DNA from: Candidatus Velamenicoccus archaeovorus
GTDB lineage: Bacteria; Omnitrophota; Gorgyraeia; Velamenicoccales; Velamenicoccaceae
Length of the DNA: 32,000 bases
Direction: 5' to 3'
Assembly (NCBI RefSeq): GCF_004102945.1
Contig: NZ_CP019384.1
Coordinates: 1,680,001-1,712,000, forward strand
The notes under the pieces were generated by a model. It saw only the letters and a program-made list of their open reading frames with translations, was not told where the DNA came from and did no database searches. Shown here one piece after another: positions 1-32,000 of this stretch. How positions within the stretch are numbered: position 1 is the stretch's first letter; every line of letters begins with the position of its first letter. A program made the position numbers and the translations under genes.

Positions 1-1059
1 CAACTCCCAGATCCACTCCTCGGCGGCAGCGGCCACCTGCTGGAACCTCTTTTCCGCCTTATTGCGCTCGATGATTTCCCTGACCAAATCCTCTTTCTGC
101 CTGAAAAATCTGGATATCAACCGCGATATGTCCCCGAACTCACTGGTGTCTTTTTCCAAAGGGCGAAGGTAAACGGCGTTCTCTTTTTTCAATGCCTGGG
201 AAATAAACCCAAAAGGCCTGCTGAGCATCATCATCATGAATGCCGTGATGACGACGATAATAATAACGAGGAAATAAATAAACGTCGCTGTGACATTCCG
301 GGAGAATCGTTTGTAAATGTCCAGTTCCGCGGAATGGATACTGACATAAAGATATGCCGCCGGCCCTCCCCGCCAATCGAGAAGCTCCTTTGAAAAAATA
401 ATCATATTGGTATCCAAAAGGGTCTTGGAATCAGGGATCGCCGGTTTCATCCGGTCGATAACGATCTCGCCGCCGATCAGCTCCGAGAGATCGTCGAGAA
501 AACCCTGGTTCCAGAGGCGGCCGGCAAAAAAATACCCCTGGGGAGGCGTCTGTCTTTCCGGGTCTGCTGTCGGATGAATGGTGGCGCCCCGGATTTCCAT
601 CAGGCCTGCGCCTGTATACACAAAAAAATGACACAGCCGCTTTTTTGAAAAAATGTCCTTAATGATCTCGACGGAAAAAGGAAGGTCCTTGAGGCCGGAG
701 GCGTTTTCGCTCTGAATGGAATACGCCCGAGAAAGATCCGGGCGATACACCCATATCGCGTCCGCCTGATATGTCCCCAGGGCGGTTTCATCCATATTCT
801 GCCTGGCCCATGCCATGTCCTTGTTGCCGCGGACAAAACCCACCATGTCATCCCAATAGGTATAATCGACGGACAAACTTTTCAGGTTGGCGCCCTTGAG
901 AATGATCAGCTTGTTGAAATAAATCTTCTTTTCTTCGCTGCTCTGCTGAAACAGAAGATAAACGCGTTCATTTTCAAAGGTCTGGTGCAGATGCCTTGCG
1001 GCGAGCAGTATGACGGCGAGAAACAACAACAGCGAGGTTAATTTTGTCTGGACTCTCAT
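1..1059 (-). CDS. Sensor protein, N-terminal part (TM, periplasmic CHASE4-like domain, TM, HAMP-like linker, start of PAS). The 3' end runs off the window.
   Basis: Absent from the ORF track because it has no stop codon inside the window. Hand translation gives ATG at 1059 (AAGGGGA about 10 nt upstream) and 353 sense codons down to position 1; I checked every plus-strand triplet for tta/cta/tca and found none in frame. Sequence landmarks: MRVQTKLTSLLLFLAVILLAA (TM1); SVDYTYWDDMVGFVRGNKDMAWARQNM (the DYxYWDD block I associate with CHASE4); TATFIYFLVIIIVVITAFMMMML (TM2); RPFGFISQALKKE...GDISRLISRF (HAMP-like); EIIERNKAEKRFQQVAAAAEEWIWEL (PAS N-cap-like). Confidence 0.7.
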   Translation of the reverse strand, partial: MRVQTKLTSLLLFLAVILLAARHLHQTFENERVYLLFQQSSEEKKIYFNKLIILKGANLKSLSVDYTYWDDMVGFVRGNKDMAWARQNMDETALGTYQADAIWVYRPDLSRAYSIQSENASGLKDLPFSVEIIKDIFSKKRLCHFFVYTGAGLMEIRGATIHPTADPERQTPPQGYFFAGRLWNQGFLDDLSELIGGEIVIDRMKPAIPDSKTLLDTNMIIFSKELLDWRGGPAAYLYVSIHSAELDIYKRFSRNVTATFIYFLVIIIVVITAFMMMMLSRPFGFISQALKKENAVYLRPLEKDTSEFGDISRLISRFFRQKEDLVREIIERNKAEKRFQQVAAAAEEWIWEL

Positions 1060-1114
1060 GGTCTCATGTCCCCTTGATGATCTCTATCGCCCCTGTGCGT
1101 CTCATGCATCCTAT

Positions 1115-2647
1115 CTAATAGCTGAATGTCACGCTGGCCTCGATCTGATAAGCGCCGTCGGCCTCGCCGTCGCCCCGCAAAAAAGGAGAAAAAAGGCTGC
1201 CGTCGGTATCATCCCGCTCCTCTTTGTAATACTCGCCCGGAAAAAAATAGCCGCAGAACAGACTTAGCGCCACATGCTTGTTCAATTCATAGTTGAAATA
1301 CATGTCCAGCTCGTTACCCAGGTCAGTCGCAAGCGTCTTGGTTTCGCCCGCCCAGGTGCCCACACCTCTTTCGGCAGACCTCAAATACCACCAGTCAAAC
1401 GTCATAGAAAGCTTTTCCGTTATCTGAAAATCAAGGCCCAGACAGACAAGGATGAGGTTTTCGAACAAATAAGGGTCTGAAAAGGTGGTCGGACGACCGA
1501 CGCCGTAATTCAACCCGTTGCCGCCGCCCATAGCCACCAAAGGCATGCTTTCCGGACCGATGGGATAAATGGAATCCGCCAGGTTGGTGTTCAGGGGAGA
1601 ATAAACGCTGAAGGCGCGGTTTTTGCCGCTGGTGAACGTGTCGTCGCCCACCTGGTCCACGGGCACCTTGTTGCCGGAGGCGTAGGCGAATCTCGAATGG
1701 GGGACGATCCGATCGAATCTGTAAGCGGCATCCGCATAGACCAGGTAACCGCAATGTTCGACATCTTTACGGGCCGGGTCCGTAGACTTGGCCTCGCCGA
1801 AATTCCTGGCCGCCTCTATCCCTAGAGAAAACTTGTCCAACGTCGCATTCCAGGAAAGACCGCAGGTGCCCAGGATGTCCTCATGCGTAGACGTAGAAAA
1901 AAGATTCGTGCGTTTGGCTCCGGAATAATCCGACAGAACCTCCAGATAGGGCTGGAGGGAATAGTTTTTGAAGGTGAAAAGCGCGTCGGCGGCGAAGAAA
2001 TTGGCCTTGTTCGGCGTGTAATGAATCCCCTGTTCCCTTTCCTGGTCGATGCGCGGCCCGCGGTAGCTCTTGTTCGCCAGGTCGGGACGGCAATAATAAA
2101 GGGTCCACTTCAAATTCTCTTTTTCGCCGTATAAACTCACCGAATAATTCTCGTAGTCGGAAGGCACGGCGAGATTGTTACCGGCCTCATAGACAAAGAG
2201 GCCGCTTTTCAATCTGGAGGGCAGGCTATAGAGGCCGAAATCATACCAGAACTCCTCGAGGTGAGGCAGGAGTTCTGCGTCGCGGTATCTTTCCACCTTC
2301 GCCGTGGACGTCATGAGCGTATTGTGGATGAACACGGGCGCATCGTAGTCATACGGCCCGTTCCTCTCCAGCTTCAGATGCGCCTGGGGGCCGTCGTCTT
2401 TGAATGTGAGGTCAAAACCCAGACTGTAATCGATGCCGAGATACGCCGAGGAATCATCCTTGTTCTTGTTATCCAGGTCAACCGTGTTCTTTAAAACAAC
2501 AGCGTCAGTCCTGAAATAAGGAGTGACGCTGAAAAGGAAATTCTCGTTCTTGACGATCTCAATCTCTGCCGAGACAGCGCCGACAAAGCCAAAAAAACAA
2601 ACGACAACGAGCGGACCGCTCCGAGATATTTTCTGTTTTTTCCGCAT
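1115..2647 (-). CDS. Outer-membrane beta-barrel protein (porin-like, possibly alginate-export-type family)
   Basis: 510-aa ORF with a signal peptide (VVVCFFGFVGAVSA/EIE). Alternating amphipathic strands rich in Y/F/G/D/N run throughout, and the C-terminus is aromatic (ASVTFSY), as is typical of BAM substrates. The family assignment is only a guess from composition and length. Confidence 0.5.
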   Translation of the reverse strand: MRKKQKISRSGPLVVVCFFGFVGAVSAEIEIVKNENFLFSVTPYFRTDAVVLKNTVDLDNKNKDDSSAYLGIDYSLGFDLTFKDDGPQAHLKLERNGPYDYDAPVFIHNTLMTSTAKVERYRDAELLPHLEEFWYDFGLYSLPSRLKSGLFVYEAGNNLAVPSDYENYSVSLYGEKENLKWTLYYCRPDLANKSYRGPRIDQEREQGIHYTPNKANFFAADALFTFKNYSLQPYLEVLSDYSGAKRTNLFSTSTHEDILGTCGLSWNATLDKFSLGIEAARNFGEAKSTDPARKDVEHCGYLVYADAAYRFDRIVPHSRFAYASGNKVPVDQVGDDTFTSGKNRAFSVYSPLNTNLADSIYPIGPESMPLVAMGGGNGLNYGVGRPTTFSDPYLFENLILVCLGLDFQITEKLSMTFDWWYLRSAERGVGTWAGETKTLATDLGNELDMYFNYELNKHVALSLFCGYFFPGEYYKEERDDTDGSLFSPFLRGDGEADGAYQIEASVTFSY

Positions 2648-2738
2648 TGATCACCCTGAAAGCTCAAGGCCGGATTTGTCCACTGCACACAGCTAACCTA
2701 TTATATCTCGCCGCCAATGAAAAAATGTAAAAGATTTC

Positions 2739-4901
2739 CTAGGGGCGGCACGTATCGAGTTTTTGCCACAGGAGATCAGGAACAGGATAGCTGAGGCTGC
2801 GGGCCTTGCGGCAATGCGCTTCGGCCCGGCGGCAATCCCCGTTGAGGTAATAAGCAAAACAAATATTATTATGGACCAACCCTGAGCTCGGCGCGAGCGA
2901 AAGGGCCCGCTGGAAAACCGGGATCGCTTCCTGCGGCCGCCCCAGCGCGCAAAGAACGGAGCCGAGATTGGAGAGCGCGCCGATGTCCTCCGGCATCTTC
3001 TTGACGGCCTGACGGGCATAAGGCCATGCGGCCGCATACTCCTCTTTGGCCATCATCGCAGTCACCAGACCGTTATAAGCCGCGACATCCTGGGGCCCGG
3101 AAGCGACTGCCCGTTTGTAATGGGCGATCGCTTCGTCAAGTTTGCCCTGCTTGTAGAAAATCGCGGCCAGGGCCTCATGGGCCAGGCCGAAATCGGGATT
3201 CTCCTGCAAGGATCGGCGCAGGAAATCTTCGGCTTCGGGCAAGGCATTGCGGTTAACAGCCACAAGCGCAAGATTGTAGTATGCTTCGACGCGCGCCTCG
3301 GGATCCCTGGCGATGGATTCCCTGAGAAGCTCCTCGGCGCGGGCGGCATCGCCCAGCGAGGCATAGGCCACCGCCAGATTGATCTGATATCTATACCTCT
3401 TGTCCGGGTCTGCCTTGATGGCGGCCTCTGACACCTCGATGGCCTTGCGATATTGTCCTTCTGAAAGATAATAAAGGATGGCTAGGTTGGCGTTATAAAG
3501 CTGATAATATCCTTTATATAACGTATAGCGCTCGTCGATAATGCGCGACATCTCCGTGGAATCCATGAGCGCTTTTCTATATGACCCTTCATTGATGAAA
3601 GCCAGGCCCCGGTTATTGTAGGCGATGACCACCTGGGGATATTTTTTGAGGATGTCCGTCCAGAAGGTCACGCTTGTCTCCCAGACCCTGCAGCGCCTGT
3701 ATGTCGTCGTGGCGCAAAACAAGGCCACGGCCGCAAGCAAAACGACCAAAAAAACCCTTATTCCCGTCACTCGGCCGCCGATCTTGTCCCAAAGCCGGAA
3801 AAATCCCTCAGCCAGGATAAAGAAAATACCGATGGACGCCACATAGACAAACCGATCGGCCACTTTCGTATCCCCCATCGGAAGAAATTGCAGCAAAGGC
3901 AAAAGAGAAACGACAAAAAAGAGGCAGCCGAACACAACGGCGCGGCTGCGGCGGACCGCCAGGACGAAAACGGAAAAAAACGCCAAGGGCCAAAGATAAC
4001 TGCTGAGCCGATAGGCGGTCGCATAGAACACATCTGCCGGATAGTAGGCGGACAATCCCGCGGGCCAAAAGATCCGTCCCAGATAGAACGCAAGCGTGAA
4101 CAAAGGACCGTTGTGGAATCTCTCGGCGGCCGCCAGGCCGACGATATCGTGGCTGCCGCCATAAACGGAATAGAGCGCGACGAGGGCGAAAAACGCCGAC
4201 AGGACGAAAAAGGGAATCTTTTCAAGGAACATGTGGAGATCCGGCCGGCGGCGCAGGAAATAATCAAAACAAAAAAGAATGACCGGCAGGGTCACCGCCA
4301 TGGATTTGGACAATAACGAAAGAACGAAAAGCGCAAGGGTGAGCCAGAGATAACGGGACCGAAGCCCCCGCTGCAGATAATACACGTAACTGACAAGGGC
4401 CCCCAAATAGAAAAACGCATAGAGGACGTCCTTGCGCTCCGCCACCCACGCGACGCTCTCGGCGCGCAGGGGATGGATGCTGAACAAAAGCGCCACAAAA
4501 AACGCGAACGCGGCCCGGCCGCGCAGCAAGCGTACCAGCCAAAAGACCAAAAGGCCGTTCAAAAGATGCAAAAGCAAATTCGTCAAATGATAGCCGAAAG
4601 GCTCCAAATGCCCTATCTGGTAATTGACCAGGAAACTCAAAAGCGTCAACGGCTGGTAATTGCTGACATAATAAGACGTAAAGATCTTGTGCAGATTGGC
4701 CCCCGTCAAGGCCTTGATGGAAGAGTTATCCAGGACATAGACCTGGTCATCCCAGTTGATGAAACCGTTACGCAATGACGGCAGAAAAACCAAAAGGACA
4801 ATAACGGCAAGCAGGCAGGCAAGGATGAGCCTGGAATGTTCGGCATACCTGTCCAAAAAGGTCCTGCGGATGTCTTGTACGGATAACCTCGGCATGGACA
4901 T
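2739..4901 (-). CDS. Polytopic GT-C-type glycosyltransferase-like protein with C-terminal TPR repeats (TMTC/DUF1736-like architecture)
   Basis: The N-terminal ~430 aa has 10 or more hydrophobic segments and the block FINWDDQVYVLDN...YQPLTLLSF...GYHLTNLLLHLLNG, which I associate with TMTC-like GT-C proteins. The C-terminal ~300 aa is TPR (for example AYYNLALVAVNRNALPEAEDFLRRSLQENPDF). The track ORF extends to 4985, but codons 1-28 overlap a terminator hairpin (4972-5008), so I place the start at ATG 4901 (or 4895, MSMPRLSV). Confidence 0.65.
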   Translation of the reverse strand: MSMPRLSVQDIRRTFLDRYAEHSRLILACLLAVIVLLVFLPSLRNGFINWDDQVYVLDNSSIKALTGANLHKIFTSYYVSNYQPLTLLSFLVNYQIGHLEPFGYHLTNLLLHLLNGLLVFWLVRLLRGRAAFAFFVALLFSIHPLRAESVAWVAERKDVLYAFFYLGALVSYVYYLQRGLRSRYLWLTLALFVLSLLSKSMAVTLPVILFCFDYFLRRRPDLHMFLEKIPFFVLSAFFALVALYSVYGGSHDIVGLAAAERFHNGPLFTLAFYLGRIFWPAGLSAYYPADVFYATAYRLSSYLWPLAFFSVFVLAVRRSRAVVFGCLFFVVSLLPLLQFLPMGDTKVADRFVYVASIGIFFILAEGFFRLWDKIGGRVTGIRVFLVVLLAAVALFCATTTYRRCRVWETSVTFWTDILKKYPQVVIAYNNRGLAFINEGSYRKALMDSTEMSRIIDERYTLYKGYYQLYNANLAILYYLSEGQYRKAIEVSEAAIKADPDKRYRYQINLAVAYASLGDAARAEELLRESIARDPEARVEAYYNLALVAVNRNALPEAEDFLRRSLQENPDFGLAHEALAAIFYKQGKLDEAIAHYKRAVASGPQDVAAYNGLVTAMMAKEEYAAAWPYARQAVKKMPEDIGALSNLGSVLCALGRPQEAIPVFQRALSLAPSSGLVHNNICFAYYLNGDCRRAEAHCRKARSLSYPVPDLLWQKLDTCRP

Positions 4902-4971
4902 TGTCGTCGGAAAATGTTTCCAAAAAAGGGCGTCCTTCAGGCGCCCATTATAACAAAACCGGCAGGGTGTG

Positions 4972-5008
4972 GAAAGAAAAAACACCTCTCCTGGATCCAG
5001 GAGAGGTG
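4972..5008 (-). terminator. Rho-independent terminator after the OmpA-like gene
   Basis: Perfect 26-nt palindrome CACCTCTCCTGGATCCAGGAGAGGTG (4983-5008; 11-bp stem, GATC loop). On the minus strand it is followed by TTTTTTCTTTC (plus-strand A-run 4972-4982). It starts 28 nt after the stop at 5036. Confidence 0.8.
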
Positions 5009-5035
5009 TTTTCCTGCGATACCCATCAGAACAAA

Positions 5036-5665
5036 CTACTCTTCGGCCTTGACCTTCTCGACATGCGAAGGCAGGATGACGATTTCGACACGGCGGTTCT
5101 CCTGTTTACCTTCTTTCGTGTCATTGGATGCCACGGGCTGGTACTCTCCATAAGCCACAGCCGAGAGGCGTTCCGGCTTGACAGCCCCTTCATCCACAAA
5201 ATAATGCAAGACGGCCAAAGCGCGGGCGCTGGACAATTCCCAATTGGATTTCCAGCCGGAATACTTGATGGGATCTGAATCCGTGTGGCCTTCGATGGCC
5301 ACCCTTGAATCCGGAACATCTTTATTGATGACTTGGGCCACCTTCTCCAGCGAGACCTTGCCTTGGGGCCGCAGCGTATCCTTGCCTGAATCAAAAAAGA
5401 CCTCGGCAAGGAACGTGATCACCAACCCCCTCTCGGTCATCTCAAGCTTGGCCTTGTAATTCGCCAGTTCATCTTTGAGGTTAGCGGTCAGATCTTTCAG
5501 CGCCCTCTGCAAGTCCGCGTCCTTCTGTTCCTCCAGCGTCGCAACCTGTTCTCTGAGGCGCTCATTCTCCCTCTCTAAGGCCCGTTTTTTCGATAAGGTC
5601 GTGCAACCTGTCAACGTCAAAGCAAGAACGGAAATAATAACGCTCCTGAAAATAATTTTTGCCAT
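5036..5665 (-). CDS. OmpA/MotB-family peptidoglycan-binding lipoprotein with a coiled-coil linker
   Basis: Lipobox LTLTGC, a heptad-like segment (LERENERLREQVATLEEQK), and a C-terminal OmpA-like domain (IEGHTDSDPI...NWELSSARALAV...NRRVEIVILP). The track start 5710 overlaps the upstream gene. ATG 5665 (MAKIIFRS) has GAAAGGGG 6-8 nt upstream and leaves a 17-nt gap after the upstream stop. Confidence 0.8.
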   Translation of the reverse strand: MAKIIFRSVIISVLALTLTGCTTLSKKRALERENERLREQVATLEEQKDADLQRALKDLTANLKDELANYKAKLEMTERGLVITFLAEVFFDSGKDTLRPQGKVSLEKVAQVINKDVPDSRVAIEGHTDSDPIKYSGWKSNWELSSARALAVLHYFVDEGAVKPERLSAVAYGEYQPVASNDTKEGKQENRRVEIVILPSHVEKVKAEE

Positions 5666-5684
5666 GGACAAAGCCCCTTTCTTG

Positions 5685-5963
5685 TCAGCCGATCTTGTGG
5701 ATGGCTTCAAAACGCTTTCTTAATGCCTGCATATCCACCCGGCCGGCAAGCTCCACCTGATCGTTGATCAAAATAACAGGGGTCATCCCCGGGTTTACGC
5801 CCAAATCCGCCAATCCCGTCAATTCCTTCGTATGCACAAAGGTGAAAACGATGGTGATCTTGTTGGCAATGCCGATCGATCTGATGATATCCCTGATCTT
5901 GTTCTCCAGACCGTCGCACTTTGGGCACGGCTTGCAGACGATCTCTACCTTTTTGATGGCCAT
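5685..5963 (-). CDS. Small thioredoxin-fold protein (glutaredoxin-like, MTH895/TM0996-type) with a CPKC motif
   Basis: 92 aa, MAIKKVEIVCKPCPKCDGLENKIRD..., with a CxxC at the expected N-terminal position and the expected length and pattern for this family. A strong SD, AAGGAGG, lies 6 nt upstream of the ATG. Confidence 0.7.
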   Translation of the reverse strand: MAIKKVEIVCKPCPKCDGLENKIRDIIRSIGIANKITIVFTFVHTKELTGLADLGVNPGMTPVILINDQVELAGRVDMQALRKRFEAIHKIG

Positions 5964-5997
5964 ACCTGACCTCCTTAATTCCGCCCCTGGCGGAATT

Positions 5998-6095
5998 AAC
6001 TCCGAGCGTATCTTGAAAATTTATGGCTGCCCGTCCGAGCTCTGCGAGGACTGGTCGCAGACATAAATTGTCAAGATGGTTACGCGAGGAGTAAC
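5998..6095. repeat. Long-hairpin module LH1
   Basis: AACTCCGAG-CGTATCTTGAAAATTTATGGCTGC...GCAGACATAAATTGTCAAGATGGTTACG-CGAGGAGTAAC. About 28 bp can pair, interrupted by a GA/AG tandem mismatch and a 3-4 nt bulge. Confidence 0.8.
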
Positions 6096-6289
6096 GTTTT
6101 TTCCTTTAACCTTCCGCCCCTGGCGGAATTAGACCCTTCGCTTATTTGGTATTGCGAAGGTCTACCCCCTTGTGGGGTTAACTCCTCCACCCGGCCCCAT
6201 CGGATGGCCGCACCTTGCCTCATTCGGACGGCAAGTGCGCCACCTTCTGTGGCGGTGTGCCGCTTTCTGCTTGCCTGCTATGGCAGGCA

Positions 6290-6425
6290 AAGCGTATCTT
6301 GAGAATTTATGGCTGCACCTGGCCCCATCCGTAGGGCCAGTGTTCCGCTTTCTGCGGAACCCGTCCGAGCTCTGCGAAGGCAGGGTGCAGAGAAACATTT
6401 TCAAGATGCTTACGCAAGGGGTGAC
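6290..6425. repeat. Long-hairpin module LH2 (equals LH1 plus a 44-nt two-hairpin insertion at 6317-6360)
   Basis: GCGTATCTTGAGAATTTATGGCTGC [insert] CCGTCCGAGCTCTGCGA...GCAGAGAAACATTTTCAAGATGCTTACGC AAGGGGTGAC is collinear with LH1 apart from the insertion and a few substitutions. Confidence 0.8.
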
Positions 6426-6608
6426 GTTTATTTCCTTAATTTTGCCTATACCGAGGCGCTTCTTCCTCGCAAAATTAGACCCTCCGCTATGTGGATTACC
6501 TGGCTCAATCGGATGAGCCAGTATGCCGTCCAGCAGGACGCACCCGCTTATCCTATTAAAGCGGGGTGCCGCTTTCTGCGGTATGCGGAGGCCTACCCTT
6601 TCTGGGTT

Positions 6609-6720
6609 AACTCCGAGCCTGCGAGAGAAATTTTACACCGGATGGCCGTCCTGGCCGGCTGCGCCAGGCCGACGGCCTAGCCCTGGTGGAAAATTTCCGA
6701 GCGCCCAGGCGAGGAGTAAC
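6609..6720. repeat. Long-hairpin module LH3 (apex is the 40-nt block also present at 15694-15733)
   Basis: AACTCCGAGCCTGCGAGAGAAATTTTACA-CCGGATGGCCGTCCTGGCCGGCTGCGCCAGGCCGACGGCC-TAGCCCTGGTGGAAAATTTCCGAGCGCCCAGGCGAGGAGTAAC. Confidence 0.8.
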
Positions 6721-6743
6721 ACTTATTCCTTAACTCCTCCGCC

Positions 6744-7184
6744 CTATCTCAATATCCTCAATAAATTCAGCCCTGTTTTCGGATCTATCTCTTTTCTGGC
6801 CTTAATGCCCTTGAGTTCGAAAACAACGGCTTCGATCACCAGGAAAACATCCACTTTTTTACGCACACACCCGGTGAGGGCCTTGTCTTTTTTGCCCATG
6901 GCCGCATGCATGTGGATCTGGGGCCCTTTCTTGCCCGAAAACACGGTCCCCACACCCATGACTTCCCAGCCGCCGTCAAAAGGTTTCCAGTTCGGCTCCG
7001 GCGGCACAACGGCTTTTTTAGGCCCCGTGACCAGCTGGCCCCGGCGGAATGCCCCAAGAAAAACAAGAACGGCATTCTTCAGTCCTTCTTTTTTGACAAA
7101 ACCTTCCAGGGACTTCAGGATGTCGTCCTTATTCTCGAATTTAACCAGGAAAACACGGCCCAATCGGCCTTGGCTATATTGCAT
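6744..7184 (-). CDS. PPC (DUF296) domain protein
   Basis: MQYSQGRLGRVFLVKF...GTVFSGKKGPQIHMHAAMGKKDKALTGCV...VIEAVVFEL matches the PPC/DUF296 pattern (the two-His block xHxH followed by G-x-G...E-V). The track start at 7253 adds 23 poorly coding residues, so I prefer ATG 7184. Confidence 0.7.
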   Translation of the reverse strand: MQYSQGRLGRVFLVKFENKDDILKSLEGFVKKEGLKNAVLVFLGAFRRGQLVTGPKKAVVPPEPNWKPFDGGWEVMGVGTVFSGKKGPQIHMHAAMGKKDKALTGCVRKKVDVFLVIEAVVFELKGIKARKEIDPKTGLNLLRILR

Positions 7185-7281
7185 CGTCGTCGATAACCGT
7201 TCATCCCAGCGGACACAAACAACAGGAACGCAGGATCTCTTAAGTGCCGCCAAAAAAGAGAAAAACCAGAGTGACTAAGGC

Positions 7282-7455
7282 CTACTTCTTCCCGGATTTC
7301 TTCCTGCCGGATGATTTTTTGGAAGAGGTCTTCTTGCGGGCCATAGGCTTGCCGCAACACCAGATGGTCTGCTGTGAAATTCCGCAGGCATCCACGATGA
7401 CTTCCCTGCCGCAAGGCACACACACCAACCGAGAACCCTTTTTAACTTTAGCCAT
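7282..7455 (-). CDS. Desulforedoxin-like Cys4 mini-protein with a Lys/Ser-rich basic tail
   Basis: MAKVKKGSRLVCVPCGREVIVDACGISQQTIWCCGKPM follows the desulforedoxin / Dfx N-domain pattern (CxxCG-xxV-xV ... CCG-xx-M; compare D. gigas Dx [27 protein letters not shown]). The tail is ARKKTSSKKSSGRKKSGKK. The SD GAGGGGG lies 5 nt before ATG 7455. The track start 7491 is upstream of the predicted TSS. Confidence 0.55.
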   Translation of the reverse strand: MAKVKKGSRLVCVPCGREVIVDACGISQQTIWCCGKPMARKKTSSKKSSGRKKSGKK

Positions 7456-7489
7456 GCGCACCCCCTCTGACTTTCTATCGGTTAAAGTC

Positions 7490-7517
7490 ATTGTATTCTT
7501 TTGACAGCAACTTTCAA
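7490..7517 (-). promoter_or_regulatory. Sigma70-like promoter for the desulforedoxin-like/PPC/thioredoxin-fold/OmpA-like unit
   Basis: Minus strand TTGAAA (7517..7512), 16-nt spacer, TACAAT (7495..7490). The predicted TSS near 7483 gives a ~28-nt leader containing the SD. Confidence 0.45.
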
Positions 7518-7604
7518 GAAATATTTAGGGTGGGAGCGGACCTTCTTGTAAAAAAGATCCGTGTTCTCCGTCGGAAAAACAACTCTCCGCGATCGCCGGA
7601 CATC

Positions 7605-8168
7605 TCAACGTCCGCCCTTCATCAGGGCGAGGGTTTCGGACCTTGTCTTCTCGTTCTCTTTGAAGACCCCGCGCACGGCGCTAGTCACGGTGGTGATGCC
7701 CGGTTTTTTAATACCTCGCATGCTCATGCACAGGTGTTCGGCCTCAATTACAACCATAACCCCAAGAGGTTTAAGAGTTTCCATAATAACCGTAGCGATC
7801 TGGGTCGTTAACCTCTCCTGGACCTGAGGCCTGCGGGAAAGGATCTCAACAACGCGTGCGATCTTGCTTAAACCTGTCACGCGGCCGCCCTTCGGGATAT
7901 ACGCAACGTGGGCGCGGCCGATAAACGGCAAAAGGTGATGCTCACAGATGGAATAAAGCGGGATGTCTTTTAAAAGAACGATCTCCTCATGTTTCTGATC
8001 CAGGACGACTTCCAGCTCTTTCTTGGGATCGGCTGAAAGGCCGGAAAGAATCTCTGCGTACATATCCGCGACACGCTCAGGGGTCTCGAGCAAGTCCTGC
8101 CTTTTGGGGTCTTCCCCGACGGCCTCAAGGATCATCTTGACGGCTTTGATCAATTTTTGCTTATTCAT
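7605..8168 (-). CDS. folE: GTP cyclohydrolase I (FolE type I)
   Basis: 187 aa with [16 protein letters not shown](I/V)KK and EAVGEDP..., the canonical FolE motifs at the canonical length. Confidence 0.92.
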
Positions 8169-8180
8169 GTCGCCCTCGCT

Positions 8181-9617
8181 TCATTTACCGATACAGAATT
8201 TAGAAAAAATGACATCCAGGACATCCTCGCGAAAAACCTCCCCCGTCAGCTCTCCGAGACCGTCGACCGCCCGGCGCAGGTCCGCAGCGCCAAACTCGGG
8301 AGAAAGGCCTTTTTGCAAAGAATCAATCGACCGCTCCAGCGATGCGGCGGAGTTTTTGAGGATTTCAATATGGCGGACGTTGGAAACCAGGACGTCCGCA
8401 GATAAAAGGCCGGGATCATGGAACACGGCCCCGAAAATCTCGTCTTCCAGTTGTTTTATGCCTTCCCGTTCCAGAGCAGACACATGGACAAGCGGCCTTA
8501 CGCCGAACAGGCCCCGCAGCCGGCTGGCGTCAACCCGGGCAGGCAGATCACTCTTGTTGATGACGCCGATCATCTTTTTTAACGGATTGACCTGCGACAA
8601 GAGCGCCTCATCCTCGCGACCCAAGGGCGCCGACCCGTCGAAGACAAACAATAAAAGATCACAGGCGTCGATGGCCTTGCGCGTCCGTTCCAAAGCAAGA
8701 CGCTCGATTTCATCATGGGCTTCCAGGATCCCCGCCGTGTCCACAAAACAAACCGCCAGCCCCCTGATGGAAACGCACTCTTCGATCGTATCCCGCGTCG
8801 TGCCTGCGATGGCCGTCACAATGGCCCGGTCGGTCCGAAGGAGCGCATTGAGCAAAGACGACTTCCCGACATTCGGCCGTCCATAAATAACGACCTTCAG
8901 TCCCTCGCGAACGATACGACCGCAAAAACTCCCCTCCAAGAGGGAGCGAAGCGCCTGCAGGGTGGTCCTCAACACCGATAAGGCGTCATCGGGAACGCCG
9001 CCAAGCTCCTCGTCGGAAAAATCGAGCCGCGCCTCTATGTCTGCCAGGACATCGAGCATCCGGCGCCGCAACCCCTTGATCCTGCCCGAAAGCTCACCGG
9101 AAAGCTGCGTCAGGCTGGTTTTCAGGGCCAGCTCGCTCTTGGCCTGGATGATATCAAGGACTGCCTCCGCCTGGGCAAGGTCCAGCCGGCCGTTCAAAAA
9201 TGCCCGCCTGGTGAATTCGCCGGGAATAGCGAGTCTGGCGCCTTTAGCCAGCAATAATTCCAGGATAACGGACAAGACGCGGGGGCCGCCGTGAGAATTG
9301 ATCTCAACGACATCTTCCCGCGTATAGCTATGGGGGGAACGCATCAAGGAAACGACGACCTCATCCACGATGAGTTCGGGCATCGCCTGCGGTGTCCTGC
9401 CGGCGCGTTCGAACACCTCTTTGTCGCGCACGATCCAGCCGTAGCAGAGAGAAAATGTCCGGGCGGCAGACAGCGGCTTTCCTCTCTTCGATGAAAAAAC
9501 TGCATCGGCAACGGCAATGGCCCCGGCCCCGCTCAAACGCACGATCCCCACGGCACCTTGACCGACGGGCGTGGCGATCGCGGCAATCGTATCGTTCATA
9601 GAAACTAGTGCTGCCAT
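8181..9617 (-). CDS. mnmE: tRNA modification GTPase MnmE (TrmE)
   Basis: N-terminal DTIAAIATPVGQGAVGIVRLSG, G domain GRPNVGKSSLLNALL / DTAG / NKSD, and the C-terminal FCIGK tetrapeptide motif. The start could be ATG 9617 or 9599 (MNDTIAAI). Confidence 0.93.
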   Translation of the reverse strand: MAALVSMNDTIAAIATPVGQGAVGIVRLSGAGAIAVADAVFSSKRGKPLSAARTFSLCYGWIVRDKEVFERAGRTPQAMPELIVDEVVVSLMRSPHSYTREDVVEINSHGGPRVLSVILELLLAKGARLAIPGEFTRRAFLNGRLDLAQAEAVLDIIQAKSELALKTSLTQLSGELSGRIKGLRRRMLDVLADIEARLDFSDEELGGVPDDALSVLRTTLQALRSLLEGSFCGRIVREGLKVVIYGRPNVGKSSLLNALLRTDRAIVTAIAGTTRDTIEECVSIRGLAVCFVDTAGILEAHDEIERLALERTRKAIDACDLLLFVFDGSAPLGREDEALLSQVNPLKKMIGVINKSDLPARVDASRLRGLFGVRPLVHVSALEREGIKQLEDEIFGAVFHDPGLLSADVLVSNVRHIEILKNSAASLERSIDSLQKGLSPEFGAADLRRAVDGLGELTGEVFREDVLDVIFSKFCIGK

Positions 9618-10993
9618 AAAGATCTGGCTTCCCCGACGACAAAAAGGGATCCCGTGATCACAGCCACCTCTTGAGGCTGCATCTGATGGCTCAAAATATC
9701 CATGGCCTCTTCCACCGAGTGCGTGACAAGAGGGGATTTCTTATGGAAAAGCCCTTTAAGGTGTTTTTCGGGATCCGCCGCCCTCGGATGGTTGGCCTTC
9801 GTGAGGATCACCCGGTCCGCCATGGTCCCCAAAAGATCCGAGAGCCCCTTGAGGTCTTTATCCGAAGAGGCGCCGAAGACAAGCCATTTCTTGAAACCCT
9901 CGAATTCCTTCTCGATGAAATGAGCAAGACGGTAAGCCGACTCCCTGTTATGGGCGCCATCCAGGATGACAAAAGGCTGGGTTGAAACCACTTCCAGCCT
10001 GCCCGGCCAGTAAGCATTTCTGAGGCCTGAAACCATCGCCTCGACTGGAACGCGTATGCCGTAAAGGCCCAGTGCCTCAACCGCCGCCAGCGCCACAGAG
10101 GCGTTGGTCAACTGGTGCTCCCCCAGCATTCGAATATCAAAAAAATGAGAGCTGCCGTTGAGCCCGCGGTAAAAGAACCGCTGGGTCAAAAGGTCATGCG
10201 ACATCTCTTTATAACGGAAATCCTTGTTCATCACGAAAAACATCGTGTTTTGCGAACGGCACCGCCGCCTGACCACCTGGGCCGCTTCTTTCATCTGGGC
10301 GGCGCTGATGCAGATGCCAAAACCCTGCGAGGTCTTCTTGTTGGCGGCCTTGATGATGCCGGCCTTCTCGAAGGCGATCTCCGGCAGCGTCTTGCCGAGG
10401 ATATGCTCGTGATCGTAACTGATCGGGGTGATCACCGAGACCAAAGACGACGCCACATTGGTCGCATCCAGGCGGCCCCCCAGACCCGTCTCAAGCACGA
10501 CGGCGTCCGTTTTCTTGTCTGCGAAATATTTGAACGCCATCGCCGTCAAGACTTCAAAAAATGTCAGAGGACCATAAGGCGCGGAAAGGCGATCAAATTG
10601 TTCCAGCGCCCCCATCAGGCTTTCGAGCAAAGCGGCAAAATCATTTTTAAGGATCATCCCCGGAAACATCGTATGACCCTCCGCCGCATGACTCGGCTCG
10701 AGGATCCTGATGCGTTCCCGCATATCCTGCAGATGCGGCGAGGTATAAAGGCCGGTGCGATAGCCTGCATCACGCAGGATCTGCGCGATATAACAGGACG
10801 TGGAGCCCTTCCCTTTTGTGCCGGCGACATGAACGATGGAAAGCGTATCCTGAGGGCTGCCGATCAGCCGCAGAAGGGCCGCGACCCGATCGAGCTTGAA
10901 GGCCGTCCGGTAGGTCTCCGGCGGCCGGCGCTCGTAATTGATCAGTTTTTCCAGATATGCCAGGGCGTTTTCGTAGGTCATGAATGAGCACAT
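9605..10993 (-). CDS. folC: Folylpolyglutamate synthase / dihydrofolate synthase (FolC)
   Basis: Mur-ligase-family P-loop HVAGTKGKGST, length and motif order typical of FolC, and folate-pathway neighbours. The start is more likely ATG 10981 (MTYENALAYL), because 10993 lies inside a hairpin arm. Confidence 0.9.
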   Translation of the reverse strand: MCSFMTYENALAYLEKLINYERRPPETYRTAFKLDRVAALLRLIGSPQDTLSIVHVAGTKGKGSTSCYIAQILRDAGYRTGLYTSPHLQDMRERIRILEPSHAAEGHTMFPGMILKNDFAALLESLMGALEQFDRLSAPYGPLTFFEVLTAMAFKYFADKKTDAVVLETGLGGRLDATNVASSLVSVITPISYDHEHILGKTLPEIAFEKAGIIKAANKKTSQGFGICISAAQMKEAAQVVRRRCRSQNTMFFVMNKDFRYKEMSHDLLTQRFFYRGLNGSSHFFDIRMLGEHQLTNASVALAAVEALGLYGIRVPVEAMVSGLRNAYWPGRLEVVSTQPFVILDGAHNRESAYRLAHFIEKEFEGFKKWLVFGASSDKDLKGLSDLLGTMADRVILTKANHPRAADPEKHLKGLFHKKSPLVTHSVEEAMDILSHQMQPQEVAVITGSLFVVGEARSLWQH

Positions 10994-11156
10994 GACTTAT
11001 GGAGCTCTCGCGCGGCATAAGTCATTCGTGCGAATTTACCCCCACACCAATGAATACGATCGAAGATCACCGCATCATTGATGAGAGGGTTAACTCGGCC
11101 AAGCAACTACCGTTGAACTGCCGCTTCGCGGGCAACTTCCGTAAGTTGCGGCCTCG
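10992..11156. repeat. Hairpin-rich purH-folC spacer, a degenerate relative of the repeat family
   Basis: Perfect 10-bp stem ATGACTTATG/CATAAGTCAT (10992-11001 / 11016-11025). A three-hairpin cluster at 11093-11156 is closed by CTCGGCC...GGCCTCG, containing hairpins 11104-11115, 11121-11131 and 11132-11149. The GGTTAACTC motif at 11088-11096 is shared with the GGTTAACTCC boxes at 6176-6185 and 6605-6614. Confidence 0.5.
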
Positions 11157-12707
11157 TTAATGCTTGAAATGCCTGACGCCTGTGACTACCATGGCGATGC
11201 CGGCTTTGTCGGCGGCGCGGATGATCTCTTCGTCGGCGATAGAGCCGCCGGGTTGGATGACGGCCCTGATCCCTGCTTTTTTGGCCAAGGCAACGTTATC
11301 GGATTTAGGAAAGAAGGCGTCGCTGGCTAGGACAGCACCGCGGCTGCGCCGGCCGGCCCTTTTGACGGCCATGAACATCGAATCCACGCGGCTGGTCTCG
11401 CCCATGCCGATGCCGACGGTCGCGGTGCCGTGCGCCAGGACGATCGCGTTGGACTTGACGTGCTTGACGACTTCCCAGGCGAACAACAAAGAAATCATCT
11501 GGGCGCGCGTCGGTTTTTTGTGCGTGACGACCTTGAGATCCTTTGCAGCGGCATCTCTCGCATCCTTGTCCTGGACGAGAAAACCGCCGTCGATCCTCTT
11601 GGCGTCCCATGCCTGGGGATCTGCGGAAACCCCCGCGGCCATTTGAAGAAGACGCAGGTTCTTTTTGGCCTTGAGCAACGCCAAGGCCGCCGGCTCATAC
11701 GCAGGGGCCAGGATGCATTCCAAAAATCCGCTCTTCAAAAGAGCCCGGGCTGTTTTGGCGTCGACCGGCCTATTGAGACCGACAATCCCTCCGAAAGCGG
11801 AAAGCGGATCGCTCTGCCAGGCGTCATGAAACGCACGATCAAGGGTCTTGGCCTGGGCCACTCCCGTAGGATTCGTATGCTTGACGATACAAGCGCAGGG
11901 CCTGACAAAACCCCTGATATTTTCCAGGGCGGCATTCAGGTCCAGGTAATTATTAAAGGAAAGCTCTTTGCCATGGAGCTGCTTGGCGTTGACCAGGGTG
12001 GCAGCGGATTCAGATCCCTCCCAGCGGTAGAGACCGGCCTCCTGATGAGGATTCTCTCCGTAACGCAGCGACGCCGCCTTGGACAAAACTACATCCAGGC
12101 GTCCGGGAAACCGGTCCTGCGGCCCCCTTAAATACTGCGCAATGGCCGCATCGTAGCGTGCCGTCAGCTCAAAGACATCCGCAGCCAGGCTTTTAAGGAG
12201 CGATACCGGAAGACAGCCGTCATTCTCTTTCAGCGCTTCGATGATCGACGGATACACCTGCGGCCGGGAGACAACGGCGACAGAAGCATGATTTTTTGCG
12301 GCTGAACGCAACATCGACGGACCGCCGATATCGATATTCTCGATCGCCTCCTCTTCGGTAACGCCGGCCTTTGCAACAGTCTTTTCAAAAGGGTAAAGAT
12401 TGACCACGACCATGTCAATCAGGCCGATGCCGCAACTCTCCGCTTGTTTCAAATGCTCAGGATTGTCGCGGCGCGCCAGAAGGCCGCCATGGATTTTCGG
12501 ATGCAGGGTCTTGACGCGGCCGTCGAGCATCTCCGGGAATCCCGTGTAATCCGACATCTCGACAACATCGATCCCCGCTTCTTTCAAAGCCCTGGCCGTC
12601 CCGCCGGTCGAAACGATCTCAACGCCGAAATCCGAGAGGACTTTCGCAAGTTCCACGACGCCCGTTTTATCCGAAACGCTGATCAACGCCCTTTTTATCT
12701 TCAGCAC
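11157..12707 (-). CDS. purH: Bifunctional AICAR transformylase / IMP cyclohydrolase (PurH)
   Basis: 516 aa with the N-terminal MGS-like RALISVSDKTG, central and C-terminal AICARFT blocks, and the C-terminal VTGVRHFKH. GTG start at 12707 with GGAGAA upstream. Confidence 0.95.
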   Translation of the reverse strand: MLKIKRALISVSDKTGVVELAKVLSDFGVEIVSTGGTARALKEAGIDVVEMSDYTGFPEMLDGRVKTLHPKIHGGLLARRDNPEHLKQAESCGIGLIDMVVVNLYPFEKTVAKAGVTEEEAIENIDIGGPSMLRSAAKNHASVAVVSRPQVYPSIIEALKENDGCLPVSLLKSLAADVFELTARYDAAIAQYLRGPQDRFPGRLDVVLSKAASLRYGENPHQEAGLYRWEGSESAATLVNAKQLHGKELSFNNYLDLNAALENIRGFVRPCACIVKHTNPTGVAQAKTLDRAFHDAWQSDPLSAFGGIVGLNRPVDAKTARALLKSGFLECILAPAYEPAALALLKAKKNLRLLQMAAGVSADPQAWDAKRIDGGFLVQDKDARDAAAKDLKVVTHKKPTRAQMISLLFAWEVVKHVKSNAIVLAHGTATVGIGMGETSRVDSMFMAVKRAGRRSRGAVLASDAFFPKSDNVALAKKAGIRAVIQPGGSIADEEIIRAADKAGIAMVVTGVRHFKH

Positions 12708-12726
12708 GTGTTCTCCATTTTCTTTC

Positions 12727-12766
12727 TGTTCTCTGTACTCCCTGCCGGCAGGCAGGTGTTCTCTGT
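12727..12766 (-). promoter_or_regulatory. Two 10-nt direct repeats flanking a 12-bp perfect palindrome upstream of purH
   Basis: TGTTCTCTGT at 12727-12736 and at 12757-12766 (30-nt period) flank CCTGCCGGCAGG (12741-12752). A third partial copy, TGTTCTC (12709-12715), coincides with the purH SD region. Confidence 0.3.
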
Positions 12767-12779
12767 TATCTCTAGAAAG

Positions 12780-13481
12780 TCACACGCTAAACTTGAATTC
12801 CATGACATCGCCGTCCTTGACGACGTAATCCTTCCCTTCCTGGCGCAGGACGCCGGAGGACTTGGCCTGGTGGACATTGCCCGTTTTCACCAAGGCATCG
12901 TAATCCATGACCTCGGCCCGGATGAACCCCCGCGCGATATCCGAATGAATGGCATCTGCGGCCTCAACGGCTGTGGCACCTCGGCGGATCTCCCAGGCGC
13001 GGGCCTCCTTGGTGCCGCCGGTCAGAAAACAGATCATTCCCGCCTCGTCATAAGCCTTGCGCGTCACCGACGCGATATCGGTCATCTGGGCTTCGGGGAC
13101 AAAGACAACGGGCTTGATGGAAACGAAATTATTATTGGCCAGCCACTTTTTCTCGTCGAGAGAGAAATCGCCCAAGGACAAAGGCGTTTCCTTCTCCAGG
13201 TATTTTTGAGCGCGTTCCAAAAGTGTCTTTTCCTGTTGCGGCGGCTGACGCTCCAGCTTGCCCTCAAGGACCTCCATATCAAGGATCAAAAGATCCAGCC
13301 GCTTGCCTTCGGGACAGACGATCGCATCCGCAGTCTTCAAGTCCTTTTCCGTGACGAATTCTACCTGGATCTGCGTCACCTTCTGGGCCTTATATAACTC
13401 TTCGATCTTTTTTAAACGCGGTTCGGGCAAGGCCTTCTTGCCGAACGGAAAATCAGAAACGCCGAAAACGCATATTTTCAT
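12780..13481 (-). CDS. YchF-like protein retaining the coiled-coil and C-terminal TGS/DUF933 parts but lacking a canonical P-loop
   Basis: The C-terminus, EARAWEIRRGATAVEAADAIHSDIARGFIRAEV...EGKDYVVKDGDVMEFKFSV, is a near-textbook YchF C-terminal domain. The N-terminus, MKICVFGVSDFPFGKKAL, replaces GLPNVGKST. I prefer ATG 13481 (AAGGAA 6 nt upstream) to the track start 13565. Confidence 0.7.
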   Translation of the reverse strand: MKICVFGVSDFPFGKKALPEPRLKKIEELYKAQKVTQIQVEFVTEKDLKTADAIVCPEGKRLDLLILDMEVLEGKLERQPPQQEKTLLERAQKYLEKETPLSLGDFSLDEKKWLANNNFVSIKPVVFVPEAQMTDIASVTRKAYDEAGMICFLTGGTKEARAWEIRRGATAVEAADAIHSDIARGFIRAEVMDYDALVKTGNVHQAKSSGVLRQEGKDYVVKDGDVMEFKFSV

Positions 13482-13632
13482 AGAGATTCCTTCTTGCATC
13501 TCGGTCGTGGTTACGGCCAAGAAACCCGTCTCATTGTCGGGGTACATCGTTCGCCAAAGCGTCACCGAACAACCTTGCCCTCACGGACTTCGCTGCCGCA
13601 GCCGAACGACATTGCCGAAATCGCAAAATGCC

Positions 13633-15591
13633 TTACTCTTCCTCGTGCTTGTGCCGGGGGTTCTGGGCGACGATCCCCTGGGAGATTTTTGCCGGGACTT
13701 CTTCGTAGGACGAAAAATGCATCGTGTAGCTCCCCCGGCCCCCTGTCATGGAACGCAGGTCCGTGGCGTAACGAAACATCTCGGCCAAGGGCACAAGGGC
13801 CTTGATGGTCTGGTTCTTGCCGCGCGCCTCAACGCCGAGGACCCGCCCTCGCCTGGAATTGAGGTCCGCGGGGATGGAGCCCATGCACTCCTCGGGAACG
13901 GTCACCTCGACCTCCATGATAGGCTCAAGCAGGATCGGCTGGGCATCCATGGCCGCCTTGCGAAACGCCAAGGCGCCGGCGATCTGAAAAGCCATATCGG
14001 AGGAATCTACGTCGTGATAGGAGCCGTCATAAGCGGTGGCGCGCACGCCCACCATGGGGAACGATGTGATCACCCCGCCCAGCATGGCGTTATGCACCCC
14101 TTTCTCGACGGAAGGGATAAAATTCCTCGGGATGGCGCCTCCGACGATCTTGTCGACGAACTCAAAATCCTTACCACGCTCCAGAGGCGCGACCTCCAGC
14201 CAAACGTCGCCATACTGGCCCCGGCCCCCGGATTGTTTTTTGTGCTTGCCCTGGGCCCTGGCCGCCTTCTTGATCGTCTCCTTATAGGGCACTTTGGGAG
14301 TGCCGATCTCAACCTCGACGTGATAACGCTCTTTGAGGCGCTTGACCATGACGTCGATATGCTGGTCCCCGAGGCCGGAAATGATCGTCTCCTTGGTCTG
14401 CGTATCGCGAGAGATCTTGAACGTCGGGTCTGAGGCGCAAAGCTTGGCGAGGGCCTCCGAGATCTTTTCTTCGTCCTGGCGGGTCTTGGGTTTGATGGAA
14501 GAAGAAAAGACCGGTTCCGGAAAGGCGATCGGCGCAAACACAACCTGCTGTTTCTCGTCGGCCAGGCTGTCGCCCAAAAGGGTCTCTTTAAGTTTGGACA
14601 CAGCCACAATGTCGCCGCATGAAGCCGACGCGACCGGCCGCTGTTCTTTGCCCTGCAAAAGAATCAACTGGCCGATCCTCTCCTTTGTGCCGCGCGTCAC
14701 ATTATAAAAACCGGTATTGCCTGCCAGGGTGCCTGAAAAAATCCGCAAGATCGTCAATTGGCCGACAAAGGGGTCTACGACGGATTTAAACACGAAGGCC
14801 GCGAAGGGCGCATCCTCGGCAAGCTTGAGCTCGCGCGGCTGGTCCGTCTGGGCGTCGGTCACGGCGACGGCCGGCCGTTCCAGCGGCGAAGGCAGATAAT
14901 CCACAATAAAATCCAAAAGCTCCTTGGTGCCCTTGTCCGTCAGGGCCGAGCCTGCGATGATAGGATAAAGTTTTCCCTTCACGATAGCGTCTTTAAGGGC
15001 TTTTTTGAACTCTTCTTCCTTGATCTCCTTGCCCTCAAGGTAGCGCTCCAGGAGTTCGTCATTGGTCTCGGCGATCGCCTCCTTCAATTCTGCCGAGACA
15101 GGAAAGGAAACGACGGCCGCAGCCTTGGAAAACCTCTCTTTGATCTCCCGGACAACTTCGTCCAGATTGACGTTCTCCTTATCGGTCTTATTGATAAAGA
15201 TCAAGCGCGACAGCTTCAATTCTTCTAAGGCATCCCATGCCCGTTCGGTGCCGACCTCAATGCCTCCGGTCGCGTCTATGACCAGGATGCCGGCATCGAC
15301 CGCGCGCACGGCCCCGAGCATGTCTGCGGCAAAATCCGCATAACCGGGCGTGTCCACCATCTGGACAGAGTGGTTACGCCAGGACAAATGGCACAGGCTG
15401 GAATTGATAGAATTCTTGCGCTGAATCTCATCGGCGTTATAGTCGCTCGTTGTATTGCCTTCGGCGATCGCCCCCTTGCGGGAAACGGCACCGGCGGCGA
15501 AAAGAAGGGCTTCTACCAACGTGGTCTTGCCCGCTTGGGCGTGAGATACAAAAACAACAGTTCTTTTGGCATCAGGCTTGACGTTGTCCAT
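13633..15591 (-). CDS. Elongation factor G paralogue (EF-G-like translational GTPase with an atypical G3 motif)
   Basis: 652 aa. G1 is SHAQAGKTT, G3 is DTPGYADF (canonical DTPGHVDF) and G4 is NKTD. Domains II-V are recognisable, including the domain IV tip SYHDVDSSDMAFQIAG. SD GGGGAG lies 7 nt before ATG 15591. Confidence 0.85.
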   Translation of the reverse strand: MDNVKPDAKRTVVFVSHAQAGKTTLVEALLFAAGAVSRKGAIAEGNTTSDYNADEIQRKNSINSSLCHLSWRNHSVQMVDTPGYADFAADMLGAVRAVDAGILVIDATGGIEVGTERAWDALEELKLSRLIFINKTDKENVNLDEVVREIKERFSKAAAVVSFPVSAELKEAIAETNDELLERYLEGKEIKEEEFKKALKDAIVKGKLYPIIAGSALTDKGTKELLDFIVDYLPSPLERPAVAVTDAQTDQPRELKLAEDAPFAAFVFKSVVDPFVGQLTILRIFSGTLAGNTGFYNVTRGTKERIGQLILLQGKEQRPVASASCGDIVAVSKLKETLLGDSLADEKQQVVFAPIAFPEPVFSSSIKPKTRQDEEKISEALAKLCASDPTFKISRDTQTKETIISGLGDQHIDVMVKRLKERYHVEVEIGTPKVPYKETIKKAARAQGKHKKQSGGRGQYGDVWLEVAPLERGKDFEFVDKIVGGAIPRNFIPSVEKGVHNAMLGGVITSFPMVGVRATAYDGSYHDVDSSDMAFQIAGALAFRKAAMDAQPILLEPIMEVEVTVPEECMGSIPADLNSRRGRVLGVEARGKNQTIKALVPLAEMFRYATDLRSMTGGRGSYTMHFSSYEEVPAKISQGIVAQNPRHKHEEE

Positions 15592-15604
15592 TTCTTATCT
15601 CCCC

Positions 15605-15775
15605 TTGATTTTGCCACGAGTGGGTGAGTTTACCTTGCAAAATCAACTCCAAGCTTGCTCGGTCTGCTGAAACAGCAGACCAGGGAAATTTTTCCGGATG
15701 GCCGTCCTGGCCGGCTGCGCCAGGCCGACGGCCTTCCCTGGAAAAATTTACAAGCGCATAAGCAAGGAGTCAAAC
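15605..15775. repeat. Repeat modules in the EF-G-paralogue leader: short hairpin (15605-15646) plus long hairpin LH4 (15645-15775)
   Basis: TTGATTTTGC-N22-GCAAAATCAA, then AACTCCAAG...GGTCTGCTGAAACAGCAGACC...GGGAAATTTTT-[40-nt block 15694-15733]-...GGAAAAATTT...CAAGGAGTCAAAC. Confidence 0.8.
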
Positions 15776-15896
15776 TCAATGAACGGACAATTTACACGAA
15801 CGAATGAAATAAATGAACGCAAATTGTGTTACGTCCGTAGCGCTCCATAAACCTGGGCTGTATTTAACTGTCTGCCGCAAAAAACGTTAGGTGTTT

Positions 15897-15925
15897 ATTA
15901 TAATAGATAAACCTCAAAGCGTCAA
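15897..15925 (-). promoter_or_regulatory. Near-consensus sigma70 promoter driving the EF-G-paralogue unit
   Basis: Minus strand TTGACG (15925..15920), 17-nt spacer, TATAAT (15902..15897). It lies just downstream of the kamA terminator. The predicted TSS near 15890 implies a ~300-nt leader. Confidence 0.6.
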
Positions 15926-15973
15926 TGGAACCGTCACGGAGGCCGCAGAAGGGGTGCTCAAGGCCCTGGAGGC

Positions 15974-16006
15974 CAAAAAAAGCCCCCTTTTGCTCAAAAG
16001 GGGGCT
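15974..16006 (-). terminator. Rho-independent terminator after kamA
   Basis: AGCCCCCTTT/AAAGGGGGCT stem (15981-16006). On the minus strand it is followed by TTTTTTT (plus-strand A-run 15974-15980). It starts 22 nt after the stop at 16029. Confidence 0.85.
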
Positions 16007-16028
16007 CAAGATCGCGGGAAAACCGCCA

Positions 16029-17252
16029 TTATTCTACATAGGTGTAAATCTTACCTTTATAATTACGCAATACGTGTTTGCCCTTATCCTGCGAAATCAG
16101 GTAGCTGGGGCCCACGGGGATCTTGCCGCCGCCTCCCGGAGCATCCACCACGTAGGTCGGGACGGCATAGCCAGAGGTGAAACCGCGCAGCTTTTCAATG
16201 ATATTGATGCCTACCGCCACGGGCGTGCGGAAATGCGCCGTGCCCTTGACCGGGTCGCATTGATAAATGTAATACGGCCGCACGCGCACCTTCAAGAGCT
16301 CATGCATGAGCTTTCTCATGATGTAGGGTTTGTCGTTGATGCCTTTCAGAAGCACAGTCTGACTGCCCAAAGGAATGCCCGCATCAGCCAGCATGTCCAA
16401 GGCTGCCTTGCAACGCCGCGAAACCTCCCGCGGATGGTTAAAATGGATGCTGATCCAAAGCGGTGAATATTTTTTGAGCATCGCAATAAGGGATTCAGTG
16501 ATCCTGTGGGGGAGAGTGACCGGGACGCGTGTGCCCAGGCGGACAAATTCCACATGCGGTATGCTCTTGATCTTCCTGATGATCTCTTCAAGCTCGCTAT
16601 CTTCAAGCATCAGGGGATCGCCTCCTGAGATCAAGACATCGCGGATCTTCTTGTTGGAACGGATATAATCCGCGGCCGCGTCGAGCGCTTTGGCATTCAT
16701 GGCATGCGATACCTTCTCGCCCACGAGGCGCCTGCGCGTGCAATGGCGGCAATACATGGCGCACTTCTCCGTGCTCAACAAAAGGACCCTGTCGGGATAC
16801 CTGTGGACCAAGCCGCTGGCCGGAGAATCACGGTCTTCGGCGCACGGATCGACGAATTCGTTAGCGCCAAACTGGAATTCTTGTTTCAAAGGGACGGCCT
16901 GCCTGCGGATGGGACACTCGGGATCGTCAGGGTCCATCAAGGTCGTCCAATAAGGTGTGATGGCCATCGACAAACGGCCGTTGGACTTTTTGATACCCTC
17001 CTCTTCTTCCGGCGTCAGGATAAGAACCTTGGAGATCGCCTCAAGGCTGTGGATACGGTTGTCGATCTGCCAATGCCAATCTTCCCACTGCTCTTCAGGA
17101 ACGTCCTTCCAAAGCGCGACCTTGCGATAGTCGCCGATACAGCCGCGGCGCACCAGCGTCTGCGGTGACGCATGTTCCAATGTCTGGGCTTGGCTTGCCA
17201 GTTGACCCTCCTTGATTTTGCCTATATTGAAGTATTTTCCCTGCAAAATCAA
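16029..17252 (-). CDS. kamA: KamA-family radical-SAM aminomutase (lysine 2,3-aminomutase-like)
   Basis: CAMYCRHCTRRR (the CxxxCxxC cluster), GGDPL, SLRMAITPY-like RLSMAITPYW, and PTYVVDAPGGGGKIP. The N-terminus aligns with clostridial KamA from about residue 40 (YRKVALWKDVPEEQWEDWHWQ). The track start (TTG 17252) lies inside a repeat hairpin. The real start is uncertain: CTG 17201 just after SD GGAGGG, or a downstream TTG or GTG. Confidence 0.88.
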   Translation of the reverse strand: MILQGKYFNIGKIKEGQLASQAQTLEHASPQTLVRRGCIGDYRKVALWKDVPEEQWEDWHWQIDNRIHSLEAISKVLILTPEEEEGIKKSNGRLSMAITPYWTTLMDPDDPECPIRRQAVPLKQEFQFGANEFVDPCAEDRDSPASGLVHRYPDRVLLLSTEKCAMYCRHCTRRRLVGEKVSHAMNAKALDAAADYIRSNKKIRDVLISGGDPLMLEDSELEEIIRKIKSIPHVEFVRLGTRVPVTLPHRITESLIAMLKKYSPLWISIHFNHPREVSRRCKAALDMLADAGIPLGSQTVLLKGINDKPYIMRKLMHELLKVRVRPYYIYQCDPVKGTAHFRTPVAVGINIIEKLRGFTSGYAVPTYVVDAPGGGGKIPVGPSYLISQDKGKHVLRNYKGKIYTYVE

Positions 17253-17491
17253 CCCCGAGCTTACGCAGAAAATTTATGCCGACGCGTCGTGGCATAAATT
17301 TTCAAGTGCTTAAGCGAGGGGTGAAAATGCATTCCTTAATCCTGCCTCTGGCAGGATTAACTCCGAGTGTAGCTGAAAAATTTGTGGATGCCCGCCGAGA
17401 CCTGGCCCAGGCCAAAGGCCGGGCCGAGACGAGGCTGGGTGCATCCAGAAATTTCAGCTGTTTACACGAGGAGTCAAGTCGATTCCTTAAT
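17212..17491. repeat. Repeat modules between the ATP-grasp gene and kamA: short hairpin, LH5, short hairpin, LH6, TTCCTTAAT box
   Basis: TTGATTTTGC-N21-GCAAAATCAA (17212-17252). LH5 at 17251-17326 (AACCCCGAG...AGAAAATTTATGCC...GGCATAAATTTTC...CGAGGGGTGAAA). TTAATCCTGCC-TCT-GGCAGGATTAA (17336-17360). LH6 at 17359-17478 (AACTCCGAGTGTAGCTGAAAAATTTGTGGATGC...GCATCCAGAAATTTCAGCTGTTTACACGAGGAGTCAAG). TTCCTTAAT at 17332-17340 and 17483-17491. Confidence 0.8.
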
Positions 17492-17492
17492 T

Positions 17493-18497
17493 TTACCTAT
17501 CCTTCTCCTGCCCTGTGCGTTCCAGGGCTGTGTCGATAATCTTCAATATCAACCCCTGATACGTCATACCTTCCGCCTGCGCAATCAGCGGAAAGACGTC
17601 GGCGCTCGACAGCGACGGCAACGGGTTCAATTCAAGGACATAGGGCCGGCCGGATTCGTCGACGCGAAAATCCACGCGGCCGAAATCCAGACAGCCGACA
17701 GCCCTGTAAGTCCGGACCGCCATATCGCAGAGCTCACGGCGCAAGGCCTCATCCACTTTCGGGGGACACACATAGACGACATCATCGCCTTCCAGGCGGC
17801 GCGACGTATAAATCAAGTCTCCAAGTTGCAGGTGCCCGGTGATCTGGATCTGCACGGGCATCAGGGCACGCGGCTCCTTGTTGCCGATCACCAGGACCGT
17901 AAACTCCCCACCCCGGATAAACTCCTCGACAAGCGCCGGCTGCCTGTAAAGCCGAGACAGCTCCCTCACCTGGCGCTCCAAGGCCGTCCTGTCGAAAACG
18001 ATAGAATCTTCGGAAACCCCCTTGGACGAACCCTCATGGCAAGGCTTGACGATAAAAGGGAATCGCATCGAATCCAGATTATTAAAATCATATTGCTCGT
18101 CTGCCAGGAAAAATTTCGGCGTCGAGACGCCTTCGCTTAAAAAAACCTTCTTCGCCATCGCCTTGTCGAGGGTCAACCCCATCGTCAAACCGTCGGAACC
18201 CACATAGGGAACACCAAGGATATCAAGAACCACCGGCACCTGTGATTCGCGGTTCCTGTTGCCCAACCCTTCACAAATATTAAGAACGATGTCGATACTC
18301 GCGAGCTCGCGGCTGCGGCCCAAAAGATTCGCGGCATTGCCGATCTTGACAACCTTGTGCCCGCCGGACTCCAGGGCCTCTACGACTTCCTGTATCGTGG
18401 CTTCATGATCCAATTCGGCGAAATGGTCCGACGGCACGTCAGCCACGGCAGGATGGTCGCTTTTCAGGTCATATGTAAAACCGATTGTTTTTCCCAT
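17493..18497 (-). CDS. D-alanine--D-alanine ligase-family ATP-grasp enzyme (short, divergent; substrate unknown)
   Basis: 334 aa. The sequence runs MGKTIGFTYDLKSDH...LGVPYVGS...DKAMAKKVF...FPFIVKPCHEGSSKGV...VEEFIRGGEFTVLVIG...GRVDFRVDESGRPYVLELNPLPSL, with the Ddl/ATP-grasp motif order. Confidence 0.8.
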   Translation of the reverse strand: MGKTIGFTYDLKSDHPAVADVPSDHFAELDHEATIQEVVEALESGGHKVVKIGNAANLLGRSRELASIDIVLNICEGLGNRNRESQVPVVLDILGVPYVGSDGLTMGLTLDKAMAKKVFLSEGVSTPKFFLADEQYDFNNLDSMRFPFIVKPCHEGSSKGVSEDSIVFDRTALERQVRELSRLYRQPALVEEFIRGGEFTVLVIGNKEPRALMPVQIQITGHLQLGDLIYTSRRLEGDDVVYVCPPKVDEALRRELCDMAVRTYRAVGCLDFGRVDFRVDESGRPYVLELNPLPSLSSADVFPLIAQAEGMTYQGLILKIIDTALERTGQEKDR

Positions 18498-18530
18498 GAA
18501 TTCCCGCTCTTTCGACGGGGGCTAAATAAT

Positions 18531-18560
18531 AAAAAAAGGGACCCCGCTGTCGAGAGTCCC
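18531..18560 (-). terminator. Intrinsic terminator-like hairpin in the ATP-grasp gene leader (attenuator or sRNA 3' end)
   Basis: Minus strand GGGACTCT-cgacagc-GGGGTCCC followed by TTTTTTT. The two non-Watson-Crick positions are G-U on the minus strand but C-A on the plus strand, which indicates minus-strand function. It sits 33 nt upstream of ATG 18497 and ~55 nt downstream of a candidate promoter. Confidence 0.6.
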
Positions 18561-18620
18561 TTAACACATTAACTTTTTGATTTGAATCTCCTTTGATTTA
18601 AAAATTTTATCTATAAACAA

Positions 18621-18649
18621 AAATTATCACAATAAATTACCCTTGTCAA
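18621..18649 (-). promoter_or_regulatory. Sigma70-like promoter upstream of the ATP-grasp/kamA operon
   Basis: Minus strand TTGACA (18649..18644), 17-nt spacer, TAATTT (18626..18621), within the only strongly AT-rich stretch of the spacer. Confidence 0.45.
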
Positions 18650-18765
18650 GATGTTTTGAGCGGCTTGAGCCGATTTTTTTCGCCCTTTTTCCCGTCGGGA
18701 AAAAAATTTTCGTCTCACGGCGCGGAAAATATCCTTGCCGGAAAAACAATTCGCTAAAATTTTCC

Positions 18766-19575
18766 CTAAAACTGGCTGCGCCGCTCGAATGCCGAGCAGG
18801 AGAACAGCCCGAGCGCGGTGATCAGAAGGAAAGATTGAAAGATATAGAGTCCTGCCGGGATGTCGAGATGGAAAAACCGGAGCTCTTTCATGGAAATACC
18901 GAGGAGGGTATTGATCTGCGGCAAGGCATTGAGGCCCAGACGGGCCGCTTTTTCAAAAAAGACGGGCCAGCCGAAACGCGCAAAGACCAGGCGCGCCGAA
19001 GACGTGCCGAAACCGGCGATGACGACAAAAATGGTCAAGACGCCGGCCATCATGTTGGGCATGAGGCAATAGAAAAAAACGACGAGGCTGACATACAGGA
19101 TCCCCAGGAGCGCGGCGACGGACAACCCGCTCCAGACAAACGGCAAGAGCATCCTTTCATGGGACAAGACGACCAGCCAGATGCCGGAGGTCATCAGAAA
19201 CCAGTTAATGAGGATCATCTGATAGAGGCCGAGAAGGACGCCGGCCATGATCTGCCACCGCCGCACAGGCCGCGATAAAAGCAGGACGAGCCTTTCAAAA
19301 GCCAGGTAATTCTGCATCGTATTGAGCGAAACAAAAACGGCGATCAAGAGAATAAAGATGTGGATGGCGACGAAGCCGATCTGCAAAGACGAAGTCAGGG
19401 CCGGCTGGTTTTCAAAAACTTTCGGGTCGGCCACCATGTAGGGGACATTGGCCATTAAAATAAAAAGAAAGGAAAGGAGGAGAAAGCCGTACATCATCTT
19501 CTCGCGCACGGCGGCACGGTAGACATCTCCGGCGATCAGGCGGACCTGCCAGAGGAAAAGCAGAGGACCTCTCAT
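18766..19575 (-). CDS. ABC-2-type transporter permease
   Basis: 269 aa with six or more hydrophobic helices. It overlaps the upstream ABC ATPase gene by ATGA (19572-19575). No finer assignment is possible by eye. Confidence 0.65.
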   Translation of the reverse strand: MRGPLLFLWQVRLIAGDVYRAAVREKMMYGFLLLSFLFILMANVPYMVADPKVFENQPALTSSLQIGFVAIHIFILLIAVFVSLNTMQNYLAFERLVLLLSRPVRRWQIMAGVLLGLYQMILINWFLMTSGIWLVVLSHERMLLPFVWSGLSVAALLGILYVSLVVFFYCLMPNMMAGVLTIFVVIAGFGTSSARLVFARFGWPVFFEKAARLGLNALPQINTLLGISMKELRFFHLDIPAGLYIFQSFLLITALGLFSCSAFERRSQF

Positions 19576-20333
19576 GATGCCCCCTTGACCAGTTGTAAAA
19601 AGATCGGCTCCAGGCCGCCCTCGGCGGCAAAATCCTGAGCCGATGCGACCCTCAGGAGACGGCCGCGGGCGATGACCGCGACGCGGTCGGAAAGCCTCTC
19701 GATCAATGGCAAGGTGTGAGAAGACAAAAAAATGGTCTTGCCTTTCTTTTTGAGCATGCCGATGATGCCCCGGAAACGCTCGACGGCCAGAGGATCGAGA
19801 TAAACGGTGGGTTCGTCGAAGAAGATCAGGTCGGGATCGTGAACAAGGGCCAGCGCCAAATCCAGGAGACGCCGCTGCCCCATCGAAAGGCTGCGCACGA
19901 AGGTGGCGCGTTCCCGCAAGACAAAACCTATCATCTCAAACATGGAAGCGATGCGCTCCCGGACGGTCGCGCCCGGCAAACCATAGAGACGCGCAAAAAA
20001 AGACAGGAGTTCCGTCATCGTCATATCCGCCGGCAGATACGTGCTCTCCGGGACATAACCGATGCGGGACAGAGGCCAAATCTGACCGCAGCGAAAAGGC
20101 TTTCCGAAAATCTCGATGCCGCCAGCCGTCGGACGCGAGATCCCCGCGAGCATGTGCAGGGTTGTCGTCTTGCCGGCGCCGTTCGGGCCCAAAAAACCGA
20201 AAACCTCGCCGCGGCGGACATCCAGGGTCAAATCGATAACGGCCCGGACCTTTTTTTGAAAAAAAACAGGGCCGCTTTTATACTCTTTGGAAAGACTCTG
20301 CGTTTTTAAAACGATGTTTTCTTCTGAGGCCAT
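19572..20333 (-). CDS. ABC transporter ATP-binding protein
   Basis: Walker A GPNGAGKTT, signature LSMGQRRLL, Walker B LIFFDEP, H-loop SSHTL. The track start 20450 adds 39 Arg/Gly-rich residues read through the HAD gene, so I use ATG 20333 (MASEENIVLKTQ). Confidence 0.88.
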   Translation of the reverse strand: MASEENIVLKTQSLSKEYKSGPVFFQKKVRAVIDLTLDVRRGEVFGFLGPNGAGKTTTLHMLAGISRPTAGGIEIFGKPFRCGQIWPLSRIGYVPESTYLPADMTMTELLSFFARLYGLPGATVRERIASMFEMIGFVLRERATFVRSLSMGQRRLLDLALALVHDPDLIFFDEPTVYLDPLAVERFRGIIGMLKKKGKTIFLSSHTLPLIERLSDRVAVIARGRLLRVASAQDFAAEGGLEPIFLQLVKGAS

Positions 20334-20944
20334 ATGCCCATCTCTTGAAGTTCCTGCCGGCACGCCGCGGCACCCTTGAAAACGACCGAACGGATCCCCA
20401 TCTGTCTGGCAGCGGCGACGAGGTCTTCCCTGTCGTCGATATAAAGGCATTGCGGCACGCCATAGCCCGATGCCCGGATCGCCCGGTCGTAAATCTCCCG
20501 ATGGGGCTTGCGGTGGCCGATCTCATAAGACAAGAAGATGTCGTCGAAGACAGCAATATGATCGGAAAAATTCTTGCGGATGAAAGCGTAGTGCAGTTCG
20601 TTGATGTTGGAGACCAGATGCAGGCGAAAATCCTTCTTCAATTCTTTGAGCCACGCGAGCATCTCGCCGGAATCGAAGAAGATATCGCTCCAGGCGGCGC
20701 AGAACTCTTCGTACCCCAAGCCCGGGGCCGCCAACGCGGCGCTCACATGCTTGAAAAAATCCGCCGAGGAAACACGGCCCTCCTCATAATCCTTGGTAAA
20801 GGGGGAATCGAAAAAAAGCTGGTAGATCTCATCGGAGGACTTGGCGCAATGGGGCAGGATCCGGCGCACAGCGATGCGATGGTCAAAATGCAACAACACA
20901 TTCCCCAGGTCACAAAGGATCAACTTCACGTCGGCCGTCGTCAT
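20306..20944 (-). CDS. HAD-superfamily hydrolase (subfamily IA-like)
   Basis: Motif I-like LILCDLGNVLL, motif II HLVSN, motif IV YIDDREDLV. Length 212 aa. The SD context is hairpin-CTTAAGG-N7-ATG. Confidence 0.75.
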   Translation of the reverse strand: MTTADVKLILCDLGNVLLHFDHRIAVRRILPHCAKSSDEIYQLFFDSPFTKDYEEGRVSSADFFKHVSAALAAPGLGYEEFCAAWSDIFFDSGEMLAWLKELKKDFRLHLVSNINELHYAFIRKNFSDHIAVFDDIFLSYEIGHRKPHREIYDRAIRASGYGVPQCLYIDDREDLVAAARQMGIRSVVFKGAAACRQELQEMGIWPQKKTSF

Positions 20945-20982
20945 GGAATCGCCTTAAGACCCGCAAGAGGCATGACTGCGGG

Positions 20983-21951
20983 CTAATTGTTCTTTTTAAG
21001 GGGCTTTTTAAACAGATCGAGGAAGCTGTCTTCATACTGCTCGTAAACATTCCACTTATCCAGCTCTTTTTTGAGCTCGATGGCGCGGGAGAGATCCTTC
21101 TTGGCCATCTTAAAAAGATCTTCGATCTTTTTGGCGGCCGACTCCGGCAGGCTGGCCGACTCCGCCAATCCCTTTTTGATGATATCAATCTCTTTCTGGT
21201 CGATCGGTTTTTCCTCTTCGGGGGGATTTTTAAGATATTCTATCAGGTGCTCGATCTCCTGGCTGATCTGATCGGCGTGTTTCTGCAGTTCGCCCAAATC
21301 CACGGAAAGCTTCAGATGGCGCACCAGGGCCTCCAAGACCATCTTGGAAGCCAGGGGATTTTCGATCTGGATGGTGTAGAGAGGGATCTCACCCAGAAGG
21401 CAAACGCCGTCCAGGCCCCTTTCCTTGGCGACACCCAGGATGAGGCCGTTCAAGCCGCTGATCTGCCCCGAAGGCATGCTCTTGACATTGGCTTTCTCAA
21501 ACTGGTCGAGGATCTCCTTCTTTGTGGCGACGGCGTACACCTCCGGTATCTGCGTGTGCTCGATCGGCAAGGGCATGGCCGCGAAGGTATAGACGGTTTT
21601 GACCTTCATTGAAACGATGAAATCCACGATCTCGGAGGCGTACTCATAACCTTTTTCGATGAACGGTTGGGCGTCGCTGATGAAAATGATGATGTCGGAG
21701 ACGCCGGCCGGGTTACGAAAGAAATAAAAACGGCCGACGGGATGCTGGGGGATGTCGATCAGATTGTTATCGATCCAGACGCCTGAAGGATGGAAATATT
21801 CACAGGACTCCAGGGTCGCAAACTCCTGGGCCCCTAGTTTGTCCTTGAGATAGGTCGCGGCCTTCAGGGCGACATCTCCCATGCCGGGCCACGCCGCGAT
21901 CAAAACCGGATTCTTGAGGCGGATACGTTTCTTAACAGTAATAGATTTCAT
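20983..21951 (-). CDS. PAC2 (proteasome assembly chaperone 2-like) family protein with a ~90-aa charged helical C-terminal extension
   Basis: N-terminal NPVLIAAWPGMGDVALKAATYLKDKLGA and the following ~230 aa fit the bacterial/archaeal PAC2 pattern. The C-terminus is E/K-rich and predicted helical. Confidence 0.6.
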   Translation of the reverse strand: MKSITVKKRIRLKNPVLIAAWPGMGDVALKAATYLKDKLGAQEFATLESCEYFHPSGVWIDNNLIDIPQHPVGRFYFFRNPAGVSDIIIFISDAQPFIEKGYEYASEIVDFIVSMKVKTVYTFAAMPLPIEHTQIPEVYAVATKKEILDQFEKANVKSMPSGQISGLNGLILGVAKERGLDGVCLLGEIPLYTIQIENPLASKMVLEALVRHLKLSVDLGELQKHADQISQEIEHLIEYLKNPPEEEKPIDQKEIDIIKKGLAESASLPESAAKKIEDLFKMAKKDLSRAIELKKELDKWNVYEQYEDSFLDLFKKPLKKNN

Positions 21952-21962
21952 AACGGTAGCCC

Positions 21963-21991
21963 ATTCTATCCTTTTTTGAAAAACAGTTCAA
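21963..21991 (-). promoter_or_regulatory. Sigma70-like promoter immediately upstream of the PAC2 gene (would give a near-leaderless mRNA)
   Basis: Minus strand TTGAAC (21991..21986), 17-nt spacer, TAGAAT (21968..21963). Only 11 nt separate the -10 from ATG 21951, and there is no SD. Confidence 0.45.
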
Positions 21992-21999
21992 TAGAAGAA

Positions 22000-23145
22000 T
22001 CACCTGTCCCCGCCGGGCGAGAAACCAGCGTCGAAGATCCTGATAAAACGCTCCAGGACGCGCGCCCCGCGCTCAAGGTCGACGACCCTGACAAATTCAT
22101 CCGTCGCATGGGCGCAGCCGCTTGCCCCCCAGCCGGTGGCCACCGCCGGGATGCCCTTGCGTTTGAAGAACGTGATGACGGTCGCCCCTTCGCTGCCCGT
22201 AACACGGGAAACGGCGATCCCCTTGGCGGCCGCCTTCAGACCGCGCACAAGCGGATGATGACATGAAATTTCATAAGGCTGCTGAATGTCGTTGACCGCC
22301 AGCCTGAAAGGAATACCAGTCCTGCGCAACCTTAGTTTGATCGCGGCCAGGATCTTCGCCGCATTCATCCCCGGCAGGAAACGCAGGTCCACCTCGAAGG
22401 CACACCAGTCGGCGACCATGTTCACCTTGTCTCCGCCGCGGATCGTCCCGATGTTGACGGTCGGAGGCGCCAGAAGTGCATGCGGCCTGGAGACAAACTT
22501 CATCTGTTTAAGCGCAGCAATCAGCGTGACAGCCCGGTCGATGGCATTGACACCCCTGTGCGGATAAGCGCCGTGCGCCTTGCGGCCGGGCACTTCGACC
22601 TTGAAATGAATCAACCCCTTCTGCGCCGTGACGATATTGAACGCGTCGGCATCCAGGATAAGGGCGTACTCCGGCCTGACGCGGCTTTTTTCCAGCCACG
22701 GCACGAGTCCCTTGGCAGACCCTGTTTCTTCGTCGGCGGTCGCAAGAAAAATCCAATCCCCATTCAAGGAAACACCGTCTTCCTTGAGGCTATGCAGGAC
22801 TTCCAAGGCCACAGCCAGATTCCCCTTGCAATCTGTCGCGCCGCGGCCGTAAATCCTGCCGGCCTCCAATTTCCCTGAAAAAGGGCCGTGGACCCATCCG
22901 TTTCCTGCCGGCACCGTATCCAGATGAGGCGACAAGAGAACGGAATATTTTTTCTCCCGCCCCTTCAAGACCGCCATCACATTGTCGCGGCGGGGAACAT
23001 ATGTCAGGATCTCGGGCTTGAGGCCTGCCTGACGCAGCTGACCGGCCACAAAAGCGGCAACAGCCCGTTCGTCACCGGGAGGATTTTCGGAATTAACGGC
23101 CACCAATTGCCGTATCAAGCGTATCAAGCGTTGTTTATTTATCAT
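22000..23145 (-). CDS. M20-family metallopeptidase (ArgE/DapE-type deacylase)
   Basis: 381 aa with LLSPHLDTVP, GRGATDCKG, ATADEETGS and the dimerisation-domain insert, in the typical M20A motif order. Substrate is not assignable. Confidence 0.8.
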   Translation of the reverse strand: MINKQRLIRLIRQLVAVNSENPPGDERAVAAFVAGQLRQAGLKPEILTYVPRRDNVMAVLKGREKKYSVLLSPHLDTVPAGNGWVHGPFSGKLEAGRIYGRGATDCKGNLAVALEVLHSLKEDGVSLNGDWIFLATADEETGSAKGLVPWLEKSRVRPEYALILDADAFNIVTAQKGLIHFKVEVPGRKAHGAYPHRGVNAIDRAVTLIAALKQMKFVSRPHALLAPPTVNIGTIRGGDKVNMVADWCAFEVDLRFLPGMNAAKILAAIKLRLRRTGIPFRLAVNDIQQPYEISCHHPLVRGLKAAAKGIAVSRVTGSEGATVITFFKRKGIPAVATGWGASGCAHATDEFVRVVDLERGARVLERFIRIFDAGFSPGGDR

Positions 23146-23233
23146 TTTTACTCATCACCTGGAGCCCCACGGGCTGAGCCTCGCCCGCCCAAGCGGGCAG
23201 GGAATTCTGGCAAACGGGATTAAAACTTGCGGC

Positions 23234-24136
23234 TCACGCAAGATATCCCATCTTCTTCAGAAGGTCCTTGTCTTCCTTCCATTTATTCTCGCATTTTACC
23301 CAGAGGTCAAGGAAAAATTTTCTCCCGTAGATCTGCTGCAATTCCTTGCGGGCGCTCTCTCCGGCCTTTTTCAGCACGGCCCCTCCCTTGCCGATGACGA
23401 TCGCCTTTTGCGTCTCTCTCTCGACAAGGACCGCGGCCTTCACATAAGTCAACCTCCGGCTCCTGTCCGCAATCTCTTCGACATGAACGGCCAGCGAAAA
23501 CGGCAGCTCTTCTTTAAGGACCAAGAGCAATTTTTCGCGGATAACGTCCTGGATCGCCAGCTGCCGCGGAAAATCCGTCAGGACATCCGCCGGATAAAGA
23601 GGCCCTCCTTCCGGCAGGCGCGCGAAGATCTCGTCCACCAGTTTATCGACATTCGTCCCTTTCAACGCCGACACAGGAACGGGCATCAAGCGGTCTGTCG
23701 CCTCATTCAAAGATCGACCGATGGCGTTTTCCCAAGCTGCGAGATATTCGGGGATATAGTGCACGGGTATATCCACCTTGTTCAATCCCAGGACCACCGG
23801 GGCCCGTGCCGCGCAAAGCCTCTGGATGGCCTTCGTCTCTTCATCTCCAACATGTCTGGTGACATCGACCAGGTGCAAGAGAACATCCGCCCCCTCGACC
23901 GTATCATTCACAAGGCTGATCATGGCACGATCCAGGGCATGACGGCTGGTGTGGAGTCCCGGCGTATCGCAAAAGACGATCTGTCCCCGGACATCATTGA
24001 AAACAGCCCGGATCTGGTGCCGCGTCGTCTGCGGCACGGGCGAAACAATGGCCACCTTCTCACCGGCGAGATGATTGAGCAGGGTCGACTTGCCGACGTT
24101 CGGCCGGCCGATGATTGCGACGATTCCGGATTTCAT
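23234..24136 (-). CDS. era: GTPase Era
   Basis: GRPNVGKSTLLN, DTPG and NKVD, followed by a C-terminal KH domain (VLVERETQKAIVIGKGGAVLK). Length 300 aa. Confidence 0.93.
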   Translation of the reverse strand: MKSGIVAIIGRPNVGKSTLLNHLAGEKVAIVSPVPQTTRHQIRAVFNDVRGQIVFCDTPGLHTSRHALDRAMISLVNDTVEGADVLLHLVDVTRHVGDEETKAIQRLCAARAPVVLGLNKVDIPVHYIPEYLAAWENAIGRSLNEATDRLMPVPVSALKGTNVDKLVDEIFARLPEGGPLYPADVLTDFPRQLAIQDVIREKLLLVLKEELPFSLAVHVEEIADRSRRLTYVKAAVLVERETQKAIVIGKGGAVLKKAGESARKELQQIYGRKFFLDLWVKCENKWKEDKDLLKKMGYLA

Positions 24137-25659
24137 GGATGCGCCGGTCCCTTCCCTTCATCCTTCCTTGGTTTCAATTCATAAAGATATTCTTTGAATA
24201 AAACCTGATTCAACAAAGCATGGTGCCAGTCTTCATTGGCCTTGGCGCCGACCGCTTTAAGGCGGTAATGCTTCCCAATGGATTTTCTGAAGACGTGGCA
24301 CTCATCGTAGGCAAAGCTGGAATGGATCAGAAAGACGCGCCGGCCCGACGAAAGGATAGGGTCGATCGTCTCGCGGAAAAATGCGTCCATTTCTGCCGGG
24401 TCGCATGTGACAGGCCTGACGATGATTTCATTGGGGGCATAAGACTTAAGGAAGATCGCCTCGTCCACGGCGATGACGGCGCTGTCGGCAGGGACGGTCG
24501 CAGCCACCCAGCGCGCAAAATCCACCTGCAGGGCATGCCGGTGACGGAACTCCAGCGCCGGCACGTCACGCCAGAGGCCCGCCAAAAGAAGCCAGAAGAA
24601 AATCGCGAAGGCCCCGTACGAGGCCCTTGAACGGTAAGAACCGAGAAAGTAACCCTGCGCGGCAATGAGCGGCAGCCAGGCGATCACCAGGTAACGCGTG
24701 CCGCTGGAAGAAACGTTTCCATAAAATAATTGAAAAACGTAAAACCATAGCAAAAGAAACACGAGTTCTTTCAGCCGCCTGTGGATATAGAGGAAACCGC
24801 CCCCGCAAACCGCCACGATCACGCCTTCGGGCCGGAAGGCGTCCCAGAGCCAGCCGAAGGATTTGTGAAGAATAAATGACACCGGCCCCAGGAAGCTGGC
24901 CTGGCGGCTGGTCGAGAGGACATCCCTGAACTGGCTGAAGCCTTCCTGCATGAACATCGGCAGATAATACATGAAGGCCACGCACAGAGAGAGGCCCGCC
25001 AAGACGCATATATCCCTGAACCTGCCCTGCGCAGAAGAACCGTAGCGCGCCAGAAGATACACGAGCGGGATGAACACCAGGAAATCGGAAAGCCGTGCGG
25101 CGGCGCAAAACCCCAGAAAGGCGATGGCATAGAAAAAACATATCCGGCGGCCGTCCTTGAGATAACAGAGAAGAAAATAGGCGCTCGCCAGGGCGAAGAA
25201 TATACTCAACGTCAGGCTCTTGCCGAATGTGGAGATGGCGATATGGGCGCCGAAACAGGCTAAAAGGAGACCGGCAAAAAAAGCCCTTCGCGTATCAAAC
25301 AATTTTTCCACAAGGAAGAAAAACATCACGACGCCGGCGGCGCCGAAAACAACGCTCATCATGTTGACGCAAAAGACCGGATCTGCCGCGCCGAAGAGGC
25401 GCATGAAGGAAATAAAAACGGCGGCGATGATGACGGTCAGGGGATATCCGGAACCATGCTCGTAATGGAGCGCGTGCGCCGACAGCGTCTTTTGCGCGGC
25501 ATTCGCCAGGTCGAGAGTGTCGTAATGGAACGGCCCCTTGCTGATGAGCATCAGTCTCACAAAGAAGGCAAGACAAAAAAGCAAAACCAGAAAAACCGTC
25601 CGGGAAGATATGATGGAGGGCAGAAGCGTCTTCGTTAGAAATGTCTTAAAGCTTTTCAT
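24133..25659 (-). CDS. Polytopic GT-C-fold glycosyltransferase-like membrane protein (DUF2723/TMEM260-like or ArnT/PMT-like)
   Basis: About 11 TM segments. The first loop, HYDTLDLANAAQ...HYEHGSGYPL, resembles the acidic-loop plus HPPGYPL block of DUF2723-type proteins. There is a soluble C-terminal ~130 aa. It overlaps era by ATGA. Confidence 0.5.
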   Translation of the reverse strand: MKSFKTFLTKTLLPSIISSRTVFLVLLFCLAFFVRLMLISKGPFHYDTLDLANAAQKTLSAHALHYEHGSGYPLTVIIAAVFISFMRLFGAADPVFCVNMMSVVFGAAGVVMFFFLVEKLFDTRRAFFAGLLLACFGAHIAISTFGKSLTLSIFFALASAYFLLCYLKDGRRICFFYAIAFLGFCAAARLSDFLVFIPLVYLLARYGSSAQGRFRDICVLAGLSLCVAFMYYLPMFMQEGFSQFRDVLSTSRQASFLGPVSFILHKSFGWLWDAFRPEGVIVAVCGGGFLYIHRRLKELVFLLLWFYVFQLFYGNVSSSGTRYLVIAWLPLIAAQGYFLGSYRSRASYGAFAIFFWLLLAGLWRDVPALEFRHRHALQVDFARWVAATVPADSAVIAVDEAIFLKSYAPNEIIVRPVTCDPAEMDAFFRETIDPILSSGRRVFLIHSSFAYDECHVFRKSIGKHYRLKAVGAKANEDWHHALLNQVLFKEYLYELKPRKDEGKGPAHP

Positions 25660-26290
25660 CTCGCAGCGGGCAGATCGCGCATTTTTCCTTGGTCTTACGG
25701 CAATACTCCTTACCCAGGCGGACGATCAAGGCATGGTATTCGTTAAAAAGGGCCGTATCCGCCGGCAGGCCTTCCATAAATATCTTCTGCAGGTCTTCGT
25801 AGAGGAGCTGCGGCGCCGCCAACCCGTGGCGGACCATCCAGCGCCGGGTATAGGCATCGATGACAAAAATCGGCTTATGCAGGGCATAGAGGAGAATGGA
25901 ATCGGCTGTCTCCGGGCCGATGCCGTTGATGCCCAGGAGCTCCTGGCGGAGCCTGGAGGTGCCGCCTTCCTTCATCCGCCTCAAATCCCCCGAGTAACGT
26001 TCCTGAAGAAAATGCAAAAAATTCTTCAGGCGCCTGGTCTTGATATTGTAATAACCCGCCGGCCGAATGAGGCGCGCCAGGGCCCTGTCGTTTAAACGCA
26101 ACATGCGTTTCCACGACAACACCCGTGCTCTTTTTAAATTTGCGATCGCCCTCTCGACGTTCTGCCAGGAGGTGTTCTGCGTCAGGATGGCGCCGACCAT
26201 GACCTCGAACGGCGTGCGGGCCGGCCACCATCCTTGAGGGCCGAAATGCCTGTAGAGCTTACGGTACGTCTTTTTTAACTTCTGTTTCAT
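25646..26290 (-). CDS. Endonuclease III-related HhH-GPD DNA glycosylase
   Basis: YGPQGWWP-type N-terminus (HFGPQGWWPA), AILTQNTSW, the HhH motif LLGINGIGPETADSILLY, the catalytic-region VIDAYTRR, and a C-terminal Cys pair CRKTKEKCAICPL. Confidence 0.8.
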   Translation of the reverse strand: MKQKLKKTYRKLYRHFGPQGWWPARTPFEVMVGAILTQNTSWQNVERAIANLKRARVLSWKRMLRLNDRALARLIRPAGYYNIKTRRLKNFLHFLQERYSGDLRRMKEGGTSRLRQELLGINGIGPETADSILLYALHKPIFVIDAYTRRWMVRHGLAAPQLLYEDLQKIFMEGLPADTALFNEYHALIVRLGKEYCRKTKEKCAICPLRDEKL

Positions 26291-28220
26291 TGTTCAAAGA
26301 CAAAGGATTGTATCCCTGCATGGCCAGGATCGTGTAGGCGGTCGCCGCGACGGAGCCGGTCCTGTTTCCCTTCGGCGTGCGCCAGCCGTGGCCCGTATCG
26401 GCGAACTCGTGCGACGCATAAGGCAGACAGAAATCACCCTGCCCGACGGGAGAAGGACTGGTGATGATCATCTTTGTCAGTTCCACGACATAGTCGTTGG
26501 CCATCCGGCGGTACTCGCGGGCCTTCTCTTCTTCGCCCAGGCGAACATGGTAGTCCGCCATGATGCTGAGCGAAAGGATCATCTGGGCCGTCCACTCGCC
26601 GGAAATGACGCCGCCGCGGCCGATGTTTGTCCCCTTGGCAAAATCAAATCCCTTCACGCAGACAAGGTAGCCTTCCGGCTTTTTGTAATCCACCTTCACG
26701 GCGCAATTCTCTATGGCGAAATCCATGATCTCATCGGGATCCATGCCGATATCCTTGAGTTTTCCCGGCCCCACGGCTGCGATCGACCATGCGTATGTAT
26801 CCGTCGCAATGGTGGCATCCCCCTTGCCGCGCTTGACAATGGGCAGGGAAATCCGCGAATAGGCGTTGGCATTGAGCCACTTCAAGGTCTCCTGCGCCCG
26901 CGCGGCGGCTTCGGGATTTCCTGTCGTCTCATACAACATCGTATAAAAAGCGTAGGCGTCGAGATTATGCTCCGTACTGTACCAGGTGACGGTCGGGCCG
27001 CCCTTCAATCCTCCCTCCTGGTCGCGGATGGTGTCGAGCCAGCGATAGATATCCTCGGCGATCGGCAGATATCTCTTGTCGCCGAAATGGCGGGTATACT
27101 GCAGGATCGCTATCCCCAGCCAGATGTTGGGGCCGGCATGCGCGATATATTCCGCCACGTCGCCGGTGGAGGCATAATAGGCGTTCGTAAAACCGCCGCC
27201 GTTGGCCTGGATGGCGTGCGTGTAGAAATCCAAGATCCGGCCCGCCCGGCCGGCATCGTCGAACAAAGTGAAGCTAATGGTCGCCAGCGCCTGATCATAG
27301 GTAAATGCCCAGTCCGCGACATCCGAATCGCCTTCAAAGCTGGCCACCAGGCCCGTGTTGTTGTTCTGGTGCACGGTAAGCCAGCGATAAAACTTATCCA
27401 CGACTTTCTTCTCTATCGCCTTTCCCTCTTCGACCTTGGCGGTCACATCCATCTCCACCTGGGCCTTGTGGCTGACGAGCCCCGCAAGGTCCGCTTTGAG
27501 CTTATCCTGATATTTCTTGAAGAAGTCGATGGAGGCCTGGAGTTGTTCGACCTTCTGCTTTTCATCGCGATTGGTCAGCAGGAGCGCCCTTTCCAGCATC
27601 TCGACCCTGCGGCCCGATTGCGACAACAGGAAGTTCATCTCGTCGATCTTAAGCTCGAGCAAGTCCTTTCCTTTTTCCAGGTTCTTCTGGCGCACAAGGG
27701 TGTCGGTGAGCCCTCCCAGGAGCTTTTCGTTCTGATAACGCAGACGGGCGTTGTAAAATCCGACGGTCACAAGCCCCAGACTGAGACAGATGGTGAACAC
27801 GATGGCCATCGCCTTCAGGAACTTGCGCATATCAGCATACCGCAAGATGCGCGCATTGTCGCGTTTCTCGATGCGGACATACCGCATGCCGACCATGTAC
27901 TGGTTGATGAGCCCTTCCTTGAGGGGCCTGAGCCATGCCGGATGCGCCGTCGCCTGCGCGGGTCTCGTCCCCGAGGGAATATTGATGTTGAGGGCGATCA
28001 GGGCCTTGGGGTCGCCGAACAGCCCCATGTCACGCTCGTTGATCTGCGTGACGACCAGACACAAGCCGCCGGCGCTGACGTCCTGGGTAAAAGCCTCCCT
28101 CCAATCGCCTTGCGGCGATCCTTCGGCCGAAAGGAAACGGAATTCAACCGGAAAAATGTGGTCGAGACGTTTATAACGGCGGCGCTCTTCGGTCTTGGGG
28201 ATAGGGGGCGTATGCGTCAT
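26259..28220 (-). CDS. PilZ-domain protein with a single TM, a coiled coil and a large periplasmic alpha-helical-repeat (alpha/alpha-toroid-like) domain
   Basis: The PilZ motifs are intact: RRRYKR (RxxxR) and DVSAGG (D/NxSxxG). TM is AMAIVFTICLSLGLVTVGFY. About 120 aa have heptad character. The final ~380 aa carry repeated W/Y-rich helix pairs (WAFTYDQALA, NIWLGIAILQY, STEHNLDAYAFY, DTYAWSIAAVG, EWTAQMILSL, SVAATAYTILAM). Confidence 0.65.
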   Translation of the reverse strand: MTHTPPIPKTEERRRYKRLDHIFPVEFRFLSAEGSPQGDWREAFTQDVSAGGLCLVVTQINERDMGLFGDPKALIALNINIPSGTRPAQATAHPAWLRPLKEGLINQYMVGMRYVRIEKRDNARILRYADMRKFLKAMAIVFTICLSLGLVTVGFYNARLRYQNEKLLGGLTDTLVRQKNLEKGKDLLELKIDEMNFLLSQSGRRVEMLERALLLTNRDEKQKVEQLQASIDFFKKYQDKLKADLAGLVSHKAQVEMDVTAKVEEGKAIEKKVVDKFYRWLTVHQNNNTGLVASFEGDSDVADWAFTYDQALATISFTLFDDAGRAGRILDFYTHAIQANGGGFTNAYYASTGDVAEYIAHAGPNIWLGIAILQYTRHFGDKRYLPIAEDIYRWLDTIRDQEGGLKGGPTVTWYSTEHNLDAYAFYTMLYETTGNPEAAARAQETLKWLNANAYSRISLPIVKRGKGDATIATDTYAWSIAAVGPGKLKDIGMDPDEIMDFAIENCAVKVDYKKPEGYLVCVKGFDFAKGTNIGRGGVISGEWTAQMILSLSIMADYHVRLGEEEKAREYRRMANDYVVELTKMIITSPSPVGQGDFCLPYASHEFADTGHGWRTPKGNRTGSVAATAYTILAMQGYNPLSLNNETEVKKDVP

Positions 28221-29398
28221 ATATGTTCACCAGCATCCTGGAAAGCGCGGGCCATCCGGATCCTCTTGGCGATCGGCGGATGATCGTAGAAAAAAATCTC
28301 CATTCCGCGCGAAGGCGAAAAATCCGCAAGGTTCTTCTCGCCCAGCTTGCGCATCATGGAGACAAACGCTTCCGTCGCCCCTCGACGCTGTTCGGGACTT
28401 CCTTCGGTCGCCCGCGTGGCCTCCAGGGCAAAACGGTCCGCCTGTCTCTCCAAAATCCTCGAAAAACCGTTCTGGAGAGGCAGAAGGACAAACCCGGCGG
28501 CAAAAAGGATGAGCAAAAGCAAGGGCAGGGCCGCCACATCGCTGGGGCCCGCAAAACCAAAAACAGCAAGGAAACGGTCGAAGAGAAAATAAGCCAGCCC
28601 GAAAGAAAAAAGGCCGGACGCCAGACTGGCCACGACGAGCTTGGCCGTATCATGCCTGAGGTAATGGCCCAATTCATGGGCCAAGACAACTTCAATCTCC
28701 TGGGGGCTGAAGGATCCCAAAAGCGTGTCGGCAAGAAAAATCCGCTTGGCGGCGCCGAGGCCGGCGACCATGGCGTTCGCCTTGACTGTTTTTCTGGAAA
28801 AATCCAGGACAAAAATATCCTTGAGCCTGACCCCGTAGCGTCCAAAGAGCGCCAGGATCCGGCGCCGGACCTCGCCTTCTTCCAGCGGCCTGACGCGGAA
28901 AAACAACGGCAGGATCGCATACGGAAAGATCCGGGCCAGGATGATGCTCAAAAAAAACCAAAAACAGGCGGCCCACAACCACCAGGTCCCGGGAAACTGG
29001 GAAAGAAAAAAATAGACGCTTTCTAATAACGCCAAAGAGACGATAAAGGCAACGACGGATTTTTTCAGGAGATCCTTGGACCATTCTCCGAAGGTCTGCC
29101 GGCTCAGGTGGAAACGGTGTTCAAGAAAAAACCCTTCAAAAATATCCAGGGGAAGTCCGGCGACAAAAGACAAAAAAAGAAAGCAGGAGATGTAGAGGGC
29201 CGCCAGAAGAAAAAAATCCTCCCTCCATGCCAGAAGCCAGACCTTGAGGGCGCGCGACCAGCCCGCGCATAAAAAAACCAGGAGCGCCGCTATGCTGCCG
29301 AAAAGGCGAAAAAAGAAGAGGCGATATCGTATCGCCTGGTATCGCCTGGCCTCGGGGGACGAAGAAAGACTGTTATCTTGTGGAGACATCAGGGACAT
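28217..29398 (-). CDS. M48-family zinc metalloprotease (Ste24/CAAX-protease-like with a multi-TM N-domain)
   Basis: HELGH (AHELGHYLRHD), a downstream E (LERQADRFA), at least five N-terminal TM helices, and HPPIAKRI near the C-terminus. It overlaps the downstream gene by ATGA. Confidence 0.85.
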   Translation of the reverse strand: MSLMSPQDNSLSSSPEARRYQAIRYRLFFFRLFGSIAALLVFLCAGWSRALKVWLLAWREDFFLLAALYISCFLFLSFVAGLPLDIFEGFFLEHRFHLSRQTFGEWSKDLLKKSVVAFIVSLALLESVYFFLSQFPGTWWLWAACFWFFLSIILARIFPYAILPLFFRVRPLEEGEVRRRILALFGRYGVRLKDIFVLDFSRKTVKANAMVAGLGAAKRIFLADTLLGSFSPQEIEVVLAHELGHYLRHDTAKLVVASLASGLFSFGLAYFLFDRFLAVFGFAGPSDVAALPLLLLILFAAGFVLLPLQNGFSRILERQADRFALEATRATEGSPEQRRGATEAFVSMMRKLGEKNLADFSPSRGMEIFFYDHPPIAKRIRMARAFQDAGEHI

Positions 29399-29795
29399 CC
29401 TCCGGGCGTTTCAGACGCTTGGCCTTCTCGACCAGCTCCTCGAACCGTTCATCCTGCCGCAGGTTTGAAAGGTCGGGGTCTTTGCACATGAAGGCGATAT
29501 CTTCATAACCCAGGGCGATCGCTCGTTCGATCGCCTCGAACGACTTCGAGAGGTCGCCCAAGAGCGAAAAACTACAGGCCAGGTTATAATAAACAATGGG
29601 GTTGTCGGGCCGCAGCCTGGAAAGTTTCTTGTCGACCCTGAGTCCCTTGCGGTACAGGCCCTTCTTGGTATAGATCTCTCCCAACACGATCAGGGCATCG
29701 ACATAGTCCGGGCGGCGGCGCAAAATACCCTCAAAAAAAACTATCTGAAAATCCAGGTCTTCTTTAGGTGGTTTCTTTGCCATAGCCATTGTCAA
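29373..29795 (-). CDS. Small TPR-repeat protein
   Basis: Three to four TPR units (ALIVLGEIYTKKGLYRKGLRVDKKL, IVYYNLACSFSLLGDLSKSFEAIERAIALGY). The track start is TTG; ATG 29789 or 29783 is more likely. Confidence 0.7.
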   Translation of the reverse strand: MTMAMAKKPPKEDLDFQIVFFEGILRRRPDYVDALIVLGEIYTKKGLYRKGLRVDKKLSRLRPDNPIVYYNLACSFSLLGDLSKSFEAIERAIALGYEDIAFMCKDPDLSNLRQDERFEELVEKAKRLKRPEDVPDVSTR

Positions 29796-29812
29796 AAAGA
29801 AGGACGGTTATC

Positions 29813-32000
29813 TTACTTTTCTTCCAGGATCACTTGCTGGTTCAACTGGGACGCGATATGTTCGACGATCCTTTTGTATTCCGCGTAATCCTCCACCGTC
29901 ACGTCGCGCCTCTTGACTTCCAGAACATAAACATAACGCAAATGACGGCTGTCGGTCATCCCGTAGCGGCTCGACAAGGAAAACCACGGCGTGTCCGCCA
30001 TGACGGGGTTGGGGAGATATTTTACCGCAAGACGGTCGGGTAATTCAACTTCCAATTCATCTTCTTCTACGCGCAGGCCGCCGGTTTGCAAGGGATAGCG
30101 GCGCGCCTCCCTGGCGACAACCGACGTATCGAATCCGCTCATCTGGCTCATGATGCGCGACCGCCCCGCCTTGATGAAATATCTGGGGGCTTCAAAACGG
30201 TAAAAGAAAATAACAGGATCTTCAAGGCTGTCAGCGTTCTTGATCGTATAATCGAGAAGACGGCCATTTTCGGAAATGGAACGCACCCTCTGCTTGATGC
30301 TCTCCTCGATAAGGGAGGGCATCGTGAATCTCAGCCAATACCGCTGGGCCTGAAGGAAGAAACCTTCCGTCTGGAGCCTTCGCTCGCCCAGAATGGACTC
30401 GTCCTTGCGGACTTCGATCTTTGTCTTCGTCACGGCGCGGTTATGGGAAGGCTCGAACAACGGCGTTTTTACCAACTCGTAATCCTGGGGATAGAAAACA
30501 AGGACCAGCCTGTCCTGGTCCGGCTCCGGCAGGTCCCCGAAAGATGTCGTGGAAGCCGTGGCATCCATAAAAACCAGCCGCCCCCTCACTTTGACCGCGG
30601 CAATCGCATGGTTGAACAAAAGACTCGGAAGGTCCTCCTGATTATCCAGTTCGTCATCCGTCGAGATCAAGACAGGATATGCCTCGATACCGGCCTTCTT
30701 CAACATCGCGACAAGCAGGATAGCTTTGTCCTTGCAGTCTCCGTATTTATTGCGGAATATCTCCGGGGCCTCATGGGGCTCATAACCGGCATCGCCGTAT
30801 TCCACCGCCACATAGCGGATCTCCTGCGCGCAATAATCATAGATGACGCGGATCCTTTCTTCTTCCGTCTTTTTGCCTTTCACCAGCTCCTCGACCTTGG
30901 CGGCGATCGCGGCATCCGCGCGGATCTTGTCCTGATAGAGATCACGCCACCAGCGATAGATCTCCTCCCAGCTTGCAAACGTCGTCCACAGGACATAGGG
31001 GTTGATCTTGGAAACAGGCGGCATGGACGGCTCCGGGATGATCTGCGGCACATCCCTGAACTCCAGGGCATAAATACGGCTGTTTCCTGTCTCGCGGACC
31101 TGGGGCGTCATCGTGAAGCCGAACGTATTGTAGCCGGCGTTGACCACCTTATAGCGCAATTGCCGATCCCTGGGAACGGCAAGGGAAACGCGCTGCAAAA
31201 GGACCGGCTCGTCCATCTGGAGCCAATAAACACTGTCAAAATCCTTCTTGTTGGGAAGTTTGGTCTGCAGGATCCTCACCTTATATTCGATGACACACCC
31301 CGGCGCCACCTCGGGCATGGAAATGATGCGGGCCCGCGCGTTGCTGTAAAGAGGATAATTCAGGTAGAGCGAGACATCCCTGATGTTTTTGTCGCCGACG
31401 GATATGACCGTGCCGTCCGGCCGGATGGTGCGGGCATACTCAAGCTCCACGGTCTCGTAGGTCGAATCGTATGGCAGCGTCACCTCGCCATAACCCTCCT
31501 TGCCGCGGTCGTTCAATATCTTGACGACATAATGAAGTTCGGATTCAACCTGGAAGTTTTCCGTCAGACGGATCGCTTCGTCCGCCAAAAGATACAGGAC
31601 GCTGGCATCCGGATAGGCCTCGGCCGCAGGGCTCTTTTCGATCAAAGAACGGACCTCGGGCGAAACGCCGGAAAAACGCGCCTCCGGCATAGACAGGCCG
31701 ATGAGGGCGATGCGCTCCCGCGCGCGGGCGCCGAACCCGGGATCCTCCTGGATGCGGCGATAGATTTTTAGCGCCTGGTCGTAGAGATTGGATTTCTCTA
31801 AAGTCATGGCGTAATAATACAGATAATCAGGGGCCCCTTCTTCGCCCAGGCGATTAAAGACATCGAGGGCCCGGGTGTATTCGCCGTTCTGGAAAAAGGC
31901 CTCGGCGAGGAGCGACTGGGATTGAGGCGAGCGGCCGTTTTTCAGGCACTCTATCGCAAGACCAAAACGCCCCATGTTCAGGTAGAGGCGCCCCAGCTTG
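29813..32000 (-). CDS. TPR + DUF3857-like + transglutaminase-like core + DUF3858-like protein (5' end outside the window)
   Basis: Transglutaminase-like Cys-His-Asp core: YGDCKDKAILLVAMLKKAGIEAYPVLIS, LFNHAIAAV, VFMDAT. N-terminal TPRs. The frame stays open from M at 31975 to the window edge (KLGRLYLN-M), so the gene continues beyond 32000. Confidence 0.8.
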   Translation of the reverse strand, partial: KLGRLYLNMGRFGLAIECLKNGRSPQSQSLLAEAFFQNGEYTRALDVFNRLGEEGAPDYLYYYAMTLEKSNLYDQALKIYRRIQEDPGFGARARERIALIGLSMPEARFSGVSPEVRSLIEKSPAAEAYPDASVLYLLADEAIRLTENFQVESELHYVVKILNDRGKEGYGEVTLPYDSTYETVELEYARTIRPDGTVISVGDKNIRDVSLYLNYPLYSNARARIISMPEVAPGCVIEYKVRILQTKLPNKKDFDSVYWLQMDEPVLLQRVSLAVPRDRQLRYKVVNAGYNTFGFTMTPQVRETGNSRIYALEFRDVPQIIPEPSMPPVSKINPYVLWTTFASWEEIYRWWRDLYQDKIRADAAIAAKVEELVKGKKTEEERIRVIYDYCAQEIRYVAVEYGDAGYEPHEAPEIFRNKYGDCKDKAILLVAMLKKAGIEAYPVLISTDDELDNQEDLPSLLFNHAIAAVKVRGRLVFMDATASTTSFGDLPEPDQDRLVLVFYPQDYELVKTPLFEPSHNRAVTKTKIEVRKDESILGERRLQTEGFFLQAQRYWLRFTMPSLIEESIKQRVRSISENGRLLDYTIKNADSLEDPVIFFYRFEAPRYFIKAGRSRIMSQMSGFDTSVVAREARRYPLQTGGLRVEEDELEVELPDRLAVKYLPNPVMADTPWFSLSSRYGMTDSRHLRYVYVLEVKRRDVTVEDYAEYKRIVEHIASQLNQQVILEEK

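Follow-up and report, generated by a model that had tools for sequence, protein, structure and literature searches.

The usual view of interspersed palindromic repeats is that they are DNA of a selfish or structural kind, located after genes. In particular, REP and BIME elements lie mostly after genes or between convergent genes, alternate in orientation, are not known to carry a Shine-Dalgarno sequence (SD) and co-occur with RAYT; the Correia and ERIC/IRU elements duplicate TA when they insert, which they do in both orientations, and are not known to have any link to start codons. The MIRU that Supply et al. described in 1997 are said to be tandem units in intra-operon spacers, all in one orientation, and are thought to act on the expression of the downstream cistron; they are direct repeats of 40-100 bp that contain short ORFs, and these overlap with the stop and start codons on either side (translational coupling). 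The 5' mRNA stabilisers of Gram-positive bacteria, including STAB-SD, protect the mRNA by a hairpin close to its 5' end and/or by an SD-like box at which no translation starts, and the RNase III sites of T7 early genes are long imperfect intercistronic hairpins that have internal loops and whose cleavage yields mRNAs that are stable independently of one another and possess a short leader and an SD. The BOX repeats of Streptococcus pneumoniae (boxA-boxB(n)-boxC) are modular, 67-637 bp long and rich in predicted RNA structure, and they are transcribed, with a reported effect on neighbouring gene expression; like the RUP and SPRITE repeats, they are more frequent than expected between convergent genes, end in inverted repeats and are flanked by target-site duplications (PMC3049150). 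Correia elements of Neisseria and the ERIC/IRU of enterobacteria and Yersinia are transcribed palindromes that are targeted by RNase III/E and affect mRNA stability depending on their orientation (PMC3049150).

The window studied here is a stretch of 32,000 nucleotides from Candidatus Velamenicoccus archaeovorus (Omnitrophota), in which an earlier note, made from the letters alone, had seen a multi-copy mosaic family of palindromic modules. The family is genuine. What is more, it is tied one-to-one to translation starts, for which it supplies the SD, replacing native ribosome-binding sites.

Results

The island at 5964-6743

On the minus strand, a gene for a PCC-domain protein (PF03479) ends with the TAG at 6746-6744 and a thioredoxin-like gene (Thioredoxin_3) starts with the ATG at 5963-5961; the 780 nt between them, whose borders had been placed correctly before, form an island (5964-6743) of three tandem copies of a modular hairpin repeat, each a leader unit. 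The minimum free energy (MFE) of the island is -346 kcal/mol for the minus strand (z = -12.3 against shuffles), in a fold with 17 hairpin loops, and -354 kcal/mol for the plus strand (z = -11.6), in one with 19; these numbers come near the "about 20" stem-loops counted earlier. Of the unpaired bases in the sense-strand fold, 43% are A. Its direct-repeat families are irregularly spaced (85-611 nt) and 60-96% identical, unlike a CRISPR array. Neither a promoter-like site nor, on the sense strand, an intrinsic terminator-like site was found within the island, and a search for similarity to plasmids found none.

Read on the minus (gene) strand, a unit consists of a pseudo-SD (TTAAGGAAATAAACGTT), a long hairpin with a variable apex (ACTCCTCG...CTCGGAGTTAA), a connector hairpin and then TTAAGGAGG, which is separated from the start codon by 5-9 nt. 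The shared frame of the long hairpin, ACTCCTCG / stem / GAAAATTT / apex / AAATTTTC / stem / CTCGGAGTTAA, had been recognized in the earlier note, and both a covariance model and a frame pattern recovered it. The TTCCTTAA box described there is present too, but is correctly read as the reverse complement of the SD-like TTAAGGAA. Namely, it was the plus strand that had been read, and for this reason the SD ends and the lock to start codons were missed.

All parts of the island lie on the minus strand. It opens (6718-6743) with GGCGGAGGAGTTAA, which looks like a long hairpin's 3' end and runs directly into the pseudo-SD leader GGAATAAGTGTT; the same sequence follows the PCC stop codon in L023, L069 and L070. 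Next come long-hairpin unit 3 (6607-6717; ACTCCTCG...CTCGGAGTTAA, "apex B"), identified by frame pattern and covariance model, in which a 41-nt block (6638-6678) is identical to 15694-15734, and module c (6476-6606), made of the mini-hairpin CCCAGAAAGGG and the GTAG-headed hairpin GGCCTCCGC/GCGGAGGGTC, with a loop enlarged by four nested small hairpins. A type ii connector hairpin (6437-6476; TAATTTTGC...GCAAAATTA) and the pseudo-SD leader TTAAGGAAATAAACGTC (6423-6439) lead to long-hairpin unit 2 (6178-6422; 245 nt, frame ACCCCTTG...GGAGGAGTTAA), found by the same two methods, which carries nested hairpin insertions at its apex and at its 3' base. The span of 6290-6425 given for this unit before covers only its inner stem, and the box that it was said to lack is there, as AACTCC at 6178-6185, displaced outward by the inserted small hairpins. 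There follow a second module c (6130-6177; CCCCACAAGGGGG and TAGACCTTCGC...GCGAAGGGTCTA), the internal variant of the type i connector hairpin (6111-6130; ATTCCGCCAGGGGCGGAAGG), the pseudo-SD leader GTTAAAGGAAAAAACGTT (6093-6110) and long-hairpin unit 1 (5996-6092), which has the canonical 97-nt form with apex A and scores 134 bits with the covariance model. Finally, a terminal connector hairpin, TTAATTCCGCC-AGG-GGCGGAATTAA (5975-5999), with a perfect 11-bp stem, is followed by the element-supplied SD AAGGAGG (5970-5976), 6 nt 5' of the ATG.

Conserved structure

The covariance model of the long hairpin, built from 38 copies, contains 31 pairs, with 98.2% of cells paired and compensatory changes at 10 of the 31; not one of 500 shuffles did as well, and slid controls collapsed. 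Connector stems covary fully, including TTAA/TTAA versus TTGA/TCAA. In particular, TTGA is matched by TCAA in all three connector flanks that carry it, with no mixed case, and the TTAA flanks are therefore stem pairs rather than target-site duplications, which rules out a TTAA duplication of the piggyBac or IS5-like kind. The long hairpin begins with ACTCCTCGCG and ends with CGCGAGGAGT or CGCTCGGAGT; in other words, the unit is an imperfect palindrome with terminal inverted repeats. Long hairpins form a size series of 97/141/185/245/262/280 nt, their apex is interchangeable between types A, B and simple, and the unpaired linker AAGGAAATAAACGTT is conserved among copies.

Position, ribosome-binding site and genes served

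Every island uncut by contig ends (51 of 51) is followed on the same strand by AT(T/C)AAGGAG and then by a start codon, with an SD-to-start spacer of 5-9 nt, up to 12. The distance from the last long hairpin is quantised (28-34, 47-54, 75-80 or 95-99 nt, and 167 nt in one island), and the sub-modules are found in sense versus antisense orientation 39:3, 31:0, 35:0, 9:0 and 37:0 times, 151:3 in total. Most other genes in the window have no canonical SD. The GGAGG lies directly 3' of the connector stem and outside it, and between SD and start the predicted probability of being unpaired averages 0.46 when the upstream sequence is native and 0.41 when it is shuffled (higher in 34 of 45 cases, p = 0.0014), a gain in accessibility that is small. 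An SD-sequestering RNA thermometer or riboswitch platform was rejected, as the SD is outside the helix and has this mean unpaired probability of 0.46; sequestration by the anti-SD-like ACUCCUC is not favoured either, because its own GGAGU partner holds it in every fold.

Islands lie downstream of promoter-like sites. A role of the TTGACA-like left arm as a promoter was rejected, with no match in the main island and one weak internal match (9/12) at 15773-15745. At least 33 of 54 islands have an upstream co-directional ORF; naive ORF calls were unreliable for classing the upstream neighbour, several "divergent" calls being antisense shadows of real genes. Sense-oriented tandem units occupy operon spacers between the PCC and thioredoxin-like (trx) genes, in the por operon (L040) and between amtB and glnK (L065). 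Among the genes served are those for S13, S18, S21, L19, L25, EF-Ts, an EF-G-like protein, GroEL, Hsp20 and PFOR subunits, as well as GDH, superoxide reductase and Amt. Translation genes make up 7 of 44 (P ~3e-4 against an assumed background of 3%), and the link to highly expressed genes could reflect a copying preference for strong SDs.

Other copies in the window and beyond

The modules of the main island recur, as had been noted for 15605-15775 and 17212-17491, in two further minus-strand islands. The second one comprises unit A (17357-17491), with a pseudo-SD leader and a long hairpin (17357-17474), and a stretch (17207-17356) of connector i, long-hairpin unit B (17249-17322), connector ii and an SD, AAGGAGG (17213-17207), which precedes a KamA-like gene. 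The mechanical TTG start of the KamA-like ORF (17252) falls inside the long hairpin. The third island (15599-15770) has a long hairpin (15643-15770; apex B with an extra hairpin) and connector ii, and ends in the SD-like AAGGGGAG, followed by the ATG at 15591 of an EF-G-like gene; an upstream promoter-like site on the same strand, TTGACG-17-TATAAT (15897-15925), places this hairpin inside a 5' UTR. The covariance model matched 5996-6109 (134 bits, E = 2e-32), 6607-6734, 6282/6319-6439, 17357-17488 and 17249-17339, and the hairpin at 15643-15770, which it missed, was found by the frame pattern; thus there are six long-hairpin units in the 32 kb, all on the minus strand, as counted before. The degenerate copy formerly proposed at 10992-11156 is not supported, the covariance model giving no match there at E <= 1 with filters off.

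Pattern scans located about 80 further units at 44 loci, in Ca. Omnitrophica UBA6210, two other MAGs and about 30 metagenome contigs, and together with the covariance model they bear out the expectation of copies outside the window. The model matched none of 23 chance genome loci. It also gave no match among the first 80 viral loci listed from a relaxed frame-pattern scan; for this reason the listed viral loci are taken as chance matches and a viral origin was set aside. Rfam 15 had no match on the whole window at the gathering score, and at E <= 1 on 5900-6800 only a chance 20-bit match to WLE3 (gathering score 50), which excludes a known RNA family and agrees with the earlier failure to match any named family. 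A literature search for Omnitrophota repeats found nothing. An integron attC site or cassette array was rejected, namely because the ends GTTACTC and GAGTTAA misfit RYYYAAC...GTTRRRY and units follow one another without ORFs. Public assemblies break inside hairpin islands.

Filled and empty alleles

At three orthologous sites, alleles with and without the cassette can be compared directly. The spacer between the PCC and trx genes is 43 nt long, with a native SD, in L076-79, and 91, about 300, 460 and 780 nt long in relatives. The trx-ompA junction is empty in the window, L072 and L023 and filled in L069-L071, where the native AAAGGGG is replaced; the sole direct repeat at this filled/empty pair is the SD-like CAAGAA / CAAGGA. 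Finally, the junction between folE and a Zn-ribbon gene carries, in the window as well as in L069 and L076, a promoter and a native UTR of 35 nt, and in L023 the same promoter followed by an island of about 650 nt. In the filled alleles, then, the cassette replaces the native SD, going beyond a mere interruption of the spacer. In L076, a related genome, none of the three sites compared has a cassette, which means that cassettes are not essential. Units form arrays of two or three, with rapid gain and loss among genomes that are about 92% identical, and this suggests weak constraint on unit number.

Discussion

On the strength of these sequence comparisons and predicted folds, we consider it somewhat better than an even bet (a probability of about 55%) that the island at 5964-6743 is a three-copy tandem of a lineage-specific, recombining 5'-leader or intercistronic cassette of Omnitrophota that acts in mRNA. 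In the mRNA sense, a cassette is made up of an SD-like box (UUAAGGAAAUAAACGUU) and a long imperfect hairpin that ACUCC/GGAGU closes, together with one or two connector hairpins, short and very stable, and an AAGGAGG that would lie exposed 5-9 nt before the start; the whole array, here between the PCC-domain and the thioredoxin-like gene, would be transcribed with the downstream gene. Each module is predicted to fold on itself, and because of this, we propose, upstream RNA would be unable to pair with the ribosome-binding site, which would lie naked at the foot of the 11-bp clamp and give a strong, context-independent start of translation. The hairpins would probably also provide a nuclease-resistant 5' end, or else a double-strand-specific processing site that separates the cistrons. 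Cassettes may spread between leaders at the DNA level, overwriting the native ribosome-binding site, most likely through recombination or template switching at their SD-like ends, and small hairpins, inserted one within another, may lengthen them, as slippage between short direct repeats may shorten them. Both the effect on translation and mRNA stability and this mechanism of copying are what we infer from the arrangement described above.

A possible, though unlikely, alternative is that the modules are selfish mobile DNA, namely non-autonomous palindromic elements (MITE, REP or REPIN-like) copied by some enzyme that acts on single-stranded DNA hairpins. Elements of this kind would insert at, or recombine with, SDs, the replacement SD that they carry would make insertion tolerable, hence their occurrence only before starts, and any effects on expression would be incidental. 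The gain/loss polymorphism at the three orthologous sites speaks for such mobility, as do the 41-nt block identical at two loci, the same 44-nt and 20-nt hairpins nested at different positions in long hairpins and the SD-like direct repeats (AAGGA) at both ends of every unit. Wobble pairs are also few, and the antisense strand, with tandem G.A, folds slightly (about 7%) more stably; G.U pairs number 34 in the sense and 28 in the antisense fold, and the long-hairpin alignment has 9 G.U and 6 A.C cells, near-even figures that, like the folding energy, point clearly to neither strand. A GTAG head as in REPs, GTAG(A/G)CC, stands before module c (39 sense copies); some apex B copies have GTAGGCCGTC in that place and others CTAGG, and GTAG is missing from the long-hairpin frame and the connectors. 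The breaks of public assemblies inside islands fit this alternative as well. That said, several observations speak against it. Of the hallmarks of a MITE, the terminal inverted repeats are present, but target-site duplications are absent, the TTAA flanks covarying as stem pairs, and so is scattered insertion in either orientation. Nor is the location that of REP or BIME elements, after genes or between convergent ones and alternating: all 51 islands stand in sense before starts, and the orientation lock of 100% extends even to nested hairpins with asymmetric loops and a conserved bulged G. The unpaired linker is conserved, none of the first 80 viral loci listed held a family member, and a tblastn search for a Y1 transposase in 416 kb of family-bearing loci returned nothing below E = 1, a weak negative given an approximate IS200 TnpA query.

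A bolder reading, which we regard as quite doubtful, would make these repeats "mobile ribosome-binding sites", that is, a new class of element that homes to SD regions and overwrites the native initiation region with a structured leader and a consensus SD, thereby rewiring, throughout an uncultured phylum, how highly expressed and intercistronic genes are expressed. Such elements might use a dedicated copying enzyme or an RNA-templated copying step, together with a dedicated RNA-binding or processing factor for the invariant loops.

It is improbable, in our view, that the hairpin is instead the shared operator of a post-transcriptional regulon, bound by a CsrA-like or other RNA-binding protein and co-regulating genes for the translation machinery, chaperones and redox functions much as the eukaryotic 5'TOP system does. 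The gene set is coherent, some unpaired positions of the long hairpin never vary and its CCUCGC/GCUCGG internal loop occurs twice, the connector hairpin stands between two GGAG boxes about 25 nt apart, and GGA occurs 22 times on the sense strand of the island versus 14 on the antisense strand. However, these are raw strand counts, and on inspection by eye most GGA belong to AAGGAA linkers or to a GGAG that pairs with ACUCC, with hairpin-loop GGAs on one strand or the other according to the copy, so that a CsrB/RsmZ-type sponge gets no clear support; what is more, the island is a leader and not a separate sRNA gene. The apex is freely swapped, the number of units differs between close relatives, genes of unrelated function (LemA, PNP and chorismate synthase) are served too, and the binding protein is only hypothetical. 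Finally, coding sequence, a misassembled repeat or a chance artefact can be dismissed, and peptide or leader-ORF coding with them, for although ORFs of 80-123 codons can be drawn across the island, Pfam gave no match for the 4 ORFs inside or overlapping it, no frame stays open across family copies (each of the six is stopped in 23-38 of 38), orthologous islands vary by indels indifferent to reading frame, and the same modules are present in independent assemblies. In this sense, the earlier note was right that no gene spans 5964-6743 and, since Rfam offers no match and further copies exist, none of the three observations that could have counted against it was made.

Returning to the leader cassette, the ribosome-binding sites that it replaces front genes for ribosomal proteins, elongation factors, chaperones and core metabolism. 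If its proposed role in RNA is true, it would be nature's equivalent of the synthetic "RBS insulator" parts that genetic engineering uses, would give a phylum without a cultured model organism a portable expression module, and would be a route by which gene expression could evolve in jumps. In practical terms, the islands break short-read assemblies, and mechanical ORF extension places false start codons inside them.

How does this family compare with the systems described so far? The analogy with BIME and BOX drawn in the earlier note is apt for the mosaic architecture and misleads as to location and likely role, all 51 islands being locked to starts. The Omnitrophota family shares with BIME, REP and REPIN a mosaic of short imperfect palindromes in transcribed extragenic DNA, compensatory changes and variable copy number, and with REP the GTAG head before the palindrome in module c and some apex B copies; unlike them, its islands are sense leaders that end in an SD, and no RAYT was seen in family-bearing loci. 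Like BOX, it is modular, variable in size and structured, but among the islands examined it is never found between convergent genes, it has no target-site duplication, and it has an SD at its end. It resembles MIRU in forming sense tandem units in operon spacers and differs in that its units are hairpins that supply a canonical SD and have no conserved frame; a MIRU-type identity was rejected, as there is no conserved short ORF over the flanking stop and start codons. With Correia and ERIC/IRU elements it has in common that palindromic repeats of 100-150 bp are, or here would be, transcribed into mRNAs, the Omnitrophota family being, in contrast, orientation-locked to start codons. Finally, STAB-SD and the T7 RNase III sites may offer a comparison in the way of working only, since they are single-locus features, and the Omnitrophota cassettes a dispersed, recombining repeat family.

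Results

All substantial ORFs of the window are encoded on the minus strand, which therefore gives the best reading of the region. There, a spacer of 780 nt without a credible gene separates the PCC-domain gene, which stops with TAG at 6746-6744, from the Thioredoxin_3 gene (trx), which starts with ATG at 5963-5961. The earlier note had described this island (5964-6743) as ORF-free and built of hairpins, and both parts of the description stand. Namely, the minus strand folds at -346 kcal/mol (shuffles about -280; z = -12.3; 17 hairpin loops) and the plus strand at -354 kcal/mol (shuffles about -270; z = -11.6; 19 hairpin loops), and such folding lies far outside what chance would give, so that the observation is real. 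What is more, none of the ORFs that can be drawn in the island matched Pfam, no reading frame kept across the family copies was found, and indels between orthologous islands disregard reading frame. Both the coding and the artefact readings of the island are refuted.

Read in the sense of the downstream gene, the island comprises three tandem units, or cassettes (5996-6092, 6178-6422 and 6607-6717, all minus strand), on a four-part plan: an unpaired leader resembling a Shine-Dalgarno (SD) sequence, TTAAGGAAATAAACGTT; a long imperfect hairpin, ACTCCTCG / stem / GAAAATTT / variable apex / AAATTTTC / stem / CTCGGAGTTAA; then a short hairpin or a pair of them; and, beyond the last unit only, AAGGAGG with the ATG 6 nt further on. 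The short hairpins are connector i (TTAATTCCGCC-AGR-GGCGGAATTAA), connector ii (TTAATTTTGC...GCAAAATTAA) and module c, which joins CCCCACAAGGGG to a GTAG-headed hairpin with a bulged G. A second long hairpin, previously placed at 6290-6425 and said to lack the closing box, turns out to be only the inner stem of unit 2, whose GGAGTTAA box is present at 6178-6185, shifted outward because small hairpins have been inserted into the 3' base. The architecture does recur within the window, as had been claimed, with two units at 17207-17491 (minus strand) ahead of the KamA-like gene and one at 15599-15770 (minus strand) ahead of the EF-G-like gene. The degenerate copy proposed at 10992-11156 was not borne out, giving no covariance-model match up to E = 1 in an unfiltered search; the site, a spacer between the purH and Mur-ligase genes, holds a GGCCGAGTTAACCC string similar to the long-hairpin 3' end, which may be an old remnant or chance. 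Module c lies at 6130-6177 and 6476-6606 and has 39 copies in related loci; with its GTAG head and, behind that, a hairpin whose bulged G is conserved, it recalls the REP sequences recognised by RAYT transposases. A search of 416 kb of family-bearing loci with an approximate query sequence revealed no Y1 transposase.

The earlier note could place the repeat in no named family, and no Rfam 15 family matched it. Copies do exist outside the window, as that note had expected. In particular, the frame pattern found true copies in the Candidatus Omnitrophica genome UBA6210 (7 matches), which also has the syntenic locus, and in two MAGs labelled Planctomycetia, the remaining genome matches looking like chance in unrelated DNA, while a second pattern matched 32 metagenome loci. 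An exact match to the thioredoxin lies in GCA_041890195.1, whose contig begins 134 nt upstream of the gene, within the island region, and an 82%-identical protein is annotated Candidatus Omnitrophica. The census held 81 pattern-defined units across 44 loci, of which L044, L047 and L057:2878 were afterwards discounted as coding DNA matched by chance; unit lengths ran from 74 to 280 nt (mode 97), the size classes arising from the same small hairpins, such as a 44-nt two-hairpin module and the 20-nt CCTGCCTGCCGGCAGGCAGG, inserted at differing positions. A covariance model built from 38 distinct units of 96-98 nt scored true copies at about 100-137 bits in sense and about 35 bits in antisense, so that orientation can be called, and matched nothing in the 23 chance genome loci or among the 80 viral loci listed. 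Public short-read assemblies often stop inside islands (L035, L024, L037, L053, L054, L066 and L067), and the repeats therefore fragment Omnitrophota MAGs at the leaders of highly expressed genes.

The key result is that the family is locked in position and orientation to start codons. Namely, of 56 islands, 51 are not cut by a contig end, and in every one of these AT(T/C)AAGGAG comes next on the same strand, then a spacer of 5-9 (up to 12) nt, then the start codon of a genuine ORF. The last long hairpin lies 28-34, 47-54, 75-80 or 95-99 nt from that codon (167 nt in one island), a distance set by the connectors present. The sub-modules, too, are locked to the gene's orientation, with sense against antisense tallies of 39:3 (module c), 31:0 (connector i), 35:0 (two-hairpin module), 9:0 (apex type B) and 37:0 (SD-like leader). 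A canonical SD is absent from most window genes not carrying the element; most window genes have a weak SD or none, and the consensus AAGGAGG occurs almost only at the cassette 3' end. For the KamA-like ORF, mechanical extension sets a TTG start (17252) that falls within a long hairpin; translation probably begins with the CTG at 17201-17199, which AAGGAGG precedes by 5 nt, or with a TTG or ATG further downstream. Gene callers likely over-extend genes into islands.

In the window, the genes served are thioredoxin-like, EF-G-like and KamA-like. Elsewhere, Pfam identified ribosomal proteins S13, S18, S21, L19 and L25, EF-Ts, GroEL, Hsp20, desulfoferrodoxin, PFOR gamma and beta, glutamate dehydrogenase, chorismate synthase, LemA, an M48 protease, the GMP synthase C-terminal domain, a PNPOx-like protein, Amt and a nucleoside phosphorylase. 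Translation genes make up 7 of the 44 distinct products, a roughly ten-fold enrichment if a background of 3% is assumed (P about 3e-4). In locus L043, a reading frame stays open for 3889 codons or more (1-11670) and runs off the locus upstream of a cassette, which fits the giant genes reported for Omnitrophota.

Promoter-like sites were found upstream of islands. After the KamA-like gene, a strong intrinsic terminator (12-bp stem and T run, 16007-15980, minus strand) is followed, ahead of the EF-G-like leader, by a near-consensus (11/12) TTGACG-17-TATAAT (15925-15897, minus strand), and canonical sigma-70 promoters and intrinsic terminators therefore seem to operate in this organism. The hairpin repeats are neither, and the main island has no terminator-like site on its sense strand. 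Many islands are intercistronic, as between the PCC-domain gene and trx. In the pyruvate:ferredoxin oxidoreductase operon of L040 (825-3639), cassettes precede three cistrons (gamma, delta and beta), and in L065 one lies at the amtB-glnK junction (1319-1450); several cistrons in one operon can therefore each own a cassette.

The hairpins are conserved as structures. In the 38-sequence alignment, standard pairs fill 98.2% of pair cells and compensatory double changes occur in 10 of 31 pairs (94 cells); none of 500 shuffles reached this signal, and sliding the pair partners abolishes it. The connector stems covary as well (TTCCGCC/GGCGGAA, TCTCGCC/GGCGAGA, TCCCACC/GGTGGGA, TTTTGCC/GGCAAAA). Their TTAA...TTAA flanks change to TTGA...TCAA in 3 of 3 variant cases, never in mixed form; the flanks are therefore stem pairs, and their reading as target-site duplications is rejected. 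G.U counts are alike on both strands, and the slight gain in stability of the antisense fold comes from the conserved UC/UC internal loops, which read as tandem G.A on that strand. This loop, CCUCGC/GCUCGG, with two pyrimidine-pyrimidine mismatches, occurs twice per long hairpin in all family copies (in unit 1, at 6077-6092 / 5996-6010 and in the apex at 6030-6056) and in antisense forms tandem sheared G.A in a favourable CGAG context; some copies have Watson-Crick pairs in the basal loop instead (CGCGAGGAGT).

Orthologous sites differ widely in content. The PCC-trx spacer is 43 nt and moduleless, with a native SD (AAAGGGAGGG), in L076-79 (Trx 82% identical to the window's); 91 nt in L072-74 (89%), with module c, a connector and the SD; 289 nt in L070 and 315 nt in L069/71 (98% each), where Trx is identical between the two and the spacer modules are different; 460 nt in UBA6210 (L023), with three long-hairpin units; and 780 nt in the window, with three units and nested insertions. 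Filled alleles share a terminal ATTAAGGAGGTCAGGTATG (ATCAAGGAGGCCAGGTATG in L070), and unit 3 of L069 has collapsed by deletion between 7-nt direct repeats (GCTCGGA). The trx-ompA junction is empty in the window, L072 and L023 (TGA-caagaaaggggctttgtcc-ATG) and filled in L069/71 and L070 by cassettes of differing subfamilies, with the native SD replaced. Flanking genes of the window, L069 and L070 are mutually 91-92% identical, and 81-85% to L072 and L023 (L023 flanking DNA being about 81-85% identical to L069), and L076 holds no family member within 8.3 kb of synteny. A promoter-like TTGAAA-16-TACAAT (7517-7490, minus strand), kept in four genomes (window, L069, L076, L023), is followed by a native 35-nt 5' UTR in the window versus a cassette array of about 650 nt in UBA6210; the gene behind it (7282-7455, minus strand) encodes a zinc ribbon of 57 aa (CxxC...CC), shorter than the 80-aa ORF-list cut-off. 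Cassettes are therefore gained, lost and remodelled at the DNA level over short evolutionary time and take over the ribosome-binding site when present.

Discussion

Given the sense orientation, the fixed start-codon register, the self-contained hairpins with A-rich loops (43% of unpaired island bases are A), the SD at the base of an 11-bp clamp that is perfectly kept, the 5' UTR or intercistronic location and the highly expressed target genes, the family is most likely a cis-acting leader working in the mRNA. Such a leader would keep the consensus SD free from pairing with upstream RNA; predicted SD-to-start accessibility is 0.46 with the native upstream sequence versus 0.41 when shuffled (34 of 45 cases, p = 0.0014), a modest effect. 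The 5' hairpins and long duplexes could also stabilise or process the transcript. Since target-site duplications are absent, the SD-like ends are probably where recombination or template switching would carry a cassette from one leader to another.

The main rival is a selfish palindromic DNA element that targets SD sequences, its effects on expression being incidental. Turnover, nested insertions and GTAG heads like those of REPs all follow from it, but the total orientation lock of the nested hairpins and the conserved unpaired leader are hard to explain in this way. The hairpin may instead be a regulon operator recognised by an RNA-binding protein, an unsupported possibility.

How does the family compare with known systems? 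The BIME- or BOX-like design suggested in the earlier note holds for architecture, which is mosaic, modular and size-variable as in BIME/REP and pneumococcal BOX elements, but not for the location and orientation that define REP/BIME, and the family does not fit that class. Mycobacterial MIRUs are alike in location, being sense-oriented in operon spacers, but the MIRU-type ORF is absent and this class, too, does not fit. Nor does the family qualify as a MITE, having neither target-site duplication nor random orientation, and the defining tests likewise fail for Rfam families, integron attC sites, CRISPR arrays and SD-sequestering switches. Correia and ERIC elements, STAB-SD-type 5' stabilisers and phage T7 RNase III sites may be similar in action. 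We found no description of the repeat in the searchable literature. It belongs with the interspersed palindromic mosaic repeats, as a new variant set apart by the unusual property of bringing ribosome-binding sites with it and putting them in place.

Follow-up and report, generated by a model that had tools for sequence, protein, structure and literature searches.

Three fates of beta-lysine are established: it is acetylated to give an osmolyte, passed on to EF-P, or used in antibiotics or fermentation. Which fate does it meet in an operon in which a lysine 2,3-aminomutase-like enzyme is joined by an ATP-grasp ligase? This question is raised by a locus of Candidatus Velamenicoccus archaeovorus, which lies within a stretch of 32,000 nucleotides (contig NZ_CP019384.1, positions 1,680,001 to 1,712,000) that was analyzed as a whole and is called the window. 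Here, two genes on the minus strand form an operon, an ATP-grasp gene (17493..18497, 334 amino acids, orthologous to the protein termed ATPg1 in relatives) and a KamA gene (16029..17201, a short form of ~390 amino acids). The enzymes of this operon probably produce beta-lysine and build it into a small amide, which would represent an uncharacterized, self-contained pathway. If true, the dedicated Ddl-like ATP-grasp partner would provide a fourth beta-lysine route.

The layout proposed in the first-pass annotation, running from a promoter via a leader hairpin, the ATP-grasp gene, a spacer and kamA to a terminator, was recovered with every feature in the window. The promoter-like element (18621..18649, minus strand) was read from the sequence and consists of TTGACA, 15 nt and TGTGATAAT, which is of the extended -10 type. 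A simple consensus scan scores it under threshold. At least 56 different loci of relatives share the element TTGACA ... T[GA]TGATAA, conserved in both sequence and location 5' of their ATP-grasp gene. Downstream of kamA, a strong intrinsic terminator (15980..16007, minus strand), with a 12-bp stem containing six GC pairs and a T-run, was found by terminator scan and folding; the operon of this genome stops there.

The terminator scan also located the leader hairpin, which separates the promoter from the start of the ATP-grasp gene and is an intrinsic-terminator stem, GGGACTC...GGGTCCC, with a T-run (18529..18562, minus strand; 18562..18536 in the scan itself). It is the sole consensus structure that RNAalifold obtains from the leader alignment, with seven pairs, four of them showing compensatory changes. 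A covariance model of the leader has one match per locus, always 5' of the ATP-grasp gene, and no second copy elsewhere in ~0.95 Mb of loci. The lysine and preQ1 riboswitches were rejected because Rfam gave no family match in the window from 15400 to 18900 or in a representative leader. A leader motif (18561..18591, minus strand) reads GGAG, then ATC AAA AAG TTA ATG TGT TAA, and takes the form GGAGG-N13-14-TTG GAA AAA... in most relatives; the most conserved columns among 30 leader sequences are the A/TTG and the A-run after it. This motif is possibly a mini-ORF of 3–7 codons, whose putative stop lies at the foot of the hairpin with a gap of 0–12 nt, and the hairpin is a candidate attenuator. 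Operon expression appears to be gated by the conserved promoter and then by this leader of putative mini-ORF and terminator, presumably by attenuation. The conserved leader may be a new attenuator.

The KamA reading frame is open from 16029 to 17252 and matches the Pfam domains Radical_SAM and LAM_C. Translation most likely begins, however, at the CTG at 17201, which is preceded by a GGAGG 5 nt upstream; the same arrangement is present in six related loci (L007, L009, L019, L017, L015 and L025), and some of the relatives with a CTG start carry an in-frame stop just upstream of it. The protein aligns with E = 2e-141 (475 bits) to the lysine 2,3-aminomutase structure 2A5H and retains all catalytic and lysine-binding residues of the Clostridium enzyme. 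The window KamA shares the CxxxCxxC motif (C125/C129/C132), R134, Y113 and Y290 with all 76 family members, and D293, D330 and K337 with 75 of the 76 each. In 2A5H numbering, Lys337 binds PLP, Arg134 the carboxylate, and Asp293 together with Asp330 the epsilon-ammonium group of lysine. In glutamate and arginine 2,3-aminomutases, these two Asp residues are replaced, whereas the window KamA keeps both, and it also scores under the cut-offs for the glutamate (471/650) and arginine (396/600) enzymes. The pocket is of the lysine type, and the enzyme is predicted to make beta-lysine from L-lysine.

The window KamA stops where residue 367 of 2A5H would align, and the C-terminal zinc domain (C375, C377, C380) is missing. 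At the position of C268, all but three of the 76 relatives have K or R and these three have S or D, so that Cys never occurs; the LAM_C match covers model positions 1-56 of 127. Sorting by HMMs among the KamA, EpmB and AblA clades gave AblA (TIGR03820) as the best NCBIfam model with 518.9 bits, and the cut-off of 525.4 is missed by 6.5 bits because the C-terminus is absent. The KamA-family model TIGR00238 is passed (354.9 vs. a cut-off of 199.2), and the EpmB model (TIGR03821) is not reached (244.4 vs. 369.3 bits).

The AblA/AblB system (YodO/YodP of B. subtilis) is the pathway for the osmolyte N-epsilon-acetyl-beta-lysine. It resembles the present locus in that an AblA-type aminomutase shares an operon with one amide-forming enzyme, predicted here to act on beta-lysine. 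In contrast, the partner is here an ATP-grasp and not a GNAT, and the window KamA differs from AblA by the lost zinc domain and the score just under the cut-off. The EpmB/EpmA pair, responsible for EF-P beta-lysylation, likewise combines a KamA-family enzyme, also short in the case of EpmB, with an ATP-dependent activator of beta-lysine, a role predicted here for the ligase. However, the window KamA falls short of the EpmB model and its partner is not a LysRS paralogue. As the first-pass annotation had noted for the flanks, a scan of the window ORFs with 150 or more amino acids detected none of the known partners (GNAT/AblB, EpmA, kamDE, kdd, kce).

It could be argued that the two enzymes are linked but handle a different substrate, for example if the ligase makes a lysine peptide that KamA isomerizes, or if KamA uses another basic amino acid. 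One family member, P0189, is the exception at position 293 and carries D293Q as well as R112V, which indicates that substrate drift occurs within the KamA family, and some members of the ligase family have no adjacent KamA. Nevertheless, D293, D330 and R134 are intact in 75–76 of 76 members, and to our knowledge all members of the KamA family characterized so far take free amino acids as substrates, which are bound to PLP via the alpha-amino group. Only a small chance is given to this explanation.

The ligase shares the fold family of Ddl and Van ligases, matching Pfam Dala_Dala_lig_C (PF07478) with E = 1.8e-33, and among solved structures it comes closest to Ddl enzymes (E = 8e-32). In an alignment to the verified E. 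coli DdlB, R255, D257, E270, N272 and the EGSS loop are retained and thereby all ATP/Mg and transition-state residues. In contrast, the D-Ala pocket is altered by the exchanges H63 to E, E68 to R, Y216 to L and S281 to D, and the region of E15 cannot be aligned. The exchange of S281 to Asp is invariant in the ATPg1 clade; it is confined to this Omnitrophota clade and not general to the whole ligase family. Within the N-domain, Arg81 and Arg83 are conserved. HMMs of ATPg1 and of the second ligase of relatives, ATPg2, score nearly equally on ligases from outside the Omnitrophota.

Many homologs are annotated at source as D-alanine-D-alanine ligase, which would make the protein the D-Ala-D-Ala ligase of the organism and its adjacency to KamA an inherited synteny without function. 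This is hardly credible, as the E15 motif, H63, Y216 and S281 are all lost, the Pfam domain Dala_Dala_lig_N (PF01820) is not matched, and the best NCBIfam Ddl score is 177 bits against a cut-off of 243, with the other Ddl and Van models lower still. ATPg2, archaeal and fused members are likewise under the NCBIfam Ddl cut-offs. Furthermore, two tandem paralogues accompany KamA in most genomes, fusions with KamA exist, and homologs from rhizobial and Thioflavicoccus plasmids are closer (31–35% identity) than true Ddl genes (26–29%). The homologs on rhizobial symbiotic plasmids reach 33–35% identity, and that of NGR234 is without a KamA. A canonical ddl was absent from the 1.9 Mb of loci covered, an absence that is uninformative for this question. 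Neither residues nor model scores mark the ligase as a genuine Ddl, and a RimK domain (PF08443) was not matched at E <= 0.001, so that the comparison suggested in the first-pass annotation separates it from both. This assignment would correct the routine label "D-alanine-D-alanine ligase" for thousands of proteins.

A function at the cell envelope would be a further explanation, since an ATP-grasp D-aspartate ligase is known to decorate the peptidoglycan stem peptide. Here, a peptidoglycan precursor or some other part of the envelope would receive beta-lysine from the ligase, or the ligase would act as a variant Ddl making an unusual dipeptide terminus. The Ddl enzymes as closest solved relatives fit to this, the conserved pair Arg81 and Arg83 could serve to hold a negatively charged substrate such as a nucleotide or carboxylate, and the phylum-wide conservation suggests a housekeeping role. 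On the contrary, one cassette belongs to an archaeal MAG, and thus to an organism expected to lack murein, and no mur, fts or ddl-type neighbors occur in any of ~170 loci. Moreover, the GNAT, diamino-acid and natural-product-like neighbors found elsewhere better suit soluble metabolites. An envelope function seems unlikely.

The linkage of the two genes argues for a common function. KamA lies 3' of the ATP-grasp gene on the same strand in all 73 Omnitrophota loci with enough DNA, and a second, paralogous ATP-grasp is present in 51 of these. Both are also found as a single polypeptide, in both orders (ATPg-KamA in P0189; KamA-ATPg in P0239 and P0256). Outside the phylum, the archaeal MAG contains ATPg-ATPg-KamA flanked by L31e and S19e, in a Myxococcota MAG KamA is accompanied by a GNAT and by a double ATPg in fused form, and soil metagenome loci show the order ATPg-ATPg-GNAT-KamA, with the GNAT often present. 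Because of the complete linkage, the fusions and the recurrence in other, unrelated lineages, the pairing is not chance, and the view of the first-pass annotation that both genes act as one functional unit, kept beyond this genome, holds. The window operon is a reduced form of a widespread cassette of 3–4 genes, which comprises two Ddl-like ATP-grasps, KamA and often a GNAT.

Outside the Omnitrophota, the neighborhoods point to small-molecule amino-acid chemistry. On a plasmid of Thioflavicoccus mobilis, a DABA transaminase, SbnA, SbnB and the ATP-grasp are encoded with KamA adjacent, P0189 adjoins a capreomycidine-synthase-like PLP enzyme, and one double ATPg adjoins an S58 (DmpA-family) peptidase. 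ATP-grasp-GNAT fusions and adjacencies also occur within the ligase family. An AblB identity of the cassette GNATs was rejected, as they do not match the AblB model.

Taken together, phylum-wide pairing and the fusions elsewhere suggest that the operon is probably a beta-lysine amide pathway and not a translation-factor modifier. KamA, a radical-SAM/PLP enzyme, would convert free L-lysine into beta-lysine, and the ATP-grasp would activate a carboxylate with ATP to an acyl-phosphate and condense it with an amine. Beta-lysine may enter the ligation as acyl donor or as amine acceptor, and the product would be a dipeptide-like small molecule, which would be longer or N-acetylated where a lineage has a second ligase along with a GNAT. 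It might serve as a cationic or compatible solute or as a bioactive peptide. Several points speak against the amide pathway. Omnitrophota are mostly freshwater and groundwater nanobacteria, and there is no obvious rationale for a small metabolite kept throughout this phylum. The operon continues into an EF-G paralogue in about half of the Omnitrophota loci, and ATP-grasp pairs occur without an adjacent KamA in ~8–9 of ~20 informative loci outside the phylum, so that the ligases are not obligatorily tied to beta-lysine.

Searches of the literature on aminomutase and ATP-grasp, beta-lysine and ATP-grasp, and Omnitrophota and aminomutase returned no account of the module and a single mention of a related combination, the negamycin cluster, in which beta-lysine formation is combined with an ATP-grasp (bioRxiv 10.1101/2025.05.27.656397). 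With clusters of the negamycin and blasticidin S type, the module shares a 2,3-aminomutase next to an ATP-grasp amide step, a likeness in gene content, and the P0189 and Thioflavicoccus clusters look like natural-product pathways combining beta-amino acids and ATP-grasps. In contrast to the strain-specific natural-product clusters, the operon described here is minimal, phylum-wide and located among housekeeping genes. Synthesis of N-acetylglutaminylglutamine amide by Ngg/AsnO also relies on an ATP-grasp dipeptide ligase and a GNAT; however, the Ngg ATP-grasp is not known to be Ddl-like, the window has no GNAT, and the proposed substrate is beta-lysine instead of glutamine. The ligase partner is kept across an uncultured phylum and has spread, sometimes as a fusion protein, to archaea, to Myxococcota, to bacteria from soil and to a plasmid carried by a purple sulfur bacterium that is in culture. 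This would imply a novel beta-lysine-containing metabolite in abundant environmental nanobacteria.

Downstream of the terminator, the EF-G paralogue (13633..15591, minus strand) is a syntenic neighbor outside the module. As already noticed in the first reading, it lacks the catalytic His, which proves to be replaced by Tyr (DTPGY for DTPGH), and the accompanying YchF-like protein lacks the P-loop, with a match limited to positions 269-368 of the YchF model. From these neighbors it had been proposed that the ATP-grasp attaches KamA-made beta-lysine to the EF-G paralogue, EF-P or a ribosomal protein, similar to EpmA/EpmB or RimK. In many Omnitrophota loci, KamA is indeed followed after 10–150 nt by the genes for the EF-G paralogue and for the YchF C-terminal protein (34 of 66 loci at a limit of 600 nt), the leader resembles a translation-sensing attenuator, and the GNATs of cassettes outside the Omnitrophota score best, albeit weakly, to RimI models. 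However, the EF-G gene of the window has its own near-consensus promoter (15925..15897) behind the strong terminator, no EF-G follows KamA in 23 of 66 Omnitrophota loci, and it is missing wherever the cassette was seen outside the phylum, in the archaeal MAG, in Myxococcota, in metagenomes from soil and on the plasmid of a gammaproteobacterium. KamA scores as AblA-type, the ligase is Ddl-like and not RimK-like, and the synteny block is not functionally uniform because it also carries PurH, an M20 deacylase, PAC2 and a HAD hydrolase. Protein modification is improbable, and the link drawn to it was not borne out.

A hairpin shared by kamA and EF-G had been taken as a further connection. The underlying 28-nt repeat is real, with copies at 17235-17262 and 15629-15656 being 86% identical; it is confined to the window, with a further copy near 6439-6475, and the closest relative (L007). 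A regulatory link based on this lineage-specific repeat was rejected.

Known antibiotics containing beta-lysine are streptothricin, viomycin and negamycin. A beta-lysine amide might act on translation itself, either as a cation of the cell's own that binds ribosomes or as a toxin directed at them, with the EF-G and YchF paralogues as partners or self-protection and the leader sensing translation status; in a variant, the ATP-grasp would beta-lysylate a translation protein. We regard this as a long shot.

The spacer between both genes (17202..17492, minus strand) is strongly structured, with folding z-scores of -6.95 and -3.77, and contains palindromic repeat elements. The scan found no terminator-like or promoter-like site on its coding strand. 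The structure described in the first-pass annotation was thereby confirmed. Both a conserved element and a relic of ATPg2 were ruled out for the spacer in favor of a palindromic insertion restricted to the lineage. The second half is common to the window and L007 only, and the first half is unique to the window, with a partial copy at 5972-6033. In L009, whose KamA is 90% identical to that of the window, the spacer has 27 nt, and in other relatives both genes are 12–70 nt apart or overlap.

The module comprises two adjoining genes on the minus strand of the window: a Ddl-like ATP-grasp gene (17493..18497, 334 aa; Pfam Dala_Dala_lig_C, E = 1.8e-33) and a KamA-family radical-SAM ORF (16029..17252; Pfam Radical_SAM and LAM_C), which matches 2A5H, the lysine 2,3-aminomutase structure from Clostridium, with E = 2e-141. 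A promoter-like element, TTGACA...TGTGATAAT (18649..18621, -), lies 5' of a terminator-type leader hairpin identified by a terminator scan (18562..18536, -), and a terminator with a 12-bp stem ends the operon (16007..15980, -). Neither GNAT/AblB nor EpmA nor lysine-fermentation genes are present among the window ORFs scanned (those of 150 aa or more). Since both ORFs and the flanking elements were found and, within this set, the known partner genes were not, the first-pass annotation of an ATP-grasp/kamA pair with leader hairpin and terminator, lacking the known beta-lysine partners in its flanks, is therefore confirmed. Immediately upstream, a DrrA-type ABC-2 exporter (ATPase and permease; 18766-20450, -) is encoded, which occupies this position only in the window's single-ligase subclade and could be a putative exporter of the product of the module.

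As a correction to the ORF limits, the kamA start is most likely a CTG at 17201. Here, a GGAGG lies 5 nt upstream of the CTG (17199-17219, -), an arrangement kept in seven relatives, and in several of these an in-frame stop is found just upstream. In public records the gene callers placed the kamA starts later (363 or 382 aa).

The alignment of KamA spans residues 4-367 of 2A5H. The CxxxCxxC cluster is retained together with R134, K337, D293 and D330, which bind the carboxylate (R134), PLP (K337) and the lysine side-chain ammonium (D293 and D330), and each of these is present in 75 or 76 of 76 family members. At the position of zinc ligand C268, 73 of the 76 proteins have K or R and the other 3 have S or D, none having a cysteine, and KamA ends ahead of the C-terminal zinc cysteines. 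Because this C-terminal zinc part is missing, the score against the AblA model (518.9) falls below the cut-off of 525.4; the scores against the glutamate, arginine and EpmB aminomutase models lie well below each cut-off. Lysine-type residues kept, a zinc part absent and other mutase models failing identify KamA as a predicted short-form, lysine-type 2,3-aminomutase. The KamA-family assignment made earlier is thus upheld by the 2A5H match and the Pfam domains, and the model scores set the protein apart from EpmB. One relative, the ATP-grasp-KamA fusion P0189 (L087, 6001-8088), carries D293Q and R112V.

The ligase was compared by alignment with E. coli DdlB, whose sequence is identical to 1IOV. 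R255, D257, E270, N272 and the EGSS loop are retained, H63 is replaced by Glu, E68 by Arg, Y216 by Leu and S281 by Asp, and the region around E15 is not alignable. All members of the Omnitrophota clade share the Asp in place of S281, which is not invariant in the wider family. Against the Ddl model the protein reaches 177 bits (cut-off 243 bits), and a Pfam search gave no match for the N-terminal Ddl domain in the window ligase. The proposed class of a Ddl-like ATP-grasp is supported by the Dala_Dala_lig_C domain and the kept residues, and by residues and score the protein is predicted to be an active-looking ligase that is not a Ddl. A genuine Ddl is very improbable, given the replaced pocket residues, the score below cut-off and the missing N-terminal domain match. 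ATP-grasp proteins of rhizobial symbiotic plasmids are 33-35% identical to the window ligase and nearer to it than true Ddl genes; on pNGR234a of Sinorhizobium fredii NGR234 (L176) the gene adjoins that of a CapA-family protein, and no KamA is located nearby.

The window belongs to a Candidatus Omnitrophota genome. A scan of GTDB species representatives yielded 80 loci, all from Omnitrophota-type MAGs, the closest being L007 from Omnitrophica UBA6210, whose ATP-grasp protein is 87% identical to that of the window. All 73 of 73 non-redundant loci with enough downstream DNA carry KamA on the same strand, no more than 1.7 kb away. A single ATP-grasp, as in the window, is found in 22 of these; in the other 51 a second, paralogous ATP-grasp (36-41% identical) stands between the first one and KamA. 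When 1.84 billion representative proteins were searched with a profile, 2,749 relatives were obtained at E < 1e-30, and about 45 of the best 150 of them are tandem double-ATP-grasp fusions. Three (P0189, P0239, P0256) are ATP-grasp/KamA fusions, with both domain orders represented. The linkage in 73/73 loci and the fusions establish that the pairing is more than chance, and with the cassettes outside the phylum its conservation extends beyond this genome. That the ligase is a genuine Ddl with KamA next to it by coincidence is scarcely credible.

Outside the phylum, an archaeal MAG harbors two ATP-grasp genes and KamA adjoining L31e and S19e, a Myxococcota MAG encodes KamA with a fused double ATP-grasp and a GNAT, and metagenome loci read ATP-grasp, ATP-grasp, GNAT, KamA or KamA followed by three ATP-grasps and a GNAT. 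On plasmid pTHIMO01 of Thioflavicoccus mobilis 8321 (L177, record 6691-12172), a DABA transaminase, SbnA, an SbnB-like cyclodeaminase and a Ddl-like ATP-grasp are clustered with a short, convergent KamA adjacent, which suggests peptides built from diamino acids. This species is cultured and represents an experimentally tractable relative. The P0189 gene adjoins a capreomycidine-synthase/GntC-like PLP enzyme and a RaSEA-like radical-SAM protein, and an S58 (DmpA-family) peptidase is among the ligase neighbours in other genomes. L089 (195-3873) encodes, next to Na+/H+ exchangers, a KamA-ATP-grasp fusion and after it an ATP-grasp-GNAT fusion.

On balance, we regard KamA and the ATP-grasp as a probable route to a small beta-lysine amide. 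KamA would turn free lysine into beta-lysine, which the ATP-grasp would condense into the amide via an acyl-phosphate intermediate; two ligases and a GNAT, as in other lineages, would lengthen or acetylate the product. A soluble metabolite is favoured by the presence of the cassette in an archaeal MAG and by the GNAT, diamino-acid and natural-product contexts. Decoration of the envelope or peptidoglycan, to which the Ddl-like class of the ligase might point, is improbable beside these contexts. Of about 20 informative loci from outside Omnitrophota, roughly 8-9 have the two ligases, frequently together with a GNAT, and no adjacent KamA. A linked function with the substrates used in a different order, which such loci might favour, is unlikely beside the lysine-type residues of KamA.

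A module of KamA and a Ddl-like ATP-grasp was not found described in full-text literature searches. Ngg of NAGGN synthesis combines a GNAT with an ATP-grasp and is one of the closest systems, as is EpmB/EpmA. Also among the closest are AblA/AblB, with the same mutase type and another amide-forming enzyme, and natural-product clusters of the negamycin type, in which beta-lysine formation is joined with an ATP-grasp (bioRxiv 10.1101/2025.05.27.656397).

Protein beta-lysylation, the EpmB/EpmA type of reaction, had been proposed with a view to the translation-factor paralogues downstream. The EF-G paralogue (13633-15591, -; 652 aa) has a shortened G' region and Tyr at the catalytic His position. 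The loss of this His, noted before, holds in 34/34 examined orthologues (DxPG[Y/F]xDF), with P-loop and NKxD intact, and the phylum-wide clade is probably unable to hydrolyse GTP. Likewise, the YchF-like protein (12780-13565, -) does lack a P-loop: it consists of the C-terminal DUF933/TGS part only, aligns with no more than the last 100 positions of the YchF model and carries GVSDFPFGKK in place of the Walker A motif. Its gene comes after that of the EF-G paralogue, often overlapping, in most loci. However, a direct link of both to the module is not supported. EF-G follows KamA within 600 nt in only 34/66 loci; in 9 it is found at a greater distance downstream, and 23 lack it, as does every non-Omnitrophota version examined (archaeal, Myxococcota, metagenome, plasmid). 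The EF-G gene of the window is served by a promoter of its own (11/12 consensus) behind the operon terminator, and the syntenic block also holds PurH, an ArgE/DapE-type deacylase, PAC2 and a HAD hydrolase. The hairpin shared by kamA and EF-G was rejected as a link, being a repeat limited to the window and L007. The synteny in about half of the phylum is noteworthy, but no demonstration of a substrate relationship, and beta-lysylation of a protein is unlikely. The gene order Era, M20 (ArgE/DapE) deacylase, PAC2, HAD, ligase(s), KamA, EF-G paralogue, YchF C-terminal protein and PurH is unusually stable in the window (11157-24136) and about 60 loci, with proteins only about 50% identical.

The leader (window 18529-18649, -; L005, L020-L086 and others) is conserved phylum-wide and combines a TTGACA/TGTGATAA promoter, GGAGG, TTG with an A-run and a terminator hairpin. 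TTG and A-run are invariant (typically TTG GAA AAA), with ATC/ATT replacing TTG in the window's subclade; a stop follows after 3-7 codons, and the stop of this mini-ORF, 'MEK(IG)', precedes the hairpin by 0-12 nt. The hairpin, GGGCTC...GAGCCC and a T-run, is conserved in sequence. The T-run is followed within a few nt by the ATP-grasp start in many loci, as extrapolated in relatives from tblastn alignments, and no SD is visible. The consensus structure is the terminator alone (7 pairs, 4 with compensatory changes). A covariance model matches once per locus and nowhere else in the loci, and Rfam holds no matching family. The leader is a candidate ribosome-mediated attenuator, in which a ribosome translating the mini-ORF as far as its stop at the hairpin foot would block termination; the long SD-to-TTG spacing (13-14 nt) and the non-canonical start codon in the window's subclade count against this. 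An inverted repeat, ATATTGTGAT ... ATACAATAT, flanks the promoter in the two-ligase clade (about -60 to +25; L024, L027, L033, L034, L048, L055 and others), and in the window's clade the -35 is preceded, at a distance of 40-60 nt, by a palindrome, TTTTCCCGWCGGGAAAA (window 18686-18704); both look like operator sites.

The spacer between the two genes (17202-17492) folds strongly (z = -6.95 and -3.77), as had been expected of a structured element. It is, however, a lineage-limited palindromic insertion, common only in part to L007; L009, whose KamA is 90% identical to that of the window, has a spacer of 27 nt. A family of short palindromic repeats (ATTTTGC...GCAAAAT[CT]AAGGA hairpins and longer palindromes) occupies intergenic regions of the window genome and L007, with elements at 17202-17492, 15592-15660, 5972-6033 and 6439-6475. 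One copy brings a 10-bp stem right up to the SD of kamA, and another does so at EF-G.

Follow-up and report, generated by a model that had tools for sequence, protein, structure and literature searches.

Long hairpins between an ATP-grasp gene and kamA of Candidatus Velamenicoccus archaeovorus as probable members of a nested palindromic repeat family

The long hairpins LH5 and LH6, which occupy the spacer between an ATP-grasp gene and a kamA-like gene in Candidatus Velamenicoccus archaeovorus, and the short hairpins that accompany them are probably lineage-restricted, multi-copy, nested palindromic repeats of a MITE- or BIME-like kind, non-coding and probably non-autonomous, which belong to one group of uncultured Omnitrophota. 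We hold this reading with somewhat better than even confidence. They do not constitute a conserved regulatory element of the ATP-grasp/kamA operon, and annotations should not list them as a regulator of it.

The window, that is, the whole stretch of DNA that was analysed, comprises 32,000 nucleotides of contig NZ_CP019384.1 (positions 1,680,001 to 1,712,000). A first-pass annotation of this window had described the spacer as a conserved architecture with covarying stems and had taken it as a signature of selection on structure. One part of this claim stands, since pairing is clearly under constraint. The other part, a locus-specific RNA signal built up by many independent compensations, is not sustained, because the compensatory change between LH6 and the copy LH1 is, as read from the aligned sequences, a single event multiplied by copying, the spacer is poorly kept among relatives, the hairpins belong to a dispersed family, G.U pairs are scarce, and purine mismatches are found on the strand antisense to the genes.

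Organization of the ATP-grasp/kamA spacer

The minus strand carries every gene around the spacer. The genes and the parts of the spacer are the following.

13633-15591, minus strand: gene for an EF-G paralog
16029-17252, minus strand: lysine-2,3-aminomutase (kamA-like) ORF, whose real start is probably further in (~17201)
17199-17213, minus strand: native kamA ribosome-binding site (RBS) GGAGGG with a conserved in-frame CTG (17201-17199), from the comparison of orthologous sites
17212-17252, minus strand: long-loop short hairpin, TTGATTTTGC-N21-GCAAAATCAA, a fourth hairpin that the first-pass annotation had not included
17249-17324, minus strand: LH5, minimal 76-nt long hairpin of subtype D (CCCC-GA-GCTTA ... 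TAAGC-GA-GGGG), nhmmer E = 1e-14
17336-17360, minus strand: short hairpin SH, TTAA-TCCTGCC-TCT-GGCAGGA-TTAA, perfect, 11 bp
17357-17476, minus strand: LH6, long imperfect hairpin of subtype B with an extra apical module of ~50 nt, nhmmer E = 2.6e-17
17483-17490, minus strand: pseudo-ribosome-binding site at the distal end, TTCCTTAA, read as UUAAGGAA on the mRNA, immediately behind the ATP-grasp stop
17493-18497, minus strand: ATP-grasp ORF (D-Ala-D-Ala-ligase-like), with its stop at 17493-17495

The stretch 17212-17492 is therefore composed of two long hairpins (LH6 and LH5) and two short ones. On the mRNA, the order from 5' to 3' is the ATP-grasp stop, UUAAGGAA, LH6, SH, a second UUAAGGAA, LH5, the long-loop short hairpin and the kamA RBS GGAGGG. 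The pseudo-RBS at 17483-17490 is the distal boundary of the hairpin array, and the second one (17332-17339) comes after SH. A mini-ORF behind the pseudo-RBS was considered and discarded, as its GTG is present in some copies only and is not conserved.

Both strands of the 240-nt spacer fold into very stable structures: the plus strand reaches -116.8 kcal/mol (z = -9.8) and the minus strand reaches -109.5 kcal/mol (z = -8.5), and in each case none of 200 shuffled sequences folded as well. The minimum free energy structure contains the pairings that had been proposed for the two long hairpins, and the description of LH5 as a minimal 76-nt hairpin was accurate. Correct as well was the C:G to T:A double change with respect to the copy at 6 kb (GAGCGTA/TACGCGAGG in LH1, GAGTGTA/TACACGAGG in LH6). 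The A/T boxes, the tandem GA/AG mismatch and the bulge stay in register, as had been stated, the bulge being 4 nt long (TGGT/TGTT on the plus strand, ACCA/AACA on the mRNA strand). The inner stems had been called entirely different; in fact, ATGGCTGC and GTGGATGC differ at just two of eight positions, and each of them contains one mismatch (7/8 paired). Between LH6 and LH1 the inner stems present one true compensatory change, one repaired mismatch and one broken pair. On the plus strand, LH6 carries its tandem G.A mismatches in the context CTCC-GA-GTGTA ... TACAC-GA-GGAG. A k-turn reading of these G.A pairs was rejected, since the 4-nt bulge is 5 bp away and does not adjoin them.

The long-loop short hairpin at 17212-17252 abuts the kamA RBS on the mRNA (AAUCAAGGAGGG), and for this reason the true spacer extends to ~17202. 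The junction ..AA|GGAGGGTCA(A/G)CTGG is common to empty and filled orthologous kamA sites. Of the candidate starts of kamA, the TTG at 17252 is improbable, and either the in-frame CTG at 17201 or the TTG at 17177 is the probable one. The same long-loop module is also present 5' of the EF-G paralog, at 15605-15646.

As the first-pass annotation had noticed, there is neither promoter nor terminator in the spacer: a consensus scan of the gene strand detected no site resembling either. The same scan detected a strong terminator 3' of kamA (16007-15980), an 11/12 promoter (TTGACG-17-TATAAT, 15925-15897) ahead of the EF-G paralog, and a promoter followed by a terminator-like leader preceding the ATP-grasp gene. 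Since such signals are found elsewhere and not in the spacer, the hairpins are intercistronic, and LH4, which is located downstream of the promoter at 15925-15897, is an element of a 5' UTR. With no promoter or terminator between hairpins and gene, the hairpins presumably share a transcript with the gene, as parts of 5' UTRs or intercistronic spacers. The possibility of a promoter within the element itself was discarded, because the TTGACA-like hexamers present in some arms lack a properly spaced -10 box.

A dispersed family of hairpins with fixed polarity

Six long hairpins, which all have the same orientation, are distributed over three intergenic sites of the window. Those outside the kamA spacer are the following.

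5964-6743, minus strand: 780-nt array upstream of a thioredoxin-like gene, with SH, LH1, a TTAG...CTA module, LH2 and LH3
5996-6094, minus strand: LH1, subtype A, in the 780-nt array
6359-6422, minus strand: 3' half of LH2, whose 5' arm is broken up by small hairpins
6607-6719, minus strand: LH3, subtype C, in the 780-nt array
6638-6678, minus strand: 41-nt inner module, 100% identical to 15694-15734 and also present in a related contig (L014, 6757-6797)
15605-15772, minus strand: long-loop short hairpin (15605-15646) and LH4 (15643-15772, subtype D) in the 5' UTR of the EF-G paralog

The 41-nt module is identical in LH3 and LH4 even though their outer stems differ, which indicates that modules are nested within one another. 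Copies of the LH2 type carry additional small hairpins at internal-loop positions.

The family extends beyond this genome. An exact pattern derived from the outer arms was used as the query for true copies, and it retrieved them from Ca. Omnitrophica UBA6210, two MAGs labelled as 'Planctomycetia', one contig binned as Smithella and about 20 JGI metagenome contigs. Matches to the pattern without a hairpin were regarded as due to chance and set aside (L005, L006, L012, L018, L025, L031, L035, L038, L039, L041 and L043). Using nhmmer with HMMs for the subtypes, about 80 copies were found in 388 kb (the window, UBA6210, related MAGs and lake metagenomes), 19 of the matches being located in 48 kb of UBA6210, whose proteins are 78-96% identical to those of the window. 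Neither the chance-match loci nor a relative whose ATP-grasp protein is 67% identical gave any nhmmer match. The family had no match in IMG/VR viral contigs, PLSDB plasmids or INPHARED phages, and the Rfam search was negative both for the window arrays (threshold E <= 1) and for seven related loci (threshold E <= 0.1). A sub-threshold Rfam match to the DnaX frameshift element on the non-coding strand, at 4252-4306, is probably due to chance. A literature search gave no account of such repeats in Omnitrophota.

The unit consists of a 75-130-nt imperfect long hairpin and a 25-nt perfect short hairpin, and it can be present singly or in arrays. As a whole, it is an imperfect inverted repeat with the outer arms ACTCC-GA-GYGTA and TACRC-GA-GGAGT. 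Four subtypes can be distinguished: A (GCGTATCTTG..., as in LH1), B (GTGTAGCTGAAA..., as in LH6), C (LH3) and D (LH4 and LH5); one copy (L029) is an A/B chimera. Lengths of 97, 98 and 99 nt occur within one subtype, so that indels break any reading frame, and the units are short and non-coding. In many copies TTAA or a near variant (TCAA, TTGA, TTAG) bounds both kinds of hairpin, and units have AAGGA repeated at either side; the TTAA flank also belongs to the SH stem, and both flanks may be parts of stems or ribosome-binding sites. As far as can be judged from the flanking sequences, this arrangement may point to TTAA as the target, beside extended ribosome-binding sites of the form UAAGGAGG. 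No clean single-unit pair of empty and filled sites displays an exact target-site duplication. Nowhere in the 388 kb was an ORF seen between arms in inverted orientation, and no transposase or autonomous partner was identified.

Pairing is conserved throughout the family. In an alignment of 24 distinct copies of the long hairpin, 98.6% of the cells are paired, against 29-47% in slid controls. Double-sided changes affect nine of the 32 pairs and amount to 51 cells, against only two single-sided changes; none of 500 shuffles reaches this figure, although, the copies being paralogous repeats, the counted cells are not independent events. The covariation on which the first-pass annotation insisted thus holds in a larger alignment. 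The short hairpin behaves in the same way: its 28 instances comprise seven stem variants, all 7/7 Watson-Crick, and five of its 11 pairs are double-changed, with 13 double-sided cells against no single-sided ones. The C:G to T:A change that distinguishes LH6 from LH1 is the marker of subtypes A and B, which splits the sequences 14 versus 10, and it is linked to a second double change at columns 16/81. A general caution follows, namely that paralogous palindromic DNA repeats can yield strong covariation, which by itself is not proof of selection on RNA.

The two strands of the hairpins are not equivalent. On the strand antisense to the genes, the mismatched cells are GA/AG (136), AA (10) and GG (5) and only twice CT/TC, which makes 151 purine-purine cells against 2 pyrimidine-pyrimidine cells. 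The mismatch sites are ~10-12 nt apart on the 5' arm (alignment columns 9-10, 21-22, 31-32 and 42-43). The outermost GA motif is fixed by the search pattern, and its invariance is therefore partly circular in copies derived from the pattern; the inner GA sites and the copies derived from nhmmer are free of this circularity. With RNA parameters the GA strand is more stable than its complement in 32 of 37 copies, and with DNA parameters in 35 of 37. A wobble test for the functional strand gave no signal, with 90 internal G.U among 2245 pairs on the mRNA strand and 117 among 2281 on the GA strand. Neither GC skew nor skew at four-fold degenerate sites allows the replication strand to be inferred, since codon usage, which dominates the latter, and the location of all genes on one strand act as confounders.

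The typical layout on the mRNA is a long hairpin, UUAA, a short hairpin, UUAAGGAGG, 4-9 nt and the start codon. About 38 arrays end in an RBS and a start codon in sense orientation, as established by an automatic scan and by inspection of the misses, and two further arrays are truncated by contig ends. All copies of one locus are on one strand, 5' of an RBS, and their polarity towards the gene is fixed. The genes downstream are housekeeping genes unrelated to each other, among them those for EF-Ts, ribosomal proteins L25 and S18, desulfoferrodoxin, an M48 protease, a GMP-synthase-like protein, glutamate dehydrogenase, a TPP enzyme of the pyruvate:ferredoxin-oxidoreductase type, a phosphorylase and GroEL, the copy of the latter being located within the groES-groEL spacer. 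In the window, genes that bear a cassette have the consensus RBS UUAAGGAGG, and most other genes have weak ones.

Turnover between relatives and competing explanations

Conservation at the ATP-grasp/kamA locus is contradicted by the comparison of relatives, in which the synteny around the operon is kept but the spacer is absent, rebuilt or polymorphic for indels. In the 67%-identity relative (L050/L051) the spacer is empty and consists of just TAA-TTAAAAAAGGAGGG, whereas the window has 240-290 nt at this place. A relative with 89% identity (L046) has ~620 nt, in which three or more long hairpins can be recognised. The module content of the kamA spacer in L046/L047 is unlike that of the window; for instance, the LH6 ortholog (L046, 7206-7270) has the same flank as in the window and lacks the ~50-nt apical module. 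Even a public contig that is 99.2% identical (L001) has 18 extra nt in the apex of LH5, at window position 17283, which form a mini-hairpin (CTGGCCAGCTTCGCTGGC). The same contig and the window also differ in an unrelated 277-bp element with terminal inverted repeats upstream of the EF-G paralog.

Other loci show similar dynamics. A small gene beside a PCC-domain gene has an empty site and a native RBS, GAGGGGG, in the window, and it is preceded in UBA6210 by an array of ~680 nt that supplies UUAAGGAG. Two arrays of one MAG (L009) are nearly identical over ~290 nt, and the identity stops right after TTAAGGAG; blocks of ~290 nt are thus copied between loci of one genome. Orthologous arrays can differ by a single unit (L019 and L024), and such changes in repeat number are consistent with recombination between copies. 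In the case of the thioredoxin-like gene, the site stays occupied and the subtype is swapped, UBA6210 and L026 having B where the window has A; in the array of L014 (5108-5560) that is orthologous to 5964-6743, subtype B is likewise present where the window has A. Several metagenome contigs end inside the hairpins, which have thus broken the assemblies.

In the preferred reading, that of a MITE- or BIME-like palindromic repeat, hairpin formation would be needed for the propagation or maintenance of the element, probably in the form of a DNA hairpin on the purine-mismatch strand that a putative enzyme would recognise. Only those insertions that keep or supply an RBS facing the gene would survive, which would account for the constant polarity. 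As parts of the mRNA, the hairpins would be at least tolerated and may incidentally stabilise or punctuate transcripts, and the compensatory changes would be subfamily differences kept paired by the hairpin constraint. Several points weigh against this reading: neither a transposase or autonomous partner nor an exact target-site duplication in a clean single-unit pair was found, homologous recombination and gene conversion alone could give the observed dynamics, and both the essentially complete tie to translation starts and the several orthologous sites that stay occupied after a change of subtype would also fit a beneficial role at the RNA level.

Such a role is the core of the main alternative, which extends the view of the first-pass annotation to the whole family and is possible, though to our mind clearly less probable than the repeat-element reading. 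The cassette would be a cis-acting RNA module of polycistronic or leader transcripts, in which the long hairpin is a processing site for a double-strand-specific RNase (e.g. RNase III). Once the transcript is cut, the short hairpin would shield the new 5' end of the downstream mRNA and offer a strong RBS, and the family would spread by aiding expression. The fixed polarity and position directly 5' of the RBS in ~38 arrays argue for it, as do the lack of transcription signals in the spacer together with the location of LH4 behind a promoter, within a 5' UTR, the consensus UUAAGGAGG of cassette genes where most other window genes have a weak RBS, the co-varying stems, and the persistence of some orthologous sites despite subtype swaps. 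In addition, many of the targets are highly expressed (groEL, EF-Ts, S18, L25, the TPP enzyme and glutamate dehydrogenase). However, presence and absence differ between close relatives, even at one and the same gene, and loop sequences are not conserved. Moreover, the conserved mismatches are destabilising pyrimidine-pyrimidine ones on the mRNA strand, which is the less stable of the two, and G.U pairs are almost absent, with no enrichment on that strand. A role in RNA processing or stabilisation is nevertheless possible on the sequence evidence, and it could coexist with mobility.

The two readings can be combined in a further one, which we regard as doubtful. The cassettes would then be a lineage-wide, portable module for translation initiation and operon punctuation, that is, a domesticated or mutualistic repeat, and the G.A sites on the complementary strand would be a recognition surface, in single-stranded DNA, for a putative mobilising enzyme. 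If this were true, a consensus RBS, a protective 5' hairpin and a processing hairpin would be installed together before highly expressed genes, and one sequence would be read in two ways, on two strands.

Somewhat less likely still is a reading in which the functional form is the antisense strand, with three to four tandem purine-purine sites (mostly G.A) about one helical turn apart, acting either as single-stranded DNA for an HUH/Y1 transposase or recombinase or as an antisense RNA. It is favoured by the near-exclusive location of the purine-purine mismatches on this strand (151 versus 2 cells), by their spacing of ~10-12 nt on the 5' arm, by its higher stability with both RNA and DNA parameters, and by the purely Watson-Crick compensation, as DNA pairing predicts. 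The antisense RNA branch is unlikely, given that no promoter-like site was seen on that strand beside the elements. No associated enzyme gene was seen either, and the DNA branch overlaps the repeat-element reading to the point of hardly being a competitor. Finally, that the hairpins are integron attC-like sites between gene cassettes is very improbable: they resemble attC in being imperfect palindromes of ~60-130 nt between co-oriented genes with strand-asymmetric mismatches, and the resemblance ends there, since the flanking genes are syntenic housekeeping genes (groES-groEL, ribosomal proteins, EF-Ts), multi-hairpin arrays occur without any intervening gene, RYYYAAC/GTTRRRY core sites are absent by inspection, and no integrase gene is nearby.

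Comparison with known repeat families

Imperfect hairpins whose asymmetry makes one DNA strand the substrate, with biased orientation, are known from IS200/IS605-derived palindromes and from attC sites, and this resemblance offers a lead. For the Omnitrophota family, the sequences analysed revealed neither a core-site motif nor a gene for TnpA, RAYT or IntI. With MITEs it shares the short non-coding unit, the terminal inverted repeats, the many dispersed copies and the presence/absence polymorphism at orthologous sites. An individual MITE, Chunjie of Geobacter uraniireducens, offers a precedent in that it is located inside an operon without breaking the operon structure and has many full or partial intergenic copies (PMC10969869, summarising Chen et al. 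2008). However, Chunjie belongs to another phylum, measures 178-235 bp, has classical terminal inverted repeats and direct repeats, and lacks both the nested modular hairpins and the strict placement next to the RBS.

Correia elements of Neisseria and ERIC/IRU elements of enterobacteria are alike in being imperfect palindromes of ~100-150 bp, intergenic and transcribed, which form long RNA hairpins and show insertion polymorphism. Correia hairpins are cleaved by RNase III, and ERIC alters mRNA stability via RNase E (PMC10969869). There is no sequence similarity between these elements and the Omnitrophota family. Furthermore, Correia elements have a TA duplication and are found in both orientations, whereas the Omnitrophota family differs from Correia and ERIC by its TTAA-like flanks, fixed polarity, gene-proximal RBS, tandem arrays and periodic purine-purine mismatches.

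The likeness to REP units and BIMEs of enterobacteria and pseudomonads concerns extragenic multi-copy palindromes, mosaic arrays, co-transcription, compensatory changes in stems and fast variation between strains. REP units have 20-40 nt and a GTAG or CGTC tag (PMC3733652). In contrast, the Omnitrophota family has long units of 75-130 nt without a GTAG/CGTC tag and a 25-nt SH ended by TTAA, and its modules are nested in the apices and internal loops of other modules. While REP/BIME sequences are usually located 3' of genes in alternating orientation, the Omnitrophota family has one orientation, directly 5' of the RBS.

No described family matches, since REP/BIME, Correia/ERIC and Chunjie each share some of the features only. 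A well-defined repeat family is thereby added from the uncultured phylum Omnitrophota. Placement at the RBS with fixed polarity, nesting, purely Watson-Crick compensation and periodic strand-specific purine-purine mismatches are each known singly from some repeat family, and we know of no family that combines them.

Leader of the ATP-grasp/kamA operon and a possible kamA start codon

The region upstream of the ATP-grasp gene carries a promoter and a possibly regulatory leader.
18526-18650, minus strand: TTGACA-type promoter and leader upstream of the ATP-grasp gene
Within the leader lie AAAGGAG as a ribosome-binding site, what may be a mini-ORF reading ATG TGT TAA, and a hairpin resembling a terminator, GGGACTCTCGACAGCGGGGTCCC, with a T-run after it. 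The same arrangement is kept in an 89% relative (L046, 5880-5960). The leader may regulate the ATP-grasp/kamA operon as an attenuator or in the manner of a riboswitch.

At the usual spacing from the GGAGGG ribosome-binding site of the kamA-like gene, neither ATG nor GTG nor TTG occurs, and public calls for this gene are inconsistent (405, 383, 382 and 363 aa).
17199-17201 and 17175-17177 (window); 6985-6987 (L050, a 67%-identity relative): candidate start sites of the kamA-like gene
An in-frame CTG lies 4 nt past the GGAGGG and, since it is kept in the 67%-identity relative, it may be the start codon. Shine-Dalgarno sequences are weak or absent in most of the approximately 26 genes of the window, the consensus UUAAGGAGG being found mainly at genes bearing the repeat cassette.

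Candidate RNA and regulatory motifs lie elsewhere. A match to the Rfam DnaX frameshift element at 4252-4306 of the window (plus strand) is below threshold (27.7 bits, gathering score 35; E = 0.028); the 748-aa gene occupies the opposite strand, and the match is probably due to chance. Another sub-threshold match, to Leu_leader, is located in the related contig L009 (898-962, E = 7.9e-5).
L045 (related metagenome contig) ~430-460, minus orientation: CIRCE-like inverted repeat TTAGCACTC-N9-GAGTGCTAA, upstream of groES

Apparent recombination, possible mini-modules and assembly breaks

One long hairpin combines arms of two subtypes.
L029 (related contig) 64-161: chimeric long hairpin, 5' arm of subtype A and 3' arm of subtype B
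These arms pair poorly, and the chimera appears to show directly that subtypes have recombined. Smaller units occur as well.
Window 6140-6330 and 6490-6600; L014 5255-5320 and 6265-6440; L009 3290-3530: small hairpins of 20-27 nt
Their stems vary while their loops recur (CATCGGAT-like; TTTCT/TTCCT on the plus strand). Both these hairpins and the TTAG..CTA modules are inserted at internal loops of long hairpins, and may represent distinct mini-modules that follow dynamics of their own.

Several public contigs (L002, L004, L015, L026, L048 and L049) end inside or directly beside repeat arrays, and the partial ATP-grasp protein P0013 is likewise truncated; it appears that assemblies of this lineage break at the repeats. 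True family members are also found under other labels, namely Smithella sp. PtaU1.Bin162 (L017) and 'uncultured Planctomycetia' (L003, L004, L009, L010 and L015). For these off-label MAG copies, the explanation could be that Omnitrophota contigs were wrongly binned or labelled, or that the repeat has spread horizontally.

A second kind of element at the EF-G paralog promoter

The public contig L001, from the same MAG as the window and 99.2% identical to it, carries an element that is absent from the window.
L001 12628-12904; window site ~15887: 277-bp element whose terminal inverted repeats span ~25 bp, GCTGAGCCTTTATTAAATAATGAGC ... GCTTATTATTTAATAAAGGTTCAGC
In L001, it is placed immediately past the -10 box in the promoter of the EF-G paralog. 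On sequence comparison of L001 with the window, this insertion is polymorphic between strains. The element is a classical MITE, of a second kind unrelated to the palindromic repeat family.
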